This document shows positions 1 through 64,000 of a stretch of 64,000 nt of DNA, one piece after another. The DNA is taken from IMG/VR virus record IMGVR_UViG_2799112320_000004, positions 16,908 through 80,907 of that record. One strand, 5' to 3'. How positions within the stretch are numbered: position 1 is the first letter of the stretch; each line of letters begins with the position of its first letter. Position numbers and translations under genes: made by a program. The DNA comes from a virus (lineage: Duplodnaviria > Caudoviricetes). Below the pieces are notes generated by a model that saw only the letters and a program-made list of their open reading frames with translations, was not told the DNA's origin and searched no databases.

Positions 1-1
1 G

Positions 2-1189
2 GCTTCAGGCGGCGGCGGAATCTGGGCGAGCGGCAGCTTCGAATGGGGCGACCTGCTGACGAGCGAGAGCGATCCGAACGTCCCAGCATGGGCGAAGTCG
101 TCAGTCAAGCCGTCCTACTCGTGGAGCGAGATCACCGGCAAGCCGTCCGGCCTCGACAACGCCGTGCCGTCCAGCCGCAAGGTGAACGGCAAGGCGCTAT
201 CGTCCGACATCACGCTTTCCGCGTCGGACGTGGGGGCGCCCTCGACGGGCATGTTCAACGCCTCGTCAAACCTCGCGTCCACGGCGGACAGCAAGGCCAC
301 AATGGCCATCGCATATCTTCAGGGCGACGACGCGAAGGTCGTTGTCACGAACTACGACTCGGCCGTCACGATACCGTCCATGAGCCTACAGCAGCGCATC
401 GCCGACGGCGGATCGAACTACTGGAAAGTCGTCTGGAACGAAATGACGCGGTGGAACAGGTTCACTGGCGACGGCTTCGACTGGGCCGCATGGTGCGGCT
501 TCGGCTGCTTCCGCACGAACGTCCTTGCGCAGCTCGACCAGAAGGCGGACCGCGCCTGGGGCTTCTACGAATCGCACACGGGCAACTACGCTCCGGACGG
601 CTACGCGTGGATCAGCAGCCCGAAGATCGCCATCGCCGCCGGGCTTGCGTACCAGCGGACGATCACGTCGGAGGGGGCCGTGTGGGTGCTGGAGTCTAAC
701 GGGCTTGTCACGGAGACGGGCGGAAACATGACAAACGGATTCTTCCGCATCAGCGACGGAGAAAACAACACGCTCTTCGAGATCGTCAAGGGGAACAAGC
801 GCACCGTCGGCGCGCAGGCCGGAAGCGTGACGACCGAAAGCGTCATGGGCATCTCGCACATGCACATCCTATACGCCGTCACGGGCGGCCATCCGACTAT
901 CAAGGTCTGCACCGACCTCACGACGGCGGACTGGAAGGCCGAGACGTCCGACGAATGCGTGGCGAACGTGAACTGGACTGGAGGGAGCGGGGCTTGGATT
1001 GCAGAGGTCTGGGGCAAGACGGCGCAGCCAAGAATGTTCGTGAACGCGGAGTACGAGGTAGGCGGCGAGACGTACATCAAGAACACGGTTCCGATTTCGG
1101 CCGACGGCGGGATCCTCTGCACCGACGGGATCCACAAGGTGCGGCCGGTCTACAACAACGGCTCGATCACGTGGGAGGTCGTTCAGTGA
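2..1189 (+). CDS. Tail-fibre-like protein, C-terminal part (5' truncated)
   Basis: Frame open from nt 2; motifs ESDPNVPAWAK, KPSYSWSEITGKP and RKVNGKALSSDITLSASDVGA are typical of phage fibres; C-terminus homologous to 45651-48257. Confidence 0.7.
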   Translation, partial: ASGGGGIWASGSFEWGDLLTSESDPNVPAWAKSSVKPSYSWSEITGKPSGLDNAVPSSRKVNGKALSSDITLSASDVGAPSTGMFNASSNLASTADSKATMAIAYLQGDDAKVVVTNYDSAVTIPSMSLQQRIADGGSNYWKVVWNEMTRWNRFTGDGFDWAAWCGFGCFRTNVLAQLDQKADRAWGFYESHTGNYAPDGYAWISSPKIAIAAGLAYQRTITSEGAVWVLESNGLVTETGGNMTNGFFRISDGENNTLFEIVKGNKRTVGAQAGSVTTESVMGISHMHILYAVTGGHPTIKVCTDLTTADWKAETSDECVANVNWTGGSGAWIAEVWGKTAQPRMFVNAEYEVGGETYIKNTVPISADGGILCTDGIHKVRPVYNNGSITWEVVQ

Positions 1190-1833
1190 GGGAGCTGATC
1201 GCAGGATTCCAGGCGTCGCTGATCTGGATTTGCGTCGTCCTGCTGCTGTCGCTCGCGGGAATCGCCGCGTGCCCGATCGTGCGGGACGCGCTTGCGAAGC
1301 TCCGCTCGATGTTCGGCAAGTCGAAGGTTCAGGGCATACTTGTCGCGGCGGCGATCGTCGGCGCGGTCATGTACGGCGGGAGCAAGGGAACCCGCAGCGT
1401 CAGCTTCCCGCGCACGGACATCGAAGTCGCGTACCTGGTGGACGCCGGATCGTATGTCACGAACGACCTGGTGCACGTCGCCTTCGCCTCGTACCTGATC
1501 CCGCAGGACGCGCCCATAATCCTCTCGTACTGGCCCGACGGCTCGACGAACGAGGACGAGATCGTGACGGCCCTGGCGGCGCCGCTCGCCGACTTCCCGA
1601 ACCCGCTTGACTTCGCCTTCGAGAACGCTATCTCGAACAGGTGGTACTGCTACACGACGTGGACGCCTGGCCCGGCCGTACACACGAACGGAGTATGGCA
1701 GACGATTTGGATGATGGACAGGTGCGACAACTTCTACATGATCCCCATCCGGACATGGATCGAAGCGGACGGCGAAGTCATTGCTCCGCCGGTGTTCACC
1801 CTGCCAGAAGAAGGAGAACCAGACGATGAATAA
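1186..1833 (+). CDS. Membrane-anchored protein with two N-terminal hydrophobic segments; paralog of 45100-45654
   Basis: GTG overlaps the upstream TGA; hydrophobic N-terminus; shared AGSY(V/L)TND and P(A/T)VHTNGVWQ motifs. Confidence 0.75.
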   Translation: MRELIAGFQASLIWICVVLLLSLAGIAACPIVRDALAKLRSMFGKSKVQGILVAAAIVGAVMYGGSKGTRSVSFPRTDIEVAYLVDAGSYVTNDLVHVAFASYLIPQDAPIILSYWPDGSTNEDEIVTALAAPLADFPNPLDFAFENAISNRWYCYTTWTPGPAVHTNGVWQTIWMMDRCDNFYMIPIRTWIEADGEVIAPPVFTLPEEGEPDDE

Positions 1834-2317
1834 GACAGCAGCACTCTTCGCGCTCGCCCTGGCGGCGGCGATCGCTCCGCTCGAACTCCGCCCGGACGGC
1901 GACCTCTCGCAGGTCGTCGCCCAGACGCTCTTCTCGGACGGCAGCACGAACACGTGGACGCAAGCCGACCTGATCGCCGCCTTGCAACTTGTGAACCGCA
2001 AGTACCACCGCGACTGCGAGAGGGGGGACGGACGCAGGGCGTGGCACGGGAGGCTGATGCGGCAGACGGTCGTGACGAACGGCACGACGCTCGTCAAGAC
2101 GGAGACGCACGAGGACGGGACCGAGTTCACGTTCGAGGCGCAGTACGTTCCGCCGTCCGTCGCCGTCTCGAACGCGAACGCGCGCCTGAAGACCACGATG
2201 TCGAGGGGCGTGCCGAAGGCGTTGGCCGAGGCGCGGCTCCGGCGAGCGGAGGAAAAGGCAAGCGTGTCGAACGTCACGGTGACGGTCACGGCGGGTGCCG
2301 GAACGGAGGTCAAATGA
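1826..2317 (+). CDS. Secreted protein; paralog of 44582-45103
   Basis: AAGGAG RBS; signal peptide MNKTAALFALALAAA; shared DGSTNTWTQADL.AAL...NR and WHG motifs. Confidence 0.75.
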   Translation: MNKTAALFALALAAAIAPLELRPDGDLSQVVAQTLFSDGSTNTWTQADLIAALQLVNRKYHRDCERGDGRRAWHGRLMRQTVVTNGTTLVKTETHEDGTEFTFEAQYVPPSVAVSNANARLKTTMSRGVPKALAEARLRRAEEKASVSNVTVTVTAGAGTEVK

Positions 2318-2559
2318 CGGATGAAGAAAGACTGAAGGCGCTTGCCGAAGAGGCAAGATACGAGGCGCGTTTGTGCAGAGGTCAGTTTTTCAACTGCTGC
2401 TATCAGAACGACGGCATAAACAAGATGCTGTTGAACCACGCAACGCTTTTCCGCCAACTGGCAAGGGCACTAGTCGGCCCTGACGATGAAGACAAGGCCT
2501 GGGATAACCTTTCGCAAAGAATAGCGGAAAAGTTTGCCGGAGGGGAAAACAATGGATGA
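2314..2559 (+). CDS. Small hypothetical protein (81 aa) of lower GC; no counterpart in prophage B
   Basis: GGAGG RBS, ATGA overlap, AT-richer codons. Confidence 0.6.
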   Translation: MTDEERLKALAEEARYEARLCRGQFFNCCYQNDGINKMLLNHATLFRQLARALVGPDDEDKAWDNLSQRIAEKFAGGENNG

Positions 2560-2800
2560 AGTCACGAGAGACATGGTTAAGGCCCAGCTGAAGTCAGCAA
2601 AGACCAAGGAAGCGTTGAACGACGCCATGGTCAGCGCGATGATCGCCGTCGTGGACTGCCAGTGCAAGACGGGGATGCGAGTCAAGCGCCAGGGGCTCAT
2701 CCTCGCCGGCATCGGCCTGTTACTGCTTCTGACGCTTCTGTGCGGCAACGACAGCGCGCTGAAGTTGCTGTGCTTCTGGAGATCGGGAGGGACGCCGTGA
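2552..2800 (+). CDS. Small membrane protein with one C-terminal TM helix (holin-like position); paralog of 44334-44582
   Basis: MDEVTRDMVKAQLKSAKT...VVDCQCKTGMRVKRQGL then a hydrophobic helix; near-identical to the B copy. Confidence 0.8.
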   Translation: MDEVTRDMVKAQLKSAKTKEALNDAMVSAMIAVVDCQCKTGMRVKRQGLILAGIGLLLLLTLLCGNDSALKLLCFWRSGGTP

Positions 2801-3243
2801 AGACGAAGTGGGCGACATGCGCCGCGCCGATCATCAGGCTTCCCATCAGCACGCTGGGAGAGTCTGAGGCGGTGCTGATGGAAGACTGGAACCTCGACGA
2901 TGTGATCGGATTCTCGTTTTGCGTTCCGGCCGGAACCAGGACGGACGGCGCGAGCATCCCGAGGTTCCTCTGGAGGATTTGCGGCCATCCCCTCATGGCC
3001 CCGCGCGTGTATGCGGCCACACTCCACGACTGGCTGTACGGCGAATTCGACCTGACGGCCGCCGCGCTGCATGAAAGCCGGTACTTCAACACGGCCCTTC
3101 CCACGGACCTTACCCGCAAGGAGGCCGACGAATGCTACCGCGCCCTCCTGCTGCACTTTGGCGTCGCCGCGTGGCGGGCCGACATCGAATACTACGCGCT
3201 CCGGCTGTTCGGATCGCGACACTACAAAGGAAAAAGCAAATGA
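2797..3243 (+). CDS. DUF1353-family protein
   Basis: VPAGTRTDGASIPRFLW, AATLHDWLY and RKEADECY motifs characteristic of DUF1353. Confidence 0.85.
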   Translation: MKTKWATCAAPIIRLPISTLGESEAVLMEDWNLDDVIGFSFCVPAGTRTDGASIPRFLWRICGHPLMAPRVYAATLHDWLYGEFDLTAAALHESRYFNTALPTDLTRKEADECYRALLLHFGVAAWRADIEYYALRLFGSRHYKGKSK

Positions 3244-3890
3244 AGAAGATCATCTGGTTTTGCGCGGCCGCCGCGCTTGCAGCGTCCGCATTGGCCGAAT
3301 ACGATGCCGTCCAGCTGGAAGCCGGCGACAACCTGGTACCGGCACCGTGCTCCGGCGTGATGCTCCATGCCATCAGCACGAACGCGAGCGGCACCGTCGT
3401 CCTGAAGAAGGTGACTGCGCTCTCGATCACGTGGAACGAGACGCGGACGGTGACGAACATCATCTACACGACCGCGTGGAGCAACCTCACGCACACCGTC
3501 ACGAACGACATGGTGAGCGCGTGGCGCACGAACGCCGTCACGGTCGCGGGGACGACGAACACGGTGGTCGAGACCAACTTCCTCGCACGGGCGATGAACG
3601 CCATTCCGTCCGTCTATCCCTGGCCCGACCTGCTGATCACGACGAACAAGCTGACCGGCGTCGAGGTGTACACGAACATCCCGTACAAGGTAGAGTCGTC
3701 GCGTCGCGTGATGCCCTACACGATCCAGCGCCGGGCGTCGAAGTACGTCACGAACGACGTCTGCAACGTGACGCTGGCCAGCGGATTCAAGACGAACGCC
3801 GTCAGCGGCGTGTTCGCGCCCGGCGACTACATCTACGCGAGCGGCACGGCGTTCAACGGCGGACGCGTGCAGCTGATCATAGAGAAGTGA
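3240..3890 (+). CDS. Secreted Thr/Asn-rich protein; paralog of 42511-43296
   Basis: Signal peptide MKKIIWFCAAAALAASALA; shared STNA.GTV and C-terminal PGD....GTAF.GG.VQLI.E motifs. Confidence 0.8.
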   Translation: MKKIIWFCAAAALAASALAEYDAVQLEAGDNLVPAPCSGVMLHAISTNASGTVVLKKVTALSITWNETRTVTNIIYTTAWSNLTHTVTNDMVSAWRTNAVTVAGTTNTVVETNFLARAMNAIPSVYPWPDLLITTNKLTGVEVYTNIPYKVESSRRVMPYTIQRRASKYVTNDVCNVTLASGFKTNAVSGVFAPGDYIYASGTAFNGGRVQLIIEK

Positions 3891-3934
3891 CTTCCGGCAA
3901 TTCCGCCGGGGAAAACAAACAGGAGTAAAAAGCA

Positions 3935-4438
3935 ATGAAGAAACTGATATTGGCGTGTGTCGTTGCCGTGGCCCTCTCGGGGTGCATGTTCATCGTCGCG
4001 GGCTGCCGTACGGTGTGCGTCGAGAACGACAAGGAGAAAGGCTGGTCCGTGACCTGCCGCTCCAACATGATGAAGTCCGAGCTGGACAACATGAAGGCGT
4101 CCATAAATCCCGACGGGACTATCTCGTTCGAGATGGGAGGCCTCGCTTCTAGCCCGTCCGAGGAGTTCGCGAAGAGCCTGATGACGATGACATACATCGC
4201 GCGCCTTGCCGCTGCCATCGCGTCGCCAACTGCGGCCGGCGTCCCGCTCAACGAATCCGCCGCCGACCCACAGGCGATAGCTGCGATCCTTGCCGCCCAG
4301 GCCGCCGCAAAGGAAACGACGGTAAAGGCGAAGAGCGCGGCCGCCGTGAGCAAGATCGAAGCCAAGGCGAAGGCCGCGTGCCCGACCGGCACGTGCTCCG
4401 ACGGAACATGTTCCGACTGCCAGGCGACGGCTAAGTAG
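3935..4438 (+). CDS. Lipoprotein with Cys-rich C-terminus (spanin-like candidate); paralog of 43310-43813
   Basis: AGGAG RBS; lipoboxes LSGC and VAGC; tail CPTGTCSDGTCSDC. Confidence 0.75.
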   Translation: MKKLILACVVAVALSGCMFIVAGCRTVCVENDKEKGWSVTCRSNMMKSELDNMKASINPDGTISFEMGGLASSPSEEFAKSLMTMTYIARLAAAIASPTAAGVPLNESAADPQAIAAILAAQAAAKETTVKAKSAAAVSKIEAKAKAACPTGTCSDGTCSDCQATAK

Positions 4439-4465
4439 GGATCAGCACGACGGAAGGAGCGCCCC

Positions 4466-5491
4466 ATGACCATAAACGCCGACAATATCGCAGTCTGCCA
4501 GGAGGCTCTGTACCTTCTGCGGCAGGACGTGGGGCTTCCGTCCGTGGAGGCGGCGCCGACGGACACGTCGCTCGAATGGCAGAAGAGCAAGATCGCGTTC
4601 GACACGGCCGTCTCCGAGGTCTGGAACGCGCACGACTGGAACGCCGAGCTGAAGCTGACGGGCGCAGACCTGACGGCGGCGCCCGCGAGCGTCGCGAAAT
4701 GGACTCCCGCCATGCGCTCCGCGCTCGCCTACTGCGTGGCGTCGGAGCTGGCGATCCCGCTTGCGGGCCGCGTCCAGGACCTCCAGAACTGGCGCGCGCT
4801 CTACGCGGAGAAGCTGACGCGCGCCCGAGTCCTCTCGCTGGAGGCCGAGCGCAAGGCCGTCACGAACCAGACACACAACGACATTCTGGCTCTGCTCGTG
4901 CCGCACTTCGATCCGGCCGACGGTCACCTGCCGCGCTCGATCAAGGTGCTGACAGACCGGGCCGACGCGCTCGCGGACTCCGCGCGCTACGCCGTCCTCG
5001 CCGACCACGCCTGGAACTTCGCCCGCGCAGAGGAGCGTGTCGCGTCGTGCGACGTCCCGCACGGCTGCGGGCCGTACCCGTTCGCGTCCGAGGTCCCGCC
5101 CTGCTGCGCTCACCTGGAGGCCGTGTTCACGCACGGCGGGAAGCTGGACGACTGGAAGGTGTACGAGGGCCGGATCATCGTCGCCCGCGAGCCGGTCGTC
5201 TCGATCGTCTTCACGCGCGACGACAAGCGGCCCGAGAAATGGCCGCCGCTCGTACGCCGCGCGTTCCTGTTCCGTCTCGCCGCAGACGTGGCGCAGACCG
5301 AGGTGCCGAAGCTCTTCGAGGTGCTGGAGGCGAAGGCGGCCGAAGCGCTCGTGGAGGCAAGGGCCCGAGACGCGCGCGAGTCGAACACGCCGCGCGACGC
5401 ATGGGGACGCAACTACCACGTGGACGCCATGCGCGGCATCCGTCCGGGCGGGCACCTCCCGCCGCACCGCCCTTTCCACGGCCTCATCTAG
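4466..5491 (+). CDS. Tail tubular protein A / head-tail adaptor (T7 gp11-like), apparently a tandem of two domains
   Basis: ICxxAL, HxWNF and ALAYxxAxELA-type motifs occur twice; lies before a gp12-like gene. Confidence 0.7.
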   Translation: MTINADNIAVCQEALYLLRQDVGLPSVEAAPTDTSLEWQKSKIAFDTAVSEVWNAHDWNAELKLTGADLTAAPASVAKWTPAMRSALAYCVASELAIPLAGRVQDLQNWRALYAEKLTRARVLSLEAERKAVTNQTHNDILALLVPHFDPADGHLPRSIKVLTDRADALADSARYAVLADHAWNFARAEERVASCDVPHGCGPYPFASEVPPCCAHLEAVFTHGGKLDDWKVYEGRIIVAREPVVSIVFTRDDKRPEKWPPLVRRAFLFRLAADVAQTEVPKLFEVLEAKAAEALVEARARDARESNTPRDAWGRNYHVDAMRGIRPGGHLPPHRPFHGLI

Positions 5492-5500
5492 GAGAACGCC

Positions 5501-8500
5501 ATGCCGCTTTGGAAGAACACGCAGCACGCCTTCATCGCCGGGCAGCTCGACACGCATGTCATGGGCCGGCAGGACATGGACAAATATTCCCACGGCGCGA
5601 CGCTCCTGAAGAACTTCCTCGTGAAGCGTCAGGGCTGCATTTCCAAGCGCAGGGGCACCGACCTCACGGCGGACCTCTCCGGACTTCTCGGAACGACCTA
5701 CGACGGCACGCCCATCTCGCCGGACAAGATGCGCCTCGTGCCCGTCACCAACGGCGACGACGGGCGATACGTCATCCTCTCCGGCGGCATCGGATTCGTC
5801 GCAGACCGTAGGGGAGTCATGCTCGACAAGGGTGAATTCGCGCGTTCCATCGGCCCTTACGTGGCCGTCGACGCGGACGGGAAGGCCATCGTCTCCGCGC
5901 GCTCAGACTCGCGTGCGTCGAACGAGACTCCTGTGGACGTGATCCACGCGATCAGCGCGGGCAACTATTCTGTCGCGCGATACGGCAACACATACGATTC
6001 GAACGGCTACATGACGGCCAACGCGCTCCAGAACGCAATCGCCGCCGCGCAGGAGGGAGACACCATCCGCCTGCACGGCGACCTGCTGCTCGAGCAGAAG
6101 CGAACCGGCGAAAACACGCTCGCGCAGAACATCGTCACCGTGGACAAGTCCCTGACGATCGACCTGTACGGTTACAAGGTGACGGTGTACGGACGATACG
6201 CCCACATCGCCGTCACGTCGCCGGACATCGACCTGACGATCACGTCCACTCGGCCCTGCGCCCGTTTCGTCACGCTCTCGGACGCAAACTCGTATTGGCT
6301 GAAGTTCACGCCGTACACGAGCGGTAACACGAAGTCCGGCACCCTGACGCTTGACGGAGACATCTCATGGCAGATGATGGGCGGCGGCTCCAACTTTGGC
6401 GGGATTTACGCGGACCACGCCGCCCACGTGGTCGTGAACTCCGGGAGGTTCGAGTTCGACGACGTAAAGGGAGGATACGTGTTCGCGCTCAAAAACGGCG
6501 GCGACGTGACGATAAACGGCGGTACGTTCAGGATCGGAAACTCCACCGTCACTGAGGACGACACGAAATACATCTTCTGGTGCGCGTCCGCCGGCGCCGT
6601 CACGGTCAACGGCGGGACGTTCGTCAACGAGAACACGAACTCTGGCTCGTCGTCCATCTTCTACGCCGCGACCGTCGCGATCTTCGGCGGAAGGTTCTCC
6701 GCGCAGTCGGCCGCGCAATATTCCAGTTCCGGAACGCTCCGCGTGTTCCGCGGGGAATTCGCGCACAACAACATCAACGGAACCGCCCTGGACGCGACGG
6801 GCTACTATCTCGGCTCGCGCCAGCCCGCGGCCACTACGATCGCTTTCGACGGCACCGACGTCACCGCGACGGCCAGCGCGTGGACCTTGTCTGATTCCGG
6901 GAACCTGACGATCTCGTGGCTCTCCACACAGCATGTGTGGCGCCTGCTCGGCACGATGGCCGGAGGCGGGAACGTGAACGAGACAACGTCCGGCAATCCG
7001 GCCGACACCGAGGTCGTTTTCCCGGAGCACGGCGTGACTGCCACGCGGTCGTGGACGATCTCGGGGGACGGCTCGTGGGCGCTCACGTTCGACATCGCCA
7101 CGACTTACTGGCGGCTCGTCGGAGCTGAGCCGAACGACACGCAGCCGAACGGGGCGGGTTACTACGGCGTCAGGATGATCGGCGAGAACGACTACGCTTA
7201 CGCGCACACGACGGGATCCATCCCGTACCGCATCGCGATCCCGTACGCGGACGCGGACCTGGCCGACCTCTGCATCCGCCAGTCCGGCGACACTCTTTTC
7301 ATCGCGCACCGCGACTACCCTCCTGCCAAAGTGTCGTTCGACGCCGACGGCCGCGCGACTTACGAGGAACTGCGATTCGACAACACTTCACTTCTGCCGC
7401 CGGTCGTCGACTCGGCGGAGATGGCCGGACAGGACCCGGTCGAAACCGAATGGCCGGACGAGTTCCCGCGGCTGAAGGAACAGAGCGACAGCAACGTGGA
7501 CTGCGTGAACGTCGGCTCTGACGGAACCGACGAATACTGGTACACCGCGGGGTGCCCGTCATGGCTCACCGAGAACCAGAAAAAGGAGCTCGTCGCGTTC
7601 AGGAAGGCCTGCGCCGCGCTCGGGACGGTGACGGACGCGGGACACAGCGCCAACGTGGCTGACGGGAACGACGGATCTTGCAGCTACGCCTGCTCGTACA
7701 CATGCACGTCTGTCAGCGTCGACCGTGCGATGGGCGTAAAAACGACAACCGTCTCCGTTAAGTCCTTCACCAAATCCGTGACGAAAGAGGAGACGACGGA
7801 ATTCACGGACGGGCTTGCGACTGGTACGTGCCAGCGGACGATCACCACGGACGGAAGCGCGGAGAACTCCGCGAGCGCGTCGTCCGTCCTCGTGTCTCGC
7901 ACCGTCAGGTACGTCGCGACCTACGTCAAGGACGGCATGGAGTCGCGCCCGTCCGTTCCTGTCGCCGTGGACTACTTCATGCCATGGGCCAACAACGCCG
8001 TCGTGAACATCGTCGTGTCAAAGGGCGACAACGACGACGAGCCTGAATACTACAATGTCTACAAGGACAACGGGAACGGCTACGGACTGATCGGATCCGT
8101 GGGAGTAGAGGCGTCGTCCGGTGCGTTCTCCGCAACGGTTGACGAATATGCGACGAACATTCCGGACAACTCGGCGGACACGCTTTCGGCTCCCTGCCTC
8201 ATGGACTACCTCGACGGCAGGGGCGTCGGACTGGAGACCGTGATGAGGAAGATCTGCTCGGGATCGAACGCGACATTCTCCACCTCGCCGGCCGGTGACG
8301 CCTGCCTCATCTGCCCGCCTTCGCGCCAGTCCGAAGGCATGACCATCAAATTCTCCAAGGGGACGAGGTTCAAGCGGATGCGCGTCTACCTCGACGGGCG
8401 CATCTACGACAAGGTGACAGGCACGGCGTACCTCGTGCCGTCCGCGCCGGAGATCAAGCTTTACGTCACATACCGTAAGGCCGACGGAACGTCCGCGCCC

Positions 8501-10153
8501 ATGGCGTTCGGATCCGGCGCCTACATCCACAAGTCCGTGTCGATGAACTACGTCGCGCGTGGCGGCTACCTCGGCACCGTAGCACAAGGTGCTTACGGCG
8601 ACTGGCTCCTCCTTCCGATGAGATCGACCACGCTCCCGAACGGAGACGCGCTGTACATGCGCCTTGTCGGCCCGGGACACAACACCGAATACATGAACGC
8701 GCATCCGCGCTACGTAGATTTCGACATTTCGTCCGGAATCTCTTCTGCCGATTCATTCTCCTGCATCGACTCCGTGACCATGAAGTTCGACGGCAGCCAG
8801 TATTTCGCGTGGTCCGGGAACCGCCAGACGGGCGTCGTGCGCGCCTTGAAGTTCTTCTCCTCGTCGTCCGGCGGGGTAGACGGCGGGAACATGCAGGACG
8901 ACTACATCAACCCAGACATGACGGTCACGCCGCCAGTCATCGACGACCCACACTTCGCCGCCGCCGGCGAATATCCAGGTTGCGTGGGCATCTACGAACA
9001 ACGGCTCGTCTTCGCTTCCACGCGCGGCGCGCCGTCCACAATCTGGATGAGCCGCATCGCCGACCTCTACAACTTCACGGCCCACGAGTCGATCCGGGAG
9101 GACGACGCGCTCGAGCTTACCCTGGCCGCGACGGAGTTCCCGAACATCAACCACCTCGTCATGGGCCGCGACCTGATGCTGTTCGGCGACGGCGGCGAAT
9201 GGTTGATCGCGCCCGTCTCGGGGAACGCCCTCACCTACAAGACCGCATCCGCGAAGCTCCAGAGCATGGTCGGCTCCGACCGCACCCTCCAGCCGCTCCA
9301 GCTCGCGGACGAGACGCTGTTCGCGGAGCGCGGCGGCACGTGCCTACGCTCGATCAACTACAACTACACCTCCGACAGCTACCAGTCGGAAGACCTCTCC
9401 GTGATCGCGCAGTCGATCTTCCGCGCGAACCCGATCGTCTCGATGGCCTACAAGCAGCATCCGGACTCCATCGTCGAGTGCGTGCTCGCGGACGGGCGCG
9501 TCGCGACGCTAGTCTACATGAAGGAGCAGGAAGTCGCCGCCTGGAGCGTGCAGGAGCTCGGCGGCGGGTGGAAGGCCAAGGAGATCGTCACGCCCAAGTG
9601 CATCATCGACGGCACCACCGAGATGATGATGCTCGTCGAGAAGGACGGCGTGTACCAGCTCTGGAAGGTCCGAAACGACTCCGACGCGCCGACGGCCGCG
9701 AACCAGGTGATACTGGACGGCATGCACATCGAGACGTCATCCGAGCCGACCGGGACGGAAGAAGTCGGCGTCGCGCTCGGTGACGGAACCTACGCGGTCG
9801 GCTGGCCAATCGTGTCCGAGATGGTCACGGTCCGGCCAGAACCAGAACGTGCCCAGACCATGCAGATGGAGATCAAGAACGCGACCGAATCGGAGATCCG
9901 AGTCATCGGCGCCAGCACGTTCAAGGTCAAGCCATACGCGATCGACACGGGCTGGCGCGACGTCTCGCTGCCGGTCGTCCGCGACGGATCCGCCGTGACG
10001 CTCGCGGAGAAGGACTGCAAGAAGCTCATGACCGGCACGAACAACCGCGACGGGCGCATCCACGTCCGCCACGCCGAGCCGTGGCCGCTCACGATCCTCT
10101 CCATCAGCAACACCTACCAGGTCGAGTACGAGAACGGAGGAAAGGAGCAGTGA
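5501..10153 (+). CDS. Tail tubular protein B / nozzle (T7 gp12-like) with large insertions
   Basis: N-terminal F.AGQL...GR.D..KY..GA..LKNF.V..QG...KRRGT; C-terminal YPGCVGIYEQRLVFA and PWPLTILSI. Confidence 0.85.
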   Translation: MPLWKNTQHAFIAGQLDTHVMGRQDMDKYSHGATLLKNFLVKRQGCISKRRGTDLTADLSGLLGTTYDGTPISPDKMRLVPVTNGDDGRYVILSGGIGFVADRRGVMLDKGEFARSIGPYVAVDADGKAIVSARSDSRASNETPVDVIHAISAGNYSVARYGNTYDSNGYMTANALQNAIAAAQEGDTIRLHGDLLLEQKRTGENTLAQNIVTVDKSLTIDLYGYKVTVYGRYAHIAVTSPDIDLTITSTRPCARFVTLSDANSYWLKFTPYTSGNTKSGTLTLDGDISWQMMGGGSNFGGIYADHAAHVVVNSGRFEFDDVKGGYVFALKNGGDVTINGGTFRIGNSTVTEDDTKYIFWCASAGAVTVNGGTFVNENTNSGSSSIFYAATVAIFGGRFSAQSAAQYSSSGTLRVFRGEFAHNNINGTALDATGYYLGSRQPAATTIAFDGTDVTATASAWTLSDSGNLTISWLSTQHVWRLLGTMAGGGNVNETTSGNPADTEVVFPEHGVTATRSWTISGDGSWALTFDIATTYWRLVGAEPNDTQPNGAGYYGVRMIGENDYAYAHTTGSIPYRIAIPYADADLADLCIRQSGDTLFIAHRDYPPAKVSFDADGRATYEELRFDNTSLLPPVVDSAEMAGQDPVETEWPDEFPRLKEQSDSNVDCVNVGSDGTDEYWYTAGCPSWLTENQKKELVAFRKACAALGTVTDAGHSANVADGNDGSCSYACSYTCTSVSVDRAMGVKTTTVSVKSFTKSVTKEETTEFTDGLATGTCQRTITTDGSAENSASASSVLVSRTVRYVATYVKDGMESRPSVPVAVDYFMPWANNAVVNIVVSKGDNDDEPEYYNVYKDNGNGYGLIGSVGVEASSGAFSATVDEYATNIPDNSADTLSAPCLMDYLDGRGVGLETVMRKICSGSNATFSTSPAGDACLICPPSRQSEGMTIKFSKGTRFKRMRVYLDGRIYDKVTGTAYLVPSAPEIKLYVTYRKADGTSAPMAFGSGAYIHKSVSMNYVARGGYLGTVAQGAYGDWLLLPMRSTTLPNGDALYMRLVGPGHNTEYMNAHPRYVDFDISSGISSADSFSCIDSVTMKFDGSQYFAWSGNRQTGVVRALKFFSSSSGGVDGGNMQDDYINPDMTVTPPVIDDPHFAAAGEYPGCVGIYEQRLVFASTRGAPSTIWMSRIADLYNFTAHESIREDDALELTLAATEFPNINHLVMGRDLMLFGDGGEWLIAPVSGNALTYKTASAKLQSMVGSDRTLQPLQLADETLFAERGGTCLRSINYNYTSDSYQSEDLSVIAQSIFRANPIVSMAYKQHPDSIVECVLADGRVATLVYMKEQEVAAWSVQELGGGWKAKEIVTPKCIIDGTTEMMMLVEKDGVYQLWKVRNDSDAPTAANQVILDGMHIETSSEPTGTEEVGVALGDGTYAVGWPIVSEMVTVRPEPERAQTMQMEIKNATESEIRVIGASTFKVKPYAIDTGWRDVSLPVVRDGSAVTLAEKDCKKLMTGTNNRDGRIHVRHAEPWPLTILSISNTYQVEYENGGKEQ

Positions 10154-10668
10154 AGCCGTCCGTGACATTCCCGGGAGGGTTCAACCTGGCACCGTCCACG
10201 CAGGAGGAGATCGACTACGTGGAGGCGAACTACCGCACGGGCGAACGCCGCGAGTGCGAGATCGAGAAGGCGACGCGCACGCTCGTCACGGACTTCGAGC
10301 AGTGCTGGACGGTCCGCGCCGATAACGGCGACATCGTGGGCTTCTTCGGCGTGCTCGTGATGCCGAACGAGTCGTTCATGAGCCGGACGCGCGGGTTCTG
10401 CTTCATGTCCTGCGAGAACGCGAACCGGCACAAGATCGCGTTCGTCAAGGCGTCGCGTCCGGCGTTCAAGTGGATGGTCGGCCAATGCCCGGAATGGGCC
10501 GACACGTTCCTCACCTGGCCGCTCGAGTCGTACGCCGCGAGCGTGCGCTGGCAGGAGAAGATTCTGAAGATGCGCCGCGTGGCGCGCGTACCCGCACCCG
10601 AGGACGGGGAACGGTACATCGTGATGGAACTCACAAGACAGGAGGTGGAATCATGGGCATGGAACTAG
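10150..10668 (+). CDS. gp13-like / GNAT-like tail assembly protein
   Basis: Position between nozzle and ejection genes; GTG overlaps the TGA; size and motifs fit T7 gp13-type proteins. Confidence 0.55.
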   Translation: MKPSVTFPGGFNLAPSTQEEIDYVEANYRTGERRECEIEKATRTLVTDFEQCWTVRADNGDIVGFFGVLVMPNESFMSRTRGFCFMSCENANRHKIAFVKASRPAFKWMVGQCPEWADTFLTWPLESYAASVRWQEKILKMRRVARVPAPEDGERYIVMELTRQEVESWAWN

Positions 10669-11441
10669 GGGTCGCCGGTCTCGTCATGACCGCGATCGGC
10701 GCCGGCTACAACGCCTGGGCCGCGAACCAGGCCGGCAAGGCGCAGGCGTCCGACATCAAGCGGCAGTCGCAGCTTCAGGCCGCGAACATCATGCGCGAGG
10801 CGAACGCCACGGCGGAGGCCCAGCGCGCGCAGGCCCGCCAGTTCGAGCGCACGAGCCTCATGGACATGATGGAGGCCGGGAACCAGAAGTTCCGCGCAGA
10901 CGAGGAGTTGCGCCAGGGCGAGATCGCACAGGAGAAGGCAAACATCGAGCAGCTCAAAGGCGAGCGCGAGGCCGCGCGCCGGTCGCGGATGCTCGCGCAG
11001 GAGATCGGCGAGCAGTACGCGCAGTTCGCCGGAAACGGCTTCGCCGTGGACGCCGGGCCGCAGGACACGTTCGGCGCGATCATCCGCTCGTCCGCGACGG
11101 AGGGACAGGCTGACATCAGTACCATCCTCGACAACGCCAGGATGAATCAGTGGACGTTCGAGGAGGAGAAACGCACCCAGCAGCGCAACGCCGCCAACTC
11201 GCTCCAGGGCGCGAACAATCTCGTCTTCAAGGCGCAGAGCGACCTGGCGAGCGGACAGGACGCGCGCCGGGCCGCCGCGCTCACCATGGCGAACGCGCAG
11301 TCCGCAGCCGCTGACACGATCGCTTACGGCAGGGCCGCCGCGCGCGCGGCCCGCAAATCCGGACGGCGCGCCGCCTGGGGCGCCGGGCTCGGTGGTGCTG
11401 CGCAGACCGCCTGGGGCGCATACTCACTGTGGGGTAAATAA
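10653..11441 (+). CDS. Internal virion (ejection) protein, gp14-like
   Basis: GGAGG RBS; Gly/Ala-rich hydrophobic ends flanking an Ala/Gln coiled coil; position. Confidence 0.65.
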   Translation: MGMELGVAGLVMTAIGAGYNAWAANQAGKAQASDIKRQSQLQAANIMREANATAEAQRAQARQFERTSLMDMMEAGNQKFRADEELRQGEIAQEKANIEQLKGEREAARRSRMLAQEIGEQYAQFAGNGFAVDAGPQDTFGAIIRSSATEGQADISTILDNARMNQWTFEEEKRTQQRNAANSLQGANNLVFKAQSDLASGQDARRAAALTMANAQSAAADTIAYGRAAARAARKSGRRAAWGAGLGGAAQTAWGAYSLWGK

Positions 11442-11443
11442 CA

Positions 11444-13594
11444 ATGGGCGTCATCAACATCACGCAGCGGAGCGAACGGCTCGGCAACCTCGGCGGCACG
11501 TCCGCCGCGCACGGCGTCACCTCCACCGACATCGGCACGGTGCACCACACCTCGGCGCGCACGTTCGCGCCGACCTACTACTCCCGCAACTACCAGGAGG
11601 GCAACCGCGCCATCGGACGCGGCCTCGGCGCCGTCGGCGACACCATGCTCCGCATCGGCCTCGCCATCCAGCAGCGCGAGGAGGACCGCCAGGTCGACGA
11701 GTACACCAGCGCCATGATGCGCACAATGGAAACCGAGAGCCGAGACGAGCGCGACGTCACCGACTGGAACACGCCGCAGCGCCAACACCTCAAAGGCCAG
11801 AAGCGCGGCTACTATCTCCGCACCGGTAAGGGCACGATGAACGTCGCGCAAGAGTGGGACGACTGCTTCGGCGAACGGTTCAACCAGATCGGCGTCTCGA
11901 TCGGCGCGAACGAGCGTGTACGCGAACGGACGATGAAGAACCTCGCCGGCTACAGGCGTAGTTGCATCAGCCGCCTCATGGACCAACAGGCTTCCGAATA
12001 TCGTCGCCTGGAGCTGGGCAACGCAACGGGAACACTCCAGACGCAGATGGATCTCTTTGACAGCGGAAACGACGCCGCCATTCCCGAAATCTTCAAGCAA
12101 TATGACCGCGTGTCGCAGCTGCAACGCCTCACGCCCGAGCAGGCGAAGGCCGGCAAGGAAGAGCTCGCGCTCAAGCTCACCGCGTCCGTCGTGGGACGGC
12201 GGGTCACCGGCTGCCAGACGGCCGAAGGCTTCGACCTCGTGGAGGCCGACATCAAGGCCGGCATGAAAGGAAAACTTCCCGACGAGATCGCCGCCAACCT
12301 CCCCGGCGGCAAGCGCACCATCGGCGGCAAGATGAAAGACGCCCTTCTCACAGACGTCCGCCGCGCGCGGCAGTCGTTCGACATCCAGCGCGACCGCGAG
12401 GAACGCGAGCAGCTGTCCGAACTCGTCGCGTTTTCCGACAACGCCCTCGCGCATGGCGACATCAAGAGTCTCGAGGACGCGTATACGGACATGGACGCGC
12501 GCGCGAAGGAGGCGCCCAAGGGTTCGCGCATGGAGACCGTCGCGCTCCAGCAGGCAAAGCGTCTCGACATGGCTGCCGACGCCGAGGCACGTCGCCTCAC
12601 CTGGGACCACATCATCGCCCACGCCGGCGAGAAGGACGCGCAGGAGCCGGCAGACAACACGCGCATGGCGAAGTTCTACGGGCCGCTGAAAGAAGCGTAC
12701 GACCGGCAGGCGCAGGCGTACCTGGCAGAGGGCGCGCTCATGGCCGACGCGGCCGAGAAGGAGATGTTCAAGGCGAACGAGGCGCAGATCAGGGCTAAGA
12801 TGATGGAGATGGGCGCGGCGTCGCCCGGACTTGTCGCCGGTCAACTCGCGGAAGTCGCCGCGAACGGCCACATCACCCTCGACCAGTACAACCGGCTGCG
12901 CAAGGAGTACGAGAACATCTGGTCGCAGAAGGGAATGCCCGACAAGGCCGCAGAGCTCGTGCGTATCCTGAAACAGGAATTCTTCTTCGGCAGCGACGAC
13001 TACGATCCGCAGGCGACCATGGGCGTCAGCTCGAAGACCGGCAAGTTCGAGTACCTCGTCGATCCCGAAACGAGGAAGCCTTACCCCGGCCAGGACGCGG
13101 AATGGGAGTTCGAGGAGCGCGTGCCCGGAGAGGCACCGAGCCCGTGGCTGGCGGCCTTCGCGCCAGGCACGGCCTACGCCACTTCAAAGAATCGTTCCGT
13201 CTGGCGCAGCCGCACGCTCACGAGCGACGAGCAGCTGAAACTTCTCGACTGGGGACTGGAACTTGCGAAACACGACGGCGAAATGCTGTCCGTCCACCCG
13301 CTCACCAACGAGATCCTGGACAAGCCGTTCAAGCTGGACGCGGCCGCCGTCTTCCGCGACGCCTGCGCACAGCTGAGCGCAGCCAAGGACGCGGAAGCCG
13401 CGCAGGAACTTGTCGTACAGCGCGCAGACGCCATGTTGAGCATCAACTTCGGCGCGGCAAAGCGCGAGGGCCTGCTCGTCGACACCACGACATCCATCCA
13501 GAAAAAGCGAGCCGAAGAGAAGAGCGGCCTGAAGCAGATGAAACGCAGACCATTTACGCCGAAGATGCCGAACGTTGAACCGACGGAGGAGTGA
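11444..13594 (+). CDS. Internal virion (ejection) protein, gp15-like
   Basis: 716-aa helical protein between a gp14-like gene and the giant gene. Confidence 0.6.
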   Translation: MGVINITQRSERLGNLGGTSAAHGVTSTDIGTVHHTSARTFAPTYYSRNYQEGNRAIGRGLGAVGDTMLRIGLAIQQREEDRQVDEYTSAMMRTMETESRDERDVTDWNTPQRQHLKGQKRGYYLRTGKGTMNVAQEWDDCFGERFNQIGVSIGANERVRERTMKNLAGYRRSCISRLMDQQASEYRRLELGNATGTLQTQMDLFDSGNDAAIPEIFKQYDRVSQLQRLTPEQAKAGKEELALKLTASVVGRRVTGCQTAEGFDLVEADIKAGMKGKLPDEIAANLPGGKRTIGGKMKDALLTDVRRARQSFDIQRDREEREQLSELVAFSDNALAHGDIKSLEDAYTDMDARAKEAPKGSRMETVALQQAKRLDMAADAEARRLTWDHIIAHAGEKDAQEPADNTRMAKFYGPLKEAYDRQAQAYLAEGALMADAAEKEMFKANEAQIRAKMMEMGAASPGLVAGQLAEVAANGHITLDQYNRLRKEYENIWSQKGMPDKAAELVRILKQEFFFGSDDYDPQATMGVSSKTGKFEYLVDPETRKPYPGQDAEWEFEERVPGEAPSPWLAAFAPGTAYATSKNRSVWRSRTLTSDEQLKLLDWGLELAKHDGEMLSVHPLTNEILDKPFKLDAAAVFRDACAQLSAAKDAEAAQELVVQRADAMLSINFGAAKREGLLVDTTTSIQKKRAEEKSGLKQMKRRPFTPKMPNVEPTEE

Positions 13595-16500
13595 CGATGC
13601 CGAGACCGAATACCCCAACCCGATGGGACGCCATTCCCGCATTGACGGAAGAGGAGCGCGTCGCGTCGGCGCTCAGCGTCAGCCCGGCCACGGCCACCGA
13701 CGAGGAGAGCCGCGCGGCCGCGCAGACCCTTTCCAGGCAGGTGCTGATCGCGCACCAGATCGCGCAGATGCCGGATGAATCCTTCAAGACCGAGGCGGAG
13801 AAATACGCCGCAGCGTCCAAAATCGTCGAGACCATGACCGGCGCGAAGGACCTCGACGGCCGCCTCTGGAATGGGGGCAAGCCGTTCAAGACCGGCAAAG
13901 AATACCTGATGAGCGTCCGCGACGTGCTGACCCGTGGCATGACGGCGGCGGCCGATCCCGACCTCCAGGCGTGGCTGGCCATGTCGGACGAGGAGAAGGA
14001 CGCGAAACTCGAGCGCGAGCAGGGCTTCCTCTCGTCCTTAGCCGAGGGCGTGGGCGACGCGACGTCGCAAGTCGCCGCGCATTACGGCATCAACACTGAG
14101 CTCTCGGAGAGCGAATATGAAGCGGCTCCGGAGGACGTGCGCAACGCGAGCTTCATGCTGTCGCGCGACGACACGCCGCAGGCCGAGCGGGACAAGTACG
14201 GCGCGACGATCCGCGAGTGGCGCACGGGAGAATGGCGGAAACTCCAGCGCCGCAGCGAGTACGAGGCGAAGCTGCGCCGCAAGAACGCGCTCCTCTACCT
14301 TCCGGACATGATCAAGTCGCTGAAGACCGATGAGGCCAAGACGCTCGCGGGCGAACTTGCACAGGACCCTTCCGCGATTCCGGACAACTGGGAGGCACGC
14401 CTGAGGCGCCTGCCCACGCACGACATCGAGACGCTGGCGCAGATTCGCGGCATGACGCGCGAGCAGACCGAGGGCGGCTTCTTCAACTGGCTCGGCGACA
14501 TGGGCATCGGCGTATACAACGCCGCGCGCGGACTCGTCAACGGGCCGTACCAACAGCTCGAGAAGTACGGCGCGATGGCCATGGGGTTCGACGAAAACCT
14601 CATCAACGAGACGATCCGCCGCAAGCACGCGCTCTGGAGCGCGTACGCGGGCTGGAGCTCGCCCGTCGCGCCGCTCTCCGACCAGCACGGGGCCGTCGCG
14701 AACTTCACGATCGGCCTCGCGTCCGCCGTTCCGTTCATCGCCTCGATGAAGCTGAAGGCGCTCGGCTACGTCGCGTGCGCGGGCGAGATGATGTCAGAGG
14801 CCGACGCCCAGGCCGCCGCAGCCGGCGTCGACACGACGAGCTTAGAGTACAACGCGATCAACCTCGTCGCAGGCGGCACCTACGCCTACATGCTGAAGGC
14901 CGTGAGCCCGAAGTTCTTCGGCGCGTCCGCGAACGGCGCGGCCGAGGAGATGGCCCTGCGCACCGCGTTCATGAAGGGCGTGCTGAGCGGCGTCGCGAAG
15001 CTCGACACCGTCAAGATCGCGTCCCAGCGCACGGCCGCCGGCTCGCTGATGATGGCCATGCAGCAGTCGATCGCAGCCGTGAACAACGACCTGCACCTCG
15101 GCGGAGACGCCTGGAACGACGCCGCGAAGAGTTTCACGGAGACGTTCGTCTCGTCCATCCCGGACATGCTCGCATTCACGGGATACGGGATCCTCGAAGG
15201 CCACGCCCGCGCGTCCGGCGGGTTGCCGAAGATGTTCACGGCCGAGGGACGCGCCAACCGCTCGCAGAACCTCCGCGAGGCCGTGGAGAACGCCTTCGCC
15301 GTCAGGACGGCGATCGTCGGGAATGAGCAGATAGACAATCTGCGTAAGGCAACCATTTTGAATCAACTCTCCGCCATGAGCCGTGCATGGACAGAGGGGG
15401 GCGAAGCTGGACTGAGAGGCCTTGGCCTGAAGCCTGCGGAGATAACCGAGGCGAAGGATTACTTCGAAGCTGAATGCAAGCAGCTTGGCGCGGCAGAGAA
15501 GCTGGGGGAACTTGACTCCATCCTCGACGAGCAGGGGGCGAGGGGAGAATTCGATCCGTACGTGTTCGCGGAGCGAAACGAGGCCGCAAGACGCTACGAT
15601 GAACTGGCGCGCGACTACTCTGTCAAAACAGACCGCCTGCACAAGAGGATCATCGAGAAGATGCTCGATGAGAAAGGCACGCTGCGCGACATCGCGTCCG
15701 TGCGCAACGTCTGGGCGCAAGGCCACGCCGTCGGTGCGGGAATGGCCGACGGCACCGACGCCGGCGCCGCCGCGCTCGTCAAGGCCGGCTTTACACCGGA
15801 AGACGCCGCGATTCTCTCCCGCGAGTTCGGCGCGGAGCGCAGGAACATGTACTCGCCCGCCGCGACCGAGGCATTGCGCGAGATGTACACGCGCTCCACG
15901 CGCGGGATGGTGGAGGCGCACGCCGCGCTCGCGAGCGCGTTCAAGGGCAAGGTGCGCACCGAGAACGGGCGCGTGCTGATCGACCTCCCGATGCCGGACG
16001 GCGGCACGGGCACGCTCGCCGTCGAGACGGAAGATCTGTCGCAGAGATTCTACGGCGCGGCGGGAAAAGACCCGGAGCTGGCGCGCCAGATCGAAAGCAT
16101 TGTCACGCGCCTCGGCGGCCATGTGACAGCTGACGCCTGGATCAACATGACGGACGCCGAGCGGCGCCGGATCGTAAAGGAATTCCATCTTCAGGACGAA
16201 GGCTACTTCATGCTGACGGATCCGGCCGACCCGTCGCTGCATGTCGATTCCGGCGACGCCGACGCCGTGATGGGCGTGATCCGTCTCGACCCGACCGCAG
16301 ACCCCGGTGTAGGCTTCCACGAGTCGATGCACGGTTTCCTGCGTTTCTGCCAGGAGACGGGCTTCTTCGACGAGGCCGACGTCAAATGGCTCACGGACAC
16401 CTACGGCACGCCGCAGAACGCGAAGGAGCAGTTGAACGAGGAGAGCGCGGCCGACGGCTTCCGCCAGTACCTCGCGAAGCGCATGGCGGGCTCGTTCGCC

Positions 16501-19500
16501 GAGGAGCCTGGCCCGTTCCGCAAGCTGTTCGGCCTCATCAGCCGCATCCGCCACCTGCGCGACAGCCGTGCGGCGACGGAACGCCTCGCCGCGAACGCCG
16601 AGGAGGCGCTGTACGACGCGTTCCTCGCGGGCAAGTACCAGCACGTTCGCGACCTCACTTTCGCCGAACCCGTCGCGCCCAAGGCCGAGACGGGCACCGG
16701 CACCGAAGCGCCGCAGACCGGCGCGCCGACGCCAGCGCCGACACCGGCGCCGACTCCGGCACCGGCACCCGCACCGACTCCAGCGCCGACGCCCGCACCG
16801 GCGCCCGCGCCCGCGCCGCGCGTCGTCTCGTTCGAGGCGCTGACGCCGACCGGCGGAAAGAAGGTCAAGGGACACTACGAGATCGTCCCGCTCGCGTCGC
16901 TGCTGCACTCCAACATGGCCGGCTACCCGATGGAGCTCCAGCAGCGCGACCGCAAGGGCAACAAGGGCGAGGAGCAGACGCGCGAGGAGCACATCGCAAA
17001 CTTCGAGCCGGGCTACCTGCTGGCGGATCCGAAGACAGACTCCGGCGCGATGGTCGTGGCACGGCGTCCTGGACCGGACGGCAAGCCGCAGCTCGTCGTC
17101 GTCTCGGGGAACGGGCGCACGATGGTCCTGGAGGAGATGGCCAAGCGCAACCTCTACGACCGCTACCGCAACCGCATGAAGGAATGGGCGAAGGAGAACG
17201 GCGTCGAGAACACCGTCGCGGACGCAGACAATCCCGTCCTCGTGCGCGTGGTGGACGAGCTCGGCGGCGCCACGCTGAAGGAGCTGGCCGACCTCTCGAA
17301 CACAAACGCGATCCAGCAGATGAACGAGGAAGAGCAGGCCCGCGCCGACGCCGACCTCGTGCGTTCGCTCGACCTCGCGAAGCTCTACAAGCCGAACATG
17401 GACGGCTCCGCGAACATGGCCGCCGGAGCGAGCGACGAGTTCTTCCGCGAATTCGTGCGCGCGACGGGCGACACCAGCCTGCTCAATTCCGACGGCACCT
17501 TCACCGAAGCCCTGCGCATGAGGGCGCGGCGCGCACTTCTCGCAATCGCATGCGGACAGGGCGAGCGCGGGCGCGACGTCGTGAAGAAGCTCGTCGAGGA
17601 CACCGATGCGCTCGGCATCGACCGCCAGAAGGACACGGCCGCCGCGATCGCGCCGCACGTCGCGGCCATCGAGACGCGTCCGGAATACGCCATCGGCCCG
17701 GACGTGAGCCGCGCGTTCGCGGACTACATCGAGTTCCGCGAGAACCGCGACACGGGCAAGAAATGGGGTACGCTCGATGAGTACCTGAAGCAGGGCGACA
17801 TGCTCGACCAGCGCAGCGAGATAGCCGAGGCGGTCATGCGGCTCCTGGACGATCCGAAGAGCGCGCCCGTGCTGGCCGAGACGGTGCGCCTCTACGTCGA
17901 AGCCGCCAAGGGCGAAACGGACGGCCTCTTCGGCGCTGCCCGGACACGCGCCGAGATATGGCGCGACGCCGCAAAGGCCGTTAACGTTGAAGCCGCAGAA
18001 AAGCGCTACTCGATCGCGGGCAAGGTGGCCGCCTCAAACATGGGCATCAAGGGCGCGGGCGACGCCGAGGCCATGGAGAAGGCCGGCAAGGATCGCGAGG
18101 AGATATGGCGCACGACCGGATGGTGGCGCGGCAAGGACGGCCGGTGGCGCTTTGAGCTGCCGTCCGTGAAGATGAAGAGCGAAAAGGAGATCGAGGCTGC
18201 GCTACGGGAGGGAATAAACGGCCTTCGCGGCGGAAGCAGCGAAACGACGCTTGAAAAAGTGCTGGACGCTCCGGCGCTGTTCGAGGCCTATCCGCGGCTT
18301 AAGAAAACAAAGATCGTATTCTCTCCGGAACACGACGACAAGACCGGCGGATGGTACGACGCCGGAAAGAACGAGATCGTCCTGCTCGATACGGGTATAA
18401 AGGATCTAAGGCATCGGCCGAAGCACGAACAGGACCTCTACGATACTTACCAGCAGGTAATAAACTCGGACGAGTTCCTTCAGAAGCGGTTCAGCAACAT
18501 GGATGCGTTCGGCATCAAACACGGAACGGCCGAGGAAGAGAGGGCGCTGGCGAAAGACTGGATCGCGAAATTTGACAAGAGCATTCAGGACGAAAACGCC
18601 GCAATAGTCAGAGATCTTGTAAAAGATCGTGGGCCGTACAGCGCATTCGGCAAGATCGTCCACGAGGTGCAACATTCCGTGCAATACATGGAGACATTCG
18701 CAAAGGGCGGAAACCCTGAATCGGCAGCCGAATTCGTCAAGAACATGAAGCGCAAGCAGCGAATATGGGCTTACAGACTCGAGGTCGAGGAGACCGCGAA
18801 AGAGCTTGGCACGACGAATCCCTACGAGATAGAAAGGGCAATCCTCGAGAAGCTGGGAGTGACGAGCCGTGAGCAAATAGCGGGGCTTGAAGCAGATGGA
18901 TGGATCCCCGACAGGGAGGGAAGAGACAAGGGATATAATCTGTTTGCCAGGGGATACGACAAGGAAGGCTACGAAGAAGCCTACAACGAATACCTGGGCG
19001 AAATGAGGAAGACCGGCAGGGCCGGATGGTGGGAAGGCTCTCCACGAGAGCTTTACAACCGTCTTGCCGGCGAGGTTGAGGCGCGGAACGCATCGCGCCG
19101 CGAAGCCATGTCGCCGGAGGAGCGCGCGGCCACGCCGCCCTGGGAAACCGAGGACGTGCCAGCCGACCGCCAGATCGTCAGGTACTCCGTGACGGCGCAG
19201 AGAGTCACGCCCGAAGAGGACGCCGCGTATGCGGACGCCGTGAAGCGCGGCGACATGGAGACCGTGCGGCGCATGGAGCGCGAAGTTTACGAGCGCATGG
19301 GCTACTCGGACGACTCCAGCTACCAGGGAACGAGCGCGTTCAACGGCGCGGCTCCAAGCAGCAACGCCTACTTCGAGACCAAGGCGGAGCGCATCGAAGC
19401 GGCGAAGAACGGCGAGATGGAGGACACTACGACGCTCGGCGACTTCCGCGACGGCATCGACGTCAACAATCTTCAGTTTATCGTGTTTGATCCACGTTCG

Positions 19501-22500
19501 GAGCGCAACGCCGATCCGATGCGCCAGGAGGCAATACGGAACATTCGCGATGTTCTCGACGGCGGCAAAGACACGATAACGATGTACCGCAGCGTCCCGG
19601 CCGACGTGAAGGAGGGACAATTCCGGAACGGCGACTGGATCACGCCGAGCCGCGCCTACGCGGAGGACAACGCCCGCATCCACGGATGGGGCAAGAAGTT
19701 CCGCGTCATCGAGCAGGAAGTTTCGGTCGAAGACGTCTGGTGGGACGGCAACGACATCGCGGAATGGGGCTTCGACGACGGTAAGGGCAGCGTGTACAAG
19801 AACACGCGGGCGAACCGCAAGCTGCTCGGTCCGACCTACGACAACGCGGGCAACCTGATACCGCTCTCGAAGCGCTTCAACGACTGGCTCATGGACGCGC
19901 GCTACTCCATCGCGGGCCGTGTCGCCGCGTCGAATATGGGCATCAAGGGCGCGGGTGAGGCCGAGGCCATGGAGAAGGCTGGCAAGGATCGCGAGGAGAT
20001 CTGGCGCACGACCGGATGGTGGCGCGGCACCGATGGTAAATGGCGCGTGGAGATCCCGGACTTCACGCTAAAGATGGACACGATTGGCAGGGAAGCCAAC
20101 GAAAGCGACCCGGATTACTTCGTGCGCAAGCGGAAGTTGCCAGACATCATCACCGACACCCGTCTCTTTGAGGCGTACCCGGAACTGAAGAAGATCACGG
20201 TCGAGACGCCGCATCACGATACATTCGGCGGGGCCAGCGTCCTGGGTGACTACAACGGCAAGAGGCGCATCCGACTGAACACATGGGCGATGATGTACGA
20301 TCCGGAACAGGTTCGCAGTACGCTCGCGCATGAGATACAGCACGCGATCCAGTACATCGAGGGTTTTGCCAAGGGCGGCAACCAAGGCCAGTTCAAGGAG
20401 GCAGACCCGTGGGCACTGCGCCGAAAGGCGAAGGCGGAGCGCAGGCGCGGCAACGAGACCGAAGCCGCACGTCTGGAAGCCGAGGCCGAGGAGATTGAGG
20501 AAAATGCGCTCGAAGGACATGTGATCGAAAATGGCGAGGTGTACGAGGACACGTTCGAGGCTTACCAGTCGCTCGCGGGCGAGACCGAATCACGCAACGT
20601 CGAGAAGCGCCTTGCCATGACGCCGGAAGAGCGCGCGGCCACGCCCCCCTGGGCGACTGAGGACGTGCCCGCCGACCGCCAGATCGTCAGGTTCTCCCTC
20701 GTCGGCAAGCGTCCGGACGGGATCGAAGTGTTCAGCACGCGCTCCGTGGACGACATGACCAACGCTCAGCGGCGCGACGAGTTCCTACGTAAACTTAAGG
20801 AGGATTATAAGGGACGCACGGCGCGTTTCGTTGCGGACGGCAAGACCTACTATGCGACATTCGGCGATGATGATGTCGGCAAACTCGTATACGGAGACAA
20901 TAAAACATCTCCTCGAAACAAGAAGGTAAAAGATCGAATCGGCGCGGCCGGTGATATATTTGATCTCGTCGAGAACTCTCGTTTCAAGGGACCTGGGAAA
21001 GAGCGCGGAAAGAAAACGGATGCTCACAGGAACGTTGAGAGATGGGATTATTTCGTCAAGACCGTCCAGATCGACGATGGCATGTACGACGTGCGAATCG
21101 AAGTGCGGAGTAAACCCAGCAGGACGGGTCAGTTGAAGGACGAATTCGTCTACAACGTGTTCTTGAACCACAGCAAGAAAAAAGCCGACCTTCGGTTCCT
21201 ATCATGGGCAGAAGCCTTAGCAGGCGATGCCTCCGTCCGTAACGCGAACGTCACGGCTCTCAGACCCGAAAAGTCGGATGCGGAAAGTGTACCAAATCCC
21301 TCCGACGAAATCAAGGCCGATCCGGAGTCTTTTGCGCGGCGCTCGATCGTCTCGCGCGTAATCGACGGCGACGCCGAGGAACGCGAATCCGCGCTCGTGG
21401 CGTTCGTCGCCGAGCGCGCGCTCAGGCACGGCCCGAAGCCGAACGCCTTCAAGACCATCGCGCGGCTCGGGCTGGAGATGGGGCTCAAGACCGTGAACGC
21501 ATCCAATATCGTCAAGAAAGGCGAGGCTCTTGCCGACCGCGTGCGCGGCACCGTCATCGAGAAGGCGATCCGCAAGGGCGACGTCGCCACGGCCACGGCC
21601 CTTCTCGCCCGCGAAAGCGACATCGACCGTCTCGTCGCCGGCGCAGCCGGTCAGGGCGGCCAGCTCGTCCGCGCAGGCGAGGGCAAGATCAAGAGCTTCC
21701 TCGACCGCGAGATCGAAAAGCATATCCGTTCGTTCAACGCCGCGTCGCTCGCGGACGTGGAGCGCGACACCGGCATCGACATCGCGGGCGAGATCCTGGC
21801 CAACAGCCCGGAGAGGTTTGATCCGAAGGGATCGGCGAAGCGCGAGGAAGCCAAGGCCGAAGCCGGCGAGGCTGGAGGCGAGGAAGGTGCCGTGCCCGGC
21901 GCCGGCGCGCCCGACGAGGGCAACATCACCGACTTCGAGCGTGCCCGCCGCGAGCGCGTGCGCAAGGAGGCCGAGGAGCGCGTCGCCAAGATGATCGCCA
22001 CGGCCAAGCAGCGCGCGGAAGAGGCCGAGAATCAACGCGCGGAATGGGAGGCGCAGCGCGAAGAGCGCAAGCGCCAGGCCGAAGCCGCAGCGGCGGCCGG
22101 CGAAGCCGGCGAGGCCGGCGAGGCCGGTGGCGGCGCCGGTGGTGGTGGCGAAGGCGGCGGCGTCGGTGGCGAGACCGTCACGCCGGAGCGTCCGAAACTC
22201 TCCACGTTCGCCGACTTCAAGTCGCCCGAGGAGTTCGCCGCGTTCTTCCGCGTCTGGGCCGAGGAGCGCTACAAGAAGGAACACGGCGCATCCACACTCG
22301 GCAAGCACGAGGAGAAGCGGCTCTTCCCGGAGTTCTACCGCAAGGCCGTCGTGCGCGAGCTGCAAGACCTGGCCGACAAGCTCCTGCCGCCCAAGGGCGC
22401 GCGCGCGACCGTCAACCGCTGGCTCGGCGAGATCCAGCCCGGCGTGAAGCCCGACACCCTCGAGCGCATTTCGGCCGACATCTTCAAGTACATCAACCGC

Positions 22501-25134
22501 AACGCGATCCGCGAGAGCCGCACGGCGACGATCCAGAAGTTCCGGAACGGACTCCAGGAGTTCATCAAGGGCCCGCAGTTCGACGACCTGAAGCTGGACT
22601 CCGACCGCAAGGTGACCGGCTGGGTGGAGGAGGCCGCGCGCTACATCCGGCGCGTGTGCAACCTCTCGATTCAGTCGATCAACGGCGAGCCGTCGCAGCT
22701 GGAAAAGGAGCGCGCCGAGCTCCAGGCCATTCTCGACCGCCGTTCGCAGGTGTACGACGAGGAAGGAAAGAACTCGGCCGACGCGCCGCTGTTCGACATG
22801 GAGACGCGCCGCGCGCTCGCCAAGCTCCAGCTCCTGGAGAAGTACGGCGCGATGAAACGATACATGCCCGGCCAGATCGCCGACCTCGCGAACGAGGCCA
22901 TGACCTGGCTGCGCGACGAAGCTGGCAAGCTCGAGGACGCCTGGAAGAGCGCCCGCGAGACCGAGGAGTCGATCCGTTCCGCGCTCACAGGCGGCATCGT
23001 CGGCCCGAACGGGCAGAAATACCAGCGCGCCGAGGGCGTCAAGGGCTGGGCGGAACGTCTGTTCGACTCCATGAACGGCATGATCCGTCTCCGGCTCCAG
23101 CACCTCGTACGGTTCTCCGATTCCGCGAACCAGCAAAAGGCACGGGACGCCATCAACCGCGTCATCGTCATGCTCGGCGACGGCGAGGTGGCGTTCACGC
23201 GGCACACGCAGAACGACCGCAGGGCGTTCGAGCAGGCGCTCACGCGGATATTCGCCACGCCCGACGGCAAGGGCTTCGACCGCCGCGCGATGGCCGACTG
23301 GCTCAACCGCATGACCGAGGCGATCCCGGCCGACCTCTCGCGCCAGCTCTCCAAGCAGGGCTACGGCGACAGCATGACCTACGGGCAGATGCTCCAGCTG
23401 CTCGTCTCACTCGAGCAGAGATCCTATTCCGAGGCGATTGCGGCGAACAAGCGCGAGAACCAGGCCGATCTCATCCGCACGTTCGAGACCGTCGGCCCGG
23501 ACGGCCGGCGCGAGCGTGTGCTGACCGACAAGGACATCCTCTTCATCGACTGGCTGCGCTCGTTCTACGAGGCGAAGCGCACCCAGCTGTCCGAGGTGAC
23601 GAAGCGCATGACCGGCCTGCCGGTTGATTCTCCCGATCCGCTCTACTGTCCCGTGAAGATGTACATGGGCGACCGCGCGCGCGGCATGCACGTGGACGAC
23701 ACCAAGGCATGGGATCCGATCGGCGCCGTGTTCTCGCGCCGCGTGGAGACGCTGCGCGACTTCGACGAGTCGGCGTCCATCCTGGGCCAGTTCTTCGACC
23801 GCTCCGCAGAGGCCGCCAAGCTCGCGGCATGGGCCGAACGCGGCTCGATCATTCGCGGCGTGTTCACGAACGCGAGCGTCCAGGAGTCGATCCGGCGCGC
23901 GTTCGGCGGCGGCGAGCTCACGAAGATCCTCAAACAGCTCGAGGAGACGTTCAACGGCGGCGAGAACATCAGGAAATCGCCCGGCGAGATCGCAGCCGCC
24001 GACAAGGCGATGAACTGGATGACCTACCTCTCGCTCGGCTACAACCCGCTCTCAGCGATGAAGCAGACCACCTCGGTCTGGGTCTGGGCGAACGCGCTGC
24101 CGGGTGGATTCAAGGACCTCTGGCGCTACATGACCGACGTGGACATGGCCACGATCAAGCACATCAAGGAGAGCGAAGAGTACAAGGTGCGCTACGGCGT
24201 CGAGATCGGCAGCGGCCAGGACGTCGCCACGCGCGCGCTGAATGACGATCCGTCCGAGAACCCGGTCAAGAAGTTCTTCAAGAAGACCTCGATGGGATTG
24301 CTCCGGAAAGGCGACTTCCTTCCGGGTGGCTGGATTGCGCAGGGGCTCTTCCGCGACCTCTACAACCGGCACCTGAGAGAGGGCATGGATCCGCAGGCGG
24401 CCGACAAGCTCGCCATGACCGAGACGTTCAACATGCTCGAAGAGACGCAGCAGTCGGGCCGCACGTACAACACGGCCGCACTCGCGCGCGAACACGGGCG
24501 CCTCGGACGGCTCCTGGTGCAGTTCGCCACCTCGCCGTTGCAGCAGCTCCAGTACGAGACGCAGGCCCTGCGCGAAGTGTGGGATCTCAAGCGCTACAAA
24601 CCGACGACTCCTGACGCCGACTTCGAGAAGCGGTACTCAGATGCGAAAGGAAAGCTCGTGCGTGCTGCCGTGATAAACCATGTCCTGCTCCCGGCCGCGC
24701 TCCACGCCGTCACAAACCTCTACCGCTACGCGATGGGCTACGATCCGGAATGGGAACAGGAAGGCTGGCACTGGACGATGCTCCGCGACATAGTGCTCGG
24801 CCAGTTCTCGCGCGTGTTCTTTATCGGCGCGATTTCCACCGTGACATGGGACACGCTCATCACGGGCAAGCCCATGCGCGAAGTGCCGGCGCTGATTCCG
24901 GCCGAGGGCGTGGTGAAGCTCACCGGCAACATGATGGTCACGGCGCGCGACATCGCGAAGCTGGACTACGAGAAGGTGCAGAAAGACCTGGACCGGCTCT
25001 TGAAATCGACCTCGATCACGCGCACGCCCTATGACGCCTTGCGCCTGCTCTCGGGCAGAGCCTACGCCGAGCGCGAGGAGCGCCGCGAGAAACGCCGCCA
25101 GAAAGAGGAGAAGAAAGCGGCTAAGCAGAAGTAG
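13591..25134 (+). CDS. Giant internal virion polyvalent protein (3847 aa): ParB-like, two LPD23-like + HExxH units, ART-like and LPD3-like modules
   Basis: Last late gene; motifs YPMELQQRDR/VVSGNGR, GWWRGKDGRWRFE (twice), HEVQH/HEIQH, TMYRSVP..GDWITPSRAYAE, WDYFVKTVQID; start may be ATG 13597. Confidence 0.85.
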   Translation: MTMPRPNTPTRWDAIPALTEEERVASALSVSPATATDEESRAAAQTLSRQVLIAHQIAQMPDESFKTEAEKYAAASKIVETMTGAKDLDGRLWNGGKPFKTGKEYLMSVRDVLTRGMTAAADPDLQAWLAMSDEEKDAKLEREQGFLSSLAEGVGDATSQVAAHYGINTELSESEYEAAPEDVRNASFMLSRDDTPQAERDKYGATIREWRTGEWRKLQRRSEYEAKLRRKNALLYLPDMIKSLKTDEAKTLAGELAQDPSAIPDNWEARLRRLPTHDIETLAQIRGMTREQTEGGFFNWLGDMGIGVYNAARGLVNGPYQQLEKYGAMAMGFDENLINETIRRKHALWSAYAGWSSPVAPLSDQHGAVANFTIGLASAVPFIASMKLKALGYVACAGEMMSEADAQAAAAGVDTTSLEYNAINLVAGGTYAYMLKAVSPKFFGASANGAAEEMALRTAFMKGVLSGVAKLDTVKIASQRTAAGSLMMAMQQSIAAVNNDLHLGGDAWNDAAKSFTETFVSSIPDMLAFTGYGILEGHARASGGLPKMFTAEGRANRSQNLREAVENAFAVRTAIVGNEQIDNLRKATILNQLSAMSRAWTEGGEAGLRGLGLKPAEITEAKDYFEAECKQLGAAEKLGELDSILDEQGARGEFDPYVFAERNEAARRYDELARDYSVKTDRLHKRIIEKMLDEKGTLRDIASVRNVWAQGHAVGAGMADGTDAGAAALVKAGFTPEDAAILSREFGAERRNMYSPAATEALREMYTRSTRGMVEAHAALASAFKGKVRTENGRVLIDLPMPDGGTGTLAVETEDLSQRFYGAAGKDPELARQIESIVTRLGGHVTADAWINMTDAERRRIVKEFHLQDEGYFMLTDPADPSLHVDSGDADAVMGVIRLDPTADPGVGFHESMHGFLRFCQETGFFDEADVKWLTDTYGTPQNAKEQLNEESAADGFRQYLAKRMAGSFAEEPGPFRKLFGLISRIRHLRDSRAATERLAANAEEALYDAFLAGKYQHVRDLTFAEPVAPKAETGTGTEAPQTGAPTPAPTPAPTPAPAPAPTPAPTPAPAPAPAPRVVSFEALTPTGGKKVKGHYEIVPLASLLHSNMAGYPMELQQRDRKGNKGEEQTREEHIANFEPGYLLADPKTDSGAMVVARRPGPDGKPQLVVVSGNGRTMVLEEMAKRNLYDRYRNRMKEWAKENGVENTVADADNPVLVRVVDELGGATLKELADLSNTNAIQQMNEEEQARADADLVRSLDLAKLYKPNMDGSANMAAGASDEFFREFVRATGDTSLLNSDGTFTEALRMRARRALLAIACGQGERGRDVVKKLVEDTDALGIDRQKDTAAAIAPHVAAIETRPEYAIGPDVSRAFADYIEFRENRDTGKKWGTLDEYLKQGDMLDQRSEIAEAVMRLLDDPKSAPVLAETVRLYVEAAKGETDGLFGAARTRAEIWRDAAKAVNVEAAEKRYSIAGKVAASNMGIKGAGDAEAMEKAGKDREEIWRTTGWWRGKDGRWRFELPSVKMKSEKEIEAALREGINGLRGGSSETTLEKVLDAPALFEAYPRLKKTKIVFSPEHDDKTGGWYDAGKNEIVLLDTGIKDLRHRPKHEQDLYDTYQQVINSDEFLQKRFSNMDAFGIKHGTAEEERALAKDWIAKFDKSIQDENAAIVRDLVKDRGPYSAFGKIVHEVQHSVQYMETFAKGGNPESAAEFVKNMKRKQRIWAYRLEVEETAKELGTTNPYEIERAILEKLGVTSREQIAGLEADGWIPDREGRDKGYNLFARGYDKEGYEEAYNEYLGEMRKTGRAGWWEGSPRELYNRLAGEVEARNASRREAMSPEERAATPPWETEDVPADRQIVRYSVTAQRVTPEEDAAYADAVKRGDMETVRRMEREVYERMGYSDDSSYQGTSAFNGAAPSSNAYFETKAERIEAAKNGEMEDTTTLGDFRDGIDVNNLQFIVFDPRSERNADPMRQEAIRNIRDVLDGGKDTITMYRSVPADVKEGQFRNGDWITPSRAYAEDNARIHGWGKKFRVIEQEVSVEDVWWDGNDIAEWGFDDGKGSVYKNTRANRKLLGPTYDNAGNLIPLSKRFNDWLMDARYSIAGRVAASNMGIKGAGEAEAMEKAGKDREEIWRTTGWWRGTDGKWRVEIPDFTLKMDTIGREANESDPDYFVRKRKLPDIITDTRLFEAYPELKKITVETPHHDTFGGASVLGDYNGKRRIRLNTWAMMYDPEQVRSTLAHEIQHAIQYIEGFAKGGNQGQFKEADPWALRRKAKAERRRGNETEAARLEAEAEEIEENALEGHVIENGEVYEDTFEAYQSLAGETESRNVEKRLAMTPEERAATPPWATEDVPADRQIVRFSLVGKRPDGIEVFSTRSVDDMTNAQRRDEFLRKLKEDYKGRTARFVADGKTYYATFGDDDVGKLVYGDNKTSPRNKKVKDRIGAAGDIFDLVENSRFKGPGKERGKKTDAHRNVERWDYFVKTVQIDDGMYDVRIEVRSKPSRTGQLKDEFVYNVFLNHSKKKADLRFLSWAEALAGDASVRNANVTALRPEKSDAESVPNPSDEIKADPESFARRSIVSRVIDGDAEERESALVAFVAERALRHGPKPNAFKTIARLGLEMGLKTVNASNIVKKGEALADRVRGTVIEKAIRKGDVATATALLARESDIDRLVAGAAGQGGQLVRAGEGKIKSFLDREIEKHIRSFNAASLADVERDTGIDIAGEILANSPERFDPKGSAKREEAKAEAGEAGGEEGAVPGAGAPDEGNITDFERARRERVRKEAEERVAKMIATAKQRAEEAENQRAEWEAQREERKRQAEAAAAAGEAGEAGEAGGGAGGGGEGGGVGGETVTPERPKLSTFADFKSPEEFAAFFRVWAEERYKKEHGASTLGKHEEKRLFPEFYRKAVVRELQDLADKLLPPKGARATVNRWLGEIQPGVKPDTLERISADIFKYINRNAIRESRTATIQKFRNGLQEFIKGPQFDDLKLDSDRKVTGWVEEAARYIRRVCNLSIQSINGEPSQLEKERAELQAILDRRSQVYDEEGKNSADAPLFDMETRRALAKLQLLEKYGAMKRYMPGQIADLANEAMTWLRDEAGKLEDAWKSARETEESIRSALTGGIVGPNGQKYQRAEGVKGWAERLFDSMNGMIRLRLQHLVRFSDSANQQKARDAINRVIVMLGDGEVAFTRHTQNDRRAFEQALTRIFATPDGKGFDRRAMADWLNRMTEAIPADLSRQLSKQGYGDSMTYGQMLQLLVSLEQRSYSEAIAANKRENQADLIRTFETVGPDGRRERVLTDKDILFIDWLRSFYEAKRTQLSEVTKRMTGLPVDSPDPLYCPVKMYMGDRARGMHVDDTKAWDPIGAVFSRRVETLRDFDESASILGQFFDRSAEAAKLAAWAERGSIIRGVFTNASVQESIRRAFGGGELTKILKQLEETFNGGENIRKSPGEIAAADKAMNWMTYLSLGYNPLSAMKQTTSVWVWANALPGGFKDLWRYMTDVDMATIKHIKESEEYKVRYGVEIGSGQDVATRALNDDPSENPVKKFFKKTSMGLLRKGDFLPGGWIAQGLFRDLYNRHLREGMDPQAADKLAMTETFNMLEETQQSGRTYNTAALAREHGRLGRLLVQFATSPLQQLQYETQALREVWDLKRYKPTTPDADFEKRYSDAKGKLVRAAVINHVLLPAALHAVTNLYRYAMGYDPEWEQEGWHWTMLRDIVLGQFSRVFFIGAISTVTWDTLITGKPMREVPALIPAEGVVKLTGNMMVTARDIAKLDYEKVQKDLDRLLKSTSITRTPYDALRLLSGRAYAEREERREKRRQKEEKKAAKQK
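16723..16818 (+). repeat. Pro-Ala-Thr (PAPT) low-complexity linker repeat
   Basis: Tandem degenerate 6/12-nt units encoding APTPAPTPAP just before the ParB-like domain. Confidence 0.9.
18004..18150 (+). repeat. 147-nt direct repeat, copy 1 (copy 2 at 19900-20046)
   Basis: Both copies encode RYSIAG.VAASNMGIKGAG.AEAMEKAGKDREEIWRTTGWWRG.DG.WR with high nucleotide identity. Confidence 0.9.
19063..19188 (+). repeat. 126-nt direct repeat, copy 1 (copy 2 at 20572-20697)
   Basis: Both copies encode LAGE.E.RN...R.AM.PEERAATPPW.TEDVPADRQIVR(Y/F)S. Confidence 0.9.
22081..22170 (+). repeat. Gly/Glu/Ala low-complexity linker (GEA x3, poly-Gly)
   Basis: 9-nt units ggcgaagcc/ggcgaggcc followed by ggtggc runs. 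Confidence 0.8.
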
Positions 25135-26242
25135 ACTCCAGTGCCTGACGGATCTCCTCCGTCTTGTCGGCGTGGTCATATCGCTGCACGGTCGCGTCCT
25201 GCGTCCATCCGCCGAGCCGCTTTGCGAGGTCGTTGCTCACGCCGGCCTCGGCCAGGCGTGTCCTGAAGGTATGCCGCCAGCTGTGGAAGGTGATCGTCGG
25301 ATCGTCCACGCCGGCCGCCTTCAGGATCGCGGCGAAGGTACAGTCTTCCGGATCGCCGGGATAGACTTTCGCAAACTCCGGAAGCACATACTTCCGGCCC
25401 TTCACGAACAGACCCTTCAGCGCGTCGCGCAGCACGGCCACCATCGGAACCTCGACCTCGATGTTGTAGCCCTGAGTCTTGATCGGCTTCACGCGGATCA
25501 CGCCCCTCTCGAAGTCTACTTTGCTCCATTCCAGGAACACGACGTCATGCTTCCGGAGCCCGGTCCACCGTGCGACGAGACACGCCTCATACCAATGCGG
25601 CACGGCGCTCGCCTTCGCGGCCGCCAGCACGGCCTTCTCCTGGGCGCGCGTAAACGCGGCGTGACGCTGGCCGTCGCGCACGGTCGGCCGGAGGTCCTTC
25701 CACGGATTGCGGACGCCATACAGGGCCTCGGCGGCCTTCCAGATCGTGGATAGATTCCCGATGTATTCTTTCCGGCTTTTGTCCTTCAGCTTCGCCTTGT
25801 GCTTTTTGTCCTTCGGCGAGCTCTTCTTCTTCAGGTGCTCGGCATACGCCATCGCACACTCGAACGTCACCTCCTCCACGGTCGTGACCGGGAACTCGGT
25901 TTTCGTCCACTCGATGAAATCCTCGAGGTTCTTCTTCCGCTGCTTCACGAGCCGTTCGCCCGGCTTGCGATCGCGCATCGACATGAACCGCTCATACGTC
26001 GCCCACAGCTGAGCGATCGGCAGCCCGGCTCCCTCGCGCTCCCTGGTGAAGACGGCGTCGAGAATGGATTTCAATTTCATCTCGGATATCTTGCCCTTAA
26101 TCGACAGGTGCATGGACTCCTCGATCGACCGCGCATCCTTAATGGAAGTTGTGCCGGTAGACTGGCGGATGAATTTCCCTGGTCTTTTGGGGTCACGGAA
26201 TGAAACCCACCAGTATTTAGAACCGTTATTTTTGTATAGCAT
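25121..26242 (-). CDS. int: Tyrosine recombinase / phage integrase
   Basis: N-terminal arm-binding YWWVSF..R.STGT; catalytic TGLR, FHSWRH, LGGW and terminal Tyr (VQRYDH). Confidence 0.95.
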   Translation of the reverse strand: MLYKNNGSKYWWVSFRDPKRPGKFIRQSTGTTSIKDARSIEESMHLSIKGKISEMKLKSILDAVFTREREGAGLPIAQLWATYERFMSMRDRKPGERLVKQRKKNLEDFIEWTKTEFPVTTVEEVTFECAMAYAEHLKKKSSPKDKKHKAKLKDKSRKEYIGNLSTIWKAAEALYGVRNPWKDLRPTVRDGQRHAAFTRAQEKAVLAAAKASAVPHWYEACLVARWTGLRKHDVVFLEWSKVDFERGVIRVKPIKTQGYNIEVEVPMVAVLRDALKGLFVKGRKYVLPEFAKVYPGDPEDCTFAAILKAAGVDDPTITFHSWRHTFRTRLAEAGVSNDLAKRLGGWTQDATVQRYDHADKTEEIRQALESTSA

Positions 26243-26287
26243 TTTAGCCCGTTTCTTTTATTGCGTTAAATTGAACGATGGTCTATT

Positions 26288-26310
26288 GTATCATATTCCG
26301 TATCATATCC
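26288..26310 (+). promoter_or_regulatory. Putative integrase arm-type site pair (A side)
   Basis: Direct repeat GTATCATATTCC / GTATCATATCC between the int start and the tRNA. Confidence 0.55.
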
Positions 26311-26317
26311 GCAACGA

Positions 26318-26358
26318 TAAAAGAAAACAGAAAAACGCCCATTTTCAGGGCGTTTTCC
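26318..26358 (-). terminator. Intrinsic terminator downstream of the tRNA
   Basis: 9-bp stem AAAACGCCC / GGGCGTTTT with a 7-nt loop, then TTTTTCTGTTTTCTTTT on the minus strand. Confidence 0.8.
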
Positions 26359-26369
26359 GTTTATCTTAT

Positions 26370-26446
26370 TGGTGCGACTGACTGGGATCGAACCAGCAAC
26401 CTTCGGCTTCGGAGGCCAACGCTCTATCCAGTTGAGCTACAGTCGC
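26370..26446 (-). tRNA. trnR: tRNA-Arg(CCG), intact with encoded CCA
   Basis: Reverse complement GCGACTGTAGCTCAACTGGATAGAGCGTTGGCCTCCGAAGCCGAAGGTTGCTGGTTCGATCCCAGTCAGTCGCACCA; anticodon loop CT-CCG-AA; GTTCGA T-loop. Confidence 0.95.
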
Positions 26447-26474
26447 ATTATTTCCAATGGTTTTTGATGTTTGT

Positions 26475-26493
26475 TGCCAATTTGATGCCAAAT
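26475..26493 (+). promoter_or_regulatory. Putative integrase arm-type site pair (B side)
   Basis: TGCCAA direct repeat at 11-bp period (TGCCAATTTGATGCCAAAT), about 30 nt from the tRNA 5' end. Confidence 0.5.
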
Positions 26494-26554
26494 CGCGTCG
26501 GCCAGATACATCTCAAACCTTCCGAAAACTTGCCTTTTCCTTCGGTTGCGGAGT

Positions 26555-26583
26555 AGTTTACCACATTCCCTTTCGGTTTGCAA
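26555..26583 (-). promoter_or_regulatory. Sigma70-type promoter reading toward the tRNA
   Basis: TTGCAA-17 nt-TAAACT with an extended TGn; the -35 box starts directly after the stop codon of 26585-36196. Confidence 0.7.
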
Positions 26584-26584
26584 G

Positions 26585-29500
26585 TCAGTCGAAATCGCCA
26601 TCCCAGCCTTCCGCCTCGACCTGCCGCTTCGCCCTTCTGTACATCTTTTCGTCATTCGACATCTTCCTGAGCGTCTTCCCGATCGGATCGAACTCGCTTC
26701 CCATCTTCGCCGCGATGCCCTGCACCTTCTTGAACGCCAGGCCCTCGATGATCTCCGCGTCCTCCTCGGGCAATCCCAGCTCCGCTACCCTCGCCGCGAG
26801 CATCTCGCTGTAGTCGAAGTCCTCGCCTTTCGCCCTCACCGCCTCGATCACCTCGTCCGCCACGCGCTGCGCGGCCGCCCTGAGCGGCGCGCTGTCGTCC
26901 CGCCGGTACTTCTCCAGCCTCCGCGCGATCCGCTCGTTGCCGCCGTTCTGGAATGTGATGAGCCCGCTCGCCGCCGCCGACAGGAACGGTATCGAATGCA
27001 GCGCCTGGAAGATCGTCTTGCCGCCGATCGGCATGCAGCCGGCCTCGCCCTCCTCCGCTCCGCTGAGCGCCCACTGTCCCTGGTCGTCGTACGCCCCCTC
27101 GTCCTCGTCCCAGGTAGTGGCCGGCATGACTACCTGCCCGCCCACGTCGTTCCACAGCTGCTTGCCTACCTTCGTCGCCATGTTGCCCGGATCCGCGAAC
27201 CTCGACTCGAAGTCCGCCTCGCTGTACACCGTGCGCTGCGTGAACGAGTTGTACGGGTTCCACCCGACGAGCGGGCCGATCGCGTCCTGGAACAGCGACA
27301 TGAGCAGTCCCCTTCTCGTGAGGTCCGGCACCAGTCCGCTGTTCAGCACCGTGTTCTGCACCGCCTGCGAGCCCGTGTAGTTCAGGTCCGTCGGCAGCGA
27401 GAATCCCGCCTCCTCGGCGCGCTCAGACCCCAGCAGGCCGTGCGCCAGCAGGTCCACCGCCGGCATGAGCAGCCTGTCCTCGTCGCCGCGCGGCATCGAG
27501 ATCGCGAGCGTGCTCCACTTGCCGTACAACCCGACCGGCACGATGTCGTAGTTTCTCAGACGATAGTCGCTGCAGTTCGCGAGGCCGTGCGCCATGCGCC
27601 GGCCGAACCTCATCAGCCACCCGGCGTTCTTCTGCTTCTCCTCGTCGTCTCCCGCCTCCTCCCCGAGCATCTTTGCGAGGACCGCGTACCCGCCGCCCAT
27701 CCACAGCACGCTCGTCGCGAGGCGCCCGGCGATCCGGCTCGCCGCCTTCGTCCACCAGGCCTTCGGATCGTAGCGCATCGCCTCCAGCGTGCGGTACGCG
27801 CCCTTCATGCCCACGTTCATGAACGGGCCGCACGCGAACTCGATGTAGTTCATCGCGCGTCCCCGGTTCTCGTACCGCGGGCTCCCGCTCATCGTCGCCA
27901 CCTGGTAGGTGATCTCGTCCGCCGACCTCGGCGCCTCCCGTCCCTGCGCGCGCGCCAGCTCCGCCTCGTGCTCCGCCGCGAGGAGCGCGATCAGCTTCAC
28001 GCGCGCCTCCTCGAAGTCGTTGAACCGCTTCACCGTCTCCGCCCGGCGCTGCATCCACCTCTTCACGCGCTTTATGCCGGTCAGCTTCGTGCCGTCTAAG
28101 TTCGTCTCCATGCCCAGCGTGCGCATGAGCTCGTCGATGTCCGTCTTGCCGCTTTCGCCCATGATCTGCTTCCTGACGCCGGCGAAGATCGGCAGCTTCA
28201 TCACGCCCCTGCACTTCTCCACGTCCTCCATGATGCGCTGCGCCTGTGCCGTCTTCCCCTGCCCGGCCAGCCGGTCCGCCTCCGCGATCCTCTGCTGCAG
28301 CAGCTTCGGGTCCTGCATCAGCTTCGCGATCCGCGTCGCCTCCGCCTCGTAGTAGATGTTCGTCTTGTCGCCGTACAGCAGGTTCATCAGGCCGTTGCGC
28401 GCGAACCTGTCCGGCAGGTGCGCCGCCGCGCGCTCCATCAGGAACGTCGCGAGGCGCGCGATCGGACGTAGGCCCACCAGCCCCGCCGCGCCCACGAACT
28501 TCCCCTCGCCCATCCAAGCGATGTTGTTCGCGTTGCTCGCCCGGTTGCGCCAGATGTTGCGCAGCGCGAAACGCGGGCTGTACTGCGTGAGTACCGCGCT
28601 GATCGCCCGGTTGATCTTCACGACCTTGCTCACGCCCTTCGCGTCGTGCTCGAACCCGTCCGCCACGACCTTCGGCATGACGAGCGTCATGCGCCTGCCG
28701 TCCTTCAGGAACGTCACGCTCCCGTACCTGTTGCTCCCCTTCAGACGGCCGCCGCCGCCCCGGTCCTCCATCACCGCGAACCCCTCGAGCCCCAGCGTCT
28801 TCGACGCCTCCGCGAGCGAGCACGCCCAGTGGTTGCGCTGCGCGAACTCGACGATCCGCAGGTCGTTCTCGAGCGTCGCCGCGAGCGGGTCCTTCACCGC
28901 CTTGAGGCTCCCGACGAGCGGCTTCATGAACGAGCTTCCCGACGCGCCGCTGCCCTTGAGCGCGTGCATGTCCATGAGCGCCTCGATCTCCGCGATCACC
29001 GTGCTCTCGCCCGGATGGCGCTTCATCCAGTCCTCGCGCGCGGCCCTGTACGCCTCCACCTCCTCGGCCGTCCACGTCCGCTCGCTCCGCACGTAGCTCG
29101 CGTTCATCCGCCAGTAGCCCACGAGGTCCCGGCCAAACGCCTCCAGCACGAACTCGTTCTCGAGGATGTGCTGCTCGCGGAGCGCCTGGAATCGCTTCGC
29201 CGCCGTCTCGAGACGCGTCCAGCCGTCCGCGCCCAGACGCCCCTCCAAATCCTTCAGCACCTTGTCCGCCTCGCGCTGGTCCATGCCCAGCGCCGCGGCC
29301 TTGCCCTTCTGGTGCATGCCGTCCCGCACGCTCTTCGCGTAGAGATAGCGCCGCAGGTCGTCCAGCTGCACGCCGTCCTTCGCCACCTCGTCCATGATGT
29401 GCTCGGCGAAGTCGAGCGCGTACCTTCTGCCCTTTCCCCCTCCTCTCTGCTTTTCTAGCAGCGCCGCATTTATCTTATTCAGCTCATCCTTCACACTTCT

Positions 29501-32500
29501 GGCCAGCAGATCGTACTTTTCCTTTTCGATCTTCCCCGCCTTCTTCAGACGCTTCAGTTCCGCCAGCTTCTCGCGTACCGCGTCCGTCACCCACATGACG
29601 GCCGGGCCCTCCGTCGAGTCCAATTCCAGCAACAGTCGCGCGCGCGTGCGCTTCCACCAGTTCCCGATCGGCTTGTCCATCTCGGCCAGCAACTCCTTGA
29701 TTGTCGCCTGCTGGTCTGCATCCCACTGCCGCTCGATGTCGCGCATCACGCGCTCGTGCGGACCCTCCGCGTCGCGCGTGCGCCGGAGCGCGTTCCACGC
29801 CTCGGACAGCTTCTCGTTCCCGGCGATCGCCTCCACCATCTTCGCGTACACCTTCGGCGCGTGCGCCTCCAGCCCCACGGGATCCGCCAGGAACATGCCG
29901 AACATCTCCGCCCACAGCTCGCTCGCCGCCACCCCTTCGCTCTTCTTTGCCGTCGGGTCCTTCCTGACGGGATCCTGCTCGCGCCACCACCTCGCGGCCT
30001 CCTGCGCCTCCTTGCCGAGCTCGCCCTTCGTGTCGCCCAGCTCCTTCGAGATGCCCATGCCGAGCTTGCGCAGGTCCTTCAGGCACTGCGGCGCGCCGGC
30101 CGTCGTCGGCAGCTCGCACGCTATGCGCCCGATTTCCTTCGCGAGGATGTTCACGGCGGTGCGGCCGCCGCCGCTCGTCTTGCCCTTGATCCTGGCCTCC
30201 GCGAGCCCCTCCATCTCCTCGGCGAGCGCCTGCTCGCTCAGCTCCTTCATGGCCTTCACTTCTTCGTAGCTGTTGTGCAGCCGCCACGACGGATCCTCGT
30301 TGAGGAACATGCCGTCCTTCTTCAGCCCGGCCTTGACCGCCTCCAGGTCGCTCTTGTCCACGATGCCGAACGCGGCCGCGTTGAGACGCAGCCTGCCGTC
30401 GCGGCCCCTGCCCGCGAGCCACGGCATCTTCTCGAGTATCTTGGGCATGTGCGCGTTCGCCGCGAGCGCGCGGTAGAGGCGCAGTGCCTCGCTGTAGGCG
30501 AGCGTCATGCTGCCGTCCTGCGACGGCCCGGCCTGCCCTTCCCGCTCGAGATAGAGGTTCGCGCCCGCGTCGAAACCGGCCTCTGTGCGCTCGCTCCGCC
30601 CGGCCGCCACGCGCTGCCCTCCGGCGCGCACGGCCCTCAGCACGTCGTCGTACACCTCGTCCCTGCGCTTACCGCCGCGCGCGTAGCGGATGTCTGGATT
30701 TTCCGGATCGAACGTGCCGATGTTGTCCGTTGCGCTCTTGACCTGCGCCCCGCCGTCCAGCGGCACGTAGCTCACGCCTCTGTATTTCACCCCGCTTCCC
30801 GTCGGGTCTCCTCCCTCGTCATAGACGATGCCGTCGTACTTGTCACCGAAGTTCTCGCGCAGGAACTCCCCGTCTACGATCGACGCCTCGCCCCAGTCCA
30901 GCGCGCCCGACTTTCCTTTTATGAATTCGTGGTCCGGGAAGATGCTCTGCAAGTCCTTCAGGCATTCAGGATCCCTGATGTCGAAGGGCCTGCGGATGTT
31001 CAGGTAGTACGCGCCCACCTTTCCGCCGTTGCCCGTGTACCTCTTTGCGTATTCCGGGTCTGCCGTGAAGTATGCCTCCGGCTTGATAACGCCCTTGCCC
31101 GCCTCCTGCGCGAGCGGATCGTACGGCGATCCCCGATACACCACCAGCGGCTCGCCGTTTTCGTCTACGACTTTCGACGCGTTCGCCGGATCCTTCTTCA
31201 CGTCGCCGAAGAATTCCTTGAATTGGCGCGTCTCCGTCTGGCTTGAGATTTTTGCAGCCTGCGCCTTGACCGGCGAACCGGGATCGTGTATACTATGCAC
31301 CAATCCATTCACTTGCTTTCGTTTGGCATACTTTAGCCCTAGGCTTGCAAGTTGTGGATTTGCTTTGGCCAGCGAGGTGAAAACCCTGCTGGTCTTTGCA
31401 TTATCCATGTAGAATACTCCGATATCGCCCTTGCCTTCAGCCTCAATTGCCTCTTTCACAAGTCCTGTCCATGCGTTTCTGCGTCCATGTGCGCTTGTCA
31501 TGACATGTGCCGTTATTTTGCCGCTGTTAATTTCTGGCTCTCCGTTTATAACTATCGGCAGAATCATGTCCCCTTCTGGCGTTGACACAGATGTGATCGC
31601 GACCACACTTGTGTCTTTGCCTTTCTTGGACCTCGACGCTATCACCATCACAGGCTTTTTCAACGCACCAGGGACCTTCTTCAAGTTGTCGCCCAGGCCG
31701 TGCATGTGCCCGCCGATATTCCAGTTCACGCCGTCCTGCTTCGTGAAGTAGCATGTCTCGATGTGGTGCTGCGTCATCATCACAGGCAACTTAACGAATC
31801 CTATTTCCTCTAATGCGCTCGGCGTCTCTCCTACAAACACATAATCGTCAGATATAAGCTTCGCGTTTCTTCCGCCAGCCCTTCTGTTCGCCACGATCTT
31901 GTCAACGGCCTTGTCGAACGGCACTTCGTAATATCGCTGATTCTTCCCTTTCTCGCTGAGTTTCGATACAGGCACCCCGCCCCTGCTGTACCTGATCTCG
32001 CCGTCTGTCCACTTGTGGTCCACGCGGATGTGCTCGTCCGAGAACGCGACGTAGTTCCAGCCCGCCGTGTCGCCGTCCTTCACGCTCTTGCCGCCGTAGG
32101 AGTCGACCGGGTACTTCACGCCGTCGATCCCCGCGCGGTAAAGGAACTCGGAGGCGGCCTGCGGAGAGCCGAGGAGTCTTGACAGGCTTTCGTATATTGC
32201 GTCTCCGCTGTTGCCGTTGTCGGTAATGAAATGCTCCAGGTCGCCGTTGAAGCGAAGCCACCAGGCTCCTTTTAGCTTTTCGCGCAGACCTTCCTTCTCC
32301 GCCTGTGCGATCACCCTGTCCCAGTTGGCGTCGGAAATAGCGTCGTACCACTTCAGCAGGTGGCTCTCGTCGCCCTCCGCCCGGTTCGTGAAGAACGTCT
32401 GCTCGTAGAGGTTGGCTCGCGCCTCGCCGGGTCTTGACTCCCAGCCGCCCTCCTTCAGCTTCTTTAACACGGCCTCTTGTTTCTTGAGGGTGTCTCCTGG

Positions 32501-35500
32501 GATTACTCCAGCACTGACACCTTCCTTAAGGCGCTTCACCAAATCTGCTGACTCTCTTACGGCCCTTCGGACATCGCCCTTCGTCCTTGCGATTTCCCTT
32601 GCTGCCATAACTTCGGCTGAATTGCCGCCCGACAGATCTATTTTCTTGCCGTGCTGAGACACGTCCCAAGCGAAAAATTCTTTAGTGTCCCTGCCTTCAT
32701 TCGCGTATCTATCCGCCACGCTCCTTACATTTGACCCGTACAGCCCCCAGCCGTAGACCTGGCTTCCCTCGCCGGTGCCGATGTGCTTGACGCTCGGCCC
32801 GTCGTCCACGCCGCCCTGCCGCGAGCGGTTCGCGTAGTCCGCCGCCGAGCCCGTGTAGATGCCGCCTATCGACGGCCTGATGTCGCCTTCCGCATTTCCC
32901 CTTCCTTCGCCCAGCCTGCGGCCCTCGAGCATCTGCGCGGTCAGCGCCTCGATCGCCTCCTCGGGATCCATCTTCTCGATCTTCTTCAGGTCGACGCGGT
33001 TGCCGCCCACCGTGCGCGCCATGCCCTTCCACGCCCGCGCGAGCGCGTGCAGCACCTTCCGCCACCACCCGCGCACCTCCGGGCTCTTCGCGAGCAGTTT
33101 CTGGAACCGCTCGCCCATCGTCCGCTCGAACCTCCCGGCGCCGATCTCGTCCATGAGCGCGTCGCCGCTGAAATCTCCGTACGTCTCCTTTATCAGCGCC
33201 TTGAGCTTCTGCGGCGCCCGCGCCGCGTACCGCTTCATCTTGAGCAGCAGGTCCGGGCTGTTCCGCTCCGCCCAGTGCCACACCGCATGCCAGCCGATCT
33301 CGTGCGCGAGCGTCCCGGCGTCCGCGCCTTCGAACAGTACCACCTCGCCCTTGCCCCGGTGGTAGTAGCCCTGCACCTGCCCCTCGGCGTCCTTGATCGG
33401 CTTCGTCTCGCCCGCCGCGCGCAGCGCGGCCTCGGCCTCCTCGGGCGTGCCCGTGCGCACGCGGATCCCGCTCTTCTCGCCGAACAGGCCGTCGACCAGC
33501 CGCTGCCCGGCATCGACCAGCTGGTTTTGCGGGCTTAAGCCCGCCTCCCCGACATTGCTTCTTGCCTCCGCCCGCGCCTTCACGCGCGCGGCCATCAGCA
33601 GGGCCTCGGCCGCATCAGCCGCCGAAACGTCCGCGAACACCAGGTCCACGTCGCCCGCCATCTCCTTCAGCCGCGTGACGAACTGCACCGCCGCGTCGCG
33701 GTTCTCCGGGCGCATCATCTCCTCGCCCGTCATCCCCTCGACGAGCACGATCTCTCGCCCGTCCTCGCTGCGCGTGCGCGTGGCTTTCGCGCCCTCGAAA
33801 CGCACACACCCCACCGATCCGTCCGCCTTCACCGTGGGCTCGGCTGCCTTGTCCGCGCCCGGCGCCGCCGGCGCCTTCGGCAGCCACCCCGACTCATCCA
33901 CCGTCTTGCCTTCCGCCGCCGCCTCCTGGGCCTGCGCCGCGCCCTCGGCCTTGGCCTCCGCCACGCTCTTGATCGTGCCGTCCGGCATCTCCACCATCTC
34001 CGAGTCGGCGTCCACCGCCACGCGCCCGACGGCGCGCTCGCGCGCGGCGCGGATCGCGTCCGCCGCCTCGCGGTCGGTGTAGTCCGGCTTGCGCGCTGCA
34101 AGCTCCGCGATCGCGTCCATGGCCGCGCCCGCCTCCTCCGGCGGCAACTTGCCCGCGATCATGTCGAGGGCCGTGGCCTGCGCCCTCTCGGATGCCTCGC
34201 CGAGCGACTTCTTGCCGAGCCTCTCCGCGCATTCCGCCGCCCAGGCGCGCCCCACCGTGCCCTCCGTGGCCGCGCTCTTCAACGCCTCCGAGCCCTCGTT
34301 CAACACCGTGATCGCGTCCACCACCGGCCTCTCCGGCACGATGCCGTAGCGGTCGCAGTCCTCCTCGCTGCGGATTCCGAGCGCCTCGACGCCGCGCGCG
34401 ATCTCCTCGCGCGTGCCGCGCCCCTCGCGCATGTTCTCCACGGCGTCCAGCGACTCGGCCTGCTGGCGCGTCCAGCCCTGGTCCTCGCGCACCTCGACCG
34501 CCTTGATCTCCTTCACGCCCGCCGCCGCCGCGCCCGCCGCGCGGCTGCGCCCCGTCACCAGCACGCGCGTGCCGTCGTTGCCCACCCACACGATCACCGG
34601 CGGCGCCTTCGCCTGGTCCCACTCGCCGTCCAGCACCGTGCCCTGCTTGAAACTCGTCTCCGTGATCTGGAGCCCTTCGAGCGGCTCCGCCACCGTCGGC
34701 AGCTCGCCGCGCTCCAACGCGTCCAGCATGATCGCCGCATTCTCCGCGCGCGTCTCCCCCTTCGGCAGCTCGTTCCCCTCCGCGTCCCTTTGCACATCCG
34801 CCTCGCGGTTGGCGCGGTAGCCCTCCACCGCGCCCGTGCGCGCATCGAGGATCGTGCCGTCGGCCACCGTGATCGTCGCCCGGCCGTCCTTGCCCACTTG
34901 CCACACGCTGCCGTCGTCGAACTGCACAGCCCCGTTCGGCAGCACGCGCTTCACGTTCTCCGTTCCCTCCATGCCGGCTTCCAGCCATCCCGCGCCGACC
35001 TCCCGCGCCCGCAGCGCCAGCTGTGCCTGCCGGTCCATGATCGGCGCGTAGGTCTTGCGGTTCTGCTCGACCTGGAACGTGATCGCGCCTTCGCCGTTCT
35101 TGCGGTCCGCCCTCCACGCGAGCCACGCGCCCGACTTCCCCAGCGCGTTCACCGCGTGGAACGCGCTCCCGACCAGGAACTCGCTCATCACCGTCTTCGC
35201 CACTTCCCATGCGCTCTTCTTGTGCCAGTTCTGGTCCGTGCCGGCCGTCGCCAACGCCTCGACGCCTTCCTTCGTTGCCGCCACCCCCGCCATCATCGCG
35301 CCGCTCTTCATCGCCTCGAGCGTGAAACGCTTCACGATCTCCGTCTTCGTCAACTGCTCGAACGGCTTCGGCATCGCCATGTTCATCTTCTTCCACGGAC
35401 CCAGCACGCCGAACATCGCCGCCTCTATGCCGCCCTTCGCCGCCGCCGCGAGCTCCTGGCGCCATCCGCCCGGCCCCTCCGGATCCTCCGCCATCTCGGC

Positions 35501-36196
35501 GTAGCCCTTTCCGCCCATGCCCGCCGCCACCACGGCCTGGCCTATCGCCGCCGCCTTCTTCCCGCCCGCGATCGCCCCTACTCCTTTCGCCGCAAGGCCC
35601 ATCCCCTTCATCGCGAACACGCTCTCCGCGAACGAGTTTATCGCCCCCATCGTCTCGTGCGCTCCCTCTATGCCGTCGTACATGCCGCGCTTCTCAAAGA
35701 GGTCCGGCGTCAGGGCGTCCGTTATCTCGTTGAACGAGTCGTGCCAGTCGCCGAGGAAACCGCTCACCGCGTTGCCGTCCGCTCCCACGAGCGACTCCAC
35801 CCCGCGCGCCACGCCGCGCGCGAGGCCGAACCCCACGTCCGCCGCTCCCTTGACCATCCCGCCGAACACCTTGCCCAACGCCGTTCCAATGCCACTTGCC
35901 ACGTTGAGGCCCATGTACGCGAGCGCGCCGTGCTCGCCCGTGGGATCGTCCCAGATTCCGCGCACGCCCGCCTTCGCGTTGTCCCACGTCCAGTAGTCGT
36001 CATCGCGCGCCGCCGTGCTTTCCTCCTTCGACATCACGCCCTTCAGGACGACTCCCGCCGCCTTCGCCTGCTCCACCAGCTCCGGCAGCTCGCTTTTCTT
36101 CGCCGAATACTTCTGGCCGTCCGATCCCTCGAAGTTGTACACCTTCTCCTGCTCTTCCTCTTCCATTTCGCCTTTCCTTTCCTTTCTGGCTTCCAT
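26585..36196 (-). CDS. Giant internal virion polyvalent protein (3203 aa): ParB-like, HExxxH, two ART-like, MuF-C/BECR-like modules, possibly LPD38-like C-terminus
   Basis: Motifs PPVIVW...LVTGRSR, LAHEIGWH, IGTGEGSQVYGWGLY, VGETP..L..IG...LP...HGL, SKVVDENGEPLVVYRG...QVKSATDNIGTFD; start may be ATG 36166. Confidence 0.85.
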   Translation of the reverse strand: MEARKERKGEMEEEEQEKVYNFEGSDGQKYSAKKSELPELVEQAKAAGVVLKGVMSKEESTAARDDDYWTWDNAKAGVRGIWDDPTGEHGALAYMGLNVASGIGTALGKVFGGMVKGAADVGFGLARGVARGVESLVGADGNAVSGFLGDWHDSFNEITDALTPDLFEKRGMYDGIEGAHETMGAINSFAESVFAMKGMGLAAKGVGAIAGGKKAAAIGQAVVAAGMGGKGYAEMAEDPEGPGGWRQELAAAAKGGIEAAMFGVLGPWKKMNMAMPKPFEQLTKTEIVKRFTLEAMKSGAMMAGVAATKEGVEALATAGTDQNWHKKSAWEVAKTVMSEFLVGSAFHAVNALGKSGAWLAWRADRKNGEGAITFQVEQNRKTYAPIMDRQAQLALRAREVGAGWLEAGMEGTENVKRVLPNGAVQFDDGSVWQVGKDGRATITVADGTILDARTGAVEGYRANREADVQRDAEGNELPKGETRAENAAIMLDALERGELPTVAEPLEGLQITETSFKQGTVLDGEWDQAKAPPVIVWVGNDGTRVLVTGRSRAAGAAAAGVKEIKAVEVREDQGWTRQQAESLDAVENMREGRGTREEIARGVEALGIRSEEDCDRYGIVPERPVVDAITVLNEGSEALKSAATEGTVGRAWAAECAERLGKKSLGEASERAQATALDMIAGKLPPEEAGAAMDAIAELAARKPDYTDREAADAIRAARERAVGRVAVDADSEMVEMPDGTIKSVAEAKAEGAAQAQEAAAEGKTVDESGWLPKAPAAPGADKAAEPTVKADGSVGCVRFEGAKATRTRSEDGREIVLVEGMTGEEMMRPENRDAAVQFVTRLKEMAGDVDLVFADVSAADAAEALLMAARVKARAEARSNVGEAGLSPQNQLVDAGQRLVDGLFGEKSGIRVRTGTPEEAEAALRAAGETKPIKDAEGQVQGYYHRGKGEVVLFEGADAGTLAHEIGWHAVWHWAERNSPDLLLKMKRYAARAPQKLKALIKETYGDFSGDALMDEIGAGRFERTMGERFQKLLAKSPEVRGWWRKVLHALARAWKGMARTVGGNRVDLKKIEKMDPEEAIEALTAQMLEGRRLGEGRGNAEGDIRPSIGGIYTGSAADYANRSRQGGVDDGPSVKHIGTGEGSQVYGWGLYGSNVRSVADRYANEGRDTKEFFAWDVSQHGKKIDLSGGNSAEVMAAREIARTKGDVRRAVRESADLVKRLKEGVSAGVIPGDTLKKQEAVLKKLKEGGWESRPGEARANLYEQTFFTNRAEGDESHLLKWYDAISDANWDRVIAQAEKEGLREKLKGAWWLRFNGDLEHFITDNGNSGDAIYESLSRLLGSPQAASEFLYRAGIDGVKYPVDSYGGKSVKDGDTAGWNYVAFSDEHIRVDHKWTDGEIRYSRGGVPVSKLSEKGKNQRYYEVPFDKAVDKIVANRRAGGRNAKLISDDYVFVGETPSALEEIGFVKLPVMMTQHHIETCYFTKQDGVNWNIGGHMHGLGDNLKKVPGALKKPVMVIASRSKKGKDTSVVAITSVSTPEGDMILPIVINGEPEINSGKITAHVMTSAHGRRNAWTGLVKEAIEAEGKGDIGVFYMDNAKTSRVFTSLAKANPQLASLGLKYAKRKQVNGLVHSIHDPGSPVKAQAAKISSQTETRQFKEFFGDVKKDPANASKVVDENGEPLVVYRGSPYDPLAQEAGKGVIKPEAYFTADPEYAKRYTGNGGKVGAYYLNIRRPFDIRDPECLKDLQSIFPDHEFIKGKSGALDWGEASIVDGEFLRENFGDKYDGIVYDEGGDPTGSGVKYRGVSYVPLDGGAQVKSATDNIGTFDPENPDIRYARGGKRRDEVYDDVLRAVRAGGQRVAAGRSERTEAGFDAGANLYLEREGQAGPSQDGSMTLAYSEALRLYRALAANAHMPKILEKMPWLAGRGRDGRLRLNAAAFGIVDKSDLEAVKAGLKKDGMFLNEDPSWRLHNSYEEVKAMKELSEQALAEEMEGLAEARIKGKTSGGGRTAVNILAKEIGRIACELPTTAGAPQCLKDLRKLGMGISKELGDTKGELGKEAQEAARWWREQDPVRKDPTAKKSEGVAASELWAEMFGMFLADPVGLEAHAPKVYAKMVEAIAGNEKLSEAWNALRRTRDAEGPHERVMRDIERQWDADQQATIKELLAEMDKPIGNWWKRTRARLLLELDSTEGPAVMWVTDAVREKLAELKRLKKAGKIEKEKYDLLARSVKDELNKINAALLEKQRGGGKGRRYALDFAEHIMDEVAKDGVQLDDLRRYLYAKSVRDGMHQKGKAAALGMDQREADKVLKDLEGRLGADGWTRLETAAKRFQALREQHILENEFVLEAFGRDLVGYWRMNASYVRSERTWTAEEVEAYRAAREDWMKRHPGESTVIAEIEALMDMHALKGSGASGSSFMKPLVGSLKAVKDPLAATLENDLRIVEFAQRNHWACSLAEASKTLGLEGFAVMEDRGGGGRLKGSNRYGSVTFLKDGRRMTLVMPKVVADGFEHDAKGVSKVVKINRAISAVLTQYSPRFALRNIWRNRASNANNIAWMGEGKFVGAAGLVGLRPIARLATFLMERAAAHLPDRFARNGLMNLLYGDKTNIYYEAEATRIAKLMQDPKLLQQRIAEADRLAGQGKTAQAQRIMEDVEKCRGVMKLPIFAGVRKQIMGESGKTDIDELMRTLGMETNLDGTKLTGIKRVKRWMQRRAETVKRFNDFEEARVKLIALLAAEHEAELARAQGREAPRSADEITYQVATMSGSPRYENRGRAMNYIEFACGPFMNVGMKGAYRTLEAMRYDPKAWWTKAASRIAGRLATSVLWMGGGYAVLAKMLGEEAGDDEEKQKNAGWLMRFGRRMAHGLANCSDYRLRNYDIVPVGLYGKWSTLAISMPRGDEDRLLMPAVDLLAHGLLGSERAEEAGFSLPTDLNYTGSQAVQNTVLNSGLVPDLTRRGLLMSLFQDAIGPLVGWNPYNSFTQRTVYSEADFESRFADPGNMATKVGKQLWNDVGGQVVMPATTWDEDEGAYDDQGQWALSGAEEGEAGCMPIGGKTIFQALHSIPFLSAAASGLITFQNGGNERIARRLEKYRRDDSAPLRAAAQRVADEVIEAVRAKGEDFDYSEMLAARVAELGLPEEDAEIIEGLAFKKVQGIAAKMGSEFDPIGKTLRKMSNDEKMYRRAKRQVEAEGWDGDFD

Positions 36197-36297
36197 TGCG
36201 CGGGCCCCCTTGCCCGCGCCGCGATCTGCGGGCGTTTAAGCCCACCTCCCTATCTCGCCCTCCCTCTCGCCTTTGATTTCCACCTTCACGCTTGCTC

Positions 36298-37095
36298 CTA
36301 ATTGCTGACAAACCTTGTATCTATTCTCGGCTTGCCAGGCATCTGGCTTTTAAGGCGCTCGTCTATTATTTTCGCGGCCTCCGCCTCCGTATATCTCGGC
36401 TTGCCATGCACCTTGCTCGAATTGATCAGCTGCGTGATCATCGCCGATCTCCTCTCCGCGAAGTCAAGCGCCGTCTTCTCGTCCACATTCCTTTGCTTCA
36501 TCATGTTCTCCGCAAACGTCCGCGCCTCCTGCGCCCGCGCCTGAATCGCTGCCGCCTCCGTCGTCCCCTCCTTTCCGATCCGCGCCACTTCTTTCGCCAC
36601 GTCGCCTTTATCCTTGCTTATCCTCTCTTCACTCGACGTGTTGATGCCCGCGATCTTCTCTGCGCTCGCCGTGTTTATGCCTGCAACTTTCTCCGCGCTT
36701 GCCGCCTGGACCTCCGCCGTGCGGATCGCGGCATCCTTGTTGAACTCCGCTGCCTCCCTGCCCTGTTCGGCCATGCCCCAGCGCCTCTGCCTCGCCTCCT
36801 CCTCCCGCGTCGCCAGCTCCTTGCCCAGCCTTTCCATCTCATGTTCGCGCGCCGCCCGCATCTCCGCGTCGCGCATCACTGCATGGCGGTAGTTCGTGTT
36901 CGCCTCCGCCCCAGGGTTCGCAAGTACATTCAGCCGCTTGCGCTCCATCGCCTCCTCGTGCGCCTTCTTGAACACATGGTTCTGCCTTTCCTGCTCCGTC
37001 ATCCCAATCGTAAATCCTGCTTTCGCCGCCCTGTCACGCAACTCGCGCTGCTTTTCCAGCTTTTCCACCATCTCTTCATTCAGCCATTTTGCCAT
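36298..37095 (-). CDS. Probable internal virion/ejection protein with 11-aa repeats
   Basis: A-rich AGGAG RBS; helical; precedes the giant gene. Confidence 0.6.
   Translation of the reverse strand: MAKWLNEEMVEKLEKQRELRDRAAKAGFTIGMTEQERQNHVFKKAHEEAMERKRLNVLANPGAEANTNYRHAVMRDAEMRAAREHEMERLGKELATREEEARQRRWGMAEQGREAAEFNKDAAIRTAEVQAASAEKVAGINTASAEKIAGINTSSEERISKDKGDVAKEVARIGKEGTTEAAAIQARAQEARTFAENMMKQRNVDEKTALDFAERRSAMITQLINSSKVHGKPRYTEAEAAKIIDERLKSQMPGKPRIDTRFVSN
36635..36700 (-). repeat. 33-nt tandem repeat encoding SAEK(V/I)AGINT(A/S)
   Basis: Two clear units plus a degenerate third (SEERISKDK). Confidence 0.8.
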
Positions 37096-37146
37096 TTTCT
37101 CTTCTCCTTTTTTTGTTGTTGCTGAAAACTTTTCAACCTTTCCACC

Positions 37147-38424
37147 CTACCATCCGGGCAGGCTGGTGACGGGCTTGAGTGTTATCACCAGGTAGACTTC
37201 CTTCAGGATCCCCTGGACTGACCTCGACAATCTGTGGCTGCCCGCATCGCCGTGCACTTCCGGTATCCCCATCGCCGATTCCACCTGCGCCAAACTCGGC
37301 ATCCACTGCGTGGCGCCCACGCATTCCGCGAGCAATCTCGCCGGTTTCACCGTTACCTCGTATACGAGCTTCTCGGACGATCCCCCCTTCGCCTCCTTCC
37401 ATCGCGCCTCTCCCAGATCCACCAACACCGTCGCGTTCGTTGCCCAACCTCGATTAATCGGTTCTTCTTCTATTACTTCGCCGTCTTCGAACCACTTCCT
37501 ATCTTCATGCTCGTATTCGTCTCCCGTCAGGTGCACCACCCCCCAGGCCCTCGCTCCTCTCACCACCTTCGGGCTCGTTTCCCCTCGCATCCAGTCCTCT
37601 TTTCTCCTCACCCCGAACTCCAACCTCACGTCCCCTTCTCCCACCACTTCCTCTTTCTCCGTCCTTTCTCTTTCTCGCGTCCATGTGTTTTCCCATTGCG
37701 ATCCGTCCCATTCATATTCCCTCCAGACACTTTTGATCCCTTCGCACGACAGCCACCAGCTCGTCGCCGACACCGTCCCCGTCATCGCCTCCGCAGTCGC
37801 CGTCGTCCCCTCTCCCGTTTCCGTCTCCCGCAGCGTCCACGCCGTGATTATACGAGCCGTGTTCGTGTCGCCCGGCGACACGGCCTTCACCACCACGTCC
37901 ATTCCCTTCAACACCTTGTACGCGTTTGTCATCGCTGCTTTCGCGACCAGTTTCCCCATCACCCTCCCCTCGAGCCTTCTTACCTCGTTCGTCATCGCTC
38001 CGCCGCTTGCCGCGCCCAGAATCCTCCTCACCGTCCCCCCCGCCGACAGGTCCTTGAGCAGCTCGTTCGTCACGGCCACCGTACTCATGACCGCGTTCGT
38101 CCAGTAGCTACCCGTCGTCGTTGGCCAAATCCCCCCTCCCTTCACCAACAGCCCCGGCCCCGCGGCGTTCGTCTGAACTTCGTATTCCCCGCCCAGCGCT
38201 ATCCGCTCGGCCCACGCCTCAGCGATCCACGCCGCGTCCTCGTACCGGACGAGGCCATAGTCGCCGCTCTCGCCCATGACGCGACCAACTATGTTCGTTG
38301 TCTTTGGCAACGTGTAGTAGTAGTCGTTCGTCGTCGCGAGCGAGGTAGTCGCCGCGCCGCACCGCGGCCCTCCCGTTCCGACCGCCGCCACCAGGATGAC
38401 GGCTCTCACTGCTTTCCTCACCAT
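37147..38424 (-). CDS. Thr-Asn-rich protein with signal-peptide-like N-terminus
   Basis: GAGGTG RBS; MVRKAVRAVILVAAVG; 9 of 11 Asn follow Thr. Confidence 0.7.
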   Translation of the reverse strand: MVRKAVRAVILVAAVGTGGPRCGAATTSLATTNDYYYTLPKTTNIVGRVMGESGDYGLVRYEDAAWIAEAWAERIALGGEYEVQTNAAGPGLLVKGGGIWPTTTGSYWTNAVMSTVAVTNELLKDLSAGGTVRRILGAASGGAMTNEVRRLEGRVMGKLVAKAAMTNAYKVLKGMDVVVKAVSPGDTNTARIITAWTLRETETGEGTTATAEAMTGTVSATSWWLSCEGIKSVWREYEWDGSQWENTWTRERERTEKEEVVGEGDVRLEFGVRRKEDWMRGETSPKVVRGARAWGVVHLTGDEYEHEDRKWFEDGEVIEEEPINRGWATNATVLVDLGEARWKEAKGGSSEKLVYEVTVKPARLLAECVGATQWMPSLAQVESAMGIPEVHGDAGSHRLSRSVQGILKEVYLVITLKPVTSLPGW

Positions 38425-38432
38425 TTTCCACC

Positions 38433-38861
38433 TCACGCGTAAATCGGTATGAACGGCATTCCCCTGTAGTCCTTCTTCACTTCCCCGTTCTCGATCGTGA
38501 AGAGCTTCACAGCCGTGTGATCGTCGTCGTTCTCTCCTGCCGTCTTCGAGACCGTCGCGCGATGCGGCGCCTCGTGCGGCACGTTCAGGTACCACGTCCC
38601 GTCCGCCTGGCCCTCTTCCACATCCACGTCCTGCAGCTCCACCACGGCGTGCGCCGCGTAGAAGTTGCAGTGCGTGATCTTGCCGTCCTCCCAGCGGAAC
38701 GCGCCGTAGTCTGCGCCGCCGAGCGGGTTGATCGGGAGTCCCACGTCGGCGCCTTCGCCGCCTGCCATTTCGCCTGCGCCTGCTGCCGCGATCTCTGCGC
38801 GCAGCGACGCGATCTCGCTTTTCAGCGCTCCGATTGCCGCCTGTGTTTCCGCGTCCATCAT
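38433..38861 (-). CDS. Small virion protein (coiled coil followed by a beta-rich domain)
   Basis: ATGA overlap with the upstream gene; IGALKSEIASLRAEIAAA heptads. Confidence 0.6.
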   Translation of the reverse strand: MMDAETQAAIGALKSEIASLRAEIAAAGAGEMAGGEGADVGLPINPLGGADYGAFRWEDGKITHCNFYAAHAVVELQDVDVEEGQADGTWYLNVPHEAPHRATVSKTAGENDDDHTAVKLFTIENGEVKKDYRGMPFIPIYA

Positions 38862-41200
38862 GTCGTTCCTTGCTGGTTGGCGTTTCCTTGGCTTCCGCCC
38901 GACTCGCTCAGCGGGCCCCTCTCCTGTCCCGGCTGTATCGCCGTATACACGACCATGACCCCGCCCCTCATGCCGCTCACGAGTCCCATTTCGGGGTAGT
39001 CCTTCGCTCCGGCCTGCGCCATCTGCTTCGCGAGCCATGCCGCCCCACCTCCCCAGTAGAGATTGTACGTTGCCGTGTAGTCGCGGAAGTACGTCTTTCC
39101 GTCGCGTTTCTGGTAGTATTTCCTCACGGTCCTTGTCTTGTCATGGTCCGTGCCGCCCTCCGACTCACTTCCGCTTCCCGACTCCGGCACGTCGCTCACG
39201 AGCCTGCGCAGGTGGAGCACGCCGTCCAGCAGACCGAATTCGTTTATTGAAATCGACGGGCTGCACGTCTCCCACCCCGTGAAGTCCGGCACTTCCTCCT
39301 GGTTGCGGAAGACTACTATCCTGTTCTGGTATGTGATCGTTCGCGACGCGGACCTCTGCCTGTCCGTCCATTCCTTCGCCTCGAGCGCCGGCTTCGCGAC
39401 GCGCTTCACGACCGTCATGTTCCGCGCGCCCATGCCGTTTGGCTGGGCGGACGCGTCGTAAACCGTACCCCTCTGCGGCGTGTACTCCGCCCTTTCCTGC
39501 GTGTTGAGCTTCTGCGTTCGCTCCTCGTCGACGAGCATATTGCCGCTCTTCGCCGTTTCCTCCATCTCCTCGTGCTTCACTCGGCGCACCGTGCCGTCCA
39601 CGAGGCCGAACTCGTTGCGCTGGAGCGACACGTCGACTTCCTCGTTGACTCCCGGCGCTTCGGGCGCGATCTCGGCCTGGTTTCTGAGCGACTTGACTTC
39701 GACACTCCTTCCCTGCGCCCCTCCCTGCGCCTCGGCCTCTGCCGGCTTGGCCGTGCGCGTTTCGTCCGTGACCTCCCACGCGCCGCGATCGGTCATTCGC
39801 ACGCGGCGCGTGGCGATCTGGCCTGTCCTCTGCGGCACCTCGGCCTGCTGGGGCTGCGTGCCCATGCCCTCTGTGCGGCTGTGCGCGTGGACGAGCGCGT
39901 TGTTCTCGCAGGCCTCGCCCGTGCGTCCGACGGGCTCCACGCTCGCCTGGACGATGGTCTGGTCGACGAGTCCGCCCTCGGTGATCTCGTTCCTGACGCT
40001 CTCGCCGATTTTGAGCCCTGCGGCGCTCGCCGCGCTGCGCTGACCCCTGTTGACGGTCGTCAGCTGCACGCCGTCGATTAATTTCCTCGTCTCGACGACT
40101 GCGCCCGGCACGCTCTGCTCCTCGCGCGTGCGCGTCTCCACGTCGAACCCGCCCTCGTCGTTGCGCGCCACGCTCTTCTCGGTGACGACGCCTCCGCCTG
40201 CCTCCGTGACGTGCTCGAATCCCGGATCCGATTCCACCACTTCCGTTTCCGCGTGCTCGTGCAGGAACTTCGTCTTGCGGCACGACTTGCGGAACCACCC
40301 CAAGATCCGCGCGAACGTGGTGATCGTCTGGTTCCAGAGCCCGCCTTCCGTGCGCTCGTTGCGCACCGAGTTGGCCGTGCCCAGCTCGGCCTTCTCCGGC
40401 TGGTTTCGGTTCATGGTTACCTTGCGCGTGCCGCGCATGAGCCGTGTCGTTTCCGACACGGCGCCTGACACCGGCTTCTCCTCGACCGTCTCGTTCACCA
40501 CGTCGGTCGTGCAGTCCTCGTTCTTGCGGAGCTGGCGCCTCACCATGACGCCGCCGCCGACGCTCGCGGGCTTTCCCGTGCCCGCCACGCTTCCCTGCTT
40601 CACGCCCAGGTGCTGCTCCTCGGAGCGGTTCTCGAACACTGTCTTGGCCGTGCCATACTCCGCGATGTCCTGCTGGACCGTCTCGCGGCGCTCGATTACG
40701 CAGTTCCAGAGGCCGGTGTCGTCGTCGCGCGCCACGCCCTGCAGCCTGTACTGGACGCCGCTCGCGCTCTCCGGCAGGGCCGGGAGGCTGCCCACCTTCC
40801 AGTGGAATTCGTGCGTCACCCTCCACTTGCAGCCGTCCTCCATCACGTATGGGCCGTCGCCGCCCTGCGCGCCCTCCTTGTAGATCGCGTGGTAGATGCG
40901 CGTGCGCTTGAGCTTCGTGGCCTCCTTCACGTCGCCGTCGCGCGTCTCGTACCAGACGGCCGTCGTCTTCCAGCCTGTCGCATCCATCGGCTTGTTGTGG
41001 ACGGTGAAGGAATCGCGCCAGGCCTCGCCCTTCAGGAACTCGACGAGCGGCTCGAGGAGGGACGTGTCCAGGTTCGCCTCCTCGTAGTAGCGCACCATGA
41101 CGCTCTCGTGGAACGCATATCGCCATCCGCGCTTCTCCTGGAGCTGCCAGTAGTGGCTGCGGCACCACTCGGCGCATGTCTGTTCCATTTGACTGTCCAT
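38858..41200 (-). CDS. Tail-region protein built from about nine beta-hairpin-like repeats
   Basis: Recurrent (R/N)xxGxx(D/N)x units; lies after the adaptor-like gene. Confidence 0.65.
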   Translation of the reverse strand: MDSQMEQTCAEWCRSHYWQLQEKRGWRYAFHESVMVRYYEEANLDTSLLEPLVEFLKGEAWRDSFTVHNKPMDATGWKTTAVWYETRDGDVKEATKLKRTRIYHAIYKEGAQGGDGPYVMEDGCKWRVTHEFHWKVGSLPALPESASGVQYRLQGVARDDDTGLWNCVIERRETVQQDIAEYGTAKTVFENRSEEQHLGVKQGSVAGTGKPASVGGGVMVRRQLRKNEDCTTDVVNETVEEKPVSGAVSETTRLMRGTRKVTMNRNQPEKAELGTANSVRNERTEGGLWNQTITTFARILGWFRKSCRKTKFLHEHAETEVVESDPGFEHVTEAGGGVVTEKSVARNDEGGFDVETRTREEQSVPGAVVETRKLIDGVQLTTVNRGQRSAASAAGLKIGESVRNEITEGGLVDQTIVQASVEPVGRTGEACENNALVHAHSRTEGMGTQPQQAEVPQRTGQIATRRVRMTDRGAWEVTDETRTAKPAEAEAQGGAQGRSVEVKSLRNQAEIAPEAPGVNEEVDVSLQRNEFGLVDGTVRRVKHEEMEETAKSGNMLVDEERTQKLNTQERAEYTPQRGTVYDASAQPNGMGARNMTVVKRVAKPALEAKEWTDRQRSASRTITYQNRIVVFRNQEEVPDFTGWETCSPSISINEFGLLDGVLHLRRLVSDVPESGSGSESEGGTDHDKTRTVRKYYQKRDGKTYFRDYTATYNLYWGGGAAWLAKQMAQAGAKDYPEMGLVSGMRGGVMVVYTAIQPGQERGPLSESGGSQGNANQQGTT

Positions 41201-41202
41201 CG

Positions 41203-42045
41203 CTATCTCCTGAATCTTCCCGCGCGCATGCGGCTGTCGCCCGTGCCCTCGGCGAAACGCGCCTGGAGCTCCGCGAACTCGTTCTCGGCCGCGGCCTTCG
41301 TCTGGTAGCGGCCCTGGTCCTCGGATTGCAGGCTCGCTGCCGCGAGCTCGGTGAGGTACGTCTCGAACTCGTCGCGCACGCGCACGCGCCGCCACGCCGC
41401 GTTCGCGCCCGGCGCCTCGCCTCCCGGCGCGATGTTCGCGAGCGCGATGTAGCAGTCCCGGTCCGCGGACACGTAGCACCCGGCGCCGCGCGCATACGCG
41501 CGGTCCGGCGCCCACTCGACGAAGCTCACGCGCGGCGCCTTTGGCGTGAAGCGCACGTAGACGCCCTCCGGCGCGGGCGCGGGCAGCAGCACCCCGTCCG
41601 CGAACCATCCGCATCCCTTCACCGGCGCTGCATCCGGGTGGTACTTCGGATCGGCCTCGAAGGCGAAATCATCCACCACCACGCCTCCCGGGTCGATCTC
41701 CGTGGCCTCCCAAGGCTGGTCGAACGCCACGAACGCGCTCACCTGCTCCATCTTCAGCTCTTCCCATCCCGTCGCCGTGCGCCGCCAGTACTTTCCGTCG
41801 CACCAGCACTCCTGGCCCGTGGCGTATCGCTCGGCCGCCGCTTCCAGATCCGCCTCGATCGGCCTGTACCTGCGGAACTCCACGCGCCGGAGCGCCGGGA
41901 ACTTCTCGGCGTGGATCCGTCGCAGCCCTTCGTTCACCGCCGTTCCGGCCATGATGCGCCACCTGAGCGGCACCGTGCCTGTCACGAGCTCGTAACCGGC
42001 CATCGCGCACGCGGCCTCGAGGATGTTGCCCATTTGGATTTCCAT
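41203..42045 (-). CDS. Head-tail adaptor-like protein with an aromatic beta-module insertion
   Basis: Helical N- and C-termini like podovirus adaptors (VNEGLRRI; YLTELAAASL); central WAPDRAYARG...W. Confidence 0.5.
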   Translation of the reverse strand: MEIQMGNILEAACAMAGYELVTGTVPLRWRIMAGTAVNEGLRRIHAEKFPALRRVEFRRYRPIEADLEAAAERYATGQECWCDGKYWRRTATGWEELKMEQVSAFVAFDQPWEATEIDPGGVVVDDFAFEADPKYHPDAAPVKGCGWFADGVLLPAPAPEGVYVRFTPKAPRVSFVEWAPDRAYARGAGCYVSADRDCYIALANIAPGGEAPGANAAWRRVRVRDEFETYLTELAAASLQSEDQGRYQTKAAAENEFAELQARFAEGTGDSRMRAGRFRR

Positions 42046-42108
42046 CGCAATCGCCTTTCCTTTTCTTTTGTGCCGGGACACCAAGCGTACATCAGCAAGT
42101 CTTTCGCC

Positions 42109-42510
42109 CTATCGCTCCGGCTCCCATCCGTTATGCTGCCAGCGGAACCAGCCCTTGCCCGGTATGTAGCGGCGGCTCACCTTGCCCTGGCGGCAACGGT
42201 GTCCGTTCGCGCTGTCCGTGCCCTGCGGCCTGCCGTCGAGCGCCTGCCACGGGTACTTGCGCTCCAGGAATCGCCAGTAGTCCTCGCCCGCCTCCGTGAG
42301 TATCTCCTTGCCCATCGTTCGGACGGCGTGCAGGACCGCGTGGCGGCTCTTCGCGCCCACTCGGCCCTCACGCCGGCCTTCCATCCCGAGTTCCCGGCGC
42401 TGACGGATCAGCCTCTTCGAGGCGTCGATCTCCATCTTCTTCTCGCGCTGCATGCGCGCGTTCTCATCGACCCACTCCGGGCTCACCGTTTTCTTGGACT
42501 TGACTAGCAT
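42109..42510 (-). CDS. Hypothetical basic late protein
   Basis: Abuts neighbours; same strand and codon style. Confidence 0.6.
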   Translation of the reverse strand: MLVKSKKTVSPEWVDENARMQREKKMEIDASKRLIRQRRELGMEGRREGRVGAKSRHAVLHAVRTMGKEILTEAGEDYWRFLERKYPWQALDGRPQGTDSANGHRCRQGKVSRRYIPGKGWFRWQHNGWEPER

Positions 42511-43296
42511 CTACCTCTCCAGGATCAGCTGCACCTTGCCGCCGTCGAACGCCGTGCCCTCGCCGATTAGCAAGTCGCCCGGGAATATCGCCGTGTCCAG
42601 CGCGTTCGTCTTGTAGCCGTTTGTGAGCGTCGCGTTCCAGAGCGTGTTCGTGACCGCGAGGCTTGCGACGTGCCGCGTGCGCTCCGTGCGCACTTCCACC
42701 GTGTCCACCACCTGGTACGTCACGTTCGACGAGAGCGCGTGCGTGACCGACTGCGACGTGTAGAGCAGGTCTTTCGTCGGCCATCCCGCCACGAACGGCT
42801 TCGCGCCCCACGCCTGCCCCACCATGTTGCTCACGATCCCCGTCCTGACGAGCGGCACCGCGTTCGTGAGCGCCGTCACGTTCGTGACCGTGTGCGTGAG
42901 GTTCGAGAGGCCCGTCGTGGCGCTCCACACCGTGCCCGTGACGACCGTCGCCACGTTCGTGACATACGTCACGCCCATCACGCTGCCCGTCGCCACGGCG
43001 TAGGCGTTCGTGGTCCATGCCCTCCACAGCGTCTCGGTGGCCGTGTACTGGACGTTGCTCGTCGCCGGCCTGTACGTGTAGTTCGTCACGACCGCCTCCT
43101 CGAACCACTCCACGTCGAGCGGCGTCACGCGCTTCACCGTGACCGTGCCCGTCGCGTTCGTGGAGACCGCCTGCGCGGCGACGGCGCGCGCCGCCTCGAG
43201 CGGCGCCGTCTCGCCCTTCCCCACCTCGACGCCCACGATCGCCGCGTGCGCGGCGCACGCCGCGGCCAGCATTGCCATCGTTGTAAGTTTCTTCAT
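42511..43296 (-). CDS. Secreted Thr/Asn-rich protein; paralog of 3240-3890
   Basis: Signal peptide MKKLTTMAMLAAACAAHA; shared SNLTHTVTN and C-terminal motifs. Confidence 0.8.
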   Translation of the reverse strand: MKKLTTMAMLAAACAAHAAIVGVEVGKGETAPLEAARAVAAQAVSTNATGTVTVKRVTPLDVEWFEEAVVTNYTYRPATSNVQYTATETLWRAWTTNAYAVATGSVMGVTYVTNVATVVTGTVWSATTGLSNLTHTVTNVTALTNAVPLVRTGIVSNMVGQAWGAKPFVAGWPTKDLLYTSQSVTHALSSNVTYQVVDTVEVRTERTRHVASLAVTNTLWNATLTNGYKTNALDTAIFPGDLLIGEGTAFDGGKVQLILER

Positions 43297-43309
43297 TTTG
43301 CCTTCCTCC

Positions 43310-43813
43310 CTACTTCACCGTGCAGTCTTCGCACGTCCCGTCCGTGCATTTTCCCGTCGCGCACTTGGCCGATGCCGCCGTCCCCTTCTCTGCCGCCTTC
43401 GCCGCGATCTTTGCCGTCTCCGCGTTCGACGCCGCGTTCACGAGCGCGGCCGTGTCCGCCGCGTTCGCTGCGCCCTTGTCGAGCGGAACGCTCGCCACGG
43501 CCGGATTGAACACCGTCCCCGCCAGCCTTCCGAGCACCGACACGCCGTACCAGAACTCCGCTGCGTTTTTCGCCAGCTGCTCCGACGTGTCGCTCTTGTA
43601 GCCGTTGAACTCGACCTCCACGCCTTCTGCCGACTTCTTCGCGCGGAACGAATCCACGTCACGCTTCAGCCAGTGCGACGTAGACGTGACCGACCATCCT
43701 CCGTCGGCATTCACCTCGACCTTCGTCGAACTGCATCCCGCGCACATGAACACGCACCCTCCCAGGCTCGCCAACATGCCGCCCAATGCAGCAATCTTGA
43801 TCATCTTCTTCAT
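43310..43813 (-). CDS. Lipoprotein with Cys-rich tail; paralog of 3935-4438
   Basis: AGGAG RBS; LGGC and CAGC lipoboxes; CATGKCTDGTCEDC. Confidence 0.75.
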   Translation of the reverse strand: MKKMIKIAALGGMLASLGGCVFMCAGCSSTKVEVNADGGWSVTSTSHWLKRDVDSFRAKKSAEGVEVEFNGYKSDTSEQLAKNAAEFWYGVSVLGRLAGTVFNPAVASVPLDKGAANAADTAALVNAASNAETAKIAAKAAEKGTAASAKCATGKCTDGTCEDCTVK

Positions 43814-43887
43814 TTCTTCTTCTCCTTGTTTCCTTTTTTCGATAATAACCACGCGGGCGGCTTCCACCAAATTCACAACATGGCCTT

Positions 43888-44337
43888 TCAAAGACTCCGC
43901 CCGCTTTCCGGGCACCCGCCCGAAATCTCCTTTCCCTCCGGCGCCTTGTCGACGAAGTGCCGGCCGCCGAACGCGCGCAGCGCGTAGTACTCCACTCCCG
44001 CCGCGAACGCCCCTATGCCGAAATGGCGCAGCAGCGCGCGGTAGATCCTGTCCGCCTCCTTGCGCGTGATCCCCAGGCGCCAGGCGTTGCGGTAGAGCCA
44101 GTCGTGCGCGAGCGCAGCGTAGACTCGCGGTGCCTGCAATGGATGCCCGCAGACACGCCACAGCACTCTGGGGATGGAGGCACCGTCCGTGGTCGTGCCT
44201 GCGGGTATCACGATGTCGAAGAATTCCTCCACGCGGTAGAGCGACCACGGCTCCATGAGAACCGCTTCCTTCTCTCCGAGCGTGCTTATCGGCAGCCGGA
44301 TGATCGGCGCCGCGCAGTCTGCCCATTCCGTCCTCAC
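43888..44337 (-). CDS. DUF1353-family protein; paralog of 2797-3243
   Basis: IPAGTTTDGASIPRVLW, AALAHDWLY, RKEADRIY. Confidence 0.85.
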   Translation of the reverse strand: MRTEWADCAAPIIRLPISTLGEKEAVLMEPWSLYRVEEFFDIVIPAGTTTDGASIPRVLWRVCGHPLQAPRVYAALAHDWLYRNAWRLGITRKEADRIYRALLRHFGIGAFAAGVEYYALRAFGGRHFVDKAPEGKEISGGCPESGRSL

Positions 44338-44582
44338 GACGCGCCTCCCGAATGCCAGAAGCTGAGCAGCTTCATCGCCGTATCGTTCCCGAAGAGCAGA
44401 GCCACCAGCAGCAGAAGGCCGATCCCCGCGACGATGAGCCCCTGCCGTTTTACGCGCATGCCTGTTTTACACTGACAGTCAACGACAGCGATCATCGCGC
44501 TCACCATCGCGTCATTCAGGGCCTCCGTGGTCTTTGCCGACTTGAGCTGCGCCTTGACCATATCACGCGTTACTTCGTCCAT
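44334..44582 (-). CDS. Small membrane protein (holin-like position); paralog of 2552-2800
   Basis: Near-identical protein sequence; TGATG overlap. Confidence 0.8.
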   Translation of the reverse strand: MDEVTRDMVKAQLKSAKTTEALNDAMVSAMIAVVDCQCKTGMRVKRQGLIVAGIGLLLLVALLFGNDTAMKLLSFWHSGGAS

Positions 44583-45103
44583 CACTGACCTCCCGGCCCG
44601 ACGATGACCGTCACCTCGTTCGTCTCGCCCGCGATTCTCTGCGCCGCGCGAAGAGCGGCGAGATCTGGCGGAAGATTCGCACTCTCCCACGCCGCGCGCG
44701 CCTCGTCGGCCCTGCGTTTCGCCTCGGCCGCGGCCTTCGCTGCCGCCTCCGGATCCTGCCTGATCCGCTTGCGGTAGCGCACCATGCGATTCGTCGCCAC
44801 GAATCCGTCCTGGTAGAGCTGCACGACGATCATCTGAGCCGCGCCGTTCGCGTTCGTGACGCCGGTCGGCAACAGGTACTCGCCGATCCGCTCGCCGTGC
44901 CACTTCTGGCGGCCGGCGTCCGTTCCCTGGTCGCGCCAGTACATGCGGTTCATCAGGCCGAGCGCGGCCTGTAAATCCGCCTGCGTCCACGTGTTCGTCG
45001 ACCCATCGGCGCGGATGGTCGCGGCGACGATCGGCTCGTCTGCCTGCGTGACGGCGCAAATTGCGGCGACTGCGGCGACGGTGAGGAACAGTATCTTTTT
45101 CAT
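44582..45103 (-). CDS. Secreted protein; paralog of 1826-2317
   Basis: Signal peptide MKKILFLTVAAVAAICAVTQA; DGSTNTWTQADL. Confidence 0.75.
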   Translation of the reverse strand: MKKILFLTVAAVAAICAVTQADEPIVAATIRADGSTNTWTQADLQAALGLMNRMYWRDQGTDAGRQKWHGERIGEYLLPTGVTNANGAAQMIVVQLYQDGFVATNRMVRYRKRIRQDPEAAAKAAAEAKRRADEARAAWESANLPPDLAALRAAQRIAGETNEVTVIVGPGGQ

Positions 45104-45654
45104 TGCGTCTCCTTCTTGATGACCTTGGTGTTCGGGAACGCGCTCTTGCCCGTGCCCGGTATCGTAAAGCCTTTCATTTGCCAAACGCCGTTTGTGTGGA
45201 CGGTCGGCGCGGGCGTGAAGTTCGCAGCGACCATCACGTCGTAGTTCGTGGCGTTGACGAGCGCGTAGTCGTATGGATGATCCGCGAAAGTGAGATGTGG
45301 CGTGAGGCGCACCCAGTCGGTCGCGTTCGTCAAATCGACCTGCCGCGCGTAGACGAGGATCTCCGTGTCGTCCGGAAGAAGCTGCGTCCGCTTGGCAAGC
45401 GCGACATGCGCCACGTCGTTCGTGAGGTATGAGCCGGCGTTCATGATATACGGGTCGGACACCGTCACCGTCCCCTTTCGGCCGAACATGGTACAGGCAA
45501 CAGCAAGCGCGAGCATGGCGAGGGTCGCACGGCGCATGCGACGCTTCGCGCGCATGGCGGCCTTGCCCATGTTCGCGGCCGTCACGATCAACGCGATCAC
45601 CATGAGCACGGCGACGCCGGCATACATCACGGCGTTCTGGATTGCCTGCATCAT
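45100..45654 (-). CDS. Membrane-anchored protein; paralog of 1186-1833
   Basis: Two hydrophobic segments; AGSYLTND; PTVHTNGVWQ. Confidence 0.75.
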   Translation of the reverse strand: MMQAIQNAVMYAGVAVLMVIALIVTAANMGKAAMRAKRRMRRATLAMLALAVACTMFGRKGTVTVSDPYIMNAGSYLTNDVAHVALAKRTQLLPDDTEILVYARQVDLTNATDWVRLTPHLTFADHPYDYALVNATNYDVMVAANFTPAPTVHTNGVWQMKGFTIPGTGKSAFPNTKVIKKETQ

Positions 45655-48257
45655 TGCTTTGTCCAAATCAGGTTGTTGCCGGAGACGGTCGGCACGAACT
45701 TCACGCCGTTCACCCAGATGCCGGCCGAGATGTCTGTGGTGGCGCTGTTGCGGATCACGACGCCGCCTTCCTGAAGGAACGAAAAGCGCAGGAACAGCGA
45801 CGGCGGGCGCGTGCCGTTGAAGTCGAGCGTCAGCACCCAGGCGCCCGTGCCGCCCGTCCAGTTGAAGTCCCATGTCTGCGGTGCGCTGGTCTCATCGCCC
45901 CAGCCTACATCGTCAAGCGCATAACGCCAGAAGCACGATGGATGGTCCTGGGACACGACCGGCACGGGAACCGTGACTGATGTCTCGCCCACGGTGATGC
46001 CCGCGGCGTTCGCGCCGACGACCTGGGCGTCGGTTTTCTCGATCGAAAAGACCGGCGTTCCGTCATCGGCCGAAATCCGAAAATATGCGTTTGTGTCAGG
46101 GTTGAAGTCGGCGGCCATGCCGTTCGAGGATAGCACCCACACCTCGCCGTAGGTGTCCACCACCTTGGCGTACTCAAGCCCGCCGGCGATGACGGTCGTG
46201 GGCGTGGAGATCCACGTGGTGTTAGACGGCGCATCTGCGCCGAGGCCGGAGGTGGTTCTGGACCAGGCGCGCGGTGCGGCGTTCGTGAGCGCGGCGTCCG
46301 TGTACTCGTTCGCCCGTGCCAGCGTCCGCGTCAGTCCGTTCATCTCCGACCACACCGTGACGTACTCATTCGACTCGTTGAGCTGCATGAGCCGGAGCTC
46401 CGGCGCGTGGACCTGCGAGTTATAGTTCGTCACTTCCGCCACGACGTTCGATCCGGAATAAAGCCGATAGACGAGCGTCGATTCGGTTCTGAGGTCCGCT
46501 ATGTCGCTTTGGATTGATGCCGTGTCTGGGAGGTCATTCGTCAAGGCGACGCGGCCGATAAGATTCGTCACAAGAATGTCGTACCGTGTCCAGTTTGCAA
46601 CAAGCTCATCCCCCATTGAAAAGTGAAGTGTTGTCGCGTTCGGTTCGCCGCCAAGATCCGTAGGCGTTCCACCAGGCTCCAGAAACCATCCGTCCGTGGG
46701 GTACATTTCTCCGTCTGCCCCATGCCAATAAGGGCCGACCCAAGAGCTGATATTTTCTGGTGTGAATCCTGTGTAGCTTGACAAACTCCATCCGGCGTTA
46801 CGCGCAACTTCCCACACGCACCCCGTCGCGTCCGTGAAGCGAGACGGCGTGCCGTACACGGTCGCACGCGCAACCGCCCCCGTTGATGCGAACGCGCCGA
46901 GCGCGCGGTCGGTGTAGTTGGTTGCCGATCGTGCGATCTGCCACACATCCGAGGCCGTCACATCGCCATGTCCGCCGCCTGTCTGGTCCACGAGCCGCGT
47001 GGCTGCGAACACCGTGCCCATCTCACCCCACTGGTTGAAACGCTCGTCCACCTCGCCCATCACGACATTCTTCGCCGTCGCCATGTCGTTCGTGTAGGCT
47101 ACCCGGTTCACGGCGTTGGTGAACCACTGCACCGTGCGCGAGCAGGTCGTCGTGATCGAATGCTCTTGCTCTTCCTGCTCCTCCCAATAGCTCCATTCCA
47201 CTACTATCTCGCTTTCATACCGATCCTCACTCATCCGCATCGGCGTCAGCGTGCTGCTGCTGATGTACCATCCCGGTCCCTCGTAGTAGTCTTCGCCTTC
47301 GCCCTCCGCACCCCACCACCACGGGCCGTACCAGTTCAGGCCGGTCGTTGTCCAGCTGTGCACCACCGTCCACTGGCCTGTCACTACCTGCACCTGCCAC
47401 ACCACACCCGTCGCGTCCTGGTAAGTCGTTGCGTCGCTCGACCAGAGGCGCGTCATGCCGCCTGTGAGCTCCAGCGCGTCGATCTTCGCTTCCAGCCGCG
47501 CGTCCGCGCGTGCCAGCTCGTTGCTCGCGGCCCGCACGCCCTGCCACACCCTGTTCGTTGCCGTGTCCAGCCTGTTGCTGAGCTCCGCATCCACTGTGTC
47601 AACGCGCTGCGATGTGGCATTGATCGCCAGGTCCTGCGCGTCGATGCGCGCTCCAACGCCCGCTTCGGTCGCGTAGCCCTGCGCGCTGATCCACGCCCGC
47701 GTCGCGAAATTCGTGATGTCGCCTTCCGTGAGGTAGTCCGTCGGCAACTCGCTCTTGAGCGCGTAGGGCGCGAGGTCCGGAGCGGCCGGGATCTCGCTGC
47801 GCTTGGCGAAGGTCGCGTCCACGCGGTTGGATTCGGCCTCGGCGGCGCGGAGCGCCGCCTGCACGACCGCGTTCGTGGCACCGGTGATCTCGGCCTGCAG
47901 CGAGCCCTCTGCCGCTTCCACCCTGTTGCTCACCGCCGCGCCCAGCGCGCCCACCGCCGCTATGGCCACCGCATCCTCCTCGTTCGTCACCACGGGCGCA
48001 GTGTTGGGGATGTCCTCGAGCGGCGCGGTGGCGGCGTATGACTGCATGCGTACGACAGCAAGCGCAAGGCACACCGCCGCCGTCGCGATCACGCGCACGA
48101 TCTGGTCCACTTTTTGCTTCACGGTCTTGAGCGTGTAGTCATCGCCAATCTCGCCCAGGTTCACGCGATCTACCTTGTCGGTGGACGTGCCCGAAGGCAC
48201 GCCACCCCGACCGTTTCCGCCCGGGTAGAATTCTCCTCTGTCGCTGCGCTCGTCCAT
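45651..48257 (-). CDS. Fibre-like protein with an N-proximal hydrophobic segment, coiled coil, internal duplication and a C-terminal domain shared with prophage A
   Basis: APDLAPYALKSELPTDYLT fibre-type motif; C-terminal WIS.P...IA.GL.Y......G.VWVL.SNG and NWTGG.GAW shared with 2-1189. Confidence 0.65.
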   Translation of the reverse strand: MDERSDRGEFYPGGNGRGGVPSGTSTDKVDRVNLGEIGDDYTLKTVKQKVDQIVRVIATAAVCLALAVVRMQSYAATAPLEDIPNTAPVVTNEEDAVAIAAVGALGAAVSNRVEAAEGSLQAEITGATNAVVQAALRAAEAESNRVDATFAKRSEIPAAPDLAPYALKSELPTDYLTEGDITNFATRAWISAQGYATEAGVGARIDAQDLAINATSQRVDTVDAELSNRLDTATNRVWQGVRAASNELARADARLEAKIDALELTGGMTRLWSSDATTYQDATGVVWQVQVVTGQWTVVHSWTTTGLNWYGPWWWGAEGEGEDYYEGPGWYISSSTLTPMRMSEDRYESEIVVEWSYWEEQEEQEHSITTTCSRTVQWFTNAVNRVAYTNDMATAKNVVMGEVDERFNQWGEMGTVFAATRLVDQTGGGHGDVTASDVWQIARSATNYTDRALGAFASTGAVARATVYGTPSRFTDATGCVWEVARNAGWSLSSYTGFTPENISSWVGPYWHGADGEMYPTDGWFLEPGGTPTDLGGEPNATTLHFSMGDELVANWTRYDILVTNLIGRVALTNDLPDTASIQSDIADLRTESTLVYRLYSGSNVVAEVTNYNSQVHAPELRLMQLNESNEYVTVWSEMNGLTRTLARANEYTDAALTNAAPRAWSRTTSGLGADAPSNTTWISTPTTVIAGGLEYAKVVDTYGEVWVLSSNGMAADFNPDTNAYFRISADDGTPVFSIEKTDAQVVGANAAGITVGETSVTVPVPVVSQDHPSCFWRYALDDVGWGDETSAPQTWDFNWTGGTGAWVLTLDFNGTRPPSLFLRFSFLQEGGVVIRNSATTDISAGIWVNGVKFVPTVSGNNLIWTKQ

Positions 48258-50326
48258 CACCCTTCCACTCCTTCCACGCCTGTGCGGCCGATCTCGGCGT
48301 TCTCGCCGAACTGGGTGTTCTGCTGCTCGAGCGCCTCCATCCAGCGCTGCAGGTTCTCCTGCGCGACGGGCGACATCTCCGCGATCGCGTCCGGGTTCTC
48401 CTCCTGGAGCTGCTGGTAGAACTGGAGCCGCGCGCCGTAGTTCCACCTGCCCTGCGTGTCCATGCGCGGCATCACGCCCGCCTTGATGAGCGCGAAGTTC
48501 TGCTTCTCCTCCTCGAGGTCGTTCGCGGTCAGCTGCTCAGGCGAGCGCATCGCCTCCCCGCTCACCTCCGGCCAGAGCTGCCGCATCACGTGGCGTAGCA
48601 CCGGCAGCGTGTCCACGGCGCGCTCGCGGTCGATCGACTGCAGCACGCCCGCAAACGCCTGCACCTTGTCGAGCAGCGCCTTGTTGTCCAGGTTGCGCGG
48701 GTCCAGCCTGAGCGTGATGCCGAAGCTGCCCGTGATGTCCTCGCGGCGCAGGCCCTGCACGTCGCCCTCGCCCGTCACGCCCGCAAGCGCCTCGTCGCTC
48801 GCGTGGTCCTGCGCGGCCTCCACCATGAGCACGAACAGGTCCTGGAACTGGCGCAGGAACCAGTTGACCTCCTCCTGGCGCCTCTCCGTCACGTCCGTCT
48901 GGCCGTCGCTCACGCCCACGTAGGCGAGCAGCTCGGCCTTCAGGCGCTCCTCCGTCTCCTTCGCTGCGGCCGGGTACGCCGGCGGCTGCATCCAGAGCAA
49001 ATCGTCGTTGATCCCCATGTTGATCACGGAGAACGGCTCGATCACGGCGTTGCGCGTGCGCGTGCCCTTCGCCTTGATCGGAGGCAGGCTGCCGACGATG
49101 GCGTTGTTGGCCGCCATGTCGCGCACCTCCTTGGCCACGCCCTGGTCCGGCGCGCACAGCGCCGCGAGCCCGCGCGCGGCGAGCAGGTTCCGCCCCGTCA
49201 CCTCGCGGCGAAAGAACGCGACGCCCCACGTCCCGCGCCGGCTGCGTATCGCGCGCTGGCCGAACGCGCTGCCGTCGGCGTGCCCGAGCACCGTCACCCA
49301 GCGCACGGTCTCGCCCGCGTCCGTCGTCACGGCCTCGTAGCACCACACGATGTTGCACAGGTCCTTCACGTCGTCGTTCGGACGCGTCGCCTCGTCGTAG
49401 AAGCTCGCGCCCTTGTAACGCAGCTCCTCCTCCACCCATTCGGGATCCCAGCCGTCGCTCTCAATCCGCTCGCGCAGCTGCTCCTCCGTCACCCACTCGC
49501 CCCGGAACCACGGGCTCGCGTAGTCGAAGTCGCTCGCCTCCCGCGGAATGCAGAAGTCGTCGCCGTACCTGAGCGCCTTCAGCTCCACGCCCTCGTCCGC
49601 CGGTCCCCGGCAGAGGCATTCGCACTCGCCCTCCTCGGCGAGCGCGCGCCGCACGGCCTCTGCGTCCTCCTGTCGGACGCCCTGCGCGACGAGGAACGCA
49701 TCCAGCTGCTCCGTGGCAGCCTCGTCCTCGCCGCGCAGGCCCATCCAGTATTTTCCCTCGAGCGTAGCCGGATCGGTCTCTTCGCTCCCGTTCGCGGCTA
49801 CATATTGCGCGGCAAGCTCTTCCGCGTTGAGCTCGCGGACGGCCAGCGAGGCGCGACGGCGCCAGGAAACGTCCATCGCCGCCACCGCCGGGCTGTCCAC
49901 GAGCATGTACCTGAGCAGGGCCAGGAACTCGGCGTAGCCTTTCGCCCCCAGCCTTCCCATCTCCCATCCGAGAAGCCTCTTGAGCGCATTGGCGCGCCGC
50001 TCGGCGTCCGGGCCCGCCCCGCAGGCGAACTCCACCTCGCAGCTCGACAGCGCGATCATGACGAGGGCGATCTTGTCAAGGACCACCTTCTCGCCCCAGC
50101 GCACGCGCTGGTCGCTCGCGCCGTCGAAAGGCCAGGCGCATTCGGTCTTGGTGTCGTGCACCGTGCCGTCCGCGTTCTGGCCGTCCCACACGCAGTAGAA
50201 CGCCTCCTCGGCGGCCGAGCGGCTGCCGTAGAACTGGCGCGAGCGTTCGCGCCACCAACCGAGCGCTAGAAGCAGGTCGTTCCGCTTCTCGTCGCCCAGC
50301 GCCCTCTGCGTGCCGATGCGCCTCAT
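48257..50326 (-). CDS. Portal (head-tail connector) protein
   Basis: 689 aa adjacent to the capsid gene; WPFDGASD motif; GLAALCAPDQGVAKEVRDMAANNAIVGSLPP stem region; podoviral portal size. Confidence 0.75.
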   Translation of the reverse strand: MRRIGTQRALGDEKRNDLLLALGWWRERSRQFYGSRSAAEEAFYCVWDGQNADGTVHDTKTECAWPFDGASDQRVRWGEKVVLDKIALVMIALSSCEVEFACGAGPDAERRANALKRLLGWEMGRLGAKGYAEFLALLRYMLVDSPAVAAMDVSWRRRASLAVRELNAEELAAQYVAANGSEETDPATLEGKYWMGLRGEDEAATEQLDAFLVAQGVRQEDAEAVRRALAEEGECECLCRGPADEGVELKALRYGDDFCIPREASDFDYASPWFRGEWVTEEQLRERIESDGWDPEWVEEELRYKGASFYDEATRPNDDVKDLCNIVWCYEAVTTDAGETVRWVTVLGHADGSAFGQRAIRSRRGTWGVAFFRREVTGRNLLAARGLAALCAPDQGVAKEVRDMAANNAIVGSLPPIKAKGTRTRNAVIEPFSVINMGINDDLLWMQPPAYPAAAKETEERLKAELLAYVGVSDGQTDVTERRQEEVNWFLRQFQDLFVLMVEAAQDHASDEALAGVTGEGDVQGLRREDITGSFGITLRLDPRNLDNKALLDKVQAFAGVLQSIDRERAVDTLPVLRHVMRQLWPEVSGEAMRSPEQLTANDLEEEKQNFALIKAGVMPRMDTQGRWNYGARLQFYQQLQEENPDAIAEMSPVAQENLQRWMEALEQQNTQFGENAEIGRTGVEGVEG

Positions 50327-50334
50327 TTCGCCCC

Positions 50335-51381
50335 TCAGACGCTATGCACCACGCGCAGCTGACCCATCGGGTTCAGGCAGGTGAGGCGCAGCGTGGCGTC
50401 ATGGTAGCCGCCGGGGCCGCCGCCCTCGTCCTCGATGTCGTAGTGCGTGATCGGATCGAGCGTCGCCACGCCCCACAGCTCCGGACGGATGAACGCGCCG
50501 GACCAGTACGAGGCGTCCTGCATCGCGAGCGTGGTGGGATCGGCGAGCAGGTTGTCGTCGCACATCACGTGGAGCGTCACGCCGTCGTACACGAAGTCGT
50601 CCACGATGAGCTGGATCTTCTTCGAGTCCTGCGTGCGCTGGAGCGTGTTGACGGCGTTCTGCGTCACGGTGGCCTTCGCGAGCCATTCGCTCATGATGCC
50701 CTTCAGGTACGTGCCCACGAGGCCCACGAGCTTCAGGTTCGAGCCGCCCACCTGGATCTTCGCCTTCTGGAGCTCGGCCTTGAAGATCGCCTCGGTGAGG
50801 CTCTGCACGTTGCCCTCGTAGCCGGCCACCGGGTGGAGGTACTTCGCGATCGGGTACGTCGGGTGGATCGCGGCCGCGTCCTGCGCGTCCGTGTTCGAGC
50901 CCGTGTGCGTCCACTTCTTCAGCCAGTTCATGAGGCCGCGCGTCACCGGCGCGCCGCTCGTCGCGGCGTACGTGGCGGCCTCCTGGTCGCTCGAGATCGC
51001 GCGCTCGATGTTGATCGCGAGGTCGCGTGCGTCCGCCGCGCGCTTGGTTGCGGCCGCCTGGCCCTTCTTCTCGTTGTGGCCCGGCAGCTTCTGGCGCAGG
51101 CGCGTCACGCGCCAGCCCTTCGAGCGGAACTGCTCGATCACCTCGGTCATCACCGCGTTGATCTTCTTGTTCGCCGTCGTCTTGTCGTAGTCCACTCCCT
51201 CCGCCACCTTCGGGTTGTACACCTCGGGCAGCGCCTCGACCTCCACGTCCTGCGTGATGTCGATCGGCGCCTTGATGCGGCCGATGACGGTCTGGAGCGG
51301 CAGGTCGTCCATGAACGACTTGACCACGCCGTCGTGGAAATCGGGATCCACGAGCTCCCTGTCTACGGTAAAGTATGCCAT
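50335..51381 (-). CDS. Major capsid protein (SU10/DUF5309-like)
   Basis: 348 aa following a scaffold; EQFR..WRVTRL, DLAINIERAISSDQ and final TLRLTCLNP pattern. Confidence 0.75.
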   Translation of the reverse strand: MAYFTVDRELVDPDFHDGVVKSFMDDLPLQTVIGRIKAPIDITQDVEVEALPEVYNPKVAEGVDYDKTTANKKINAVMTEVIEQFRSKGWRVTRLRQKLPGHNEKKGQAAATKRAADARDLAINIERAISSDQEAATYAATSGAPVTRGLMNWLKKWTHTGSNTDAQDAAAIHPTYPIAKYLHPVAGYEGNVQSLTEAIFKAELQKAKIQVGGSNLKLVGLVGTYLKGIMSEWLAKATVTQNAVNTLQRTQDSKKIQLIVDDFVYDGVTLHVMCDDNLLADPTTLAMQDASYWSGAFIRPELWGVATLDPITHYDIEDEGGGPGGYHDATLRLTCLNPMGQLRVVHSV

Positions 51382-51384
51382 TTT

Positions 51385-52185
51385 CTAGTCCTTTTCGCTT
51401 TCCTGGATCAGGGCCGCGAGCGAGTTTTTCCCGCTGGCGCTTCCCCAGTCCACCTTGCCGCCCTTCCTCCGCTCCGGCTTCCTTTCGCTCGTCGGATGGT
51501 CAAGCGGCGTTTTCTTCTTTGGCGAGCCCTTCGGCCCGCCGCCCTGCGGCTCCTTCTTCGCTCCTGGCTTCCAGCCGGCCTTCATGGCCTGGCGTCCCAG
51601 CTCGAAGATGTCCCGCACCTTCTTCTGAAGGCTCTTCTCCTGCTCGCCGCAGCGGCGCTCGATCCTGTCGTTCTCGTCGCGCAGCTCGCGGAGGCGCGCC
51701 CTCACCTGCTTCCTGGTCAGCGTCCTGTCCCCGACTTCCAACTCCTCGTTGTCCTCGTCGTCGAGCCAGTTCTCGTAGAACGCGATGAGGCCATGATTCT
51801 CGTCGCGCCTCTCGATGGCCTGTGCCAGGTCCTTGGACATCAGGCTGGGCAGCACGCCCGCCGACTTCGCCGCCGCGATGAACGTCTCCGCGTCGTCTCC
51901 GCCCAGCTTCTTCGCATCCTCCAGCTCGGCTTCGAGCTCCCTGACGCGACGTTCCGCGTCCTTCGCCCGTCCCACAAGCTTCATGATGCGCTTCTGCGCC
52001 CTCTTTCCAAGGTTGCCTTCCTCGCCCTCGTCCTCGTCGTCGTCCTCTTCGTCGTCGTCTTCGGAGTTATCTTCATCGACCTGTTCATCGTTGTCGACAA
52101 CTTCCTCGTCGGCGTCCGTCTCGGGCGTCTCCTCGTCCTCTGGCGTGTCCAGCTCTGTGGTATCTTTGATTTCGTCGTCTTCCAT
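51385..52185 (-). CDS. Capsid scaffolding protein
   Basis: Very acidic N-terminus, KRIMKLVGRAKDAERRVRELEAEL coiled coil, basic C-tail; directly before the capsid gene. Confidence 0.75.
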   Translation of the reverse strand: MEDDEIKDTTELDTPEDEETPETDADEEVVDNDEQVDEDNSEDDDEEDDDEDEGEEGNLGKRAQKRIMKLVGRAKDAERRVRELEAELEDAKKLGGDDAETFIAAAKSAGVLPSLMSKDLAQAIERRDENHGLIAFYENWLDDEDNEELEVGDRTLTRKQVRARLRELRDENDRIERRCGEQEKSLQKKVRDIFELGRQAMKAGWKPGAKKEPQGGGPKGSPKKKTPLDHPTSERKPERRKGGKVDWGSASGKNSLAALIQESEKD

Positions 52186-52378
52186 GGTTTTTCTTTCCCG
52201 CAGATTTTCTTTACGCGACTCGGAGACTGCGACCTTCCGCTCGCGACAAACACATTTTCCCAAAAGTCAATAGCCCCCGCGAGAAAAATCTACCGAAAGG
52301 CACGATTTTTCCCCCTTGTATTACAATCTGTATGCGCTTTCCGTGTCACTCGCCGCGGCTAAGCCTCGCGCGGCCCCT

Positions 52379-54382
52379 TCAACGCCTCCTCCCTCCGGCC
52401 GCGATGCGGCGCTTCGTGTTTCGTGATTCGTGGTTCGCGGTTCGTTTTTCCTGCCCTTCGCCCGACATGTCCTCCGTCGCCTCGAGGATTCCGGAGAGCA
52501 CGGCGTAGCGGTCCAGGTCGATCATGTCCTTGCACGCGCCCTTCTGGCCGTCCGCGCCCGTGTACATGCCGTACGCGGCTATCGTGTTCACGCACGCGGC
52601 GCTCACCTTGTAGCGTCCGCTCTTCACCAGGTCCTGCAGCACGTCCAGCCCCACGCTGATCTTCTGTCCGCTCGCCGGCGTGAATCCCTCCGCGAGACGG
52701 CTCACCTGCTCGAAGAGGCTTGTGTTCTCCTTCGCCCCGATCTTGCTCTGGCTCGCCGCCCGCGCGTCGATCACGCGGTATTCGATCTGCTCCGCCGTGC
52801 CGTCCAGCTCGCTCCACTCCTCCACCTCGTCCAGCTCCGCCTCCGGATCGTAGCACGTCCATCCCTCGAGTCGCGCGATCTCGCGCTTATAGGCGAGAAA
52901 GCCGAACCCGAAATCTTCCTGTCCGTCGCCCCGCTCGCCGTCGTTGATCCCGCCCTTGCGGTCGCTCGGCACGGCCCACGGCCCCGGCACGCCCACGCCC
53001 GGTATCTCGTAGTTGCCCGGCCATTCGCGGTACTTGTACAGCACGCCTCCCTTCACTTCGTAGCCGTACCACCCGAACGCCCAGTTGCGCTCCGGCGCCG
53101 GGTCCACCACCATGATGCGCACGAGCTTCTGCGGGATTTCCTCCGGCGCCACCACGTTGCGCTCCCGCTTGAACTTCTTGAAGATGACGCCCCGCACCTG
53201 CTCCGCGATGCCGTACACGCGCTTGCGGATCATGGCCGTCGCGTTCGCGTTCTTCTGCGCGTTCGCGATCACCTCTCCCGGCATGCCGTACGGGTTGTCC
53301 CTTCCGAAGAACCAGATCGCGGCCGCCTCGCCGCCCTTGCACGACGCGATGCGCGGCGTCACCTCGAACCGGCGCCGCCCCTGCGCGGCCATTGCGGACA
53401 CCTTGTCGGGCGTTCCCGACATGATCTCCGCGTACGTCTCCGGCCGCGCCTCCGGCACGCCGGGATCCTCCTTGCCGCCGCCGTCGCGCCACGCGCTCAG
53501 CCGCGCCCATTCGGCCTCCTCCAGCCCGAGCTCGCTCCACGGCTCCGGCGGCCCTCCGTCCACCGGCTGCATGTACGCCGTGTGCCAGCGCGTCACGGCC
53601 ATGCCCTCCATGTAGTCCTTCACGACCGGCGTGTAGCCGCTCACCGGCGTGAACGTGCCGAGCAGGAAGCCGCGCTTCGACGCGAGACGGAACCTCGCCG
53701 CGTCCAGGAAGCTCTTCGGGAACTCCTCGTCCAGCCAGCACAAGTCGAGCGCGCTGCCCTCCATCGCACCGTCCACGTTCATGTCGTAGCTCACGAACCG
53801 GATGTCGCTGCCGTTCCCGAACGTGATCTTGCTCGAGCTGAAGCCGTTCTGCTTCGTGTAGCTGATGTGCTCCTCGTTGTCCTTCGCCTTTCGTCCCGCG
53901 ATGTTTCGCGCCTTGAGCTCCTTCGGCAGGTAGTGCCACACGCGCGGCATCTGCACCTGCTTTCCCGTCGGCAACGTCTGCATGCCGATGTTCGCGCTGC
54001 GGCCTCCGAGCATGCACGTTCGGATCGCGAGCTTCGAGGCGAAGTCCGTCTTCCCCGAACGGTTCGCGCCCATTATCAGGATCTCCCCCACGGGCCGCGC
54101 GAAACCGAGACGCCGGCGCGTCTCGGCGCAGAACGCCTCCCAGTCGCCGCCTGCCGCGCGCCGGTCGGCGTCCGTTGGCTCGTAGCCGCGCATCAGCGCG
54201 CGCGCCACGGTCCAGATCGGCGGCTCGTAGCCGTGCCGGTACGGATCCTCCCGCATCCTCGCGAGGAGCGATTCACGGCCCTTGGCCAGCCACGCGGCGG
54301 CCGTTTTTTCGTCCACGCCGCGCTGCGCGGCGACTCTCCGCACCTGCGCGGCGTCGAACGGCTGGTAGAACTGGTCTCTCAT
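52379..54382 (-). CDS. terL: Terminase large subunit
   Basis: Walker A IMGANRSGKT, Walker B CWLDEE, coupling motif TFTP, nuclease VVDPA and KDMIDLDRY. Confidence 0.9.
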   Translation of the reverse strand: MRDQFYQPFDAAQVRRVAAQRGVDEKTAAAWLAKGRESLLARMREDPYRHGYEPPIWTVARALMRGYEPTDADRRAAGGDWEAFCAETRRRLGFARPVGEILIMGANRSGKTDFASKLAIRTCMLGGRSANIGMQTLPTGKQVQMPRVWHYLPKELKARNIAGRKAKDNEEHISYTKQNGFSSSKITFGNGSDIRFVSYDMNVDGAMEGSALDLCWLDEEFPKSFLDAARFRLASKRGFLLGTFTPVSGYTPVVKDYMEGMAVTRWHTAYMQPVDGGPPEPWSELGLEEAEWARLSAWRDGGGKEDPGVPEARPETYAEIMSGTPDKVSAMAAQGRRRFEVTPRIASCKGGEAAAIWFFGRDNPYGMPGEVIANAQKNANATAMIRKRVYGIAEQVRGVIFKKFKRERNVVAPEEIPQKLVRIMVVDPAPERNWAFGWYGYEVKGGVLYKYREWPGNYEIPGVGVPGPWAVPSDRKGGINDGERGDGQEDFGFGFLAYKREIARLEGWTCYDPEAELDEVEEWSELDGTAEQIEYRVIDARAASQSKIGAKENTSLFEQVSRLAEGFTPASGQKISVGLDVLQDLVKSGRYKVSAACVNTIAAYGMYTGADGQKGACKDMIDLDRYAVLSGILEATEDMSGEGQEKRTANHESRNTKRRIAAGGRRR

Positions 54383-54633
54383 GCCTTTATGCAACGGTTG
54401 TCGAATTTCTTATACGCATCCAGGTAGTACTCCCTTTTCCCCGTATTGTATGTCACCTCGTAGTACATTCCATCGTTCAACGTCGTTGATATAAGCCACT
54501 TGCAATTTCCAAGGATGTAGCATTGCCAAACCACATAGATTCCATAACCCGGCCTCTCGTCACTCTTATCCAGATGTTCATCCACCCATTCATCGACTAT
54601 TCTCATCGCGCGTTCGTTTTTGTCTTCGTCCAT
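54379..54633 (-). CDS. Small low-GC phage protein (DUF6275-like)
   Basis: IYVVWQCYILGNCKWLISTTLNDGMYYEVTYN..K.EYYLDAYKK.DN..I. Confidence 0.7.
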   Translation of the reverse strand: MDEDKNERAMRIVDEWVDEHLDKSDERPGYGIYVVWQCYILGNCKWLISTTLNDGMYYEVTYNTGKREYYLDAYKKFDNRCIKA

Positions 54634-54682
54634 TTCTTTTTTCCTTTCTTGTTTTTCTCCTTCGCACCGTGCGAAGGAAAAC

Positions 54683-55003
54683 TCATTCCGCGTTCCTCAG
54701 ACGCCCCTGCTGGCGCATGGCCGCGCAGTAGAGGTCCTCGAACTTGGCGATTCCCGCGAGCATGCCGCGCATCGTCGCCAGCTCGTCCGCGCCCATCTTC
54801 TTCTTGCTCCGCGCAAGGCTCCACGTCACCTCCTCGCGCACCTGGCGCGCCACGGCGAGCGGCACGCTCAGGTCCATGTCCGTGTTCTTCTCGAAGTAGC
54901 GGCACACCTGCTCTTCGGTGATTCCGTCCACCATTTCGTCCAGCGTCGGCTCCCCTTCCGCCTCCGCCGTGAAGAAATCCACTATCGCCCTCCAGATCCT
55001 CAC
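54683..55003 (-). CDS. Hypothetical protein
   Basis: GTG overlaps the DnaB stop; codon style matches neighbours. Confidence 0.55.
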   Translation of the reverse strand: MRIWRAIVDFFTAEAEGEPTLDEMVDGITEEQVCRYFEKNTDMDLSVPLAVARQVREEVTWSLARSKKKMGADELATMRGMLAGIAKFEDLYCAAMRQQGRLRNAE

Positions 55004-56781
55004 TGCCGCACCTCCCCCCGGTACTCCACGCTGCCGAACGGGATCCCCGAATTCATCTCGTAGAGATTCACGTCCCACATGCCGCTGTTCGAGTTGTGCG
55101 CCCTGCGCTCTGCCTTGATGCGCTCCACGTACGCCTCGCGCGTCTCGCCCGGGAACTTCAGCCAGCGCGTTCCGATGCCGCCCGTGCGCTCCAGCACCTC
55201 GTCCCCCGCGTTGAACATCCAGTCGTCGCGGATCGCCTCGAACTTCCCGGCCTCGATCCTCTTCGGCTTCTTCTCGTCCCCCACGTCCACCTGCTCGCCC
55301 TCCGGGTCTCCCGGACGCATCAGGAAGTACTTGGCGTACATGAGGAACGGCACGTCGCCGCGCCCGCCCTGCTGGTTCTTGATCACGCTCACCCAGATGG
55401 GGCGCAGCCCGCCGTTCTGGAAGATGCTCGCCTGCCCGGCCTCCGCCGCGCGGCTCTCCGCCTCGCCCTCCATGTCGTACTCGTTGAGCTTCTCGAGCTT
55501 CCGGCGCGGGTCGCCGTAGACGAGCTGCGTGGGCGGCTCCTCCTTCCAGTACGCGAGCACGTCCTCGTCCTGCCACAGCACGGCCACCGTGCGCGCGGCG
55601 CGTGCGATCTCGCTGGAGTCGCCCAGGTGGTCCAGGCGCGGCTTCTTCGTGCCCGTCGCGCGGTCCTTCGCGAACTGGTTGGAGAGCTGTACCAGGCACA
55701 CGATGGGAATGCGCAGCTTCTTCGCGAGACGCTTCATCGCGAGCGTCGCCTCCTTCACGAGCACGTACGGCGCGTTCGCGCTCTTCATCTCCGGGTCCAC
55801 GAGCTGCAGGTAGTCCACCACCGCCACCTGCCAGCCGAGCGTCTTCACGCCGCGCGTGATCTCGTACTCGAGCGCGCTCACGGTGTCCGACTCCGTGATC
55901 TTCACCACGTCCTCCTCTGCGAGACGCTTCATCGTCCGCTCGAACTCGTCCACGTAGCCCGGCGCCGCGCCGAAGTCCAGCTTGCTGATAGAGAGCTGCG
56001 CCGCGATCGCGGCGTAGCGCTCGGCGAGCGCGTCGCCCGGCATGTCGATGCACACGAACCCGTGCTTGATTCCCTGCGTGATCCAGTAGAGGCTCATGTT
56101 CGCGGCGATGGTGGTCTTGCCCTGGCTCGGCAGGGCCGCGAAGATGTGGAGCCCCGTCTTGAGGCCCTTGTAGATCATGTTCAGGCAGCTCCACGGGAGC
56201 GGCACGCCCCGGAACGCGCCCCAGTTTTTTTTCACGAACCGCTCCTCGCTCAGCCAGCGCTTCTCCTCGACGAGCTGGTCCACGAAGTCCCCGACGCCCC
56301 GCAGCGGGTCCCCTCCGCCGCGCGTCATCTCCTCGAGCTTCGCGATCTCGGCAGCCGCGTCCGTGATCGCGATCCGCACGTTCTGCGGAGAGAGTCCCTG
56401 GAGCTTCTTCATGCACAGCGCGTGGAACCGACGGTACACCTCGCGGTCGCGCATCGCCTCGAGGAACCACTCCGCGTTGGCCGCCGTCGCCGGCGCGCCG
56501 TCGATGATCGACTGCACCGCGTCCGCGCCGCCCTCGCCCATGGCGTGCGCGAGCAGTGCCGGCTCGAGCGCCCTGCCCTCCTTCACGGCATCCGCCATGG
56601 CCTTCCACAGCTTTTTCGTGGATTCCCTCGTGAACCACTTCTCGTTCACGCCGCTCGCGGCGAACTTGTTGACGAGATGCCGTCCGTACTCGTCGCCGCT
56701 TTCGTCCAGGCTGGCCGCGAACACGCTCCCCAGCAGCCCGACCTCGATGTCCGTCTCGCTCGTTTCCATCACTTCCTCCAC
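55000..56781 (-). CDS. dnaB: Replicative DnaB-like (SF4) helicase
   Basis: AALPSQGKTT, VVDYLQL, LVQLS and KNQQG motifs; N-terminal DnaB domain; follows the initiator gene. Confidence 0.9.
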   Translation of the reverse strand: MEEVMETSETDIEVGLLGSVFAASLDESGDEYGRHLVNKFAASGVNEKWFTRESTKKLWKAMADAVKEGRALEPALLAHAMGEGGADAVQSIIDGAPATAANAEWFLEAMRDREVYRRFHALCMKKLQGLSPQNVRIAITDAAAEIAKLEEMTRGGGDPLRGVGDFVDQLVEEKRWLSEERFVKKNWGAFRGVPLPWSCLNMIYKGLKTGLHIFAALPSQGKTTIAANMSLYWITQGIKHGFVCIDMPGDALAERYAAIAAQLSISKLDFGAAPGYVDEFERTMKRLAEEDVVKITESDTVSALEYEITRGVKTLGWQVAVVDYLQLVDPEMKSANAPYVLVKEATLAMKRLAKKLRIPIVCLVQLSNQFAKDRATGTKKPRLDHLGDSSEIARAARTVAVLWQDEDVLAYWKEEPPTQLVYGDPRRKLEKLNEYDMEGEAESRAAEAGQASIFQNGGLRPIWVSVIKNQQGGRGDVPFLMYAKYFLMRPGDPEGEQVDVGDEKKPKRIEAGKFEAIRDDWMFNAGDEVLERTGGIGTRWLKFPGETREAYVERIKAERRAHNSNSGMWDVNLYEMNSGIPFGSVEYRGEVRQ

Positions 56782-56807
56782 TCCTTACTTTTCAATTTTT
56801 CAACGCT

Positions 56808-57761
56808 TCACAACGACGCGTCGAAGCTGATTTCGTCGCCCTTGGACGGCGCAGGCTTTTTTTTCTGTGGCGGCAGCTTGCGCCAACCGCCGTTGCGGAT
56901 CCACGCGGCGAGCGCCTGGACGAACTGGCCCTTGTCCTCGGCCCAGCCGTCGGTGGCGCACCACGCCTCGTGCGCCGACCTGATCGCGTCCACGGTTTCT
57001 GGTCCCTCGCCCGGCTCCTCCTCCACGGTCGCGGCGATCGCGCGCACCACGGCGCGCTTCCCGCTCTTCGCGTTCGGATGCCGCGCCATCATCGCCTCGG
57101 CCGCCTTCACCACCACGGCCGCCCCGTCCCAGAGTCCCGGCGCGCCGGTTTTTTTTGAAGTAGCAACGCCCCGCGACGCGGTTGGTTGTTCCCCTCGCGT
57201 CGCGGGGGTCGCATCGGTCCCCGCATCACCCTTGGTGCGTTTCGTCCCGTTTCGCTTGGTCGTGCCTGTCCTACGGCCTCCTGTGGTAGGGCCGCCCGTG
57301 GTAGGGCGTGTGGTAACTTTTCCGGTGTGGGCATGAACGTCGGTTTTCGCCGAAGAAGATTTTTCATCCCCCGCTAGGGGGATTATAGGGGGTATATTAC
57401 TATTACCTAACCTTACCTTACCTACTATTCCATGGAATTCCATATTCTCTTTTACGCTCTTGAGGATCGCGTCCTCGACGATATTCGCCTTCTCGCGGCG
57501 CTTCCTCTCGTACTCCTTCTTGGATTCCCGGCTCGCCTTGATTTTCTTGATTCTGGCCGAATTTGCGCCTCTGTACGTGCCCACGAGCGTGCTGGCGAGC
57601 GTGCTCACCACTATGTCGCCCTTTCCGTATTCCATGGAATTCCATAGCACACTTCTTATCAACTGGCCGACCTGCCCGTCCGTCAGCTGCCTGTTTCCGA
57701 TCGCGTCGACCATGCTTTCCGGCAGCACGACGCCCAGTTCCTTGTCCGATTTCTTCTTCAT
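56808..57761 (-). CDS. Phage replication initiator protein
   Basis: Directly upstream of DnaB; central low-complexity ori-type region; C-terminal helical domain ending GQFVQALAAWIRNGGW. Confidence 0.75.
   Translation of the reverse strand: MKKKSDKELGVVLPESMVDAIGNRQLTDGQVGQLIRSVLWNSMEYGKGDIVVSTLASTLVGTYRGANSARIKKIKASRESKKEYERKRREKANIVEDAILKSVKENMEFHGIVGKVRLGNSNIPPIIPLAGDEKSSSAKTDVHAHTGKVTTRPTTGGPTTGGRRTGTTKRNGTKRTKGDAGTDATPATRGEQPTASRGVATSKKTGAPGLWDGAAVVVKAAEAMMARHPNAKSGKRAVVRAIAATVEEEPGEGPETVDAIRSAHEAWCATDGWAEDKGQFVQALAAWIRNGGWRKLPPQKKKPAPSKGDEISFDASL
57169..57646. promoter_or_regulatory. Putative phage origin of replication
   Basis: Two exact 19-mers TATTCCATGGAATTCCATA (57426-57444, 57628-57646), an AT-rich ACCTT/ACCTA tract, GTGGTAGGG repeats and a 12-bp inverted repeat (57169-57207). 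Confidence 0.65.
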
Positions 57762-57782
57762 CTTCCTCGCCTTCCTCTCTGC

Positions 57783-58139
57783 CTATTCCTCTCTCGTCCT
57801 TCCTTCCGGCACCTTCTTGCCCTCCAGGTAGATGGCCATTCCCCTGTCCAGCGCAAGCATCAGCTCCCGTCTCGTCCCGGCCGACCGCTCCCACCCCTGG
57901 AGGAGGTAGATTGCGTCGCACTTCGCGAGCGCCGCGAGCTCCTCCTCGATCACCGTGTCCAGCAGGCCCGGCATCGTGACGATGGCGTTCTGATTCCCGA
58001 ACGCGTCTGCGATCTCGACCGGGTTCTCGACCGTCCATCCCTTTGCACGCAACACCTTCGCCGCCTGGCCGAACTGCGGCCGGTTCCACTGCGCCACGCC
58101 GGTCATCGGCCCCGCGACGTATATTCTCCTTCCCGTCAT
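57783..58139 (-). CDS. DUF4406-like (nucleoside deoxyribosyltransferase-fold) protein
   Basis: RIYVAGPMTG...NRPQF...VENP...LAKCDAIYLLQGWERSAGTRRE. Confidence 0.85.
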   Translation of the reverse strand: MTGRRIYVAGPMTGVAQWNRPQFGQAAKVLRAKGWTVENPVEIADAFGNQNAIVTMPGLLDTVIEEELAALAKCDAIYLLQGWERSAGTRRELMLALDRGMAIYLEGKKVPEGRTREE

Positions 58140-58432
58140 TTCATCTGCCCCACAAGCCACTCCGTGAATTGCTGACACTCTTTCGCCTGCTTGTAGTTTC
58201 CCTCGATCGCCCTTCTCTCCGCTTCTGGCGTGCTGGCGTCCTCAAGCTTCATCTTGTACCATCTGATTCCCACGCTGACGTGGAAATGCACGTCCTTGAG
58301 CAACGCGGCCAGTCTCTTCGGCGGCACCTCGCCAAGTTCCAGCTTCATGGCCCTGTCGCGCAACGCTTCGTACCTCCTGTGGAGGTCGTCCAGCTTGCGG
58401 ATGTACATTTTCTCCTTGTCGATCGTCAGCAT
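58136..58432 (-). CDS. Hypothetical coiled-coil protein
   Basis: AGGAAGAG RBS; overlap-coupled to neighbours. Confidence 0.6.
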   Translation of the reverse strand: MLTIDKEKMYIRKLDDLHRRYEALRDRAMKLELGEVPPKRLAALLKDVHFHVSVGIRWYKMKLEDASTPEAERRAIEGNYKQAKECQQFTEWLVGQMK

Positions 58433-58674
58433 ATCTCTTCCTTTCTCGCGATCAGTTCCGCCGTCCTGAAGACGGCATCTACAATCCTCGGTGAAATGAG
58501 TTCCTTCGTCTCGCGGTCGCGGAACTTCGCCGCGCCGACATACTCCAACCTCGCCACGTTGCCCACCGACTCGATGATCTCCGCCGCCACGCGTACGTCC
58601 GTCTCCGCCTCGCCGTCCTTCATGCCTGCGGCTATTCCCCGCAGCCTTTCCGCCAATTCCTTCAGCGCGCTCAT
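58426..58674 (-). CDS. Hypothetical protein
   Basis: GGAGG RBS; ATGA overlap. Confidence 0.6.
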   Translation of the reverse strand: MSALKELAERLRGIAAGMKDGEAETDVRVAAEIIESVGNVARLEYVGAAKFRDRETKELISPRIVDAVFRTAELIARKEEIC

Positions 58675-58886
58675 TTCGCCGCCTCCAGCACGTCTCCATG
58701 TCCGCCGACCCCCGAGTACCTTGGATCGCACTCTCGGTAGCGCCTTTTGATCTTCTGCCGGCACCTTTCGCAGTAGGAATGCAACACATAGGCGTCCTCC
58801 GCAGCCGATATCTTGTACACCCTCGGCCTCACCGTCTGCTCGAACTCCTTCCTGCACCCGCGGCATTTTCTGACCACCTTGTTCAT
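58671..58886 (-). CDS. Small zinc-ribbon protein
   Basis: CRGC ... CERC. Confidence 0.65.
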   Translation of the reverse strand: MNKVVRKCRGCRKEFEQTVRPRVYKISAAEDAYVLHSYCERCRQKIKRRYRECDPRYSGVGGHGDVLEAAK

Positions 58887-59095
58887 AACCCTAGCTCTCC
58901 CTGCTTCGGCCTCTGCGCGCCGTTCCGCAATGCGTACGCGGCGTCCTCCACCGCCTCGTCGAACGCCGCCTCGGCCTTCTTCGACTCCGCAAGCGCCACC
59001 TGCGACCTCGACTTGAAGTATTCCTTCTGCAAGGCCCTCATCCGCCGTCCCTTCTCCAGCGCATTGTTCACGATAGACTTTACCTCTTCTTTCAC
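58883..59095 (-). CDS. Hypothetical protein
   Basis: AGGAGAGG RBS; GTGA overlap. Confidence 0.6.
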   Translation of the reverse strand: MKEEVKSIVNNALEKGRRMRALQKEYFKSRSQVALAESKKAEAAFDEAVEDAAYALRNGAQRPKQGELGL

Positions 59096-59637
59096 TTCGC
59101 CTCTCCTTCCTCCTCCACGCGCGCTGCGTACCAGTCGGCGCAGCACGTCGCGATCACCTGCTGGCCATGCCAGCGGAGCGCGTTGTCGAACTCCTTGTCG
59201 GTGTACTCCTTCCCGACGCCGTACATGCCCATGTGGTAGGTTATCGCCACGATCTCCTCGCGCTCCAGCTTGATGCCGATCTCCGACGCGATCGCGGCCG
59301 AGCAGGCGCCGTGCCCCGGATAGACCGGCTGGATGTACTCCCATTCCGGCTTGCCGTCCGTCTCGCCCTTCAGCCTGTAGCACCTGCACTTCACCAGGTC
59401 GTGCAGCATGCCCACCAGGTACGGCGACTCCTCGCGCGGCCATCTCACGTTCAACGCCTTGGTCAACTCGACGAGCCTTTCCGTCACGTTCACGCTGTGC
59501 TTCGCGAGCCCGCCATACCCGCTCAGGTGGTGTCCCTTGCTCGCCGGCTGGCCGAAGTAGCCCAGCTCATTCAGCCTCATCCACTGCCATTGATCTATTC
59601 CGGCCTTGCTCAGATATTCCTCAATTACCACTATCAC
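59092..59637 (-). CDS. HD-domain phosphohydrolase
   Basis: PAS..HH....GGL..HS.NV, LHDLVK, GHG..S, HMG and final AD. Confidence 0.85.
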   Translation of the reverse strand: MIVVIEEYLSKAGIDQWQWMRLNELGYFGQPASKGHHLSGYGGLAKHSVNVTERLVELTKALNVRWPREESPYLVGMLHDLVKCRCYRLKGETDGKPEWEYIQPVYPGHGACSAAIASEIGIKLEREEIVAITYHMGMYGVGKEYTDKEFDNALRWHGQQVIATCCADWYAARVEEEGEAK

Positions 59638-61022
59638 GCCGCACCTCCTTCCTTTCTTGGCAGGTCCGCCGCGCACATGGCCTTTGCCGTGCGCACGGGG
59701 ACCGAGTTTCCGATCTGCTTCACCTTCTGGCTCCTGTTGCCGGTGATGATGTAGTCCTTCGGGAAGCTGTGCGCGGCTGCCAGCTCGTCCGGTCGCAGCA
59801 TCCGCATCCTGATGTCGATGATTCGCCCGTCCGCCAGCTGCGGGAAGATGCCCCGTATCGCTCCTCCGCACGCGATCGTCGGACACGGCTCGCTGATCGG
59901 CCGACATGCCGCGCCTCCCTGCTGGCCGAGCACGAGAGGGGTACATAGTGCCGTCCGGTTTCCTCCTGCTGTCTGCTTCGGCATCGGTTCTCCAAGCGAA
60001 TGGATCCGTTGACTGTCACCATCGTTAGATCCAAGCATGTCCATCACGAACGGCTGGACGATGCTGAACCTGTCATGCGTCGTCTGTGCGCCGATGGGTC
60101 TGCTGCCGTCCTGTACTTCTCCGCCCTTGAAGTGGTCGAGCACGATTGGGGTGCAAAGCGCGTGGTGTTCTTTTACCGTGATACACGATATTGGTTCGTC
60201 AATACTCTCCGCGTCGCAGTTCCTGTTGAACCGCACGATGAACGGCTTCAAGTCTATTCCCCAGTACCGCTTCGCTCCTGCGGCGATTCGCCGCATGGTG
60301 TTCTGCGCAAGCGGGTTCTTTCTGTTGAAGATGCTCGTGCCCGTGTCCGTGAGATCGAGGCATTCCCTTATTCCCCGCCACCTCTTCGGCGTCCGGCCCC
60401 AGAGGTCGGTCTGCGGGTGTTCCGCGTGCGTCGGCTCCGGCCAGCGGATTTTCCCGCATCCCCGTCTCACCGCCTTGAGGAAGAACCTGCGCCTGCTCGT
60501 CGCGTCGCCGAAGTCGGCGCAGTTGACGATACGCCACTCCACCATGTAGTTCCGTGCCACCAGTCCTCCTACCCATGCTCTGAAGCATTCGCCCTTCAGG
60601 CGCTCTATCGGCATGCCGTTTCTGTCAAGCGGTCCCCAGTCCGTGAACTCGGGCACGTTTTCCACGGATATGGACGGTATGAAGTGCTCGTCGATCCATC
60701 TGGTGATGATGTCCGGCTGGCTTCGCAGCTGGTTGCTTCTGGGGCGTCCGCCCTTCGCCCTGCTGTGATGCGTGCACGACGGGCTTGCGTGGAGATGATC
60801 TATCCTCCACTCCGGCACAACTTCCGATGGCACAGCCACATCAAGGTCCATCTCAAGCGTGGTCACGTCCGCATGGTTGGCCCGCATGGTTGCGACGGCG
60901 AACGGCGAATGGTTGATGGCGTAGCCCTTGTGCCTTATTCCGGCGCATTCAAGCGCCTCGCACATTCCTGTGGCCATGCCTCCGCATCCGCTGAACAAGT
61001 CTACCCAGATGTACATCGTCAT
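59634..61022 (-). CDS. Orphan C5-cytosine DNA methyltransferase
   Basis: DLFSGCGG (I), SPSC (IV variant), ENVPEF (VI), RRRFF (VIII), QIGNSV (X); no partner REase seen. Confidence 0.9.
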   Translation of the reverse strand: MTMYIWVDLFSGCGGMATGMCEALECAGIRHKGYAINHSPFAVATMRANHADVTTLEMDLDVAVPSEVVPEWRIDHLHASPSCTHHSRAKGGRPRSNQLRSQPDIITRWIDEHFIPSISVENVPEFTDWGPLDRNGMPIERLKGECFRAWVGGLVARNYMVEWRIVNCADFGDATSRRRFFLKAVRRGCGKIRWPEPTHAEHPQTDLWGRTPKRWRGIRECLDLTDTGTSIFNRKNPLAQNTMRRIAAGAKRYWGIDLKPFIVRFNRNCDAESIDEPISCITVKEHHALCTPIVLDHFKGGEVQDGSRPIGAQTTHDRFSIVQPFVMDMLGSNDGDSQRIHSLGEPMPKQTAGGNRTALCTPLVLGQQGGAACRPISEPCPTIACGGAIRGIFPQLADGRIIDIRMRMLRPDELAAAHSFPKDYIITGNRSQKVKQIGNSVPVRTAKAMCAADLPRKEGGAA

Positions 61023-61372
61023 TCCTCAACTATCACTCTCTCGCCGATCAGCAGCGCGTATCGCGCTTTCTGGAACTCGCCCAGCTCCTTGTGCTGCACT
61101 GGCACGTCTGCGCCCCTGTACGTGAATACCACGTCCTCGCCTCTCCCTGCGATGAACCACATGCGCGGCGAGAACCTTCCGTAGCCGTTTTGGAACTCCA
61201 GCACCGGCGTCTTACCTTTCATCCGATTCGCCCAATTATTGATGCGAACATTCCAATATGGCGACGCCTCCCGGAACTCCACTTTCTTCACGCCGCTTTC
61301 GATCATCCGATACCAGTAGTGCTTCAAACCGAGATGCAGCACGGCACACTCGCTTCTCTTCAGCTTCTTCAT
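61019..61372 (-). CDS. ASCH-domain protein
   Basis: LHLGLK..W...IESGVKKVEFRE...YW..R; F.NGY. Confidence 0.8.
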   Translation of the reverse strand: MKKLKRSECAVLHLGLKHYWYRMIESGVKKVEFREASPYWNVRINNWANRMKGKTPVLEFQNGYGRFSPRMWFIAGRGEDVVFTYRGADVPVQHKELGEFQKARYALLIGERVIVEE

Positions 61373-61680
61373 TCAGATACTCCTTCTCCGTGTTCGCTCG
61401 GATCAATCTCATCTAGCATGGCCAGCACTTCGTCTCGCGTGTATTTTTTCGTGTTCTTTTGTTCGCGCAACCGCTGGTCTATCTCGATCAATTTTTCGCA
61501 CATTTCCTCCATCTTTTTGTCCCATATTTCCGCTGGGTTTTCCTTGATCGGCTCCACCGTTACTTCTCTGTAGAGTATTTTACCTGCAATCTCTTGAAGC
61601 TCTTCTCTTTGGGCCTCTATTATAATTCCGCACTTGACGCCATTCGCCGTCCGCAGGTCGCCTATTTCTATCACTGTCAT
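61369..61680 (-). CDS. Hypothetical low-GC protein
   Basis: Overlap-coupled ORF on the operon strand. Confidence 0.55.
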   Translation of the reverse strand: MTVIEIGDLRTANGVKCGIIIEAQREELQEIAGKILYREVTVEPIKENPAEIWDKKMEEMCEKLIEIDQRLREQKNTKKYTRDEVLAMLDEIDPSEHGEGVSE

Positions 61681-61681
61681 C

Positions 61682-62347
61682 TTACCACGCCTCCTTGTTC
61701 AAGCTTTCCTTCATCACCAGTCGGCCGCCTTCCATCCGGCAGTCGAACACCTGGCCGATCTCGATCCGATGCGAATCACGCACCCGGCACACGACCTGCT
61801 CCACCGACGCCAGCGGCTCCACCGTGGCCATCTGCCGGTTCGGATGCCTTCGCTTCATCTCCACCGTCACGATGCCGTCATCCCGCTCGATCCGCTTCAG
61901 TCCGTTCCGTTCCGCCCATTCCGACCACTCAGCCTCACTCACACCTTTGATCTGACGGATCCACTTGCCCGTCATGCCTACGTGCATGCCCACGACATCC
62001 CACTCCTCGCCCCTTGTCCATGGCAGACGGCTCTCTGCCAGCTTCTTTCTCCGCCACCCGACCACCCGGCACACGTCGGTGTCGTCGTAGATTTCCGGCC
62101 ACCAGCCGATTTGCAGCGGCGCCATCTCGACCGTGCGCAGCAACCGCCCTCGCCAACTCTCTGCCGCCCCTGATGGCGGCTGCGCCGCCGGGGCTTTTTT
62201 TTGAGCCGCTTGCGCGGCCTCTCCCTGCGCCGCGCCTTCCGCGCTCATGTTCTTGCGCTCTTCCTTCGGCGCGCTCCCAGGACTGTTTTTCGCGCCCTCT
62301 TTCACGCCGATCTTCTCCTTCAGCTTGTCCGTGAACCTTTTGGCCAT
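61682..62347 (-). CDS. Hypothetical protein
   Basis: Operon strand; disordered N-terminus and Trp-rich folded C-terminus. Confidence 0.6.
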   Translation of the reverse strand: MAKRFTDKLKEKIGVKEGAKNSPGSAPKEERKNMSAEGAAQGEAAQAAQKKAPAAQPPSGAAESWRGRLLRTVEMAPLQIGWWPEIYDDTDVCRVVGWRRKKLAESRLPWTRGEEWDVVGMHVGMTGKWIRQIKGVSEAEWSEWAERNGLKRIERDDGIVTVEMKRRHPNRQMATVEPLASVEQVVCRVRDSHRIEIGQVFDCRMEGGRLVMKESLNKEAW

Positions 62348-62376
62348 AATCCTTGCCTCGCTTCCTTGAATCAATT

Positions 62377-63204
62377 TTACTTCTCCCCCGGCGCTGTTGG
62401 TGGGGTGGGGGTCCCCCCCTCCCCGTGGGGGGGCTCAGTCGCGGTGGAGGGGGTGGCGAACGGCGGCTCCGCCGACGATTCTGCCGTTGTTTTGTCAACG
62501 GATTTGGCAACGAATAGCGAATTTCCCTTTGTTTTCTGCATACCTTCGCTCTGTAGCACAGACTCCGCAGCCGGATTCTCGACGGCTCCTGGCATCGTCG
62601 CGGCGGTCAGCTCGGCGTTCGCGGCGCTCGGCTCGCCGGTTGATTCATCGCCATGCGGCGCGGGATTTTTTTCTCGCCAGAACCCATCGGCAGACTGCTC
62701 GTAGACCTCGATGTAGTCATCGGTCGCCTTATCTTCCCTACCTTCCGTTTTCGGCTTTTCCTCTTCCGATCCTCCATCTTCCTTGCCAGTCAATGCCTTG
62801 AGCGCGTTCGTGAGCCCGACGATTCCCGCTTTCCTCACTGCTTTAGGATCGTCCAGCAGTTTCTGGAGTTCCGAGACGGTTCTAAGCGCAACGCTCGCAG
62901 ACTTGGCCCTAATCCTCGCCTTAACAGACGAAAAACCCCGCGCGGCGCATTCCGTCTCGACGAGCGCGTGCATTGTCTGCGGTGAGATTTGAAGGATGTC
63001 GCAGATAGATTCCGCTGAGCGGTTTTTCTCGAAAAAGGCCCGCGCGGCCAGGGCGTACTTTCCCGGATAGCGGACGCGCAGCATCTCGCCCGTGAACTCC
63101 TTGTGCCGGATGTCCGCGCCGATGTCTGCGAGGTCCTGCTCGGCCCTCGACACGATCTCCAGCTCGAAACCCGGCAACGCCTGTTCTGTGCTCTCTACCG
63201 GCAT
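62377..63204 (-). CDS. HTH-containing protein, possible terminase small subunit
   Basis: RSAESICDILQISPQTM HTH-like segment, helical middle, long acidic/Pro tail. Confidence 0.45.
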   Translation of the reverse strand: MPVESTEQALPGFELEIVSRAEQDLADIGADIRHKEFTGEMLRVRYPGKYALAARAFFEKNRSAESICDILQISPQTMHALVETECAARGFSSVKARIRAKSASVALRTVSELQKLLDDPKAVRKAGIVGLTNALKALTGKEDGGSEEEKPKTEGREDKATDDYIEVYEQSADGFWREKNPAPHGDESTGEPSAANAELTAATMPGAVENPAAESVLQSEGMQKTKGNSLFVAKSVDKTTAESSAEPPFATPSTATEPPHGEGGTPTPPTAPGEK

Positions 63205-63446
63205 GCGGCCAGTTCCTCCTCGCGGTCCAGCCACGACGTAATCGAACGGCGGCGTATCTTCCTGCGCTTGCCCGGCAGAAAAGCGAGTCCGCGATCTCCG
63301 TGCGTCTGTGCGTACAAGTCCATGGCTCGCGTGATTTCCCTGTCGCCGATGCGCAGGATGATGCTCACTTCCTGAACGCTCAAAATCTCGTCCGGGTCGC
63401 CGCTGAACTCGCGGCGCCTCTTCTCCTGTACCGCTTCTGCTTCCAT
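63195..63446 (-). CDS. Excisionase/MerR-like HTH protein
   Basis: EILSVQEVSIILRIG...L.....KIRRRSITSWL. Confidence 0.7.
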   Translation of the reverse strand: MEAEAVQEKRRREFSGDPDEILSVQEVSIILRIGDREITRAMDLYAQTHGDRGLAFLPGKRRKIRRRSITSWLDREEELAACR

Positions 63447-63448
63447 GA

Positions 63449-63658
63449 CTACCTCCAGATGATCCTTTCCAAAACCCTCGACGCGATATGCGCGAACGGC
63501 GTGGCCAGTCCGACGCCCACGGCCAGCACGAGTACCGGCTGCAGGAATCCTTTCCACAACGCGGGCGCGATCACGGATGTTCCGTGCGCCACGCAATCGA
63601 CCGTTCGCCGCCAAGCGTGGTAGACGCGGTGTTCACTGATTTTGTAGTTTCGTCTCAT
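63449..63658 (-). CDS. Small membrane protein
   Basis: Hydrophobic VLVLAVGVGLATPFA segment; tight coupling. Confidence 0.5.
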   Translation of the reverse strand: MRRNYKISEHRVYHAWRRTVDCVAHGTSVIAPALWKGFLQPVLVLAVGVGLATPFAHIASRVLERIIWR

Positions 63659-63659
63659 G

Positions 63660-63836
63660 TCAGACCCTTTCCAGTACTCCGATAATTCTCAGTCCGTTAC
63701 GCACCAACACCGATTCGGATACTCCGTTCTGCGCGGCAACTTCCTCGATGCGCTTCGCCTCGCTCGGCGTCACACGAAACGACTTGCAGATCGTCGTCTC
63801 CCGCTTCTCGATCGTCACTTTGCTCTCTTCTGGCAT
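63660..63836 (-). CDS. Ribbon-helix-helix (Arc/CopG-like) regulator
   Basis: KSFRVTPSEAKRIEEVAAQNGVSESVLVR pattern; AAGGAGG RBS. Confidence 0.7.
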   Translation of the reverse strand: MPEESKVTIEKRETTICKSFRVTPSEAKRIEEVAAQNGVSESVLVRNGLRIIGVLERV

Positions 63837-63982
63837 TTTCCCTCCTTTGCTGGTACTTCTTCCAGCCATTCCTTCGGCAAGGAAAATGGCAATGCCCACT
63901 TTCTGTCCGCAGGCTTTACCATTACGACGTGCTTGTACTCTCGGATCACACGGTACACTCGCCGTGTCTCCTTGTTCTTCAT
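63815..63982 (-). CDS. Small hypothetical protein
   Basis: MKNKETRRV... overlapping the next gene. Confidence 0.4.
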   Translation of the reverse strand: MKNKETRRVYRVIREYKHVVMVKPADRKWALPFSLPKEWLEEVPAKEGKCQKRAK

Positions 63983-64000
63983 AATCTTTTCGCCTTGCAT

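What the first reader, a model, noticed from the sequence alone, without database searches (positions are those of the whole stretch)
1186..4438. Conserved late cassette of exported/membrane proteins with no recognisable endolysin: candidate new lysis/egress system
Seen: both phages carry six homologous genes after the fibre gene: a TM-anchored protein, a secreted protein, a small TM protein, DUF1353, a secreted TN-rich protein and a lipoprotein (A 1186-4438, B 42511-45654). Their adaptor/tail and ejection genes are otherwise dissimilar. B's whole late region (TerL to last gene) is in view, and I find no amidase, lysozyme, M15/M23 or transglycosylase motif. Known: tailed phages of diderm hosts normally use holin + endolysin + spanin. 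Inference: this module is an unconventional envelope-disruption or envelope-associated assembly machine.
Basis: partly seen in the sequence, partly recalled or inferred. Interest (0 to 1): 0.85.

Follow-up and report, generated by a model that had tools for sequence, protein, structure and literature searches.

The report
Phage phospholipase lysis-type cassette, no endolysin
Two unrelated prophages of a gut Lentisphaerae bacterium share a late gene block made of a tail-fibre-linked pair of envelope proteins plus a small membrane protein, a phospholipase A2 and an outer-membrane lipoprotein; it probably attacks the host membranes at release, yet no wall-cutting enzyme can be found in either phage.

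Summary
Six gene pairs are homologous between prophage A (1186-4438, +) and prophage B (42511-45654, -). Outside them, only the fibre tip and one early gene are shared. No peptidoglycan hydrolase appears by Pfam or PHROGs in either whole prophage or in a complete 46.6-kb relative.

The block is two modules, not one machine.
- **A1+A2.** A1 is a 2-TM protein with an FN3-like periplasmic domain and A2 is secreted. They always follow one type of fibre tip, co-diverge with it, and occur alone in a Mu-like phage.
- **Core.** This is a tail-anchored small membrane protein, a PLA2-superfamily enzyme and an outer-membrane lipoprotein ending in a Cys cluster. Its three positions shuffle freely among unrelated variants, as lysis genes do.

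DUF1353 is the TtaP class of phospholipase A2 (PMC11525133), and its catalytic His-Asp...Asp is invariant here. In 9 of 14 cultured-phage contexts it lies within three genes of an annotated endolysin.

My reading is a membrane-attacking lysis module. What cuts the wall is unresolved, although the host does make peptidoglycan. This scan noted similar PLA2 cassettes before on other DNA (34 notes, at least 29 genomes).

The parts
2..1189 (+). Phage A tail fibre, C-terminal 395 aa (the gene starts 280 bases before the window). The last ~300 aa form the fibre-tip domain shared with phage B.
   Evidence: PHROG tail-fibre hits. 31% identity to the B fibre C-terminus. The tip domain is found in every locus that has A1/A2.
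1186..1833 (+). A1: helical-hairpin membrane anchor (2 TM) with a periplasmic FN3/Ig-like beta-sandwich. Fibre-tip-linked.
   Evidence: Hydropathy. The basic loop between the TM segments implies that the C-terminal domain is outside the cytoplasm. AF2 model pLDDT 73; Foldseek FN3 hits prob up to 1.00, E 5e-3; VIA Z 5-5.6 to many FN3 domains. 199 homologues, no Pfam.
1826..2317 (+). A2: Sec-exported periplasmic protein (~70-aa conserved domain plus a charged helical tail). Always follows A1.
   Evidence: Signal peptide seen in the sequence. Homologues directly after A1 in L004, L007, L020, L021, L022, L023 and phage B. No family or PDB hit.
2314..2559 (+). A2b: 81-aa cytoplasmic ORF found only in phage A. 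An insertion, not part of the conserved set.
   Evidence: High GC3 frame. No counterpart in B, and no tblastn hit in the fetched loci, including L004, a close relative of phage A.
2552..2800 (+). A3: 82-aa tail-anchored membrane protein (47-aa cytoplasmic N-domain, one TM, ~18 aa outside). Holin-like position, coupled to A4 by a GTGA overlap.
   Evidence: Alignment. dS 1.74 against dN 0.08 versus B3. In L018, L020 and L022 the same position holds unrelated small tail-anchored proteins.
2797..3243 (+). A4: DUF1353 (TtaP-class phospholipase A2). No signal peptide.
   Evidence: Pfam E 2e-18. H77, D78 and D111 are invariant in 14 phage sequences. A solved PLA2 (8k1w) is the best though weak PDB hit and a second (4AUP) ranks sixth. 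PLA2 activity was shown for TtaP (PMC11525133).
3240..3890 (+). A5: Sec-exported Thr/Asn/Val-rich protein. Jelly-roll head plus a two-stranded beta stalk of ~48 residues per strand. Optional member.
   Evidence: AF2 pLDDT 83.8. VIA Z 9.3 to nucleoplasmin core and Z 7.1 to XepA/YomS. No Foldseek hit at E<=1e-3. About 100 homologue clusters, all unnamed but one (a Kiritimatiellae MAG hypothetical).
3935..4438 (+). A6: outer-membrane-type lipoprotein (lipobox LSGC, no Asp at +2) with an Ala-rich helix and a C-terminal Cys cluster (C-x4-C-x5-C-x2-C).
   Evidence: Sequence. Nine of ten lipoproteins at this position, of three unrelated types, end in a Cys cluster. No family hit.
45651..48260 (-). 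Phage B tail fibre. Its C-terminal ~290 aa are homologous to the A fibre tip.
45100..45654 (-). B1, homologue of A1.
   Evidence: 40% over 110 aa. Two TM segments with a +7 loop.
44582..45103 (-). B2, homologue of A2.
   Evidence: 43% over 76 aa. Signal peptide.
44334..44582 (-). B3, homologue of A3 (82 aa).
   Evidence: 87% identity.
43888..44337 (-). B4, DUF1353 / PLA2, homologue of A4.
   Evidence: 60-67% identity; the HD...D residues are kept.
43310..43813 (-). B6, lipoprotein homologue of A6. It precedes B5, so the order is swapped relative to A.
   Evidence: 38%. Lipobox LGGC and C-terminal Cys cluster.
42511..43296 (-). B5, homologue of A5 with a ~45-aa insertion at the tip of the predicted stalk.

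Best explanation
The block is a composite of two late-expressed, envelope-directed modules. Module 1 is the fibre tip plus A1 plus A2. A1 is an inner-membrane-anchored FN3-like binding domain and A2 is a periplasmic protein. They are inherited together with one type of receptor-binding fibre tip. I infer that they act on the structure the tip recognises, for example by masking it against superinfection or against loss of progeny on cell debris. Module 2 is A3, A4 and A6, with A5 as an optional extra. I read it as a lysis-type cassette. A tail-anchored small membrane protein in the holin position is translationally coupled to a cytoplasmic phospholipase A2 of the DUF1353/TtaP class. These are followed by an outer-membrane lipoprotein with a C-terminal Cys cluster and, in the podoviruses, by an exported beta-stalk protein. 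Inferred sequence of events: late in infection the small membrane protein breaches or depolarises the inner membrane. The PLA2 then reaches periplasmic and outer-membrane phospholipids and makes lysolipids and fatty acids. The lipoprotein and A5 act from the outer-membrane side. Shown here: homology, topology features, PLA2-family membership with intact catalytic residues, late-operon embedding, modular shuffling, and the lysis-cassette context of DUF1353 in cultured phages. Inferred: the order of events, the holin role of A3, the role of A6 and A5, and the role of A1/A2. Unresolved: what cleaves the peptidoglycan. It could be an unrecognised phage enzyme or host autolysins.
For: (1) A4/B4 are DUF1353. 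His-Asp and the downstream Asp are invariant in 14 sequences. TtaP, a DUF1353 protein, has PLA2 activity that is abolished by D85A (PMC11525133). (2) In cultured phages DUF1353 lies within three genes of an annotated endolysin in Segz_1, Bas80, Cygsa01, DMCA, phiRTG5, Carin1, NrS-3, phiPMW and FNU1. In the two T1-like phages it is the last gene of a holin-endolysin-spanin operon far from the fibre genes. (3) In ten related loci the three core positions combine freely. There are three unrelated small tail-anchored proteins, three PLA2-superfamily types (two DUF1353 subtypes and an unnamed sister family; hhalign 94.8%, E 5e-8) and three unrelated lipoprotein types. This mosaic pattern is typical of lysis cassettes. 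(4) Genes overlap stop to start, with no promoter or terminator on the coding strand beyond chance, and GC3 matches the flanking late genes. (5) A3 and A4 are under strong purifying selection at saturated dS. (6) Module 1 is separate. The fibre tip, A1 and A2 co-occur in 8 of 8 loci, and identities fall broadly together. Loci with other fibre types lack them (L005, L018), and L023 has only fibre, A1 and A2. (7) Sec signal peptides and lipoboxes rule out packaging into virions that assemble in the cytoplasm, so the proteins act in the producing cell's envelope (inference).
Against: No experiment links any DUF1353 protein to phage lysis. A ttaP deletion showed no envelope phenotype in S. Typhi (abstract of PMC11525133). 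A4 has no export signal, and a cytoplasmic PLA2 would need some restraint that I cannot identify. A3 matches no holin family, and its 87% conservation is unlike typical holins. DUF1353 also often follows fibre genes (ZY21, phiPMW, NrS-3, Francisella KIRK), so position alone does not separate a lysis role from a fibre-linked role. In A and B the cassette sits inside the structural operon, between the fibre and adaptor genes. The host has five PBP-type and six Mur-ligase hits, so membrane attack alone would not be expected to free virions. A2 and A6 were not folded.
Confidence: 0.5

Rival explanations
1. All six proteins form one trans-envelope lysis or egress machine that replaces holin, endolysin and spanin, and one of them is a new kind of wall-degrading enzyme.
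For: No peptidoglycan hydrolase by Pfam or PHROGs in phage A, phage B or the complete relative G001. The cassette genes are the only envelope-directed proteins shared by two phages of the same host. The host makes peptidoglycan.
Against: The set is not inherited as a unit. G001 lacks A1/A2, L023 has only A1/A2, and L006, L007, L021 and L022 lack A5. Variants at each position recombine freely, which argues against tight complexes. A1 is FN3-like and A5 is a jelly-roll plus stalk, neither a hydrolase fold. DUF1353 co-occurs with canonical endolysins elsewhere.
Confidence: 0.1
2. The whole block is an envelope-remodelling or superinfection-exclusion set tied to host range. It changes or masks surface receptors in the infected or lysogenic cell and has no part in lysis.
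For: It always lies next to the fibre gene. A1/A2 co-vary with the fibre tip. Exported proteins and lipoproteins encoded next to receptor-binding genes are known exclusion factors (T5 Llp and Cor; my own knowledge). A6 has a weak Cor hit (E 0.05, signal peptide only).
Against: The core (A3-A4-lipoprotein) is independent of fibre type: it is present with other fibres in G001 and L018. DUF1353 in T1-like phages sits in the lysis operon far from the fibre genes. There is no own promoter or terminator, and composition matches the late genes, unlike typical lysogenic-conversion morons.
Confidence: 0.15
3. DUF1353 is a tail-fibre assembly or tail-associated protein, as RefSeq and PHROG label it. Alternatively it is a virion-borne lipase used at entry, with the neighbours being accessory fibre factors.
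For: PHROG 1158 is labelled 'tail assembly chaperone'. The gene directly follows fibre genes in ZY21, phiPMW and Francisella KIRK.
Against: The label has no experimental basis that I could find. TtaP is an enzyme, and its catalytic residues are invariant in the phage copies. The neighbours have Sec and lipoprotein signals, so they cannot join cytoplasmic virion assembly. In Segz_1, Bas80, DMCA and Cygsa01 the gene is in the lysis cluster, not the tail cluster.
Confidence: 0.08

Closest known systems
TtaP (DUF1353, PF07087), the phospholipase A2 of the Salmonella Typhi typhoid-toxin islet (Gartly et al. 2024, PMC11525133)
   Same: Same Pfam family. Small size, no signal peptide, and a catalytic His-Asp plus a downstream Asp. 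It is encoded near a phage-type muramidase (TtsA), as many phage copies are.
   Different: A4/B4 have no muramidase neighbour. Phage A's copy has a 16-residue insertion between the HD and the second Asp. Here the gene is coupled to a small membrane protein and a lipoprotein in a phage late operon. Activity was not measured.
Lysis cassettes of cultured phages that include a DUF1353 gene (Salmonella Segz_1, E. coli Bas80, Pseudomonas Cygsa01 and phiPMW, Caulobacter DMCA, Fusobacterium phiRTG5 and FNU1, Cobetia Carin1, Nitratiruptor NrS-3)
   Same: A DUF1353 gene sits among small membrane-protein genes at the end of the late region, often just after fibre genes.
   Different: Those cassettes carry an annotated endolysin, and some also a spanin. 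The Lentisphaerae phages have neither. They have a Cys-cluster lipoprotein, and some an exported beta-stalk protein.
Putative patatin-based lytic cassette of Wolbachia phage WO (Bordenstein and Bordenstein 2022, PMC9203015)
   Same: A phospholipase A2 next to a small holin-like protein, proposed as the lysis system of a phage with no canonical endolysin.
   Different: Unrelated enzyme family (patatin). Wolbachia has no detectable peptidoglycan, whereas this host has PBP and Mur-ligase genes. WO adds an ankyrin protein rather than a lipoprotein. Both proposals are untested.
PBSX/SPbeta lytic-cassette proteins XepA/YomS and XhlA of Bacillus subtilis (PMC6834076)
   Same: An exported beta-sandwich protein of unknown action (XepA) and a tail-anchored coiled-coil membrane protein (XhlA) sit in a late lysis cluster. 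The A5 head aligns to XepA/YomS at Z 7.1. The small membrane proteins of L018 and L022 give weak XhlA hits (E 0.03-0.07).
   Different: All these similarities are below significance. PBSX has a holin and an amidase, its host is Gram-positive, and A3 itself has no XhlA hit.
Spanins (Rz/Rz1; u-spanin gp11 of T1) and mycobacteriophage LysB (my own knowledge of the lysis literature)
   Same: Outer-membrane lipoproteins with functionally important Cys residues (Rz1). LysB is a lipolytic enzyme used against the outer layer as a third lysis step.
   Different: There is no inner-membrane partner with a periplasmic coiled coil, and A6 has no C-terminal TM segment. LysB is a serine esterase acting on mycolyl-arabinogalactan, not a PLA2.

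Membership tests
DUF1353 / TtaP-class phospholipase A2 (PF07087) | Pfam model score above the gathering threshold | tested here: met
   A4 scores 66.2 bits against a cut-off of 22.5, E 2e-18. B4 is 60-67% identical to A4.
DUF1353 / TtaP-class phospholipase A2 (PF07087) | Catalytic His-Asp pair and the downstream catalytic Asp (TtaP H70, D71, D85) | tested here: met
   H77, D78 and D111 (A4 numbering) are invariant in 14 phage DUF1353 sequences. I matched them to the TtaP residues by motif, because the TtaP sequence was not at hand.
DUF1353 / TtaP-class phospholipase A2 (PF07087) | Distant relation to group XIV secreted PLA2 (SvPLA2 1LWB, TbSP1 4AUP) | tested here: inconclusive
   The profile against PDB sequences puts a PLA2 first (8k1w, E 0.24) and 4AUP at E 4.4. 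The HD, D and 'AVR-FG' motifs align, but the scores are below significance.
DUF1353 / TtaP-class phospholipase A2 (PF07087) | sn-2 phospholipid hydrolysis | not testable with these tools
   Needs an enzyme assay.
Canonical Gram-negative lysis cassette (holin - endolysin - spanin) | A peptidoglycan hydrolase (endolysin) | tested here: not met
   None by Pfam or PHROGs in any called protein of phage A, phage B or G001. No GH24, SLT, GH108 or GH25 in six frames of the genome. Remote or novel folds are not excluded.
Canonical Gram-negative lysis cassette (holin - endolysin - spanin) | A small late membrane protein that acts as holin | tested here: inconclusive
   A3 has one TM segment, is 82 aa and is coupled to the enzyme gene. 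It has no family hit, and hole formation cannot be tested here.
Canonical Gram-negative lysis cassette (holin - endolysin - spanin) | Spanin: an OM lipoprotein plus an IM protein with a periplasmic coiled coil, or one protein with a lipobox and a C-terminal TM | tested here: not met
   A6 is an OM-type lipoprotein without a C-terminal TM. A3 exposes only ~18 residues to the periplasm. No type-II coiled-coil membrane protein is present.
Phage WO patatin-type putative lytic cassette | Patatin-family phospholipase | tested here: not met
   No patatin hit in any Pfam scan. The enzyme here is DUF1353.
Phage WO patatin-type putative lytic cassette | Host without peptidoglycan | tested here: not met
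   Five transpeptidase and six Mur-ligase matches in the host genome.
XepA/YomS lytic-cassette beta-sandwich proteins | Structural match of the beta-sandwich, and pentameric assembly | tested here: inconclusive
   The A5 head aligns to 6i56 and 6i5o at Z 7.1, within the background range stated by the tool.
XhlA (PF10779) | Pfam score above the cut-off for the small tail-anchored protein | tested here: not met
   A3 has no hit. The L018 and L022 variants score 13.8-14.9 bits against a cut-off of 34.7.
Cor / Llp-type superinfection-exclusion lipoproteins | Sequence family membership | tested here: not met
   A6 matches PHROG 1119 (Cor) only over residues 1-22, the signal peptide, at E 0.05.

The most novel reading that the evidence does not exclude
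In phages of Lentisphaerae and Kiritimatiellae, three proteins form the complete phage-encoded lysis system of a peptidoglycan-containing diderm: a tail-anchored membrane protein, a PLA2-superfamily enzyme and a Cys-cluster outer-membrane lipoprotein. No phage wall hydrolase exists. The wall is breached by host autolysins that are unleashed by membrane damage, or it fails mechanically once both membranes are degraded.
Probability: 0.2. Interest if true: 0.85.

Novelty: new variant of a known kind. Interest (0 to 1): 0.55.

Why it matters
Textbook lysis of Gram-negative hosts by tailed phages needs a holin, a wall hydrolase and a spanin or disruptin. Lipid hydrolysis is not part of that scheme. 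Three points follow from this work.

- **Mislabelled family.** A demonstrated class of phospholipase A2, labelled 'tail assembly chaperone' in databases, recurs in the lysis regions of unrelated phages.
- **Only recognisable enzyme.** In phages of PVC bacteria that enzyme, or an unnamed sister family with about 400 sequence clusters, is the only recognisable enzyme in a mosaic lysis-type cassette.
- **Testable and useful.** If the enzyme helps dismantle the membranes, a fourth kind of lysis function becomes testable in tractable E. coli and Salmonella phages. The annotation could then be corrected. The apparent lack of any endolysin in a host that makes peptidoglycan would point either to an unknown wall hydrolase family or to recruitment of host autolysins.

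The fibre-tip/A1/A2 linkage also marks a candidate receptor-masking pair for an uncultured host group.

Tried and rejected
- **Atlas look-ups.** A1 and A2 gave no usable hit.
- **NCBIfam.** Ten cassette proteins gave nothing.
- **PDB sequence searches.** A2, A6 and the L007 enzyme gave only noise.
- **Cultured phages.** tblastn of A1, A5 and the sister-family enzyme against 50,697 phage records found no match.
- **A5 fold searches.** Foldseek gave no hit at E<=1e-3. Weak rows to aerolysin-type pore formers (prob 0.1-0.2, TM ~0.1) were considered. I dropped them because the stalk strands show no amphipathic membrane-insertion pattern. The ESM Atlas shape search gave only unnamed viral proteins.
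- **A3-A4 complex.** I considered this and set it aside. A3-type proteins pair with all three enzyme types, which argues against a specific interface.
- **Relatives' upstream regions.** I looked for an endolysin upstream in two related prophage types (L024, L025). No precomputed Pfam hydrolase was present, but both stretches are partial.
- **Sister-family contexts.** Two contexts were a 1.3-kb fragment and a 'fibre-like protein, enzyme, portal' arrangement, neither informative.
- **Literature.** No paper links DUF1353 or any phage phospholipase to lysis apart from the phage WO hypothesis.

Full report
**Setting.** The window is bases 32900-96899 of a 109-kb contig in a 5.2-Mb, 64% GC draft genome. 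Relatives of the cassette come from Lentisphaerae and Kiritimatiellae metagenome-assembled genomes from gut or rumen samples. Two prophages converge on a tRNA-Arg at 26370-26446.

- Phage A runs on the + strand from about 18 kb before the window to an integrase at 25121-26113. It has a T7-type portal and a GP7 capsid.
- Phage B runs on the - strand from 26585 to about 63900. It has an SU10-type capsid.
- Each ends in a giant polyvalent protein of 3830 or 3193 aa.

**Observation.** BLASTP of all A proteins against all B proteins gives eight shared pairs:

- the six cassette genes, at 35-87% identity;
- the C-terminal ~290 aa of the fibre (31%);
- one early HD-hydrolase-like gene.

The cassette occurs nowhere else in the genome. 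A1/B1 have two TM helices around a strongly basic loop. A2 and A5 have Sec signal peptides. A3 has a C-terminal TM segment. A4 is DUF1353 (E 2e-18). A6/B6 have lipoboxes.

Four corrections apply. The last two genes are swapped in B. A has one extra 81-aa ORF. The fibre tip is part of the shared block. Most junctions between genes have overlapping stop and start codons. No promoter or terminator signal beyond chance lies on the coding strand, and GC3 matches the neighbouring late genes. The block therefore appears to be transcribed with the late operon.

**No endolysin.** Pfam and PHROG scans covered every called protein of both prophages, including the 18 kb of A outside the window and the giant proteins. 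They list portal, capsid, terminase, replication, methylase, integrase and polyvalent-protein domains, but no peptidoglycan hydrolase. For phage A only the best 25 of 39 PHROG families were shown.

Six-frame family searches of the whole genome find no GH24, SLT, GH108 or GH25. The GH108 search found nothing in any control genome either, so it is weak evidence. They find one Amidase_2, on another contig.

A relative of phage A in IMG/VR (G001) is 46,646 bp with direct terminal repeats and is rated 100% complete. It carries the core cassette, and 36 of its 37 proteins give 18 Pfam families, none a wall hydrolase.

The host does make peptidoglycan: it has five transpeptidase and six Mur-ligase matches. 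It does not exclude a novel or very remote hydrolase.

**What DUF1353 is.** TtaP of the typhoid-toxin islet consists almost entirely of a single DUF1353 domain. It is a distant relative of group XIV secreted PLA2 and has PLA2 activity that is lost in a D85A mutant (PMC11525133). In an alignment of 14 phage DUF1353 proteins the His-Asp pair and the downstream Asp are invariant (H77, D78, D111 in A4). The profile's best PDB sequence hit is a PLA2, although below significance. A4 and B4 lack signal peptides.

**Where DUF1353 sits in cultured phages.** tblastn finds 56 phage records. I inspected 12 annotated contexts and two published gene tables.

- An annotated endolysin, lysozyme, amidase or M15 peptidase lies within three genes in nine: Segz_1, Bas80, Cygsa01, DMCA, phiRTG5, Carin1, NrS-3, phiPMW and FNU1.
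- Funu2 has a 'peptidase' immediately upstream.
- In the T1-like Segz_1 and Bas80 it is the last gene of an operon annotated endolysin, endolysin, holin and Rz-like spanin, far from the fibre genes.
- In ZY21, phiPMW, NrS-3 and Francisella KIRK it is also close to fibre genes.
- PaBG and Bakedbeans are uninformative.

So the family is lysis-associated and normally accompanies a wall hydrolase. This supports a lytic reading of the core. The 'tail assembly chaperone' label (PHROG 1158) has no experimental basis that I could find.

**The block is two modules.** Related loci came from IMG/VR, GTDB genomes and metagenome contigs.

*Module 1: fibre tip, A1 and A2.* The fibre-tip domain, A1 and A2 co-occur in 8 of 8 loci. 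Identities to phage A, given as fibre tip / A1 / A2, fall broadly together:

| Locus | Fibre tip | A1 | A2 |
|---|---|---|---|
| L004 | 90% | 96% | 92% |
| L007 | 68% | 63% | 70% |
| L021 | 57% | 51% | 60% |
| L022 | 49% | 57% | 54% |
| L023 | 54% | 43% | 35% |
| Phage B | 31% | 40% | 43% |
| L020 | 33% | no hit at E 1e-4 | 55% |

In L020 a protein with a similar N-terminal membrane segment occupies the A1 position. Loci with other fibre types (G001/L005, L018) lack A1 and A2. These loci span four head types: T7-like portal, SU10 capsid, lambda-type portal and Mu-like. In the Mu-like L023 the prophage ends right after fibre, A1 and A2.

The A1 model (pLDDT 73) is a helical hairpin plus an FN3/Ig-like sandwich (Foldseek prob up to 1.00, E 5e-3; VIA Z 5-5.6). 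It is a binding fold, not a hydrolase. Because A1's domain and A2 are periplasmic while fibres assemble in the cytoplasm, I infer that the link to the fibre tip runs through the receptor, as masking or exclusion. This inference is untested.

*Module 2: the core.* In ten loci the position before the enzyme always holds a small protein with a cytoplasmic helix and a C-terminal TM segment. These proteins fall into three unrelated sequence types, two of which give weak XhlA hits.

The enzyme is either DUF1353 of two subtypes or an unnamed family (L007 10393-10788; L022 11415-11834). That family has 406 clusters at 50% identity and no Pfam or NCBIfam hit. It has the same motif order, and hhalign relates it to DUF1353 at 94.8% probability, E 5e-8. 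TbSP1 PLA2 (4AUP) is its second-best PDB hit, below significance (E 1). In the hhalign alignment, its counterpart of the second catalytic Asp is a nearly invariant Asn.

The enzyme gene is followed by a lipoprotein of three unrelated types. Nine of ten end in a cluster of 2-4 Cys, and the residue after the lipid-modified Cys is never Asp.

All combinations of the three positions occur. Such free reassortment is what holins, endolysins and spanins show. It argues that the parts act independently on a common target rather than as a tight complex.

A3 and A4 are under strong purifying selection at saturated synonymous divergence (dS 1.74 with dN 0.08, and dS 1.84 with dN 0.32).

**A5.** The model (pLDDT 83.8, pTM 0.46) has a jelly-roll head built from the N- and C-terminal segments and two ~48-residue strands forming a long stalk. 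Phage B's copy has a 45-residue insertion at the stalk tip. The best structural matches are pentameric nucleoplasmin cores (Z 9.3). [quoted passage not shown] An isolated two-stranded ribbon of about 150 Å (my estimate from ~48 residues per strand) is unlikely to stand alone, so an oligomer is likely, but I could not test this. A5 is absent from L006, L007, L021 and L022, so it is optional.

**Mechanism, with status.**

- Shown: family membership and intact catalytic residues of the PLA2; export signals; late-operon embedding; modular structure; lysis context of the family elsewhere.
- Inferred: the small membrane protein permeabilises the inner membrane; the cytoplasmic PLA2 then reaches and degrades envelope phospholipids; the lipoprotein and A5 act at the outer membrane.
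- Open: how the peptidoglycan is cut.

The nearest published idea is the untested patatin-plus-holin-like cassette of phage WO, in a host without peptidoglycan (PMC9203015). No paper in the library links DUF1353 to phage lysis.

**Earlier notes of this scan.** These describe DUF1353 in lysis cassettes of other phages, and a small-membrane-protein / PLA2-like / lipoprotein triad without an endolysin in a Kiritimatiellae virus. They agree with my reading, but they are not independent evidence.

**Verdict.** The block is a fibre-linked envelope pair plus a PLA2-centred lysis-type cassette. That makes it a new variant of a known kind, with one unexplained gap: there is no wall hydrolase in a host that makes peptidoglycan.

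Noticed in passing
L007:10393-10788 and L022:11415-11834 (related loci): An unnamed protein family of ~130-150 aa occupies the DUF1353 position. It has 406 clusters at 50% identity, no Pfam or NCBIfam hit, and conserved YNGxGP, HD, AN and FGW motifs. It is a remote sister of DUF1353 (hhalign 94.8%), with Asn in place of the second catalytic Asp.
   Followed up: partly
window 25121-26593: Two prophages converge on one tRNA-Arg(CCG) at 26370-26446. Phage A's integrase abuts the tRNA 3' side. Phage B's giant gene ends ~140 bases from the tRNA 5' end. No integrase was found for phage B.
   Followed up: partly
L007 and L008 (CAMKJU010000001.1, 29507-49752 and 80440-100685): Two stretches gave identical tblastn hit tables and lie 50.9 kb apart on one 124-kb contig of a Lentisphaerae MAG. 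They suggest a concatemer-type assembly of a circular phage genome, or tandem prophage copies.
   Followed up: no
window 2314-2559 (+): An 81-aa cytoplasmic ORF with three Cys lies between A2 and A3. It is present only in phage A and gives no hit in the fetched loci, including L004, a close relative of phage A.
   Followed up: no
L005:6485-7504 (= G001): A sigma-70-like gene (Sigma70_r2, E 1e-5) lies between the fibre genes and the cassette in the complete relative of phage A.
   Followed up: no
window 13591-25134 (+) and 26585-36196 (-): Giant polyvalent proteins end both prophages. One has ddrB-ParB, two LPD23, LPD3 and SprT-like domains. The other has MuF_C and an ADP-ribosyltransferase domain. 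More than half of each has no assigned domain.
   Followed up: no
window 5501-10153 (+): A 1550-aa nozzle-type tail protein (PHROG 376, E 5e-90 over residues 1101-1408) has about 1100 extra N-terminal residues of unknown function.
   Followed up: no
window 64071-65900: A low-GC island (41-48% against 64% overall) with membrane-protein ORFs lies just beyond phage B's early end. It looks like foreign DNA of another origin.
   Followed up: no
whole genome G000: No SLT-family lytic transglycosylase (PF01464) was found in six frames of a 95%-complete diderm genome, although the search found it in 8 of 14 control genomes.
   Followed up: no

Follow-up and report, generated by a model that had tools for sequence, protein, structure and literature searches.

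A small membrane protein family adjoining phospholipase-A2-type genes in temperate phages of Lentisphaerae and Kiritimatiellae

Classic holins, such as lambda S105, T7 gp17.5, and T4 T, are small proteins with a membrane helix, expressed late, whose genes stand before that of a lytic enzyme with overlapping stop and start codons. A holin, once expressed, permeabilises the cytoplasmic membrane in a lethal and timed way. For phage WO, which is temperate and has no recognisable endolysin, a holin-like protein of small size and a patatin phospholipase encoded beside the tail module have been proposed as a lytic cassette (PMC9203015). DUF1353 has been shown experimentally to be a phospholipase A2 (PLA2) in TtaP, from the typhoid toxin islet (PMC11525133). 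A further group, the single-gene lysis proteins or amurins, includes protein E of phiX174, a small membrane protein that binds a host envelope-synthesis enzyme.

The protein described here, encoded in two prophages of one bacterial genome, can be set beside each of these systems. Like a classic holin, it is small (82 aa, where holins measure less than about 150 aa and have at least one membrane helix), apparently late, and encoded directly before an enzyme gene whose start overlaps its stop. Unlike a classic holin, in which the highly charged hydrophilic domain is C-terminal, it carries its charged domain at the N-terminus, presumably in the cytoplasm, and conservation of this domain far exceeds that of the membrane helix. 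The adjoining gene, which in holin loci would encode an endolysin, is here PLA2-type and not muralytic.

The likeness to the phage WO cassette lies in a single-helix membrane protein adjoining a phospholipase gene, close to the tail genes of a temperate phage in which an endolysin is not recognisable, and in both cases the hypothesis comes from gene position. However, the enzymes belong to different phospholipase families (patatin in WO, DUF1353 or a group XIV-like protein here), and in the WO protein the membrane helix is N-terminal and a charged C-terminal coiled coil follows, the reverse of the order seen here. The two systems are not related in sequence. As with TtaP, the neighbouring DUF1353 protein has an invariant HD..Y, lacks a signal peptide, and would stay cell-associated. 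For TtaP no small membrane partner has been described, whereas here the enzyme is always preceded by one and a lipoprotein gene follows. If the idea of a host target were true, the protein would resemble the amurins in being a small membrane protein whose conserved part binds a host envelope-synthesis enzyme. The amurins, however, come from small ssDNA or ssRNA phages, E binds via its membrane helix, and for the present protein the host target is an idea.

The locus bears on how phages of PVC bacteria (Lentisphaerae, Kiritimatiellae), in which no standard lysis genes are visible, burst their hosts. What is new is an unnamed family of small membrane proteins linked to PLA2-type enzymes of two families; small membrane proteins of lysis-type cassettes are known, and the tie to phospholipase A2 is the added aspect. 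The pair of genes offers a concrete, testable unit for a lipid-based lysis step, and DUF1353/TtaP gains a possible membrane partner.

Two prophages with one shared cassette

The stretch of DNA analysed, 64,000 nucleotides long and referred to as the window, comes from a genome of 5.2 Mb, in which it lies on a 109-kb contig. Within this stretch two prophages, elements A and B, are placed tail to tail, A on the + strand up to 25134 and B on the − strand, running down to 26585 from about 64000. Element A has tail tubular and internal virion genes in T7-like order, and element B a helicase, a terminase-like gene, and a scaffold gene. The carriers of the cassette are temperate phages with T7-like gene order, of gut or rumen Lentisphaerae and Kiritimatiellae.

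The junction itself has features of its own. An integrase gene (25121-26242, − strand; PHROG 1, E = 3e-40) lies exactly between the two convergent prophages. Two giant ORFs, at 13591-25134 (+) and 26585-36196 (−), with products of 3847 and 3203 aa, also converge there. These "polyvalent" ORFs contain LPD23, ddrB-ParB, and LPD3 in one and an ADP-ribosyltransferase and MuF_C in the other.

When the proteins of A and B were compared by blastp, one shared block emerged, running from the fibre-like gene through the lipoprotein gene, with the Thr/Asn-rich and lipoprotein genes in exchanged order in B; beyond the block there was a single additional match, an unrelated pair. The identities along the block are, in order, 31, 31, 43, 89, 59, 35, and 38%, so that no other member of the block comes near the small protein in conservation. 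The DNA of the two elements aligns clearly only in 2552-3042, apart from two matches of ~150 bases in the Thr/Asn-rich gene. The genes of the cassette (Table 1) are chained through overlapping stops and starts, and six of its seven products are exported or membrane proteins. In element B, the stop of the upstream secreted gene overlaps the start of the small gene by one base; homologs of this secreted protein precede the small gene in distant loci too. For the Thr/Asn-rich protein, Pfam and PHROG scans gave no match.

In element A an accessory ORF, lacking in B, lies just before the small gene. It is absent too from an otherwise 90-95% identical viral contig, L013 (2296-2551 compared), and a 77% identical copy is present in L022. 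Between window A and L013, the 81-aa ORF thus reads as an insertion or deletion difference.

Table 1. Coordinates of the cassette genes in the two prophages and of the second enzyme family at other loci
Feature	Position	Strand	Basis and remarks
Fibre-like gene, 3' part, opening the shared cassette	1..1189	+	PHROG tail-fibre matches; B homolog 45651-48446 (−), 31% over the C-terminal part
Two-membrane-helix protein, first gene after the fibre-like gene	1186..1833	+	Translation; B homolog 45100-45873 (−), 31% identical
Upstream secreted protein, signal peptide	1826..2317	+	ORF list, translation; B homolog 44582-45103 (−), 37-43% identical
Accessory ORF, 81 aa, in element A and not in B	2314..2559	+	Overlaps the small-gene start by 8 bases
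Small membrane protein, copy A	2552..2800	+	82 aa; ORF translation
Small membrane protein, copy B, second prophage	44334..44582	−	82 aa; ORF translation
DUF1353 (PF07087) PLA2-type gene, copy A	2797..3243	+	Pfam E = 2e-18; GTG start
DUF1353 gene, copy B	43888..44337	−	Pfam E = 5.4e-18
Secreted Thr/Asn-rich protein	3240..3890	+	Translation; B homolog 42511-43296 (−), 35-41% identical
Lipoprotein, lipobox	3935..4438	+	B homolog 43310-43813 (−), 38-39% identical
Members of the second enzyme family	L025:6339-6788, L003:8261-8740, L024:6345-6779		Aligned

In copy A, codons 1-47 (2552-2692) of the small gene encode a hydrophilic helical N-domain, codons 48-65 (2693-2746) a single membrane helix, and codons 66-82 a short tail. 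The Kyte-Doolittle maximum, 2.90, falls at residues 49-63, and the segment 48-65, the sole hydrophobic stretch, is free of charged residues. The N-part has 9 K+R and 6 D+E, and the 17-residue C-tail 2 K+R and 1 D+E. Because four basic residues (K39, R43, K45, and R46) stand among the ten before the helix, the positive-inside rule predicts a cytoplasmic N-domain and an outside tail, as in a tail-anchored inner-membrane protein. The lack of a signal peptide and the single helix at 48-65 of 82 residues are those of the tail-anchored class, in which the helix falls within about 30 residues of the C-terminus, with the orientation predicted. An AF2 model of modest confidence (pLDDT 71) has helices at 3-15, 19-64, and 66-77, the second being one long helix that continues from the N-domain into the membrane segment. 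Mean entropy is 0.47 in the N-domain, 0.76 in the membrane helix, and 1.16 in the tail, so conservation declines toward the C-terminus. No helical periodicity of the variable positions was detected (P about 0.3), and variability is not confined to one face.

Constraint on the N-domain and its limits

Copies A and B are the only two in the host genome. Their proteins are 87-89% identical overall, with 49 of 50 residues identical in the N-part, at a nucleotide identity of 78%. From a hand count, the initial annotation had reported about 25 synonymous differences and a single K/T change in the first 50 codons, together with an invariant VVDCQCKTG. A codon-by-codon recount gave exactly 25 silent differences, with K19T as the one change of residue, and VVDCQCKTG is indeed shared unchanged by the two copies. 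For codons 51-82 the count is 12 silent and 10 residue-changing differences. In Nei-Gojobori terms, pS is 0.77-0.79 and pN 0.017 for the N-part, against 0.56 and 0.173 for the C-part, and the contrast between the two parts has a Fisher p of 0.0011. Random placement of 27 base differences produced a mean of 18.5 residue changes and a minimum of 10 in 200,000 trials, versus the 1 observed.

Among the 49 identical residues, 25 codons differ, and 19.3 +/- 3.0 would be expected if codons had been drawn independently from the window's own codon usage. Therefore, the silent sites of the N-part are fully saturated; the annotation was right about saturation and, in calling it near-complete, too cautious. 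Since these sites are completely randomised, recent transfer is excluded. An overlapping gene or an RNA element as the cause of conservation is likewise ruled out by the saturated silent sites. The 25 silent differences lie slightly above the expectation, not significantly; an excess of this kind would agree with pressure on co-resident prophages to avoid identical DNA.

Acceleration of silent change specifically in the N-part was also considered and ruled out, the mismatches of neighbouring genes being equally patchy. What had raised the idea was the comparison of L013 with window A, where small-gene pS is 0.42 for the N-part and 0.07 for the C-part. The patchiness of the small gene and its neighbours points to ordinary recombination mosaics.

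Homologous neighbour genes of A and B have a pN of 0.26-0.53 at similar pS, and the N-domain has evolved 15-30 times more slowly than they have. These comparisons support very strong purifying selection on the hydrophilic N-domain, and mark it as the region of choice for mutagenesis or as bait.

A word-indexed search returned 164 close relatives at 70-99% identity, one of them named from a Victivallales genome, and an exhaustive profile search returned 41 clusters at 50% identity, most matching positions 1-45 only. Given these homologs and the contrast of low pN with high pS, the ORF is a real gene under selection. In the distant members (51-59% identical) the N-domain is kept, with the core A-x-I-A-x-V-D-C-Q-x-K-T-x-x-R-V-K, and is joined to another linker and another, Gly-rich membrane helix. 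In four clusters (P0136, P0137, P0139, and P0147) it sits on a non-membrane C-terminal part.

The annotation had also singled out CxC as a constrained functional feature, and here the wider family speaks against it. C36 is invariant in 121 close relatives, and position 38 is C in 64%, Y in 18%, F in 10%, and also Q or W; in the distant members C36 is again invariant and position 38 takes any of 10 residues, with L, R, H, G, A, M, S, and K among them. Because position 38 varies while C36 does not, CxC is not a motif, and the conservation of both cysteines that a metal-binding CxC would have is not seen.

Among the loci with DNA available, the N-domain occurs in two types, told apart chiefly by residues 1-28. 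Between type I and type II, pN is about 0.26 (64-70% identity, 30-36% residue difference), whereas pN within a type is 0.00-0.08 at saturated pS, and within type II 0.00-0.07 at a pS of 0.26-0.76. Constraint is thus strong yet specific to the N-domain type, and the alleles look mosaic. The extreme constraint that had been proposed holds within the pair and within a type, not family-wide, and a comparison of dN/dS across homologs, which had been suggested as a check, comes out in the same way: low pN within types, divergence among broader homologs. Nor is the N-domain always the slowest gene: in L003, compared with window A, a tail gene is 88% identical and the N-domain 82%.

No family match above noise was obtained for close or distant members in Pfam, PHROG, and NCBIfam scans, so that none of the described holin families, one of which would have spoken against the initial annotation, is represented. 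A PDB profile search gave matches with E > 1 only, the ESM Atlas only unnamed viral clusters, and tblastn against 50,697 GenBank phage records none at all. In 400 other genomes of the phylum no further copy of the small gene was found, and a scan of 185,579 species genomes returned three others only, one Lentisphaerae, one Kiritimatiellae, and one rumen MAG. Type I is present in two Lentisphaerae genomes and type II in one Kiritimatiellae genome; the types may follow host lineage, on three host assignments only. As a whole, the interpretation first given is partly supported: the strong N-domain constraint and the lack of a known holin family stand, CxC as a functional motif finds no support, and the constraint is narrower than family-wide.

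Phospholipase-A2-type neighbours and a possible link to lysis

Wherever downstream DNA exists, in about 18 distinct loci, the next gene after the small gene is of the phospholipase-A2 type. This partner, overlooked in the initial annotation, is the strongest functional clue. The two DUF1353 copies of the window score 66.2 and 64.8 bits with PF07087, against a cut-off of 22.5, and are 59-67% identical to each other. In both, and in most loci, the stop of the small gene and the start of the DUF1353 gene overlap by four bases, which suggests coupled translation. DUF1353 is found downstream in 17 places (window A and B, L009, L011, L013-L021, L026, L028, L031, and a 49-kb ENA contig), and H77, D78, and Y81 are invariant in an alignment of 14 of these partners.

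The first ~20 residues of the DUF1353 partners, with the core A-A-P-I-I-R-L-P-I-S-T-L-G-E (2797-2860 and 44278-44337 in the window), are nearly invariant in eight loci. At the same loci the enzyme cores are 57-74% identical to copy A, one near-identical locus aside. The DUF1353 N-terminus is a second island of strong constraint, adjoining the small gene.

In L003, L024, and L025/L027, a second phospholipase-like family takes the place of DUF1353. It has ~145 residues, 116 relatives, no Pfam model, and the invariants Y41-N-G-I-G-P46 and H71-D72. Group XIV secreted PLA2s are recognised by their fold together with a Ca-loop-like YxGxG and a catalytic His-Asp. Sequence-profile searches of Pfam and PDB with the second family gave no match. 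An AF2 model (pLDDT 92.9) has as its best three PDB matches the group XIV secreted PLA2 structures 4aup, 8k1w, and 7ygk, with Z of 8.7, 7.9, and 6.8 over 92-101 aligned residues, the next, unrelated chain reaching Z 5.5; the second family is thus predicted to fold like a group XIV PLA2. Because hhalign gives a probability of only 6.6% between this family and DUF1353, we treat the two as distinct. The N-domain of L025, which is paired with the second family, is 94% identical to that of window A.

In L003 (8105-9256) and L011 (1637-2359), a single open frame joins the phospholipase domain to a signal-peptide or lipobox segment and a periplasmic part, the equivalent of the cassette lipoprotein following behind the enzyme. 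This fusion of parts that are separate in the window ties the enzyme functionally to the lipoprotein.

DUF1353 is also met in the lysis regions of other phages. In Salmonella phage Segz_1 the order is endolysin, endolysin, holin, spanin, DUF1353, and in Pseudomonas phage Cygsa01 the DUF1353 gene overlaps a putative endolysin gene. Since DUF1353 sits in lysis cassettes of cultured phages, the PHROG label "tail assembly chaperone" attached to it is probably an inherited misnomer. In the present elements, no PHROG or Pfam lysin was found among 22 other proteins of A and B that were scanned. Of the families tested in the 95%-complete host genome, Phage_lysozyme and SLT had no Pfam match anywhere, with SLT detected in 8 of 14 control genomes, and Amidase_2 was found on another contig only.

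Possible roles of the small protein

We tentatively favour, while stopping short of calling it probable, the reading that the small protein is a holin-like membrane gate or timer, or a docking partner, in a phospholipase-based lysis cassette. The protein would accumulate in the inner membrane during infection and, at the end of infection, let the signal-less phospholipase reach or attack membranes; lysis would then include a lipid-cutting step. The setting would be a late, translationally chained "envelope" cassette made up of the fibre-like protein, the two-helix membrane protein, a secreted protein, the small protein, the PLA2, a second secreted protein, and the lipoprotein. From the position of the genes we infer a lysis function for the cassette; hole formation, a timing role, the direction of action, and the reason for the N-domain constraint are inferences too. 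Since the cassette encodes other membrane proteins, one of these could be the holin instead. Moreover, holins are usually less conserved, and so the N-domain constraint needs a further reason beyond a holin-like role. A specific interface with the enzyme is, on the sequences compared, an unlikely one, because one and the same N-domain is paired with two phospholipases unrelated to each other and is carried, within one host, by two unrelated backbones. Its cause may lie in packing of the protein into homo-oligomers, in a host factor, or in some other conserved partner.

The last of these was the proposal of the initial annotation, which sees the cytoplasmic N-domain as the binding site for a conserved host protein, for instance an envelope-synthesis or transport enzyme, and the small protein as an inhibitor or takeover factor instead of, or besides, a pore. 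We consider this unlikely, though it has several observations to build on. The same N-domain type (94-98% identical at saturated silent sites) is present in two backbones that share only the cassette, and it occurs with both phospholipase families (window versus L025), so the constraint is not accounted for by the backbone or by the surface of a specific phospholipase. Conservation on all faces of the helices, the possible tracking of hosts by the two types, and the failure to find a canonical endolysin among the families and proteins scanned would also suit a host target. Against this stand the small number of host assignments, three, and the invariable pairing with a phospholipase, which argues for a role tied to that enzyme; the constraint, too, could equally stem from homo-oligomer packing or from another cassette protein. 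A bolder version, in which these phages do without any wall-cutting endolysin, the N-domain blocks a host envelope-biogenesis protein in the manner of an amurin, the phospholipase and lipoprotein finish the membranes, and the types track host lineages, seems to us rather doubtful.

The pairing with the enzyme is taken furthest if the small protein is a dedicated regulator of the phospholipase, either its inner-membrane anchor or an inhibitor, antiholin-like or immunity-like, that holds it until lysis. Obligatory adjacency with stop/start overlap would be expected of such a pair, N-domain and signal-less phospholipase are both predicted to be cytoplasmic, and the fusions in L003 and L011 indicate that membrane attachment of the enzyme recurs. 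The N-terminus of DUF1353 is nearly invariant within this clade as well, but it occurs with both N-domain types. Near-identical N-domains, for their part, pair with two families that hhalign does not join and whose N-termini are unlike. On balance, a regulator of this kind is possible but not likely.

A place among structural genes might instead point to a virion or ejection component, or to a superinfection-exclusion or lysogenic-conversion protein. The gene lies between head and tail genes, near the fibre-like gene, and the four clusters with a non-membrane part carry the N-domain as docking domains are carried; each of these long variants, however, is a single cluster and might stem from an error of assembly or frame. 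T7-type phages also place lysis genes inside a late operon, which takes weight from the argument from position. Virion parts are assembled in the cytoplasm, which sits badly with a cassette in which six of the seven products are exported or membrane proteins, and no PHROG structural match was found. We regard this alternative as improbable. That the pattern arose by chance, from a mis-called ORF, or through a recent recombination patch is highly improbable, even with the patchy recombination around the gene (window A versus L013) and the mosaic look of the alleles: random placement never approached the single residue change observed, the saturated silent sites mark the shared sequence as old, and low pN at appreciable pS recurs within type II.

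One further arrangement was noted outside the window. In a Lentisphaerae MAG (CAMKJU010000001.1), loci L025 and L027, at about 39.5 kb and 90.4 kb, are two apparently identical copies of the cassette in direct orientation, ~51 kb apart. A tandem prophage might explain the duplication, as might an artefact from assembling a circular phage.

Follow-up and report, generated by a model that had tools for sequence, protein, structure and literature searches.

Two unrelated prophages at opposite ends of a single tRNA-Arg(CCG) gene, one of which probably restores the 5' end of the tRNA

Elements in tRNA genes usually carry the 3' part of the gene, and the 3' side needs no promoter. For the classical tRNA-targeting tyrosine integrases, which are lambda-Int-like and heterobivalent, three sublocations within the tRNA gene are listed, namely the anticodon loop, the T-loop and the 3' end (Williams, 2002, as cited in PMC4383910). 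Insertion at the other side is also on record. The Islander database is reported to hold 159 islands with a 5' tDNA fragment among 3919 (PMC4383910), and HTVC019P-type pelagiphages are described as complementing the 5' end of tRNA-Cys, -Leu or -Arg, with junctions confirmed by PCR (bioRxiv 10.1101/410191). A sequence-only reading of the locus described here had started from the rule that tRNA-targeting elements restore the 3' end; as a rule this is right, with restoration of the 5' end recorded as a rare class.

The stretch of DNA that we analyzed (64,000 nt, referred to as the window) contains a tRNA-Arg(CCG) gene at 26370..26446 on the minus strand, which is the only one that ARAGORN detected in the whole 5.2-Mb assembly of this gut bacterium. 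Prophage A (45.3 kb) lies to its left and prophage B (41.4 kb) to its right. Between the start of the A integrase gene (26242) and the stop codon of a 3203-aa gene of B (26585) we found the tRNA alone and no host gene, as the sequence-only reading had stated. Both ends of the tRNA are repeated exactly, on the same contig (C129) and in the same orientation: a 28-bp direct repeat belongs to A and a 29-bp repeat to B, the far copies lie 45.3 kb and 41.4 kb from the tRNA, respectively, and host DNA adjoins each of them. Hence each prophage has the intact tRNA at one end, a fragment in the same orientation at the other and an integrase inside. The two prophages have only 644 nt of similar DNA in common and their recombinases share no similarity. 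The tRNA itself is a mosaic of B-derived, host and A-derived parts. Nucleotides 27-51 (26396..26420, minus strand, 25 nt) are in neither repeat; they take in position 26, both the anticodon arm and the variable loop, and 2 nt at the start of the T stem. Judged by the repeats, this is the sole stretch between the prophages that must be original host DNA.

Prophage A is a classical 3'-regenerating T-arm integration whose integrase adjoins the tRNA. Its core consists of tRNA nt 52-77, from the T arm to CCA, plus 2 nt (26368..26395, minus strand), and is repeated with 100% identity at C129 13925-13952. This far copy is the 3' tRNA fragment that had been expected to the left of nt 1. The integrase (373 aa; 25121..26242, minus strand) is a canonical tyrosine recombinase whose start faces the tRNA and which matches Pfam PF00589 above the gathering threshold (E = 8e-21, 75 bits) as well as the PHROG 1 integrase (E = 3e-40). 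The last structural gene of A encodes a 3847-aa polyvalent protein with ddrB-ParB, LPD23 and LPD3 domains according to a domain search (13591..25134, plus strand). Two tandem copies of GTATCATA with a 12-bp period are located at 26288..26310 (plus strand), where the units read GTATCATATTCC and GTATCATATCC. The assembly holds 58 copies of GTATCATA when both strands are counted, four of which form two tandem pairs with the 12-bp period, one near each end of A (C129 14022/14034 and 59187/59199). These tandem repeats are likely arm-type binding sites for the A integrase. A hairpin scan found an intrinsic terminator with an 11-pair stem followed by a T run at 26330..26358 (minus strand), so that both the repeats and the terminator reported for the 3' side of the tRNA are indeed present. 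The native terminator of the host is displaced by 45 kb (L001 about 13895-13925); its sequence can be aligned with the terminators at empty sites in related genomes. Downstream of the tRNA, the terminator supplied by A has taken its place.

Prophage B lies on the other side of the gene. Its core comprises tRNA nt 1-26, i.e. the 5' strand of the acceptor and the complete D arm, together with 3 nt upstream (26421..26449, minus strand), and the far copy of this 100% repeat is found at C129 100736-100764 (window 67837-67865). The displaced 5' fragment is upstream and the element gives the tRNA its new 5' end. Following the strand of the tRNA, the core is preceded by a B-derived leader (26450..26554, minus strand), in which TGCCAA (TTGGCA) occurs twice with an 11-bp period (26475-26480 and 26486-26491), confirming what had been seen on the 5' side. 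Beyond nt 64,000, where the sequence-only reading had proposed to search, we found the recombinase of B, arm repeats that match those of the leader and a partial second copy of tRNA-Arg. In the 209 bp between the far core copy and the recombinase gene the related motif TG[GT]CAA occurs five times, where its density on the contig is 0.62 per kb (Poisson P about 3e-7). The TGCCAA repeats of the leader are likely arm-type sites for the B recombinase. Upstream of the leader lies a candidate promoter (26555..26583, minus strand, 108 nt upstream of tRNA +1), composed of TTGCAA (26583-26578), a 17-nt spacer and TAAACT (26560-26555) with an upstream TG (TGgTAAACT). It abuts the stop codon of the last gene of B, which encodes a 3203-aa polyvalent protein with MuF_C and ART-PolyVal domains according to a domain search (26585..36196, minus strand).

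We compared the locus with genomes of the same genus. Seven of them have an empty site, consisting of a surface-protein gene, 15-35 bp, the tRNA and a GC hairpin. The flanks of this site correspond to the far-right and far-left flanks in the source genome, the tRNA is 100% identical in four of the seven, and both tRNA-regenerating junctions are confirmed by these sites. The native upstream sequence is the far-right flank of B and not 26447-26584. The presence of 26447-26583 upstream of the tRNA in prophage-free hosts had been named as the finding that would speak against a B origin of that sequence; in the prophage-free genomes of the genus, the sequence that precedes the tRNA is the one now present at the far end of B. 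Another genome, G003, was considered as a B-occupied site and rejected: its tRNA merely has a different native upstream region. We also considered that B might carry a complete tRNA-Arg as cargo and that A entered this phage-borne gene, the host gene being elsewhere or lost. tRNA genes are common cargo of phages, and this one comes directly after the last gene of B. However, the far end of B holds nt 1-26 only, fused to the flank that precedes the intact tRNA in the empty-site relatives, and the 3' piece displaced by A adjoins the native host terminator. Moreover, the viral relatives of B hold the 5' piece only. A cargo tRNA is therefore scarcely credible, and the suggestion that A had inserted into one was abandoned: the tRNA is the host gene.

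The related elements show the architecture of the B attachment site before integration. An intact attP is present in four viral contigs (L096-L099), in the order promoter, arm repeats, 5' piece of tRNA-Arg, integrase promoter and integrase. An attP with the 5' piece is also found in L005, and integrated junctions are found in L006, L075 and L079. Exact-pattern scans of metagenome and viral contigs for the attP junction of B itself gave no match. The 5' piece in the related viral contigs runs from nt 1 to about nt 21-26 and ends in the D arm, and ARAGORN found no tRNA in these contigs. The attP of B does carry a promoter-like element and the 5' part of the tRNA, one of the options proposed initially, while B and its viral relatives lack the whole tRNA that had been offered as the other. 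Since B carries a fragment, tandem integration does not yield the extra functional tRNA that had been predicted, in line with the single tRNA-Arg(CCG) in the assembly. As in B, a homologue of the polyvalent gene lies directly upstream of attP in L096 and in G042. The latter contains an independent 43.1-kb element with nt 1-21 of tRNA-Arg(TCT) at its ends, which shows both ends of the B layout and has ATTACCCA repeats in both arms; the first 53 nt of its tRNA are assembled before the contig ends. Repeated arm-type sites occur in both attP arms of A, B and the G042 element by sequence, a heterobivalent arrangement for which binding is predicted. Terminator hairpins follow the orphan 5' piece in B, L096 and L079, and one was recognised by eye in L006; among the related attP contigs L096 has a clear one. 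Inverted repeats behind the orphan piece (L079, L099, L096) were also tried as core-type binding sites, and this was rejected because they are centred beyond the stretch of identity with the tRNA; terminators or sequestering hairpins are the better reading. The sequence comparisons bound the B crossover to between nt 1 and nt 21-26 of the tRNA.

Does B also drive the tRNA? The sequence-only reading had spoken of a good sigma70 promoter. Its position next to the B stop codon stands and is conserved in relatives, but 'good' was overstated: the hexamers score 8 of 12, below the threshold of 9, and the site was not called by our promoter scan. One may argue from this score that B integrates as proposed while the tRNA is made by read-through from upstream genes of B or from a weak unrecognised start, the hexamers serving, for example, expression across attP in the free phage. 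A further point in favour comes from a fossil element in G019, where read-through from a gene located upstream on the same strand is conceivable. Against it, six elements, with recombinases that share only 27-41% identity with that of B, have a promoter-like site in the corresponding position, 82-108 nt upstream; five of the sites, 82-97 nt upstream of the tRNA piece, score 9-12 of 12. In G042, the tRNA follows a promoter that scores 12 of 12 and a leader of 88 nt that contains arm repeats. The G019 fossil has no recombinase and has kept a mutated orphan piece and a B-type terminator. It also retains a B-type promoter and leader, with 90% identity to the leader of B, in front of the only tRNA-Arg(CCG) of that genome, and both hexamers are conserved. 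In addition, the only tRNA for CGG codons in a genome of 64-66% GC must be expressed in the lysogen, in which late genes such as the polyvalent one would be expected to be silent. We consider read-through unlikely and favour transcription of the tRNA from the candidate promoter of B.

The recombinase of B (P0001, 378 aa) is encoded about 200 bp from the far core copy. It fell below the PF00589 gathering threshold, with no match to this Pfam model even at E = 10, and searches of PHROGs, NCBIfam and PDB sequences gave no match either. It was identified by fold search only, every sequence search being empty. An AlphaFold model (pLDDT 88) retrieved full-length lambda Int (1z1g/1z1b) as the top Foldseek match (E = 1e-7, probability 1.0, about 400 aligned columns), followed by XerA, Cre, XerH and Tn1549 Int. 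The modelled fold places P0001 in the tyrosine recombinase superfamily, with the three-domain organization of lambda Int. The catalytic set of tyrosine recombinases comprises R, K, H-x-x-R, H/W and the nucleophilic Y. Across 31 homologues of P0001, R235, K262, Y327-x-x-R330, G351-D352 and Y361 are invariant, and Y-E-L-R is followed after 22 residues by G-D and after 9 more by Y, a spacing that we take to fit H308-x-x-R311, H333 and Y342 of lambda Int. Both positions at which this spacing leads one to expect a catalytic histidine are replaced (Y327, D352), and P0001 is thus a predicted recombinase. An hhalign comparison with the A integrase aligned the R and K region only, and weakly (E = 0.07). 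The closest homologues are 84-99% identical. A single-protein search of viral contigs returned no close relative, and an alignment-based search of the same contigs returned four full-length relatives and one short partial match. The clade is divergent in sequence and confined to gut phages of Kiritimatiellota and Lentisphaerota.

Taken together, we are confident that two unrelated temperate phages integrated into opposite ends of the single tRNA-Arg(CCG) gene of this host. The A integrase would have recombined in the T-arm region, and A would have brought a copy of tRNA nt 52-77 and its own terminator, so that the tRNA gene stays whole and the displaced 3' piece of the host lies 45 kb off. B would be the mirror image. 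Its attP would hold a copy of nt 1-26. Ahead of this copy would come a promoter and a leader of roughly 100 nt with arm-type sites, and behind it a terminator, another promoter, further arm-type sites and the gene for the recombinase. A crossover in the first 21-26 nt of the tRNA would leave the upstream gene of the host with an orphan 5' tRNA piece ended by the B terminator, then 41 kb of phage, and finally a promoter, a leader and a 5' piece, all from B, continued by the remaining host tRNA. The only tRNA-Arg(CCG) of the lysogen would be transcribed from phage DNA, and the prophages may still be competent for excision. The promoter and 5' half supplied by B had also been regarded as a landing pad for a second phage. 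This is not supported: the target of A, from the T arm to the 3' end, and the contribution of B do not overlap, and the two sites are independent. Given that the source genome is a 351-contig MAG, strains lysogenic for A and for B might alternatively have been joined by the assembly across the shared tRNA, with no cell carrying both prophages. The shared segment measures only 77 bp, and an exact-pattern scan of metagenome contigs found no other contig with the A-tRNA-B junction, leaving the layout to the single contig C129. This contig is nevertheless unbroken from host through A, tRNA and B to host, the assembly holds neither another copy of the tRNA nor either empty junction elsewhere, and with non-overlapping att sites double occupancy is mechanically unproblematic. 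Such a chimera is quite improbable, and even if it were true each integration, including the 5'-sided one of B, rests on its own junctions.

Double occupancy as we read it implies that one 77-nt gene can host two unrelated integrases at mirror-image positions without conflict, with 25 nt of host sequence left between 87 kb of phage DNA. The promoter problem of 5' insertion has a solving architecture that is readable here and recurs in six or more elements. Provided that the predicted promoter is active, transcription of a single-copy host tRNA can pass to a prophage, and a decayed prophage such as that in G019 can leave its promoter behind as a permanent driver of the tRNA. Prophage and island finders based on integrase models would miss P0001. 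Genome engineering might profit from the new integrase/att pair, whose attB is short and defined and lies in a conserved tRNA. A more far-reaching reading, for and against which we find the balance about even, is that the D arm of tRNA-Arg genes serves as a fourth sublocation for crossover, used by a previously unrecognised clade of lambda-Int-like recombinases in phages of gut Kiritimatiellota and Lentisphaerota. The attP cassette of this clade, made up of promoter, arm sites, 5' piece and terminator, would put a needed single-copy tRNA under a phage promoter with an integrase-binding leader, and the host would come to depend on that prophage end, as the G019 fossil suggests. The same clade would include members of ordinary 3' polarity, so polarity could be switched.

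How does this compare with known systems? Like classical tRNA-targeting integrases, A and B have flanking repeats of tRNA segments, a regenerated tRNA, arm-type repeats on both sides of the core and an integrase gene at a distance of about 100-200 bp from the core. Prophage A belongs to this class in every respect, with an identity block from the T arm to the 3' end, and the recombinase of B shares the three-domain fold of lambda Int in its model. Unlike the classical class, the attP of B and those of its viral relatives hold the 5' part of the tRNA, the fragment (nt 1-26) is left upstream, the block of identity stops within the D arm, a promoter must be supplied and the recombinase is missed by PF00589 and by every other sequence model tried. 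The D arm is not among the three sublocations listed in the table note of PMC4383910, and a full-text literature search found no paper on a D-loop crossover in tDNA. The 5' islands of Islander and the pelagiphages resemble B, as far as described, in that the 5' fragment is displaced upstream and a new 5' end is supplied; neither promoters nor terminators following the orphan piece nor crossovers in the D arm are discussed in the available text of PMC4383910 and bioRxiv 10.1101/410191. According to the Fig. S1 legend, pelagiphage integrases have the standard R-H-R-Y residues, whereas the B clade is divergent in sequence. dusA-specific integrases (PMC4482086) also replace the 5' end of a gene by that of the element and place a putative -35/-10 upstream after integration, but their target is protein-coding and they belong to a different, recognisable integrase family. 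Regeneration of a tRNA from its 5' side is therefore rare but already known, and the case of B is a new variant of it.

The window corresponds to bases 32900-96899 of C129, a 109-kb contig in an assembly of 5.2 Mb and 351 contigs. Animal guts and rumens are the main sources of the metagenome-assembled genomes (MAGs), belonging to the Kiritimatiellota and Lentisphaerota groups, in which homologues of the studied proteins occur. The only tRNA that ARAGORN detected in the window is a minus-strand tRNA-Arg(CCG) at 26370-26446, and no second tRNA-Arg(CCG) is present among the 53 tRNAs of the assembly. To its left, the genes of prophage A lie on the plus strand and end with that of a 3847-aa polyvalent protein (13591-25134; ddrB-ParB, LPD23 and LPD3 domains), followed by a tyrosine integrase gene on the minus strand (25121-26242; PF00589). 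To its right, the genes of prophage B lie on the minus strand and end with that of a 3203-aa polyvalent protein (26585-36196; MuF_C and ART-PolyVal domains), the stop of which is at 26585. Giant polyvalent protein genes with differing domain sets thus close both prophages and converge on the tRNA. As a sequence-only reading had described, there is no other gene between the two phage-like arms, and arm-type repeats lie on both: the A side holds a tandem pair of GTATCATA (26288-26310) and a terminator (26330-26358), the B side two TGCCAA motifs with an 11-bp period (26475-26491). The 'good' sigma70 promoter of that reading exists as a promoter-like element (TTGCAA-17-TAAACT with an upstream TG, 26583-26555), but its strength was overstated, as it scores 8 of 12 and falls under the scan cut-off.

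We searched the whole assembly for partial tRNA copies by short-word BLAST with 26250-26600 as query. Two exact copies were found, both on C129 and in the same orientation. One comprises tRNA nt 52-77 plus 2 nt (28 bp, C129 13925-13952) and lies 45.3 kb to the left, where a 3' fragment had been predicted; the other comprises nt 1-26 plus 3 nt (29 bp, C129 100736-100764) and lies 41.4 kb to the right, beyond position 64000, where a recombinase gene and a second tRNA-Arg copy had been anticipated and a recombinase gene and a partial copy were found. An element with a direct repeat of its own thus lies on either side of the tRNA, giving two repeat pairs and four junctions, and only nt 27-51 (window 26396-26420) fall outside both repeats. 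Insertion of A into sequence belonging to B, the alternative raised beforehand, does not fit these blocks (nt 52-77 for A, nt 1-26 for B). With no overlap between the att sites, A or B could have been the first to integrate, and excision of one should be possible while the other stays in place. The A-tRNA-B arrangement is seen on one MAG contig; exact-pattern scans found neither an independent contig with this junction nor B's own attP.

Prophage A represents a classical tRNA integration. The intact tRNA adjoins the integrase gene of A, and the identity block spans the T stem through the tRNA 3' end. At the far end, beside the displaced 3' fragment, lies a GC hairpin that can be aligned to the terminator native to relatives. 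The GTATCATA tandem pair is present near each end of A, and 58 copies of GTATCATA occur on both strands across the assembly. Prophage B is the mirror image of A and carries the 5' part of the tRNA: at its far end, the orphan 5' piece has host DNA on the upstream side and a strong hairpin with a T run (z = -4.5) on the other. Weak DNA similarity between A and B is confined to 644 nt, and there is no similarity between their recombinases. Among the further genes of B are those of a large terminase and a DNA methyltransferase.

About 200 bp beyond B's orphan piece, in the same orientation, lies a gene for a 378-aa protein without matches in Pfam, PHROGs, NCBIfam or PDB sequences. All of its 41 homologues are unnamed or 'hypothetical'; R235, K262, Y327-E-L-R330, G351-D352 and Y361 do not vary across 31 homologues. 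The homologue alignment was used to build an AlphaFold model (pLDDT 88), which matched full-length lambda integrase best, with XerA, Cre, XerH and Tn1549 Int as the next matches. The model therefore predicts an arm-binding tyrosine recombinase of three domains that sequence comparison does not reveal. Judged by spacing relative to the catalytic residues of lambda Int, both catalytic histidine positions appear to be replaced.

We then used the right-hand host flank to search 40 related genomes, seven of which, all of the same genus, have an unoccupied site. It consists of a conserved gene for a 246-aa surface protein (LA_2272-type repeat), 15-35 bp, an intact tRNA-Arg(CCG), identical to that of the window in four of the seven, and a GC hairpin. 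The surface-protein gene is located at C129 100789-101529 (locus L003, 8790-9530) and is also present in L085-L095. The native upstream sequence of the tRNA (…GGTCGCAGCAAT) differs from 26447-26584 and now sits at B's far end. Presence of 26447-26583 upstream of the tRNA in prophage-free hosts had been named beforehand as refuting the sequence-only reading; all seven empty sites carry B's far-end flank instead. There is nearly no intergenic space upstream of the native tRNA, and a scan of the tRNA strand upstream of the orphan piece, covering roughly the final 300 bp of the surface-protein gene, gave no promoter call. The native tRNA may be co-transcribed with this gene, which would account for two traits of B: a terminator placed right after the orphan piece and a requirement to bring its own promoter.

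Homologues of B's recombinase (27-40% identity) are encoded by four IMG/VR viral contigs of 39-47 kb (L096-L099), mid-contig in three and ~5 kb from one end in L097. The DNA leading up to the recombinase gene is arranged alike in all four: a sigma-70-type promoter (9-11 of 12), a leader of 82-97 nt with direct repeats, a tRNA-Arg 5' piece ending within the 3' strand of the D stem, and a second promoter with further repeats before the recombinase gene. What follows the tRNA piece varies: a clear intrinsic terminator in L096, hairpins pairing with the piece itself in L097 and L099, and no significant fold in L098. The attP cassette of L096 is immediately preceded by a gene whose product is homologous to the polyvalent protein of B (42% identity over ~1090 aa), and L096 thus shows the join expected from B's two ends on excision. 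Together with the 29-bp repeat, this layout bears out the earlier proposal that B supplies a promoter-like element and the 5' part of the tRNA. Its further suggestions of a whole tRNA on B and of an extra functional tRNA did not hold: B's far end carries nt 1-26 only, ARAGORN found no whole tRNA in the four viral contigs, and the assembly has its one tRNA-Arg(CCG).

Three integrated relatives also have an orphan 5' piece adjoining host DNA: L079, L075 and L006, the last of them at the same host site. The phage sequence immediately following the piece is complementary to it in L079 (9726-9790), L099 (3776-3830), L096 (3781-3820) and L097 (1137-1200); in L079 it forms a 17-bp perfect hairpin with a T run, the orphan fragment folding into a hairpin/terminator made partly of tRNA sequence. 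Both ends of a 43.1-kb element are visible in G042, the genome holding L075, with nt 1-21 of tRNA-Arg(TCT) repeated. The recombinase-distal copy extends into a normal tRNA, of which 53 nt, including the anticodon arm, are present before the contig ends; it is preceded by a 12/12 promoter (TTGACA-18-TATAAT, with TG) and an 88-nt leader carrying the same ATTACCCA repeats as are found beside the recombinase gene.

A same-genus genome, G019, holds the fossil of a B-like prophage (L101, G019:C168 2700-5000). Behind the surface-protein gene come, in this order, a mutated orphan 5' piece with a B-type terminator, a gene of 1.8 kb encoding a 601-aa FGE-sulfatase-domain protein, the last 15 nt of a polyvalent gene, a B-type promoter and leader, and the tRNA. 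The fossil contains no recombinase gene. Promoter and leader are 90% identical to 26450-26600 with both hexamers intact, and the tRNA-Arg(CCG) behind them is the sole copy in G019. The phage-derived upstream region has outlived the phage, as would be expected if this region drives the tRNA.

In a midpoint-rooted tree of 22 long recombinase homologues, the nine elements with a 5' D-arm piece fall on both sides of the root. Nested among them is a pair of ordinary polarity: in L050 (3691-3934) the recombinase gene is preceded by a complete tRNA-Thr(TGT), and in L051 (9780-9992) only by the 3' part of tRNA-Thr, from the anticodon loop, with a hairpin before it. Polarity has therefore changed at least once within the clade. 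Upstream of another full-length homologue (41% identity; L004, ~9700-10000) lie the stop of a host gene and a short segment that forms a hairpin; no tRNA piece is recognisable there, and this homologue may target a different small gene. The same phyla also have many shorter homologues of ~310 aa without the N-terminal arm-binding domain; about 60 of these (roughly 300-340 aa, L007-L083) were noted, and Kiritimatiellota MAGs commonly encode them, often with several per genome.

We propose that B's recombinase exchanges strands within tRNA nt 1 to 21-26, the simplest crossover place being the D loop, between the two D-stem strands. TTGCAA/TAAACT (26583-26555) would start a transcript ~100 nt upstream of the tRNA, to be trimmed by RNase P, and the hairpin behind the orphan piece would stop host-gene transcription and shield the recombinase gene.

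Regeneration of a 5' end is rare yet on record. In the Islander database, a 5' tDNA fragment is given for 159 of 3919 islands, and a table note names only the anticodon loop, the T loop and the T/acceptor junction as crossover sites (PMC4383910). Junction PCR has shown that HTVC019P-type pelagiphages complement tRNA-Cys, -Leu and -Arg at the 5' end; the passages searched mention no promoter (bioRxiv 10.1101/410191). Integrases specific for dusA replace the 5' end of a protein-coding gene, with putative promoters present afterwards (PMC4482086). New here are the unrecognised recombinase clade, the identity block ending in the D arm, the conserved promoter/terminator cassette, the occupation of both ends of one tRNA, and the G019 fossil.
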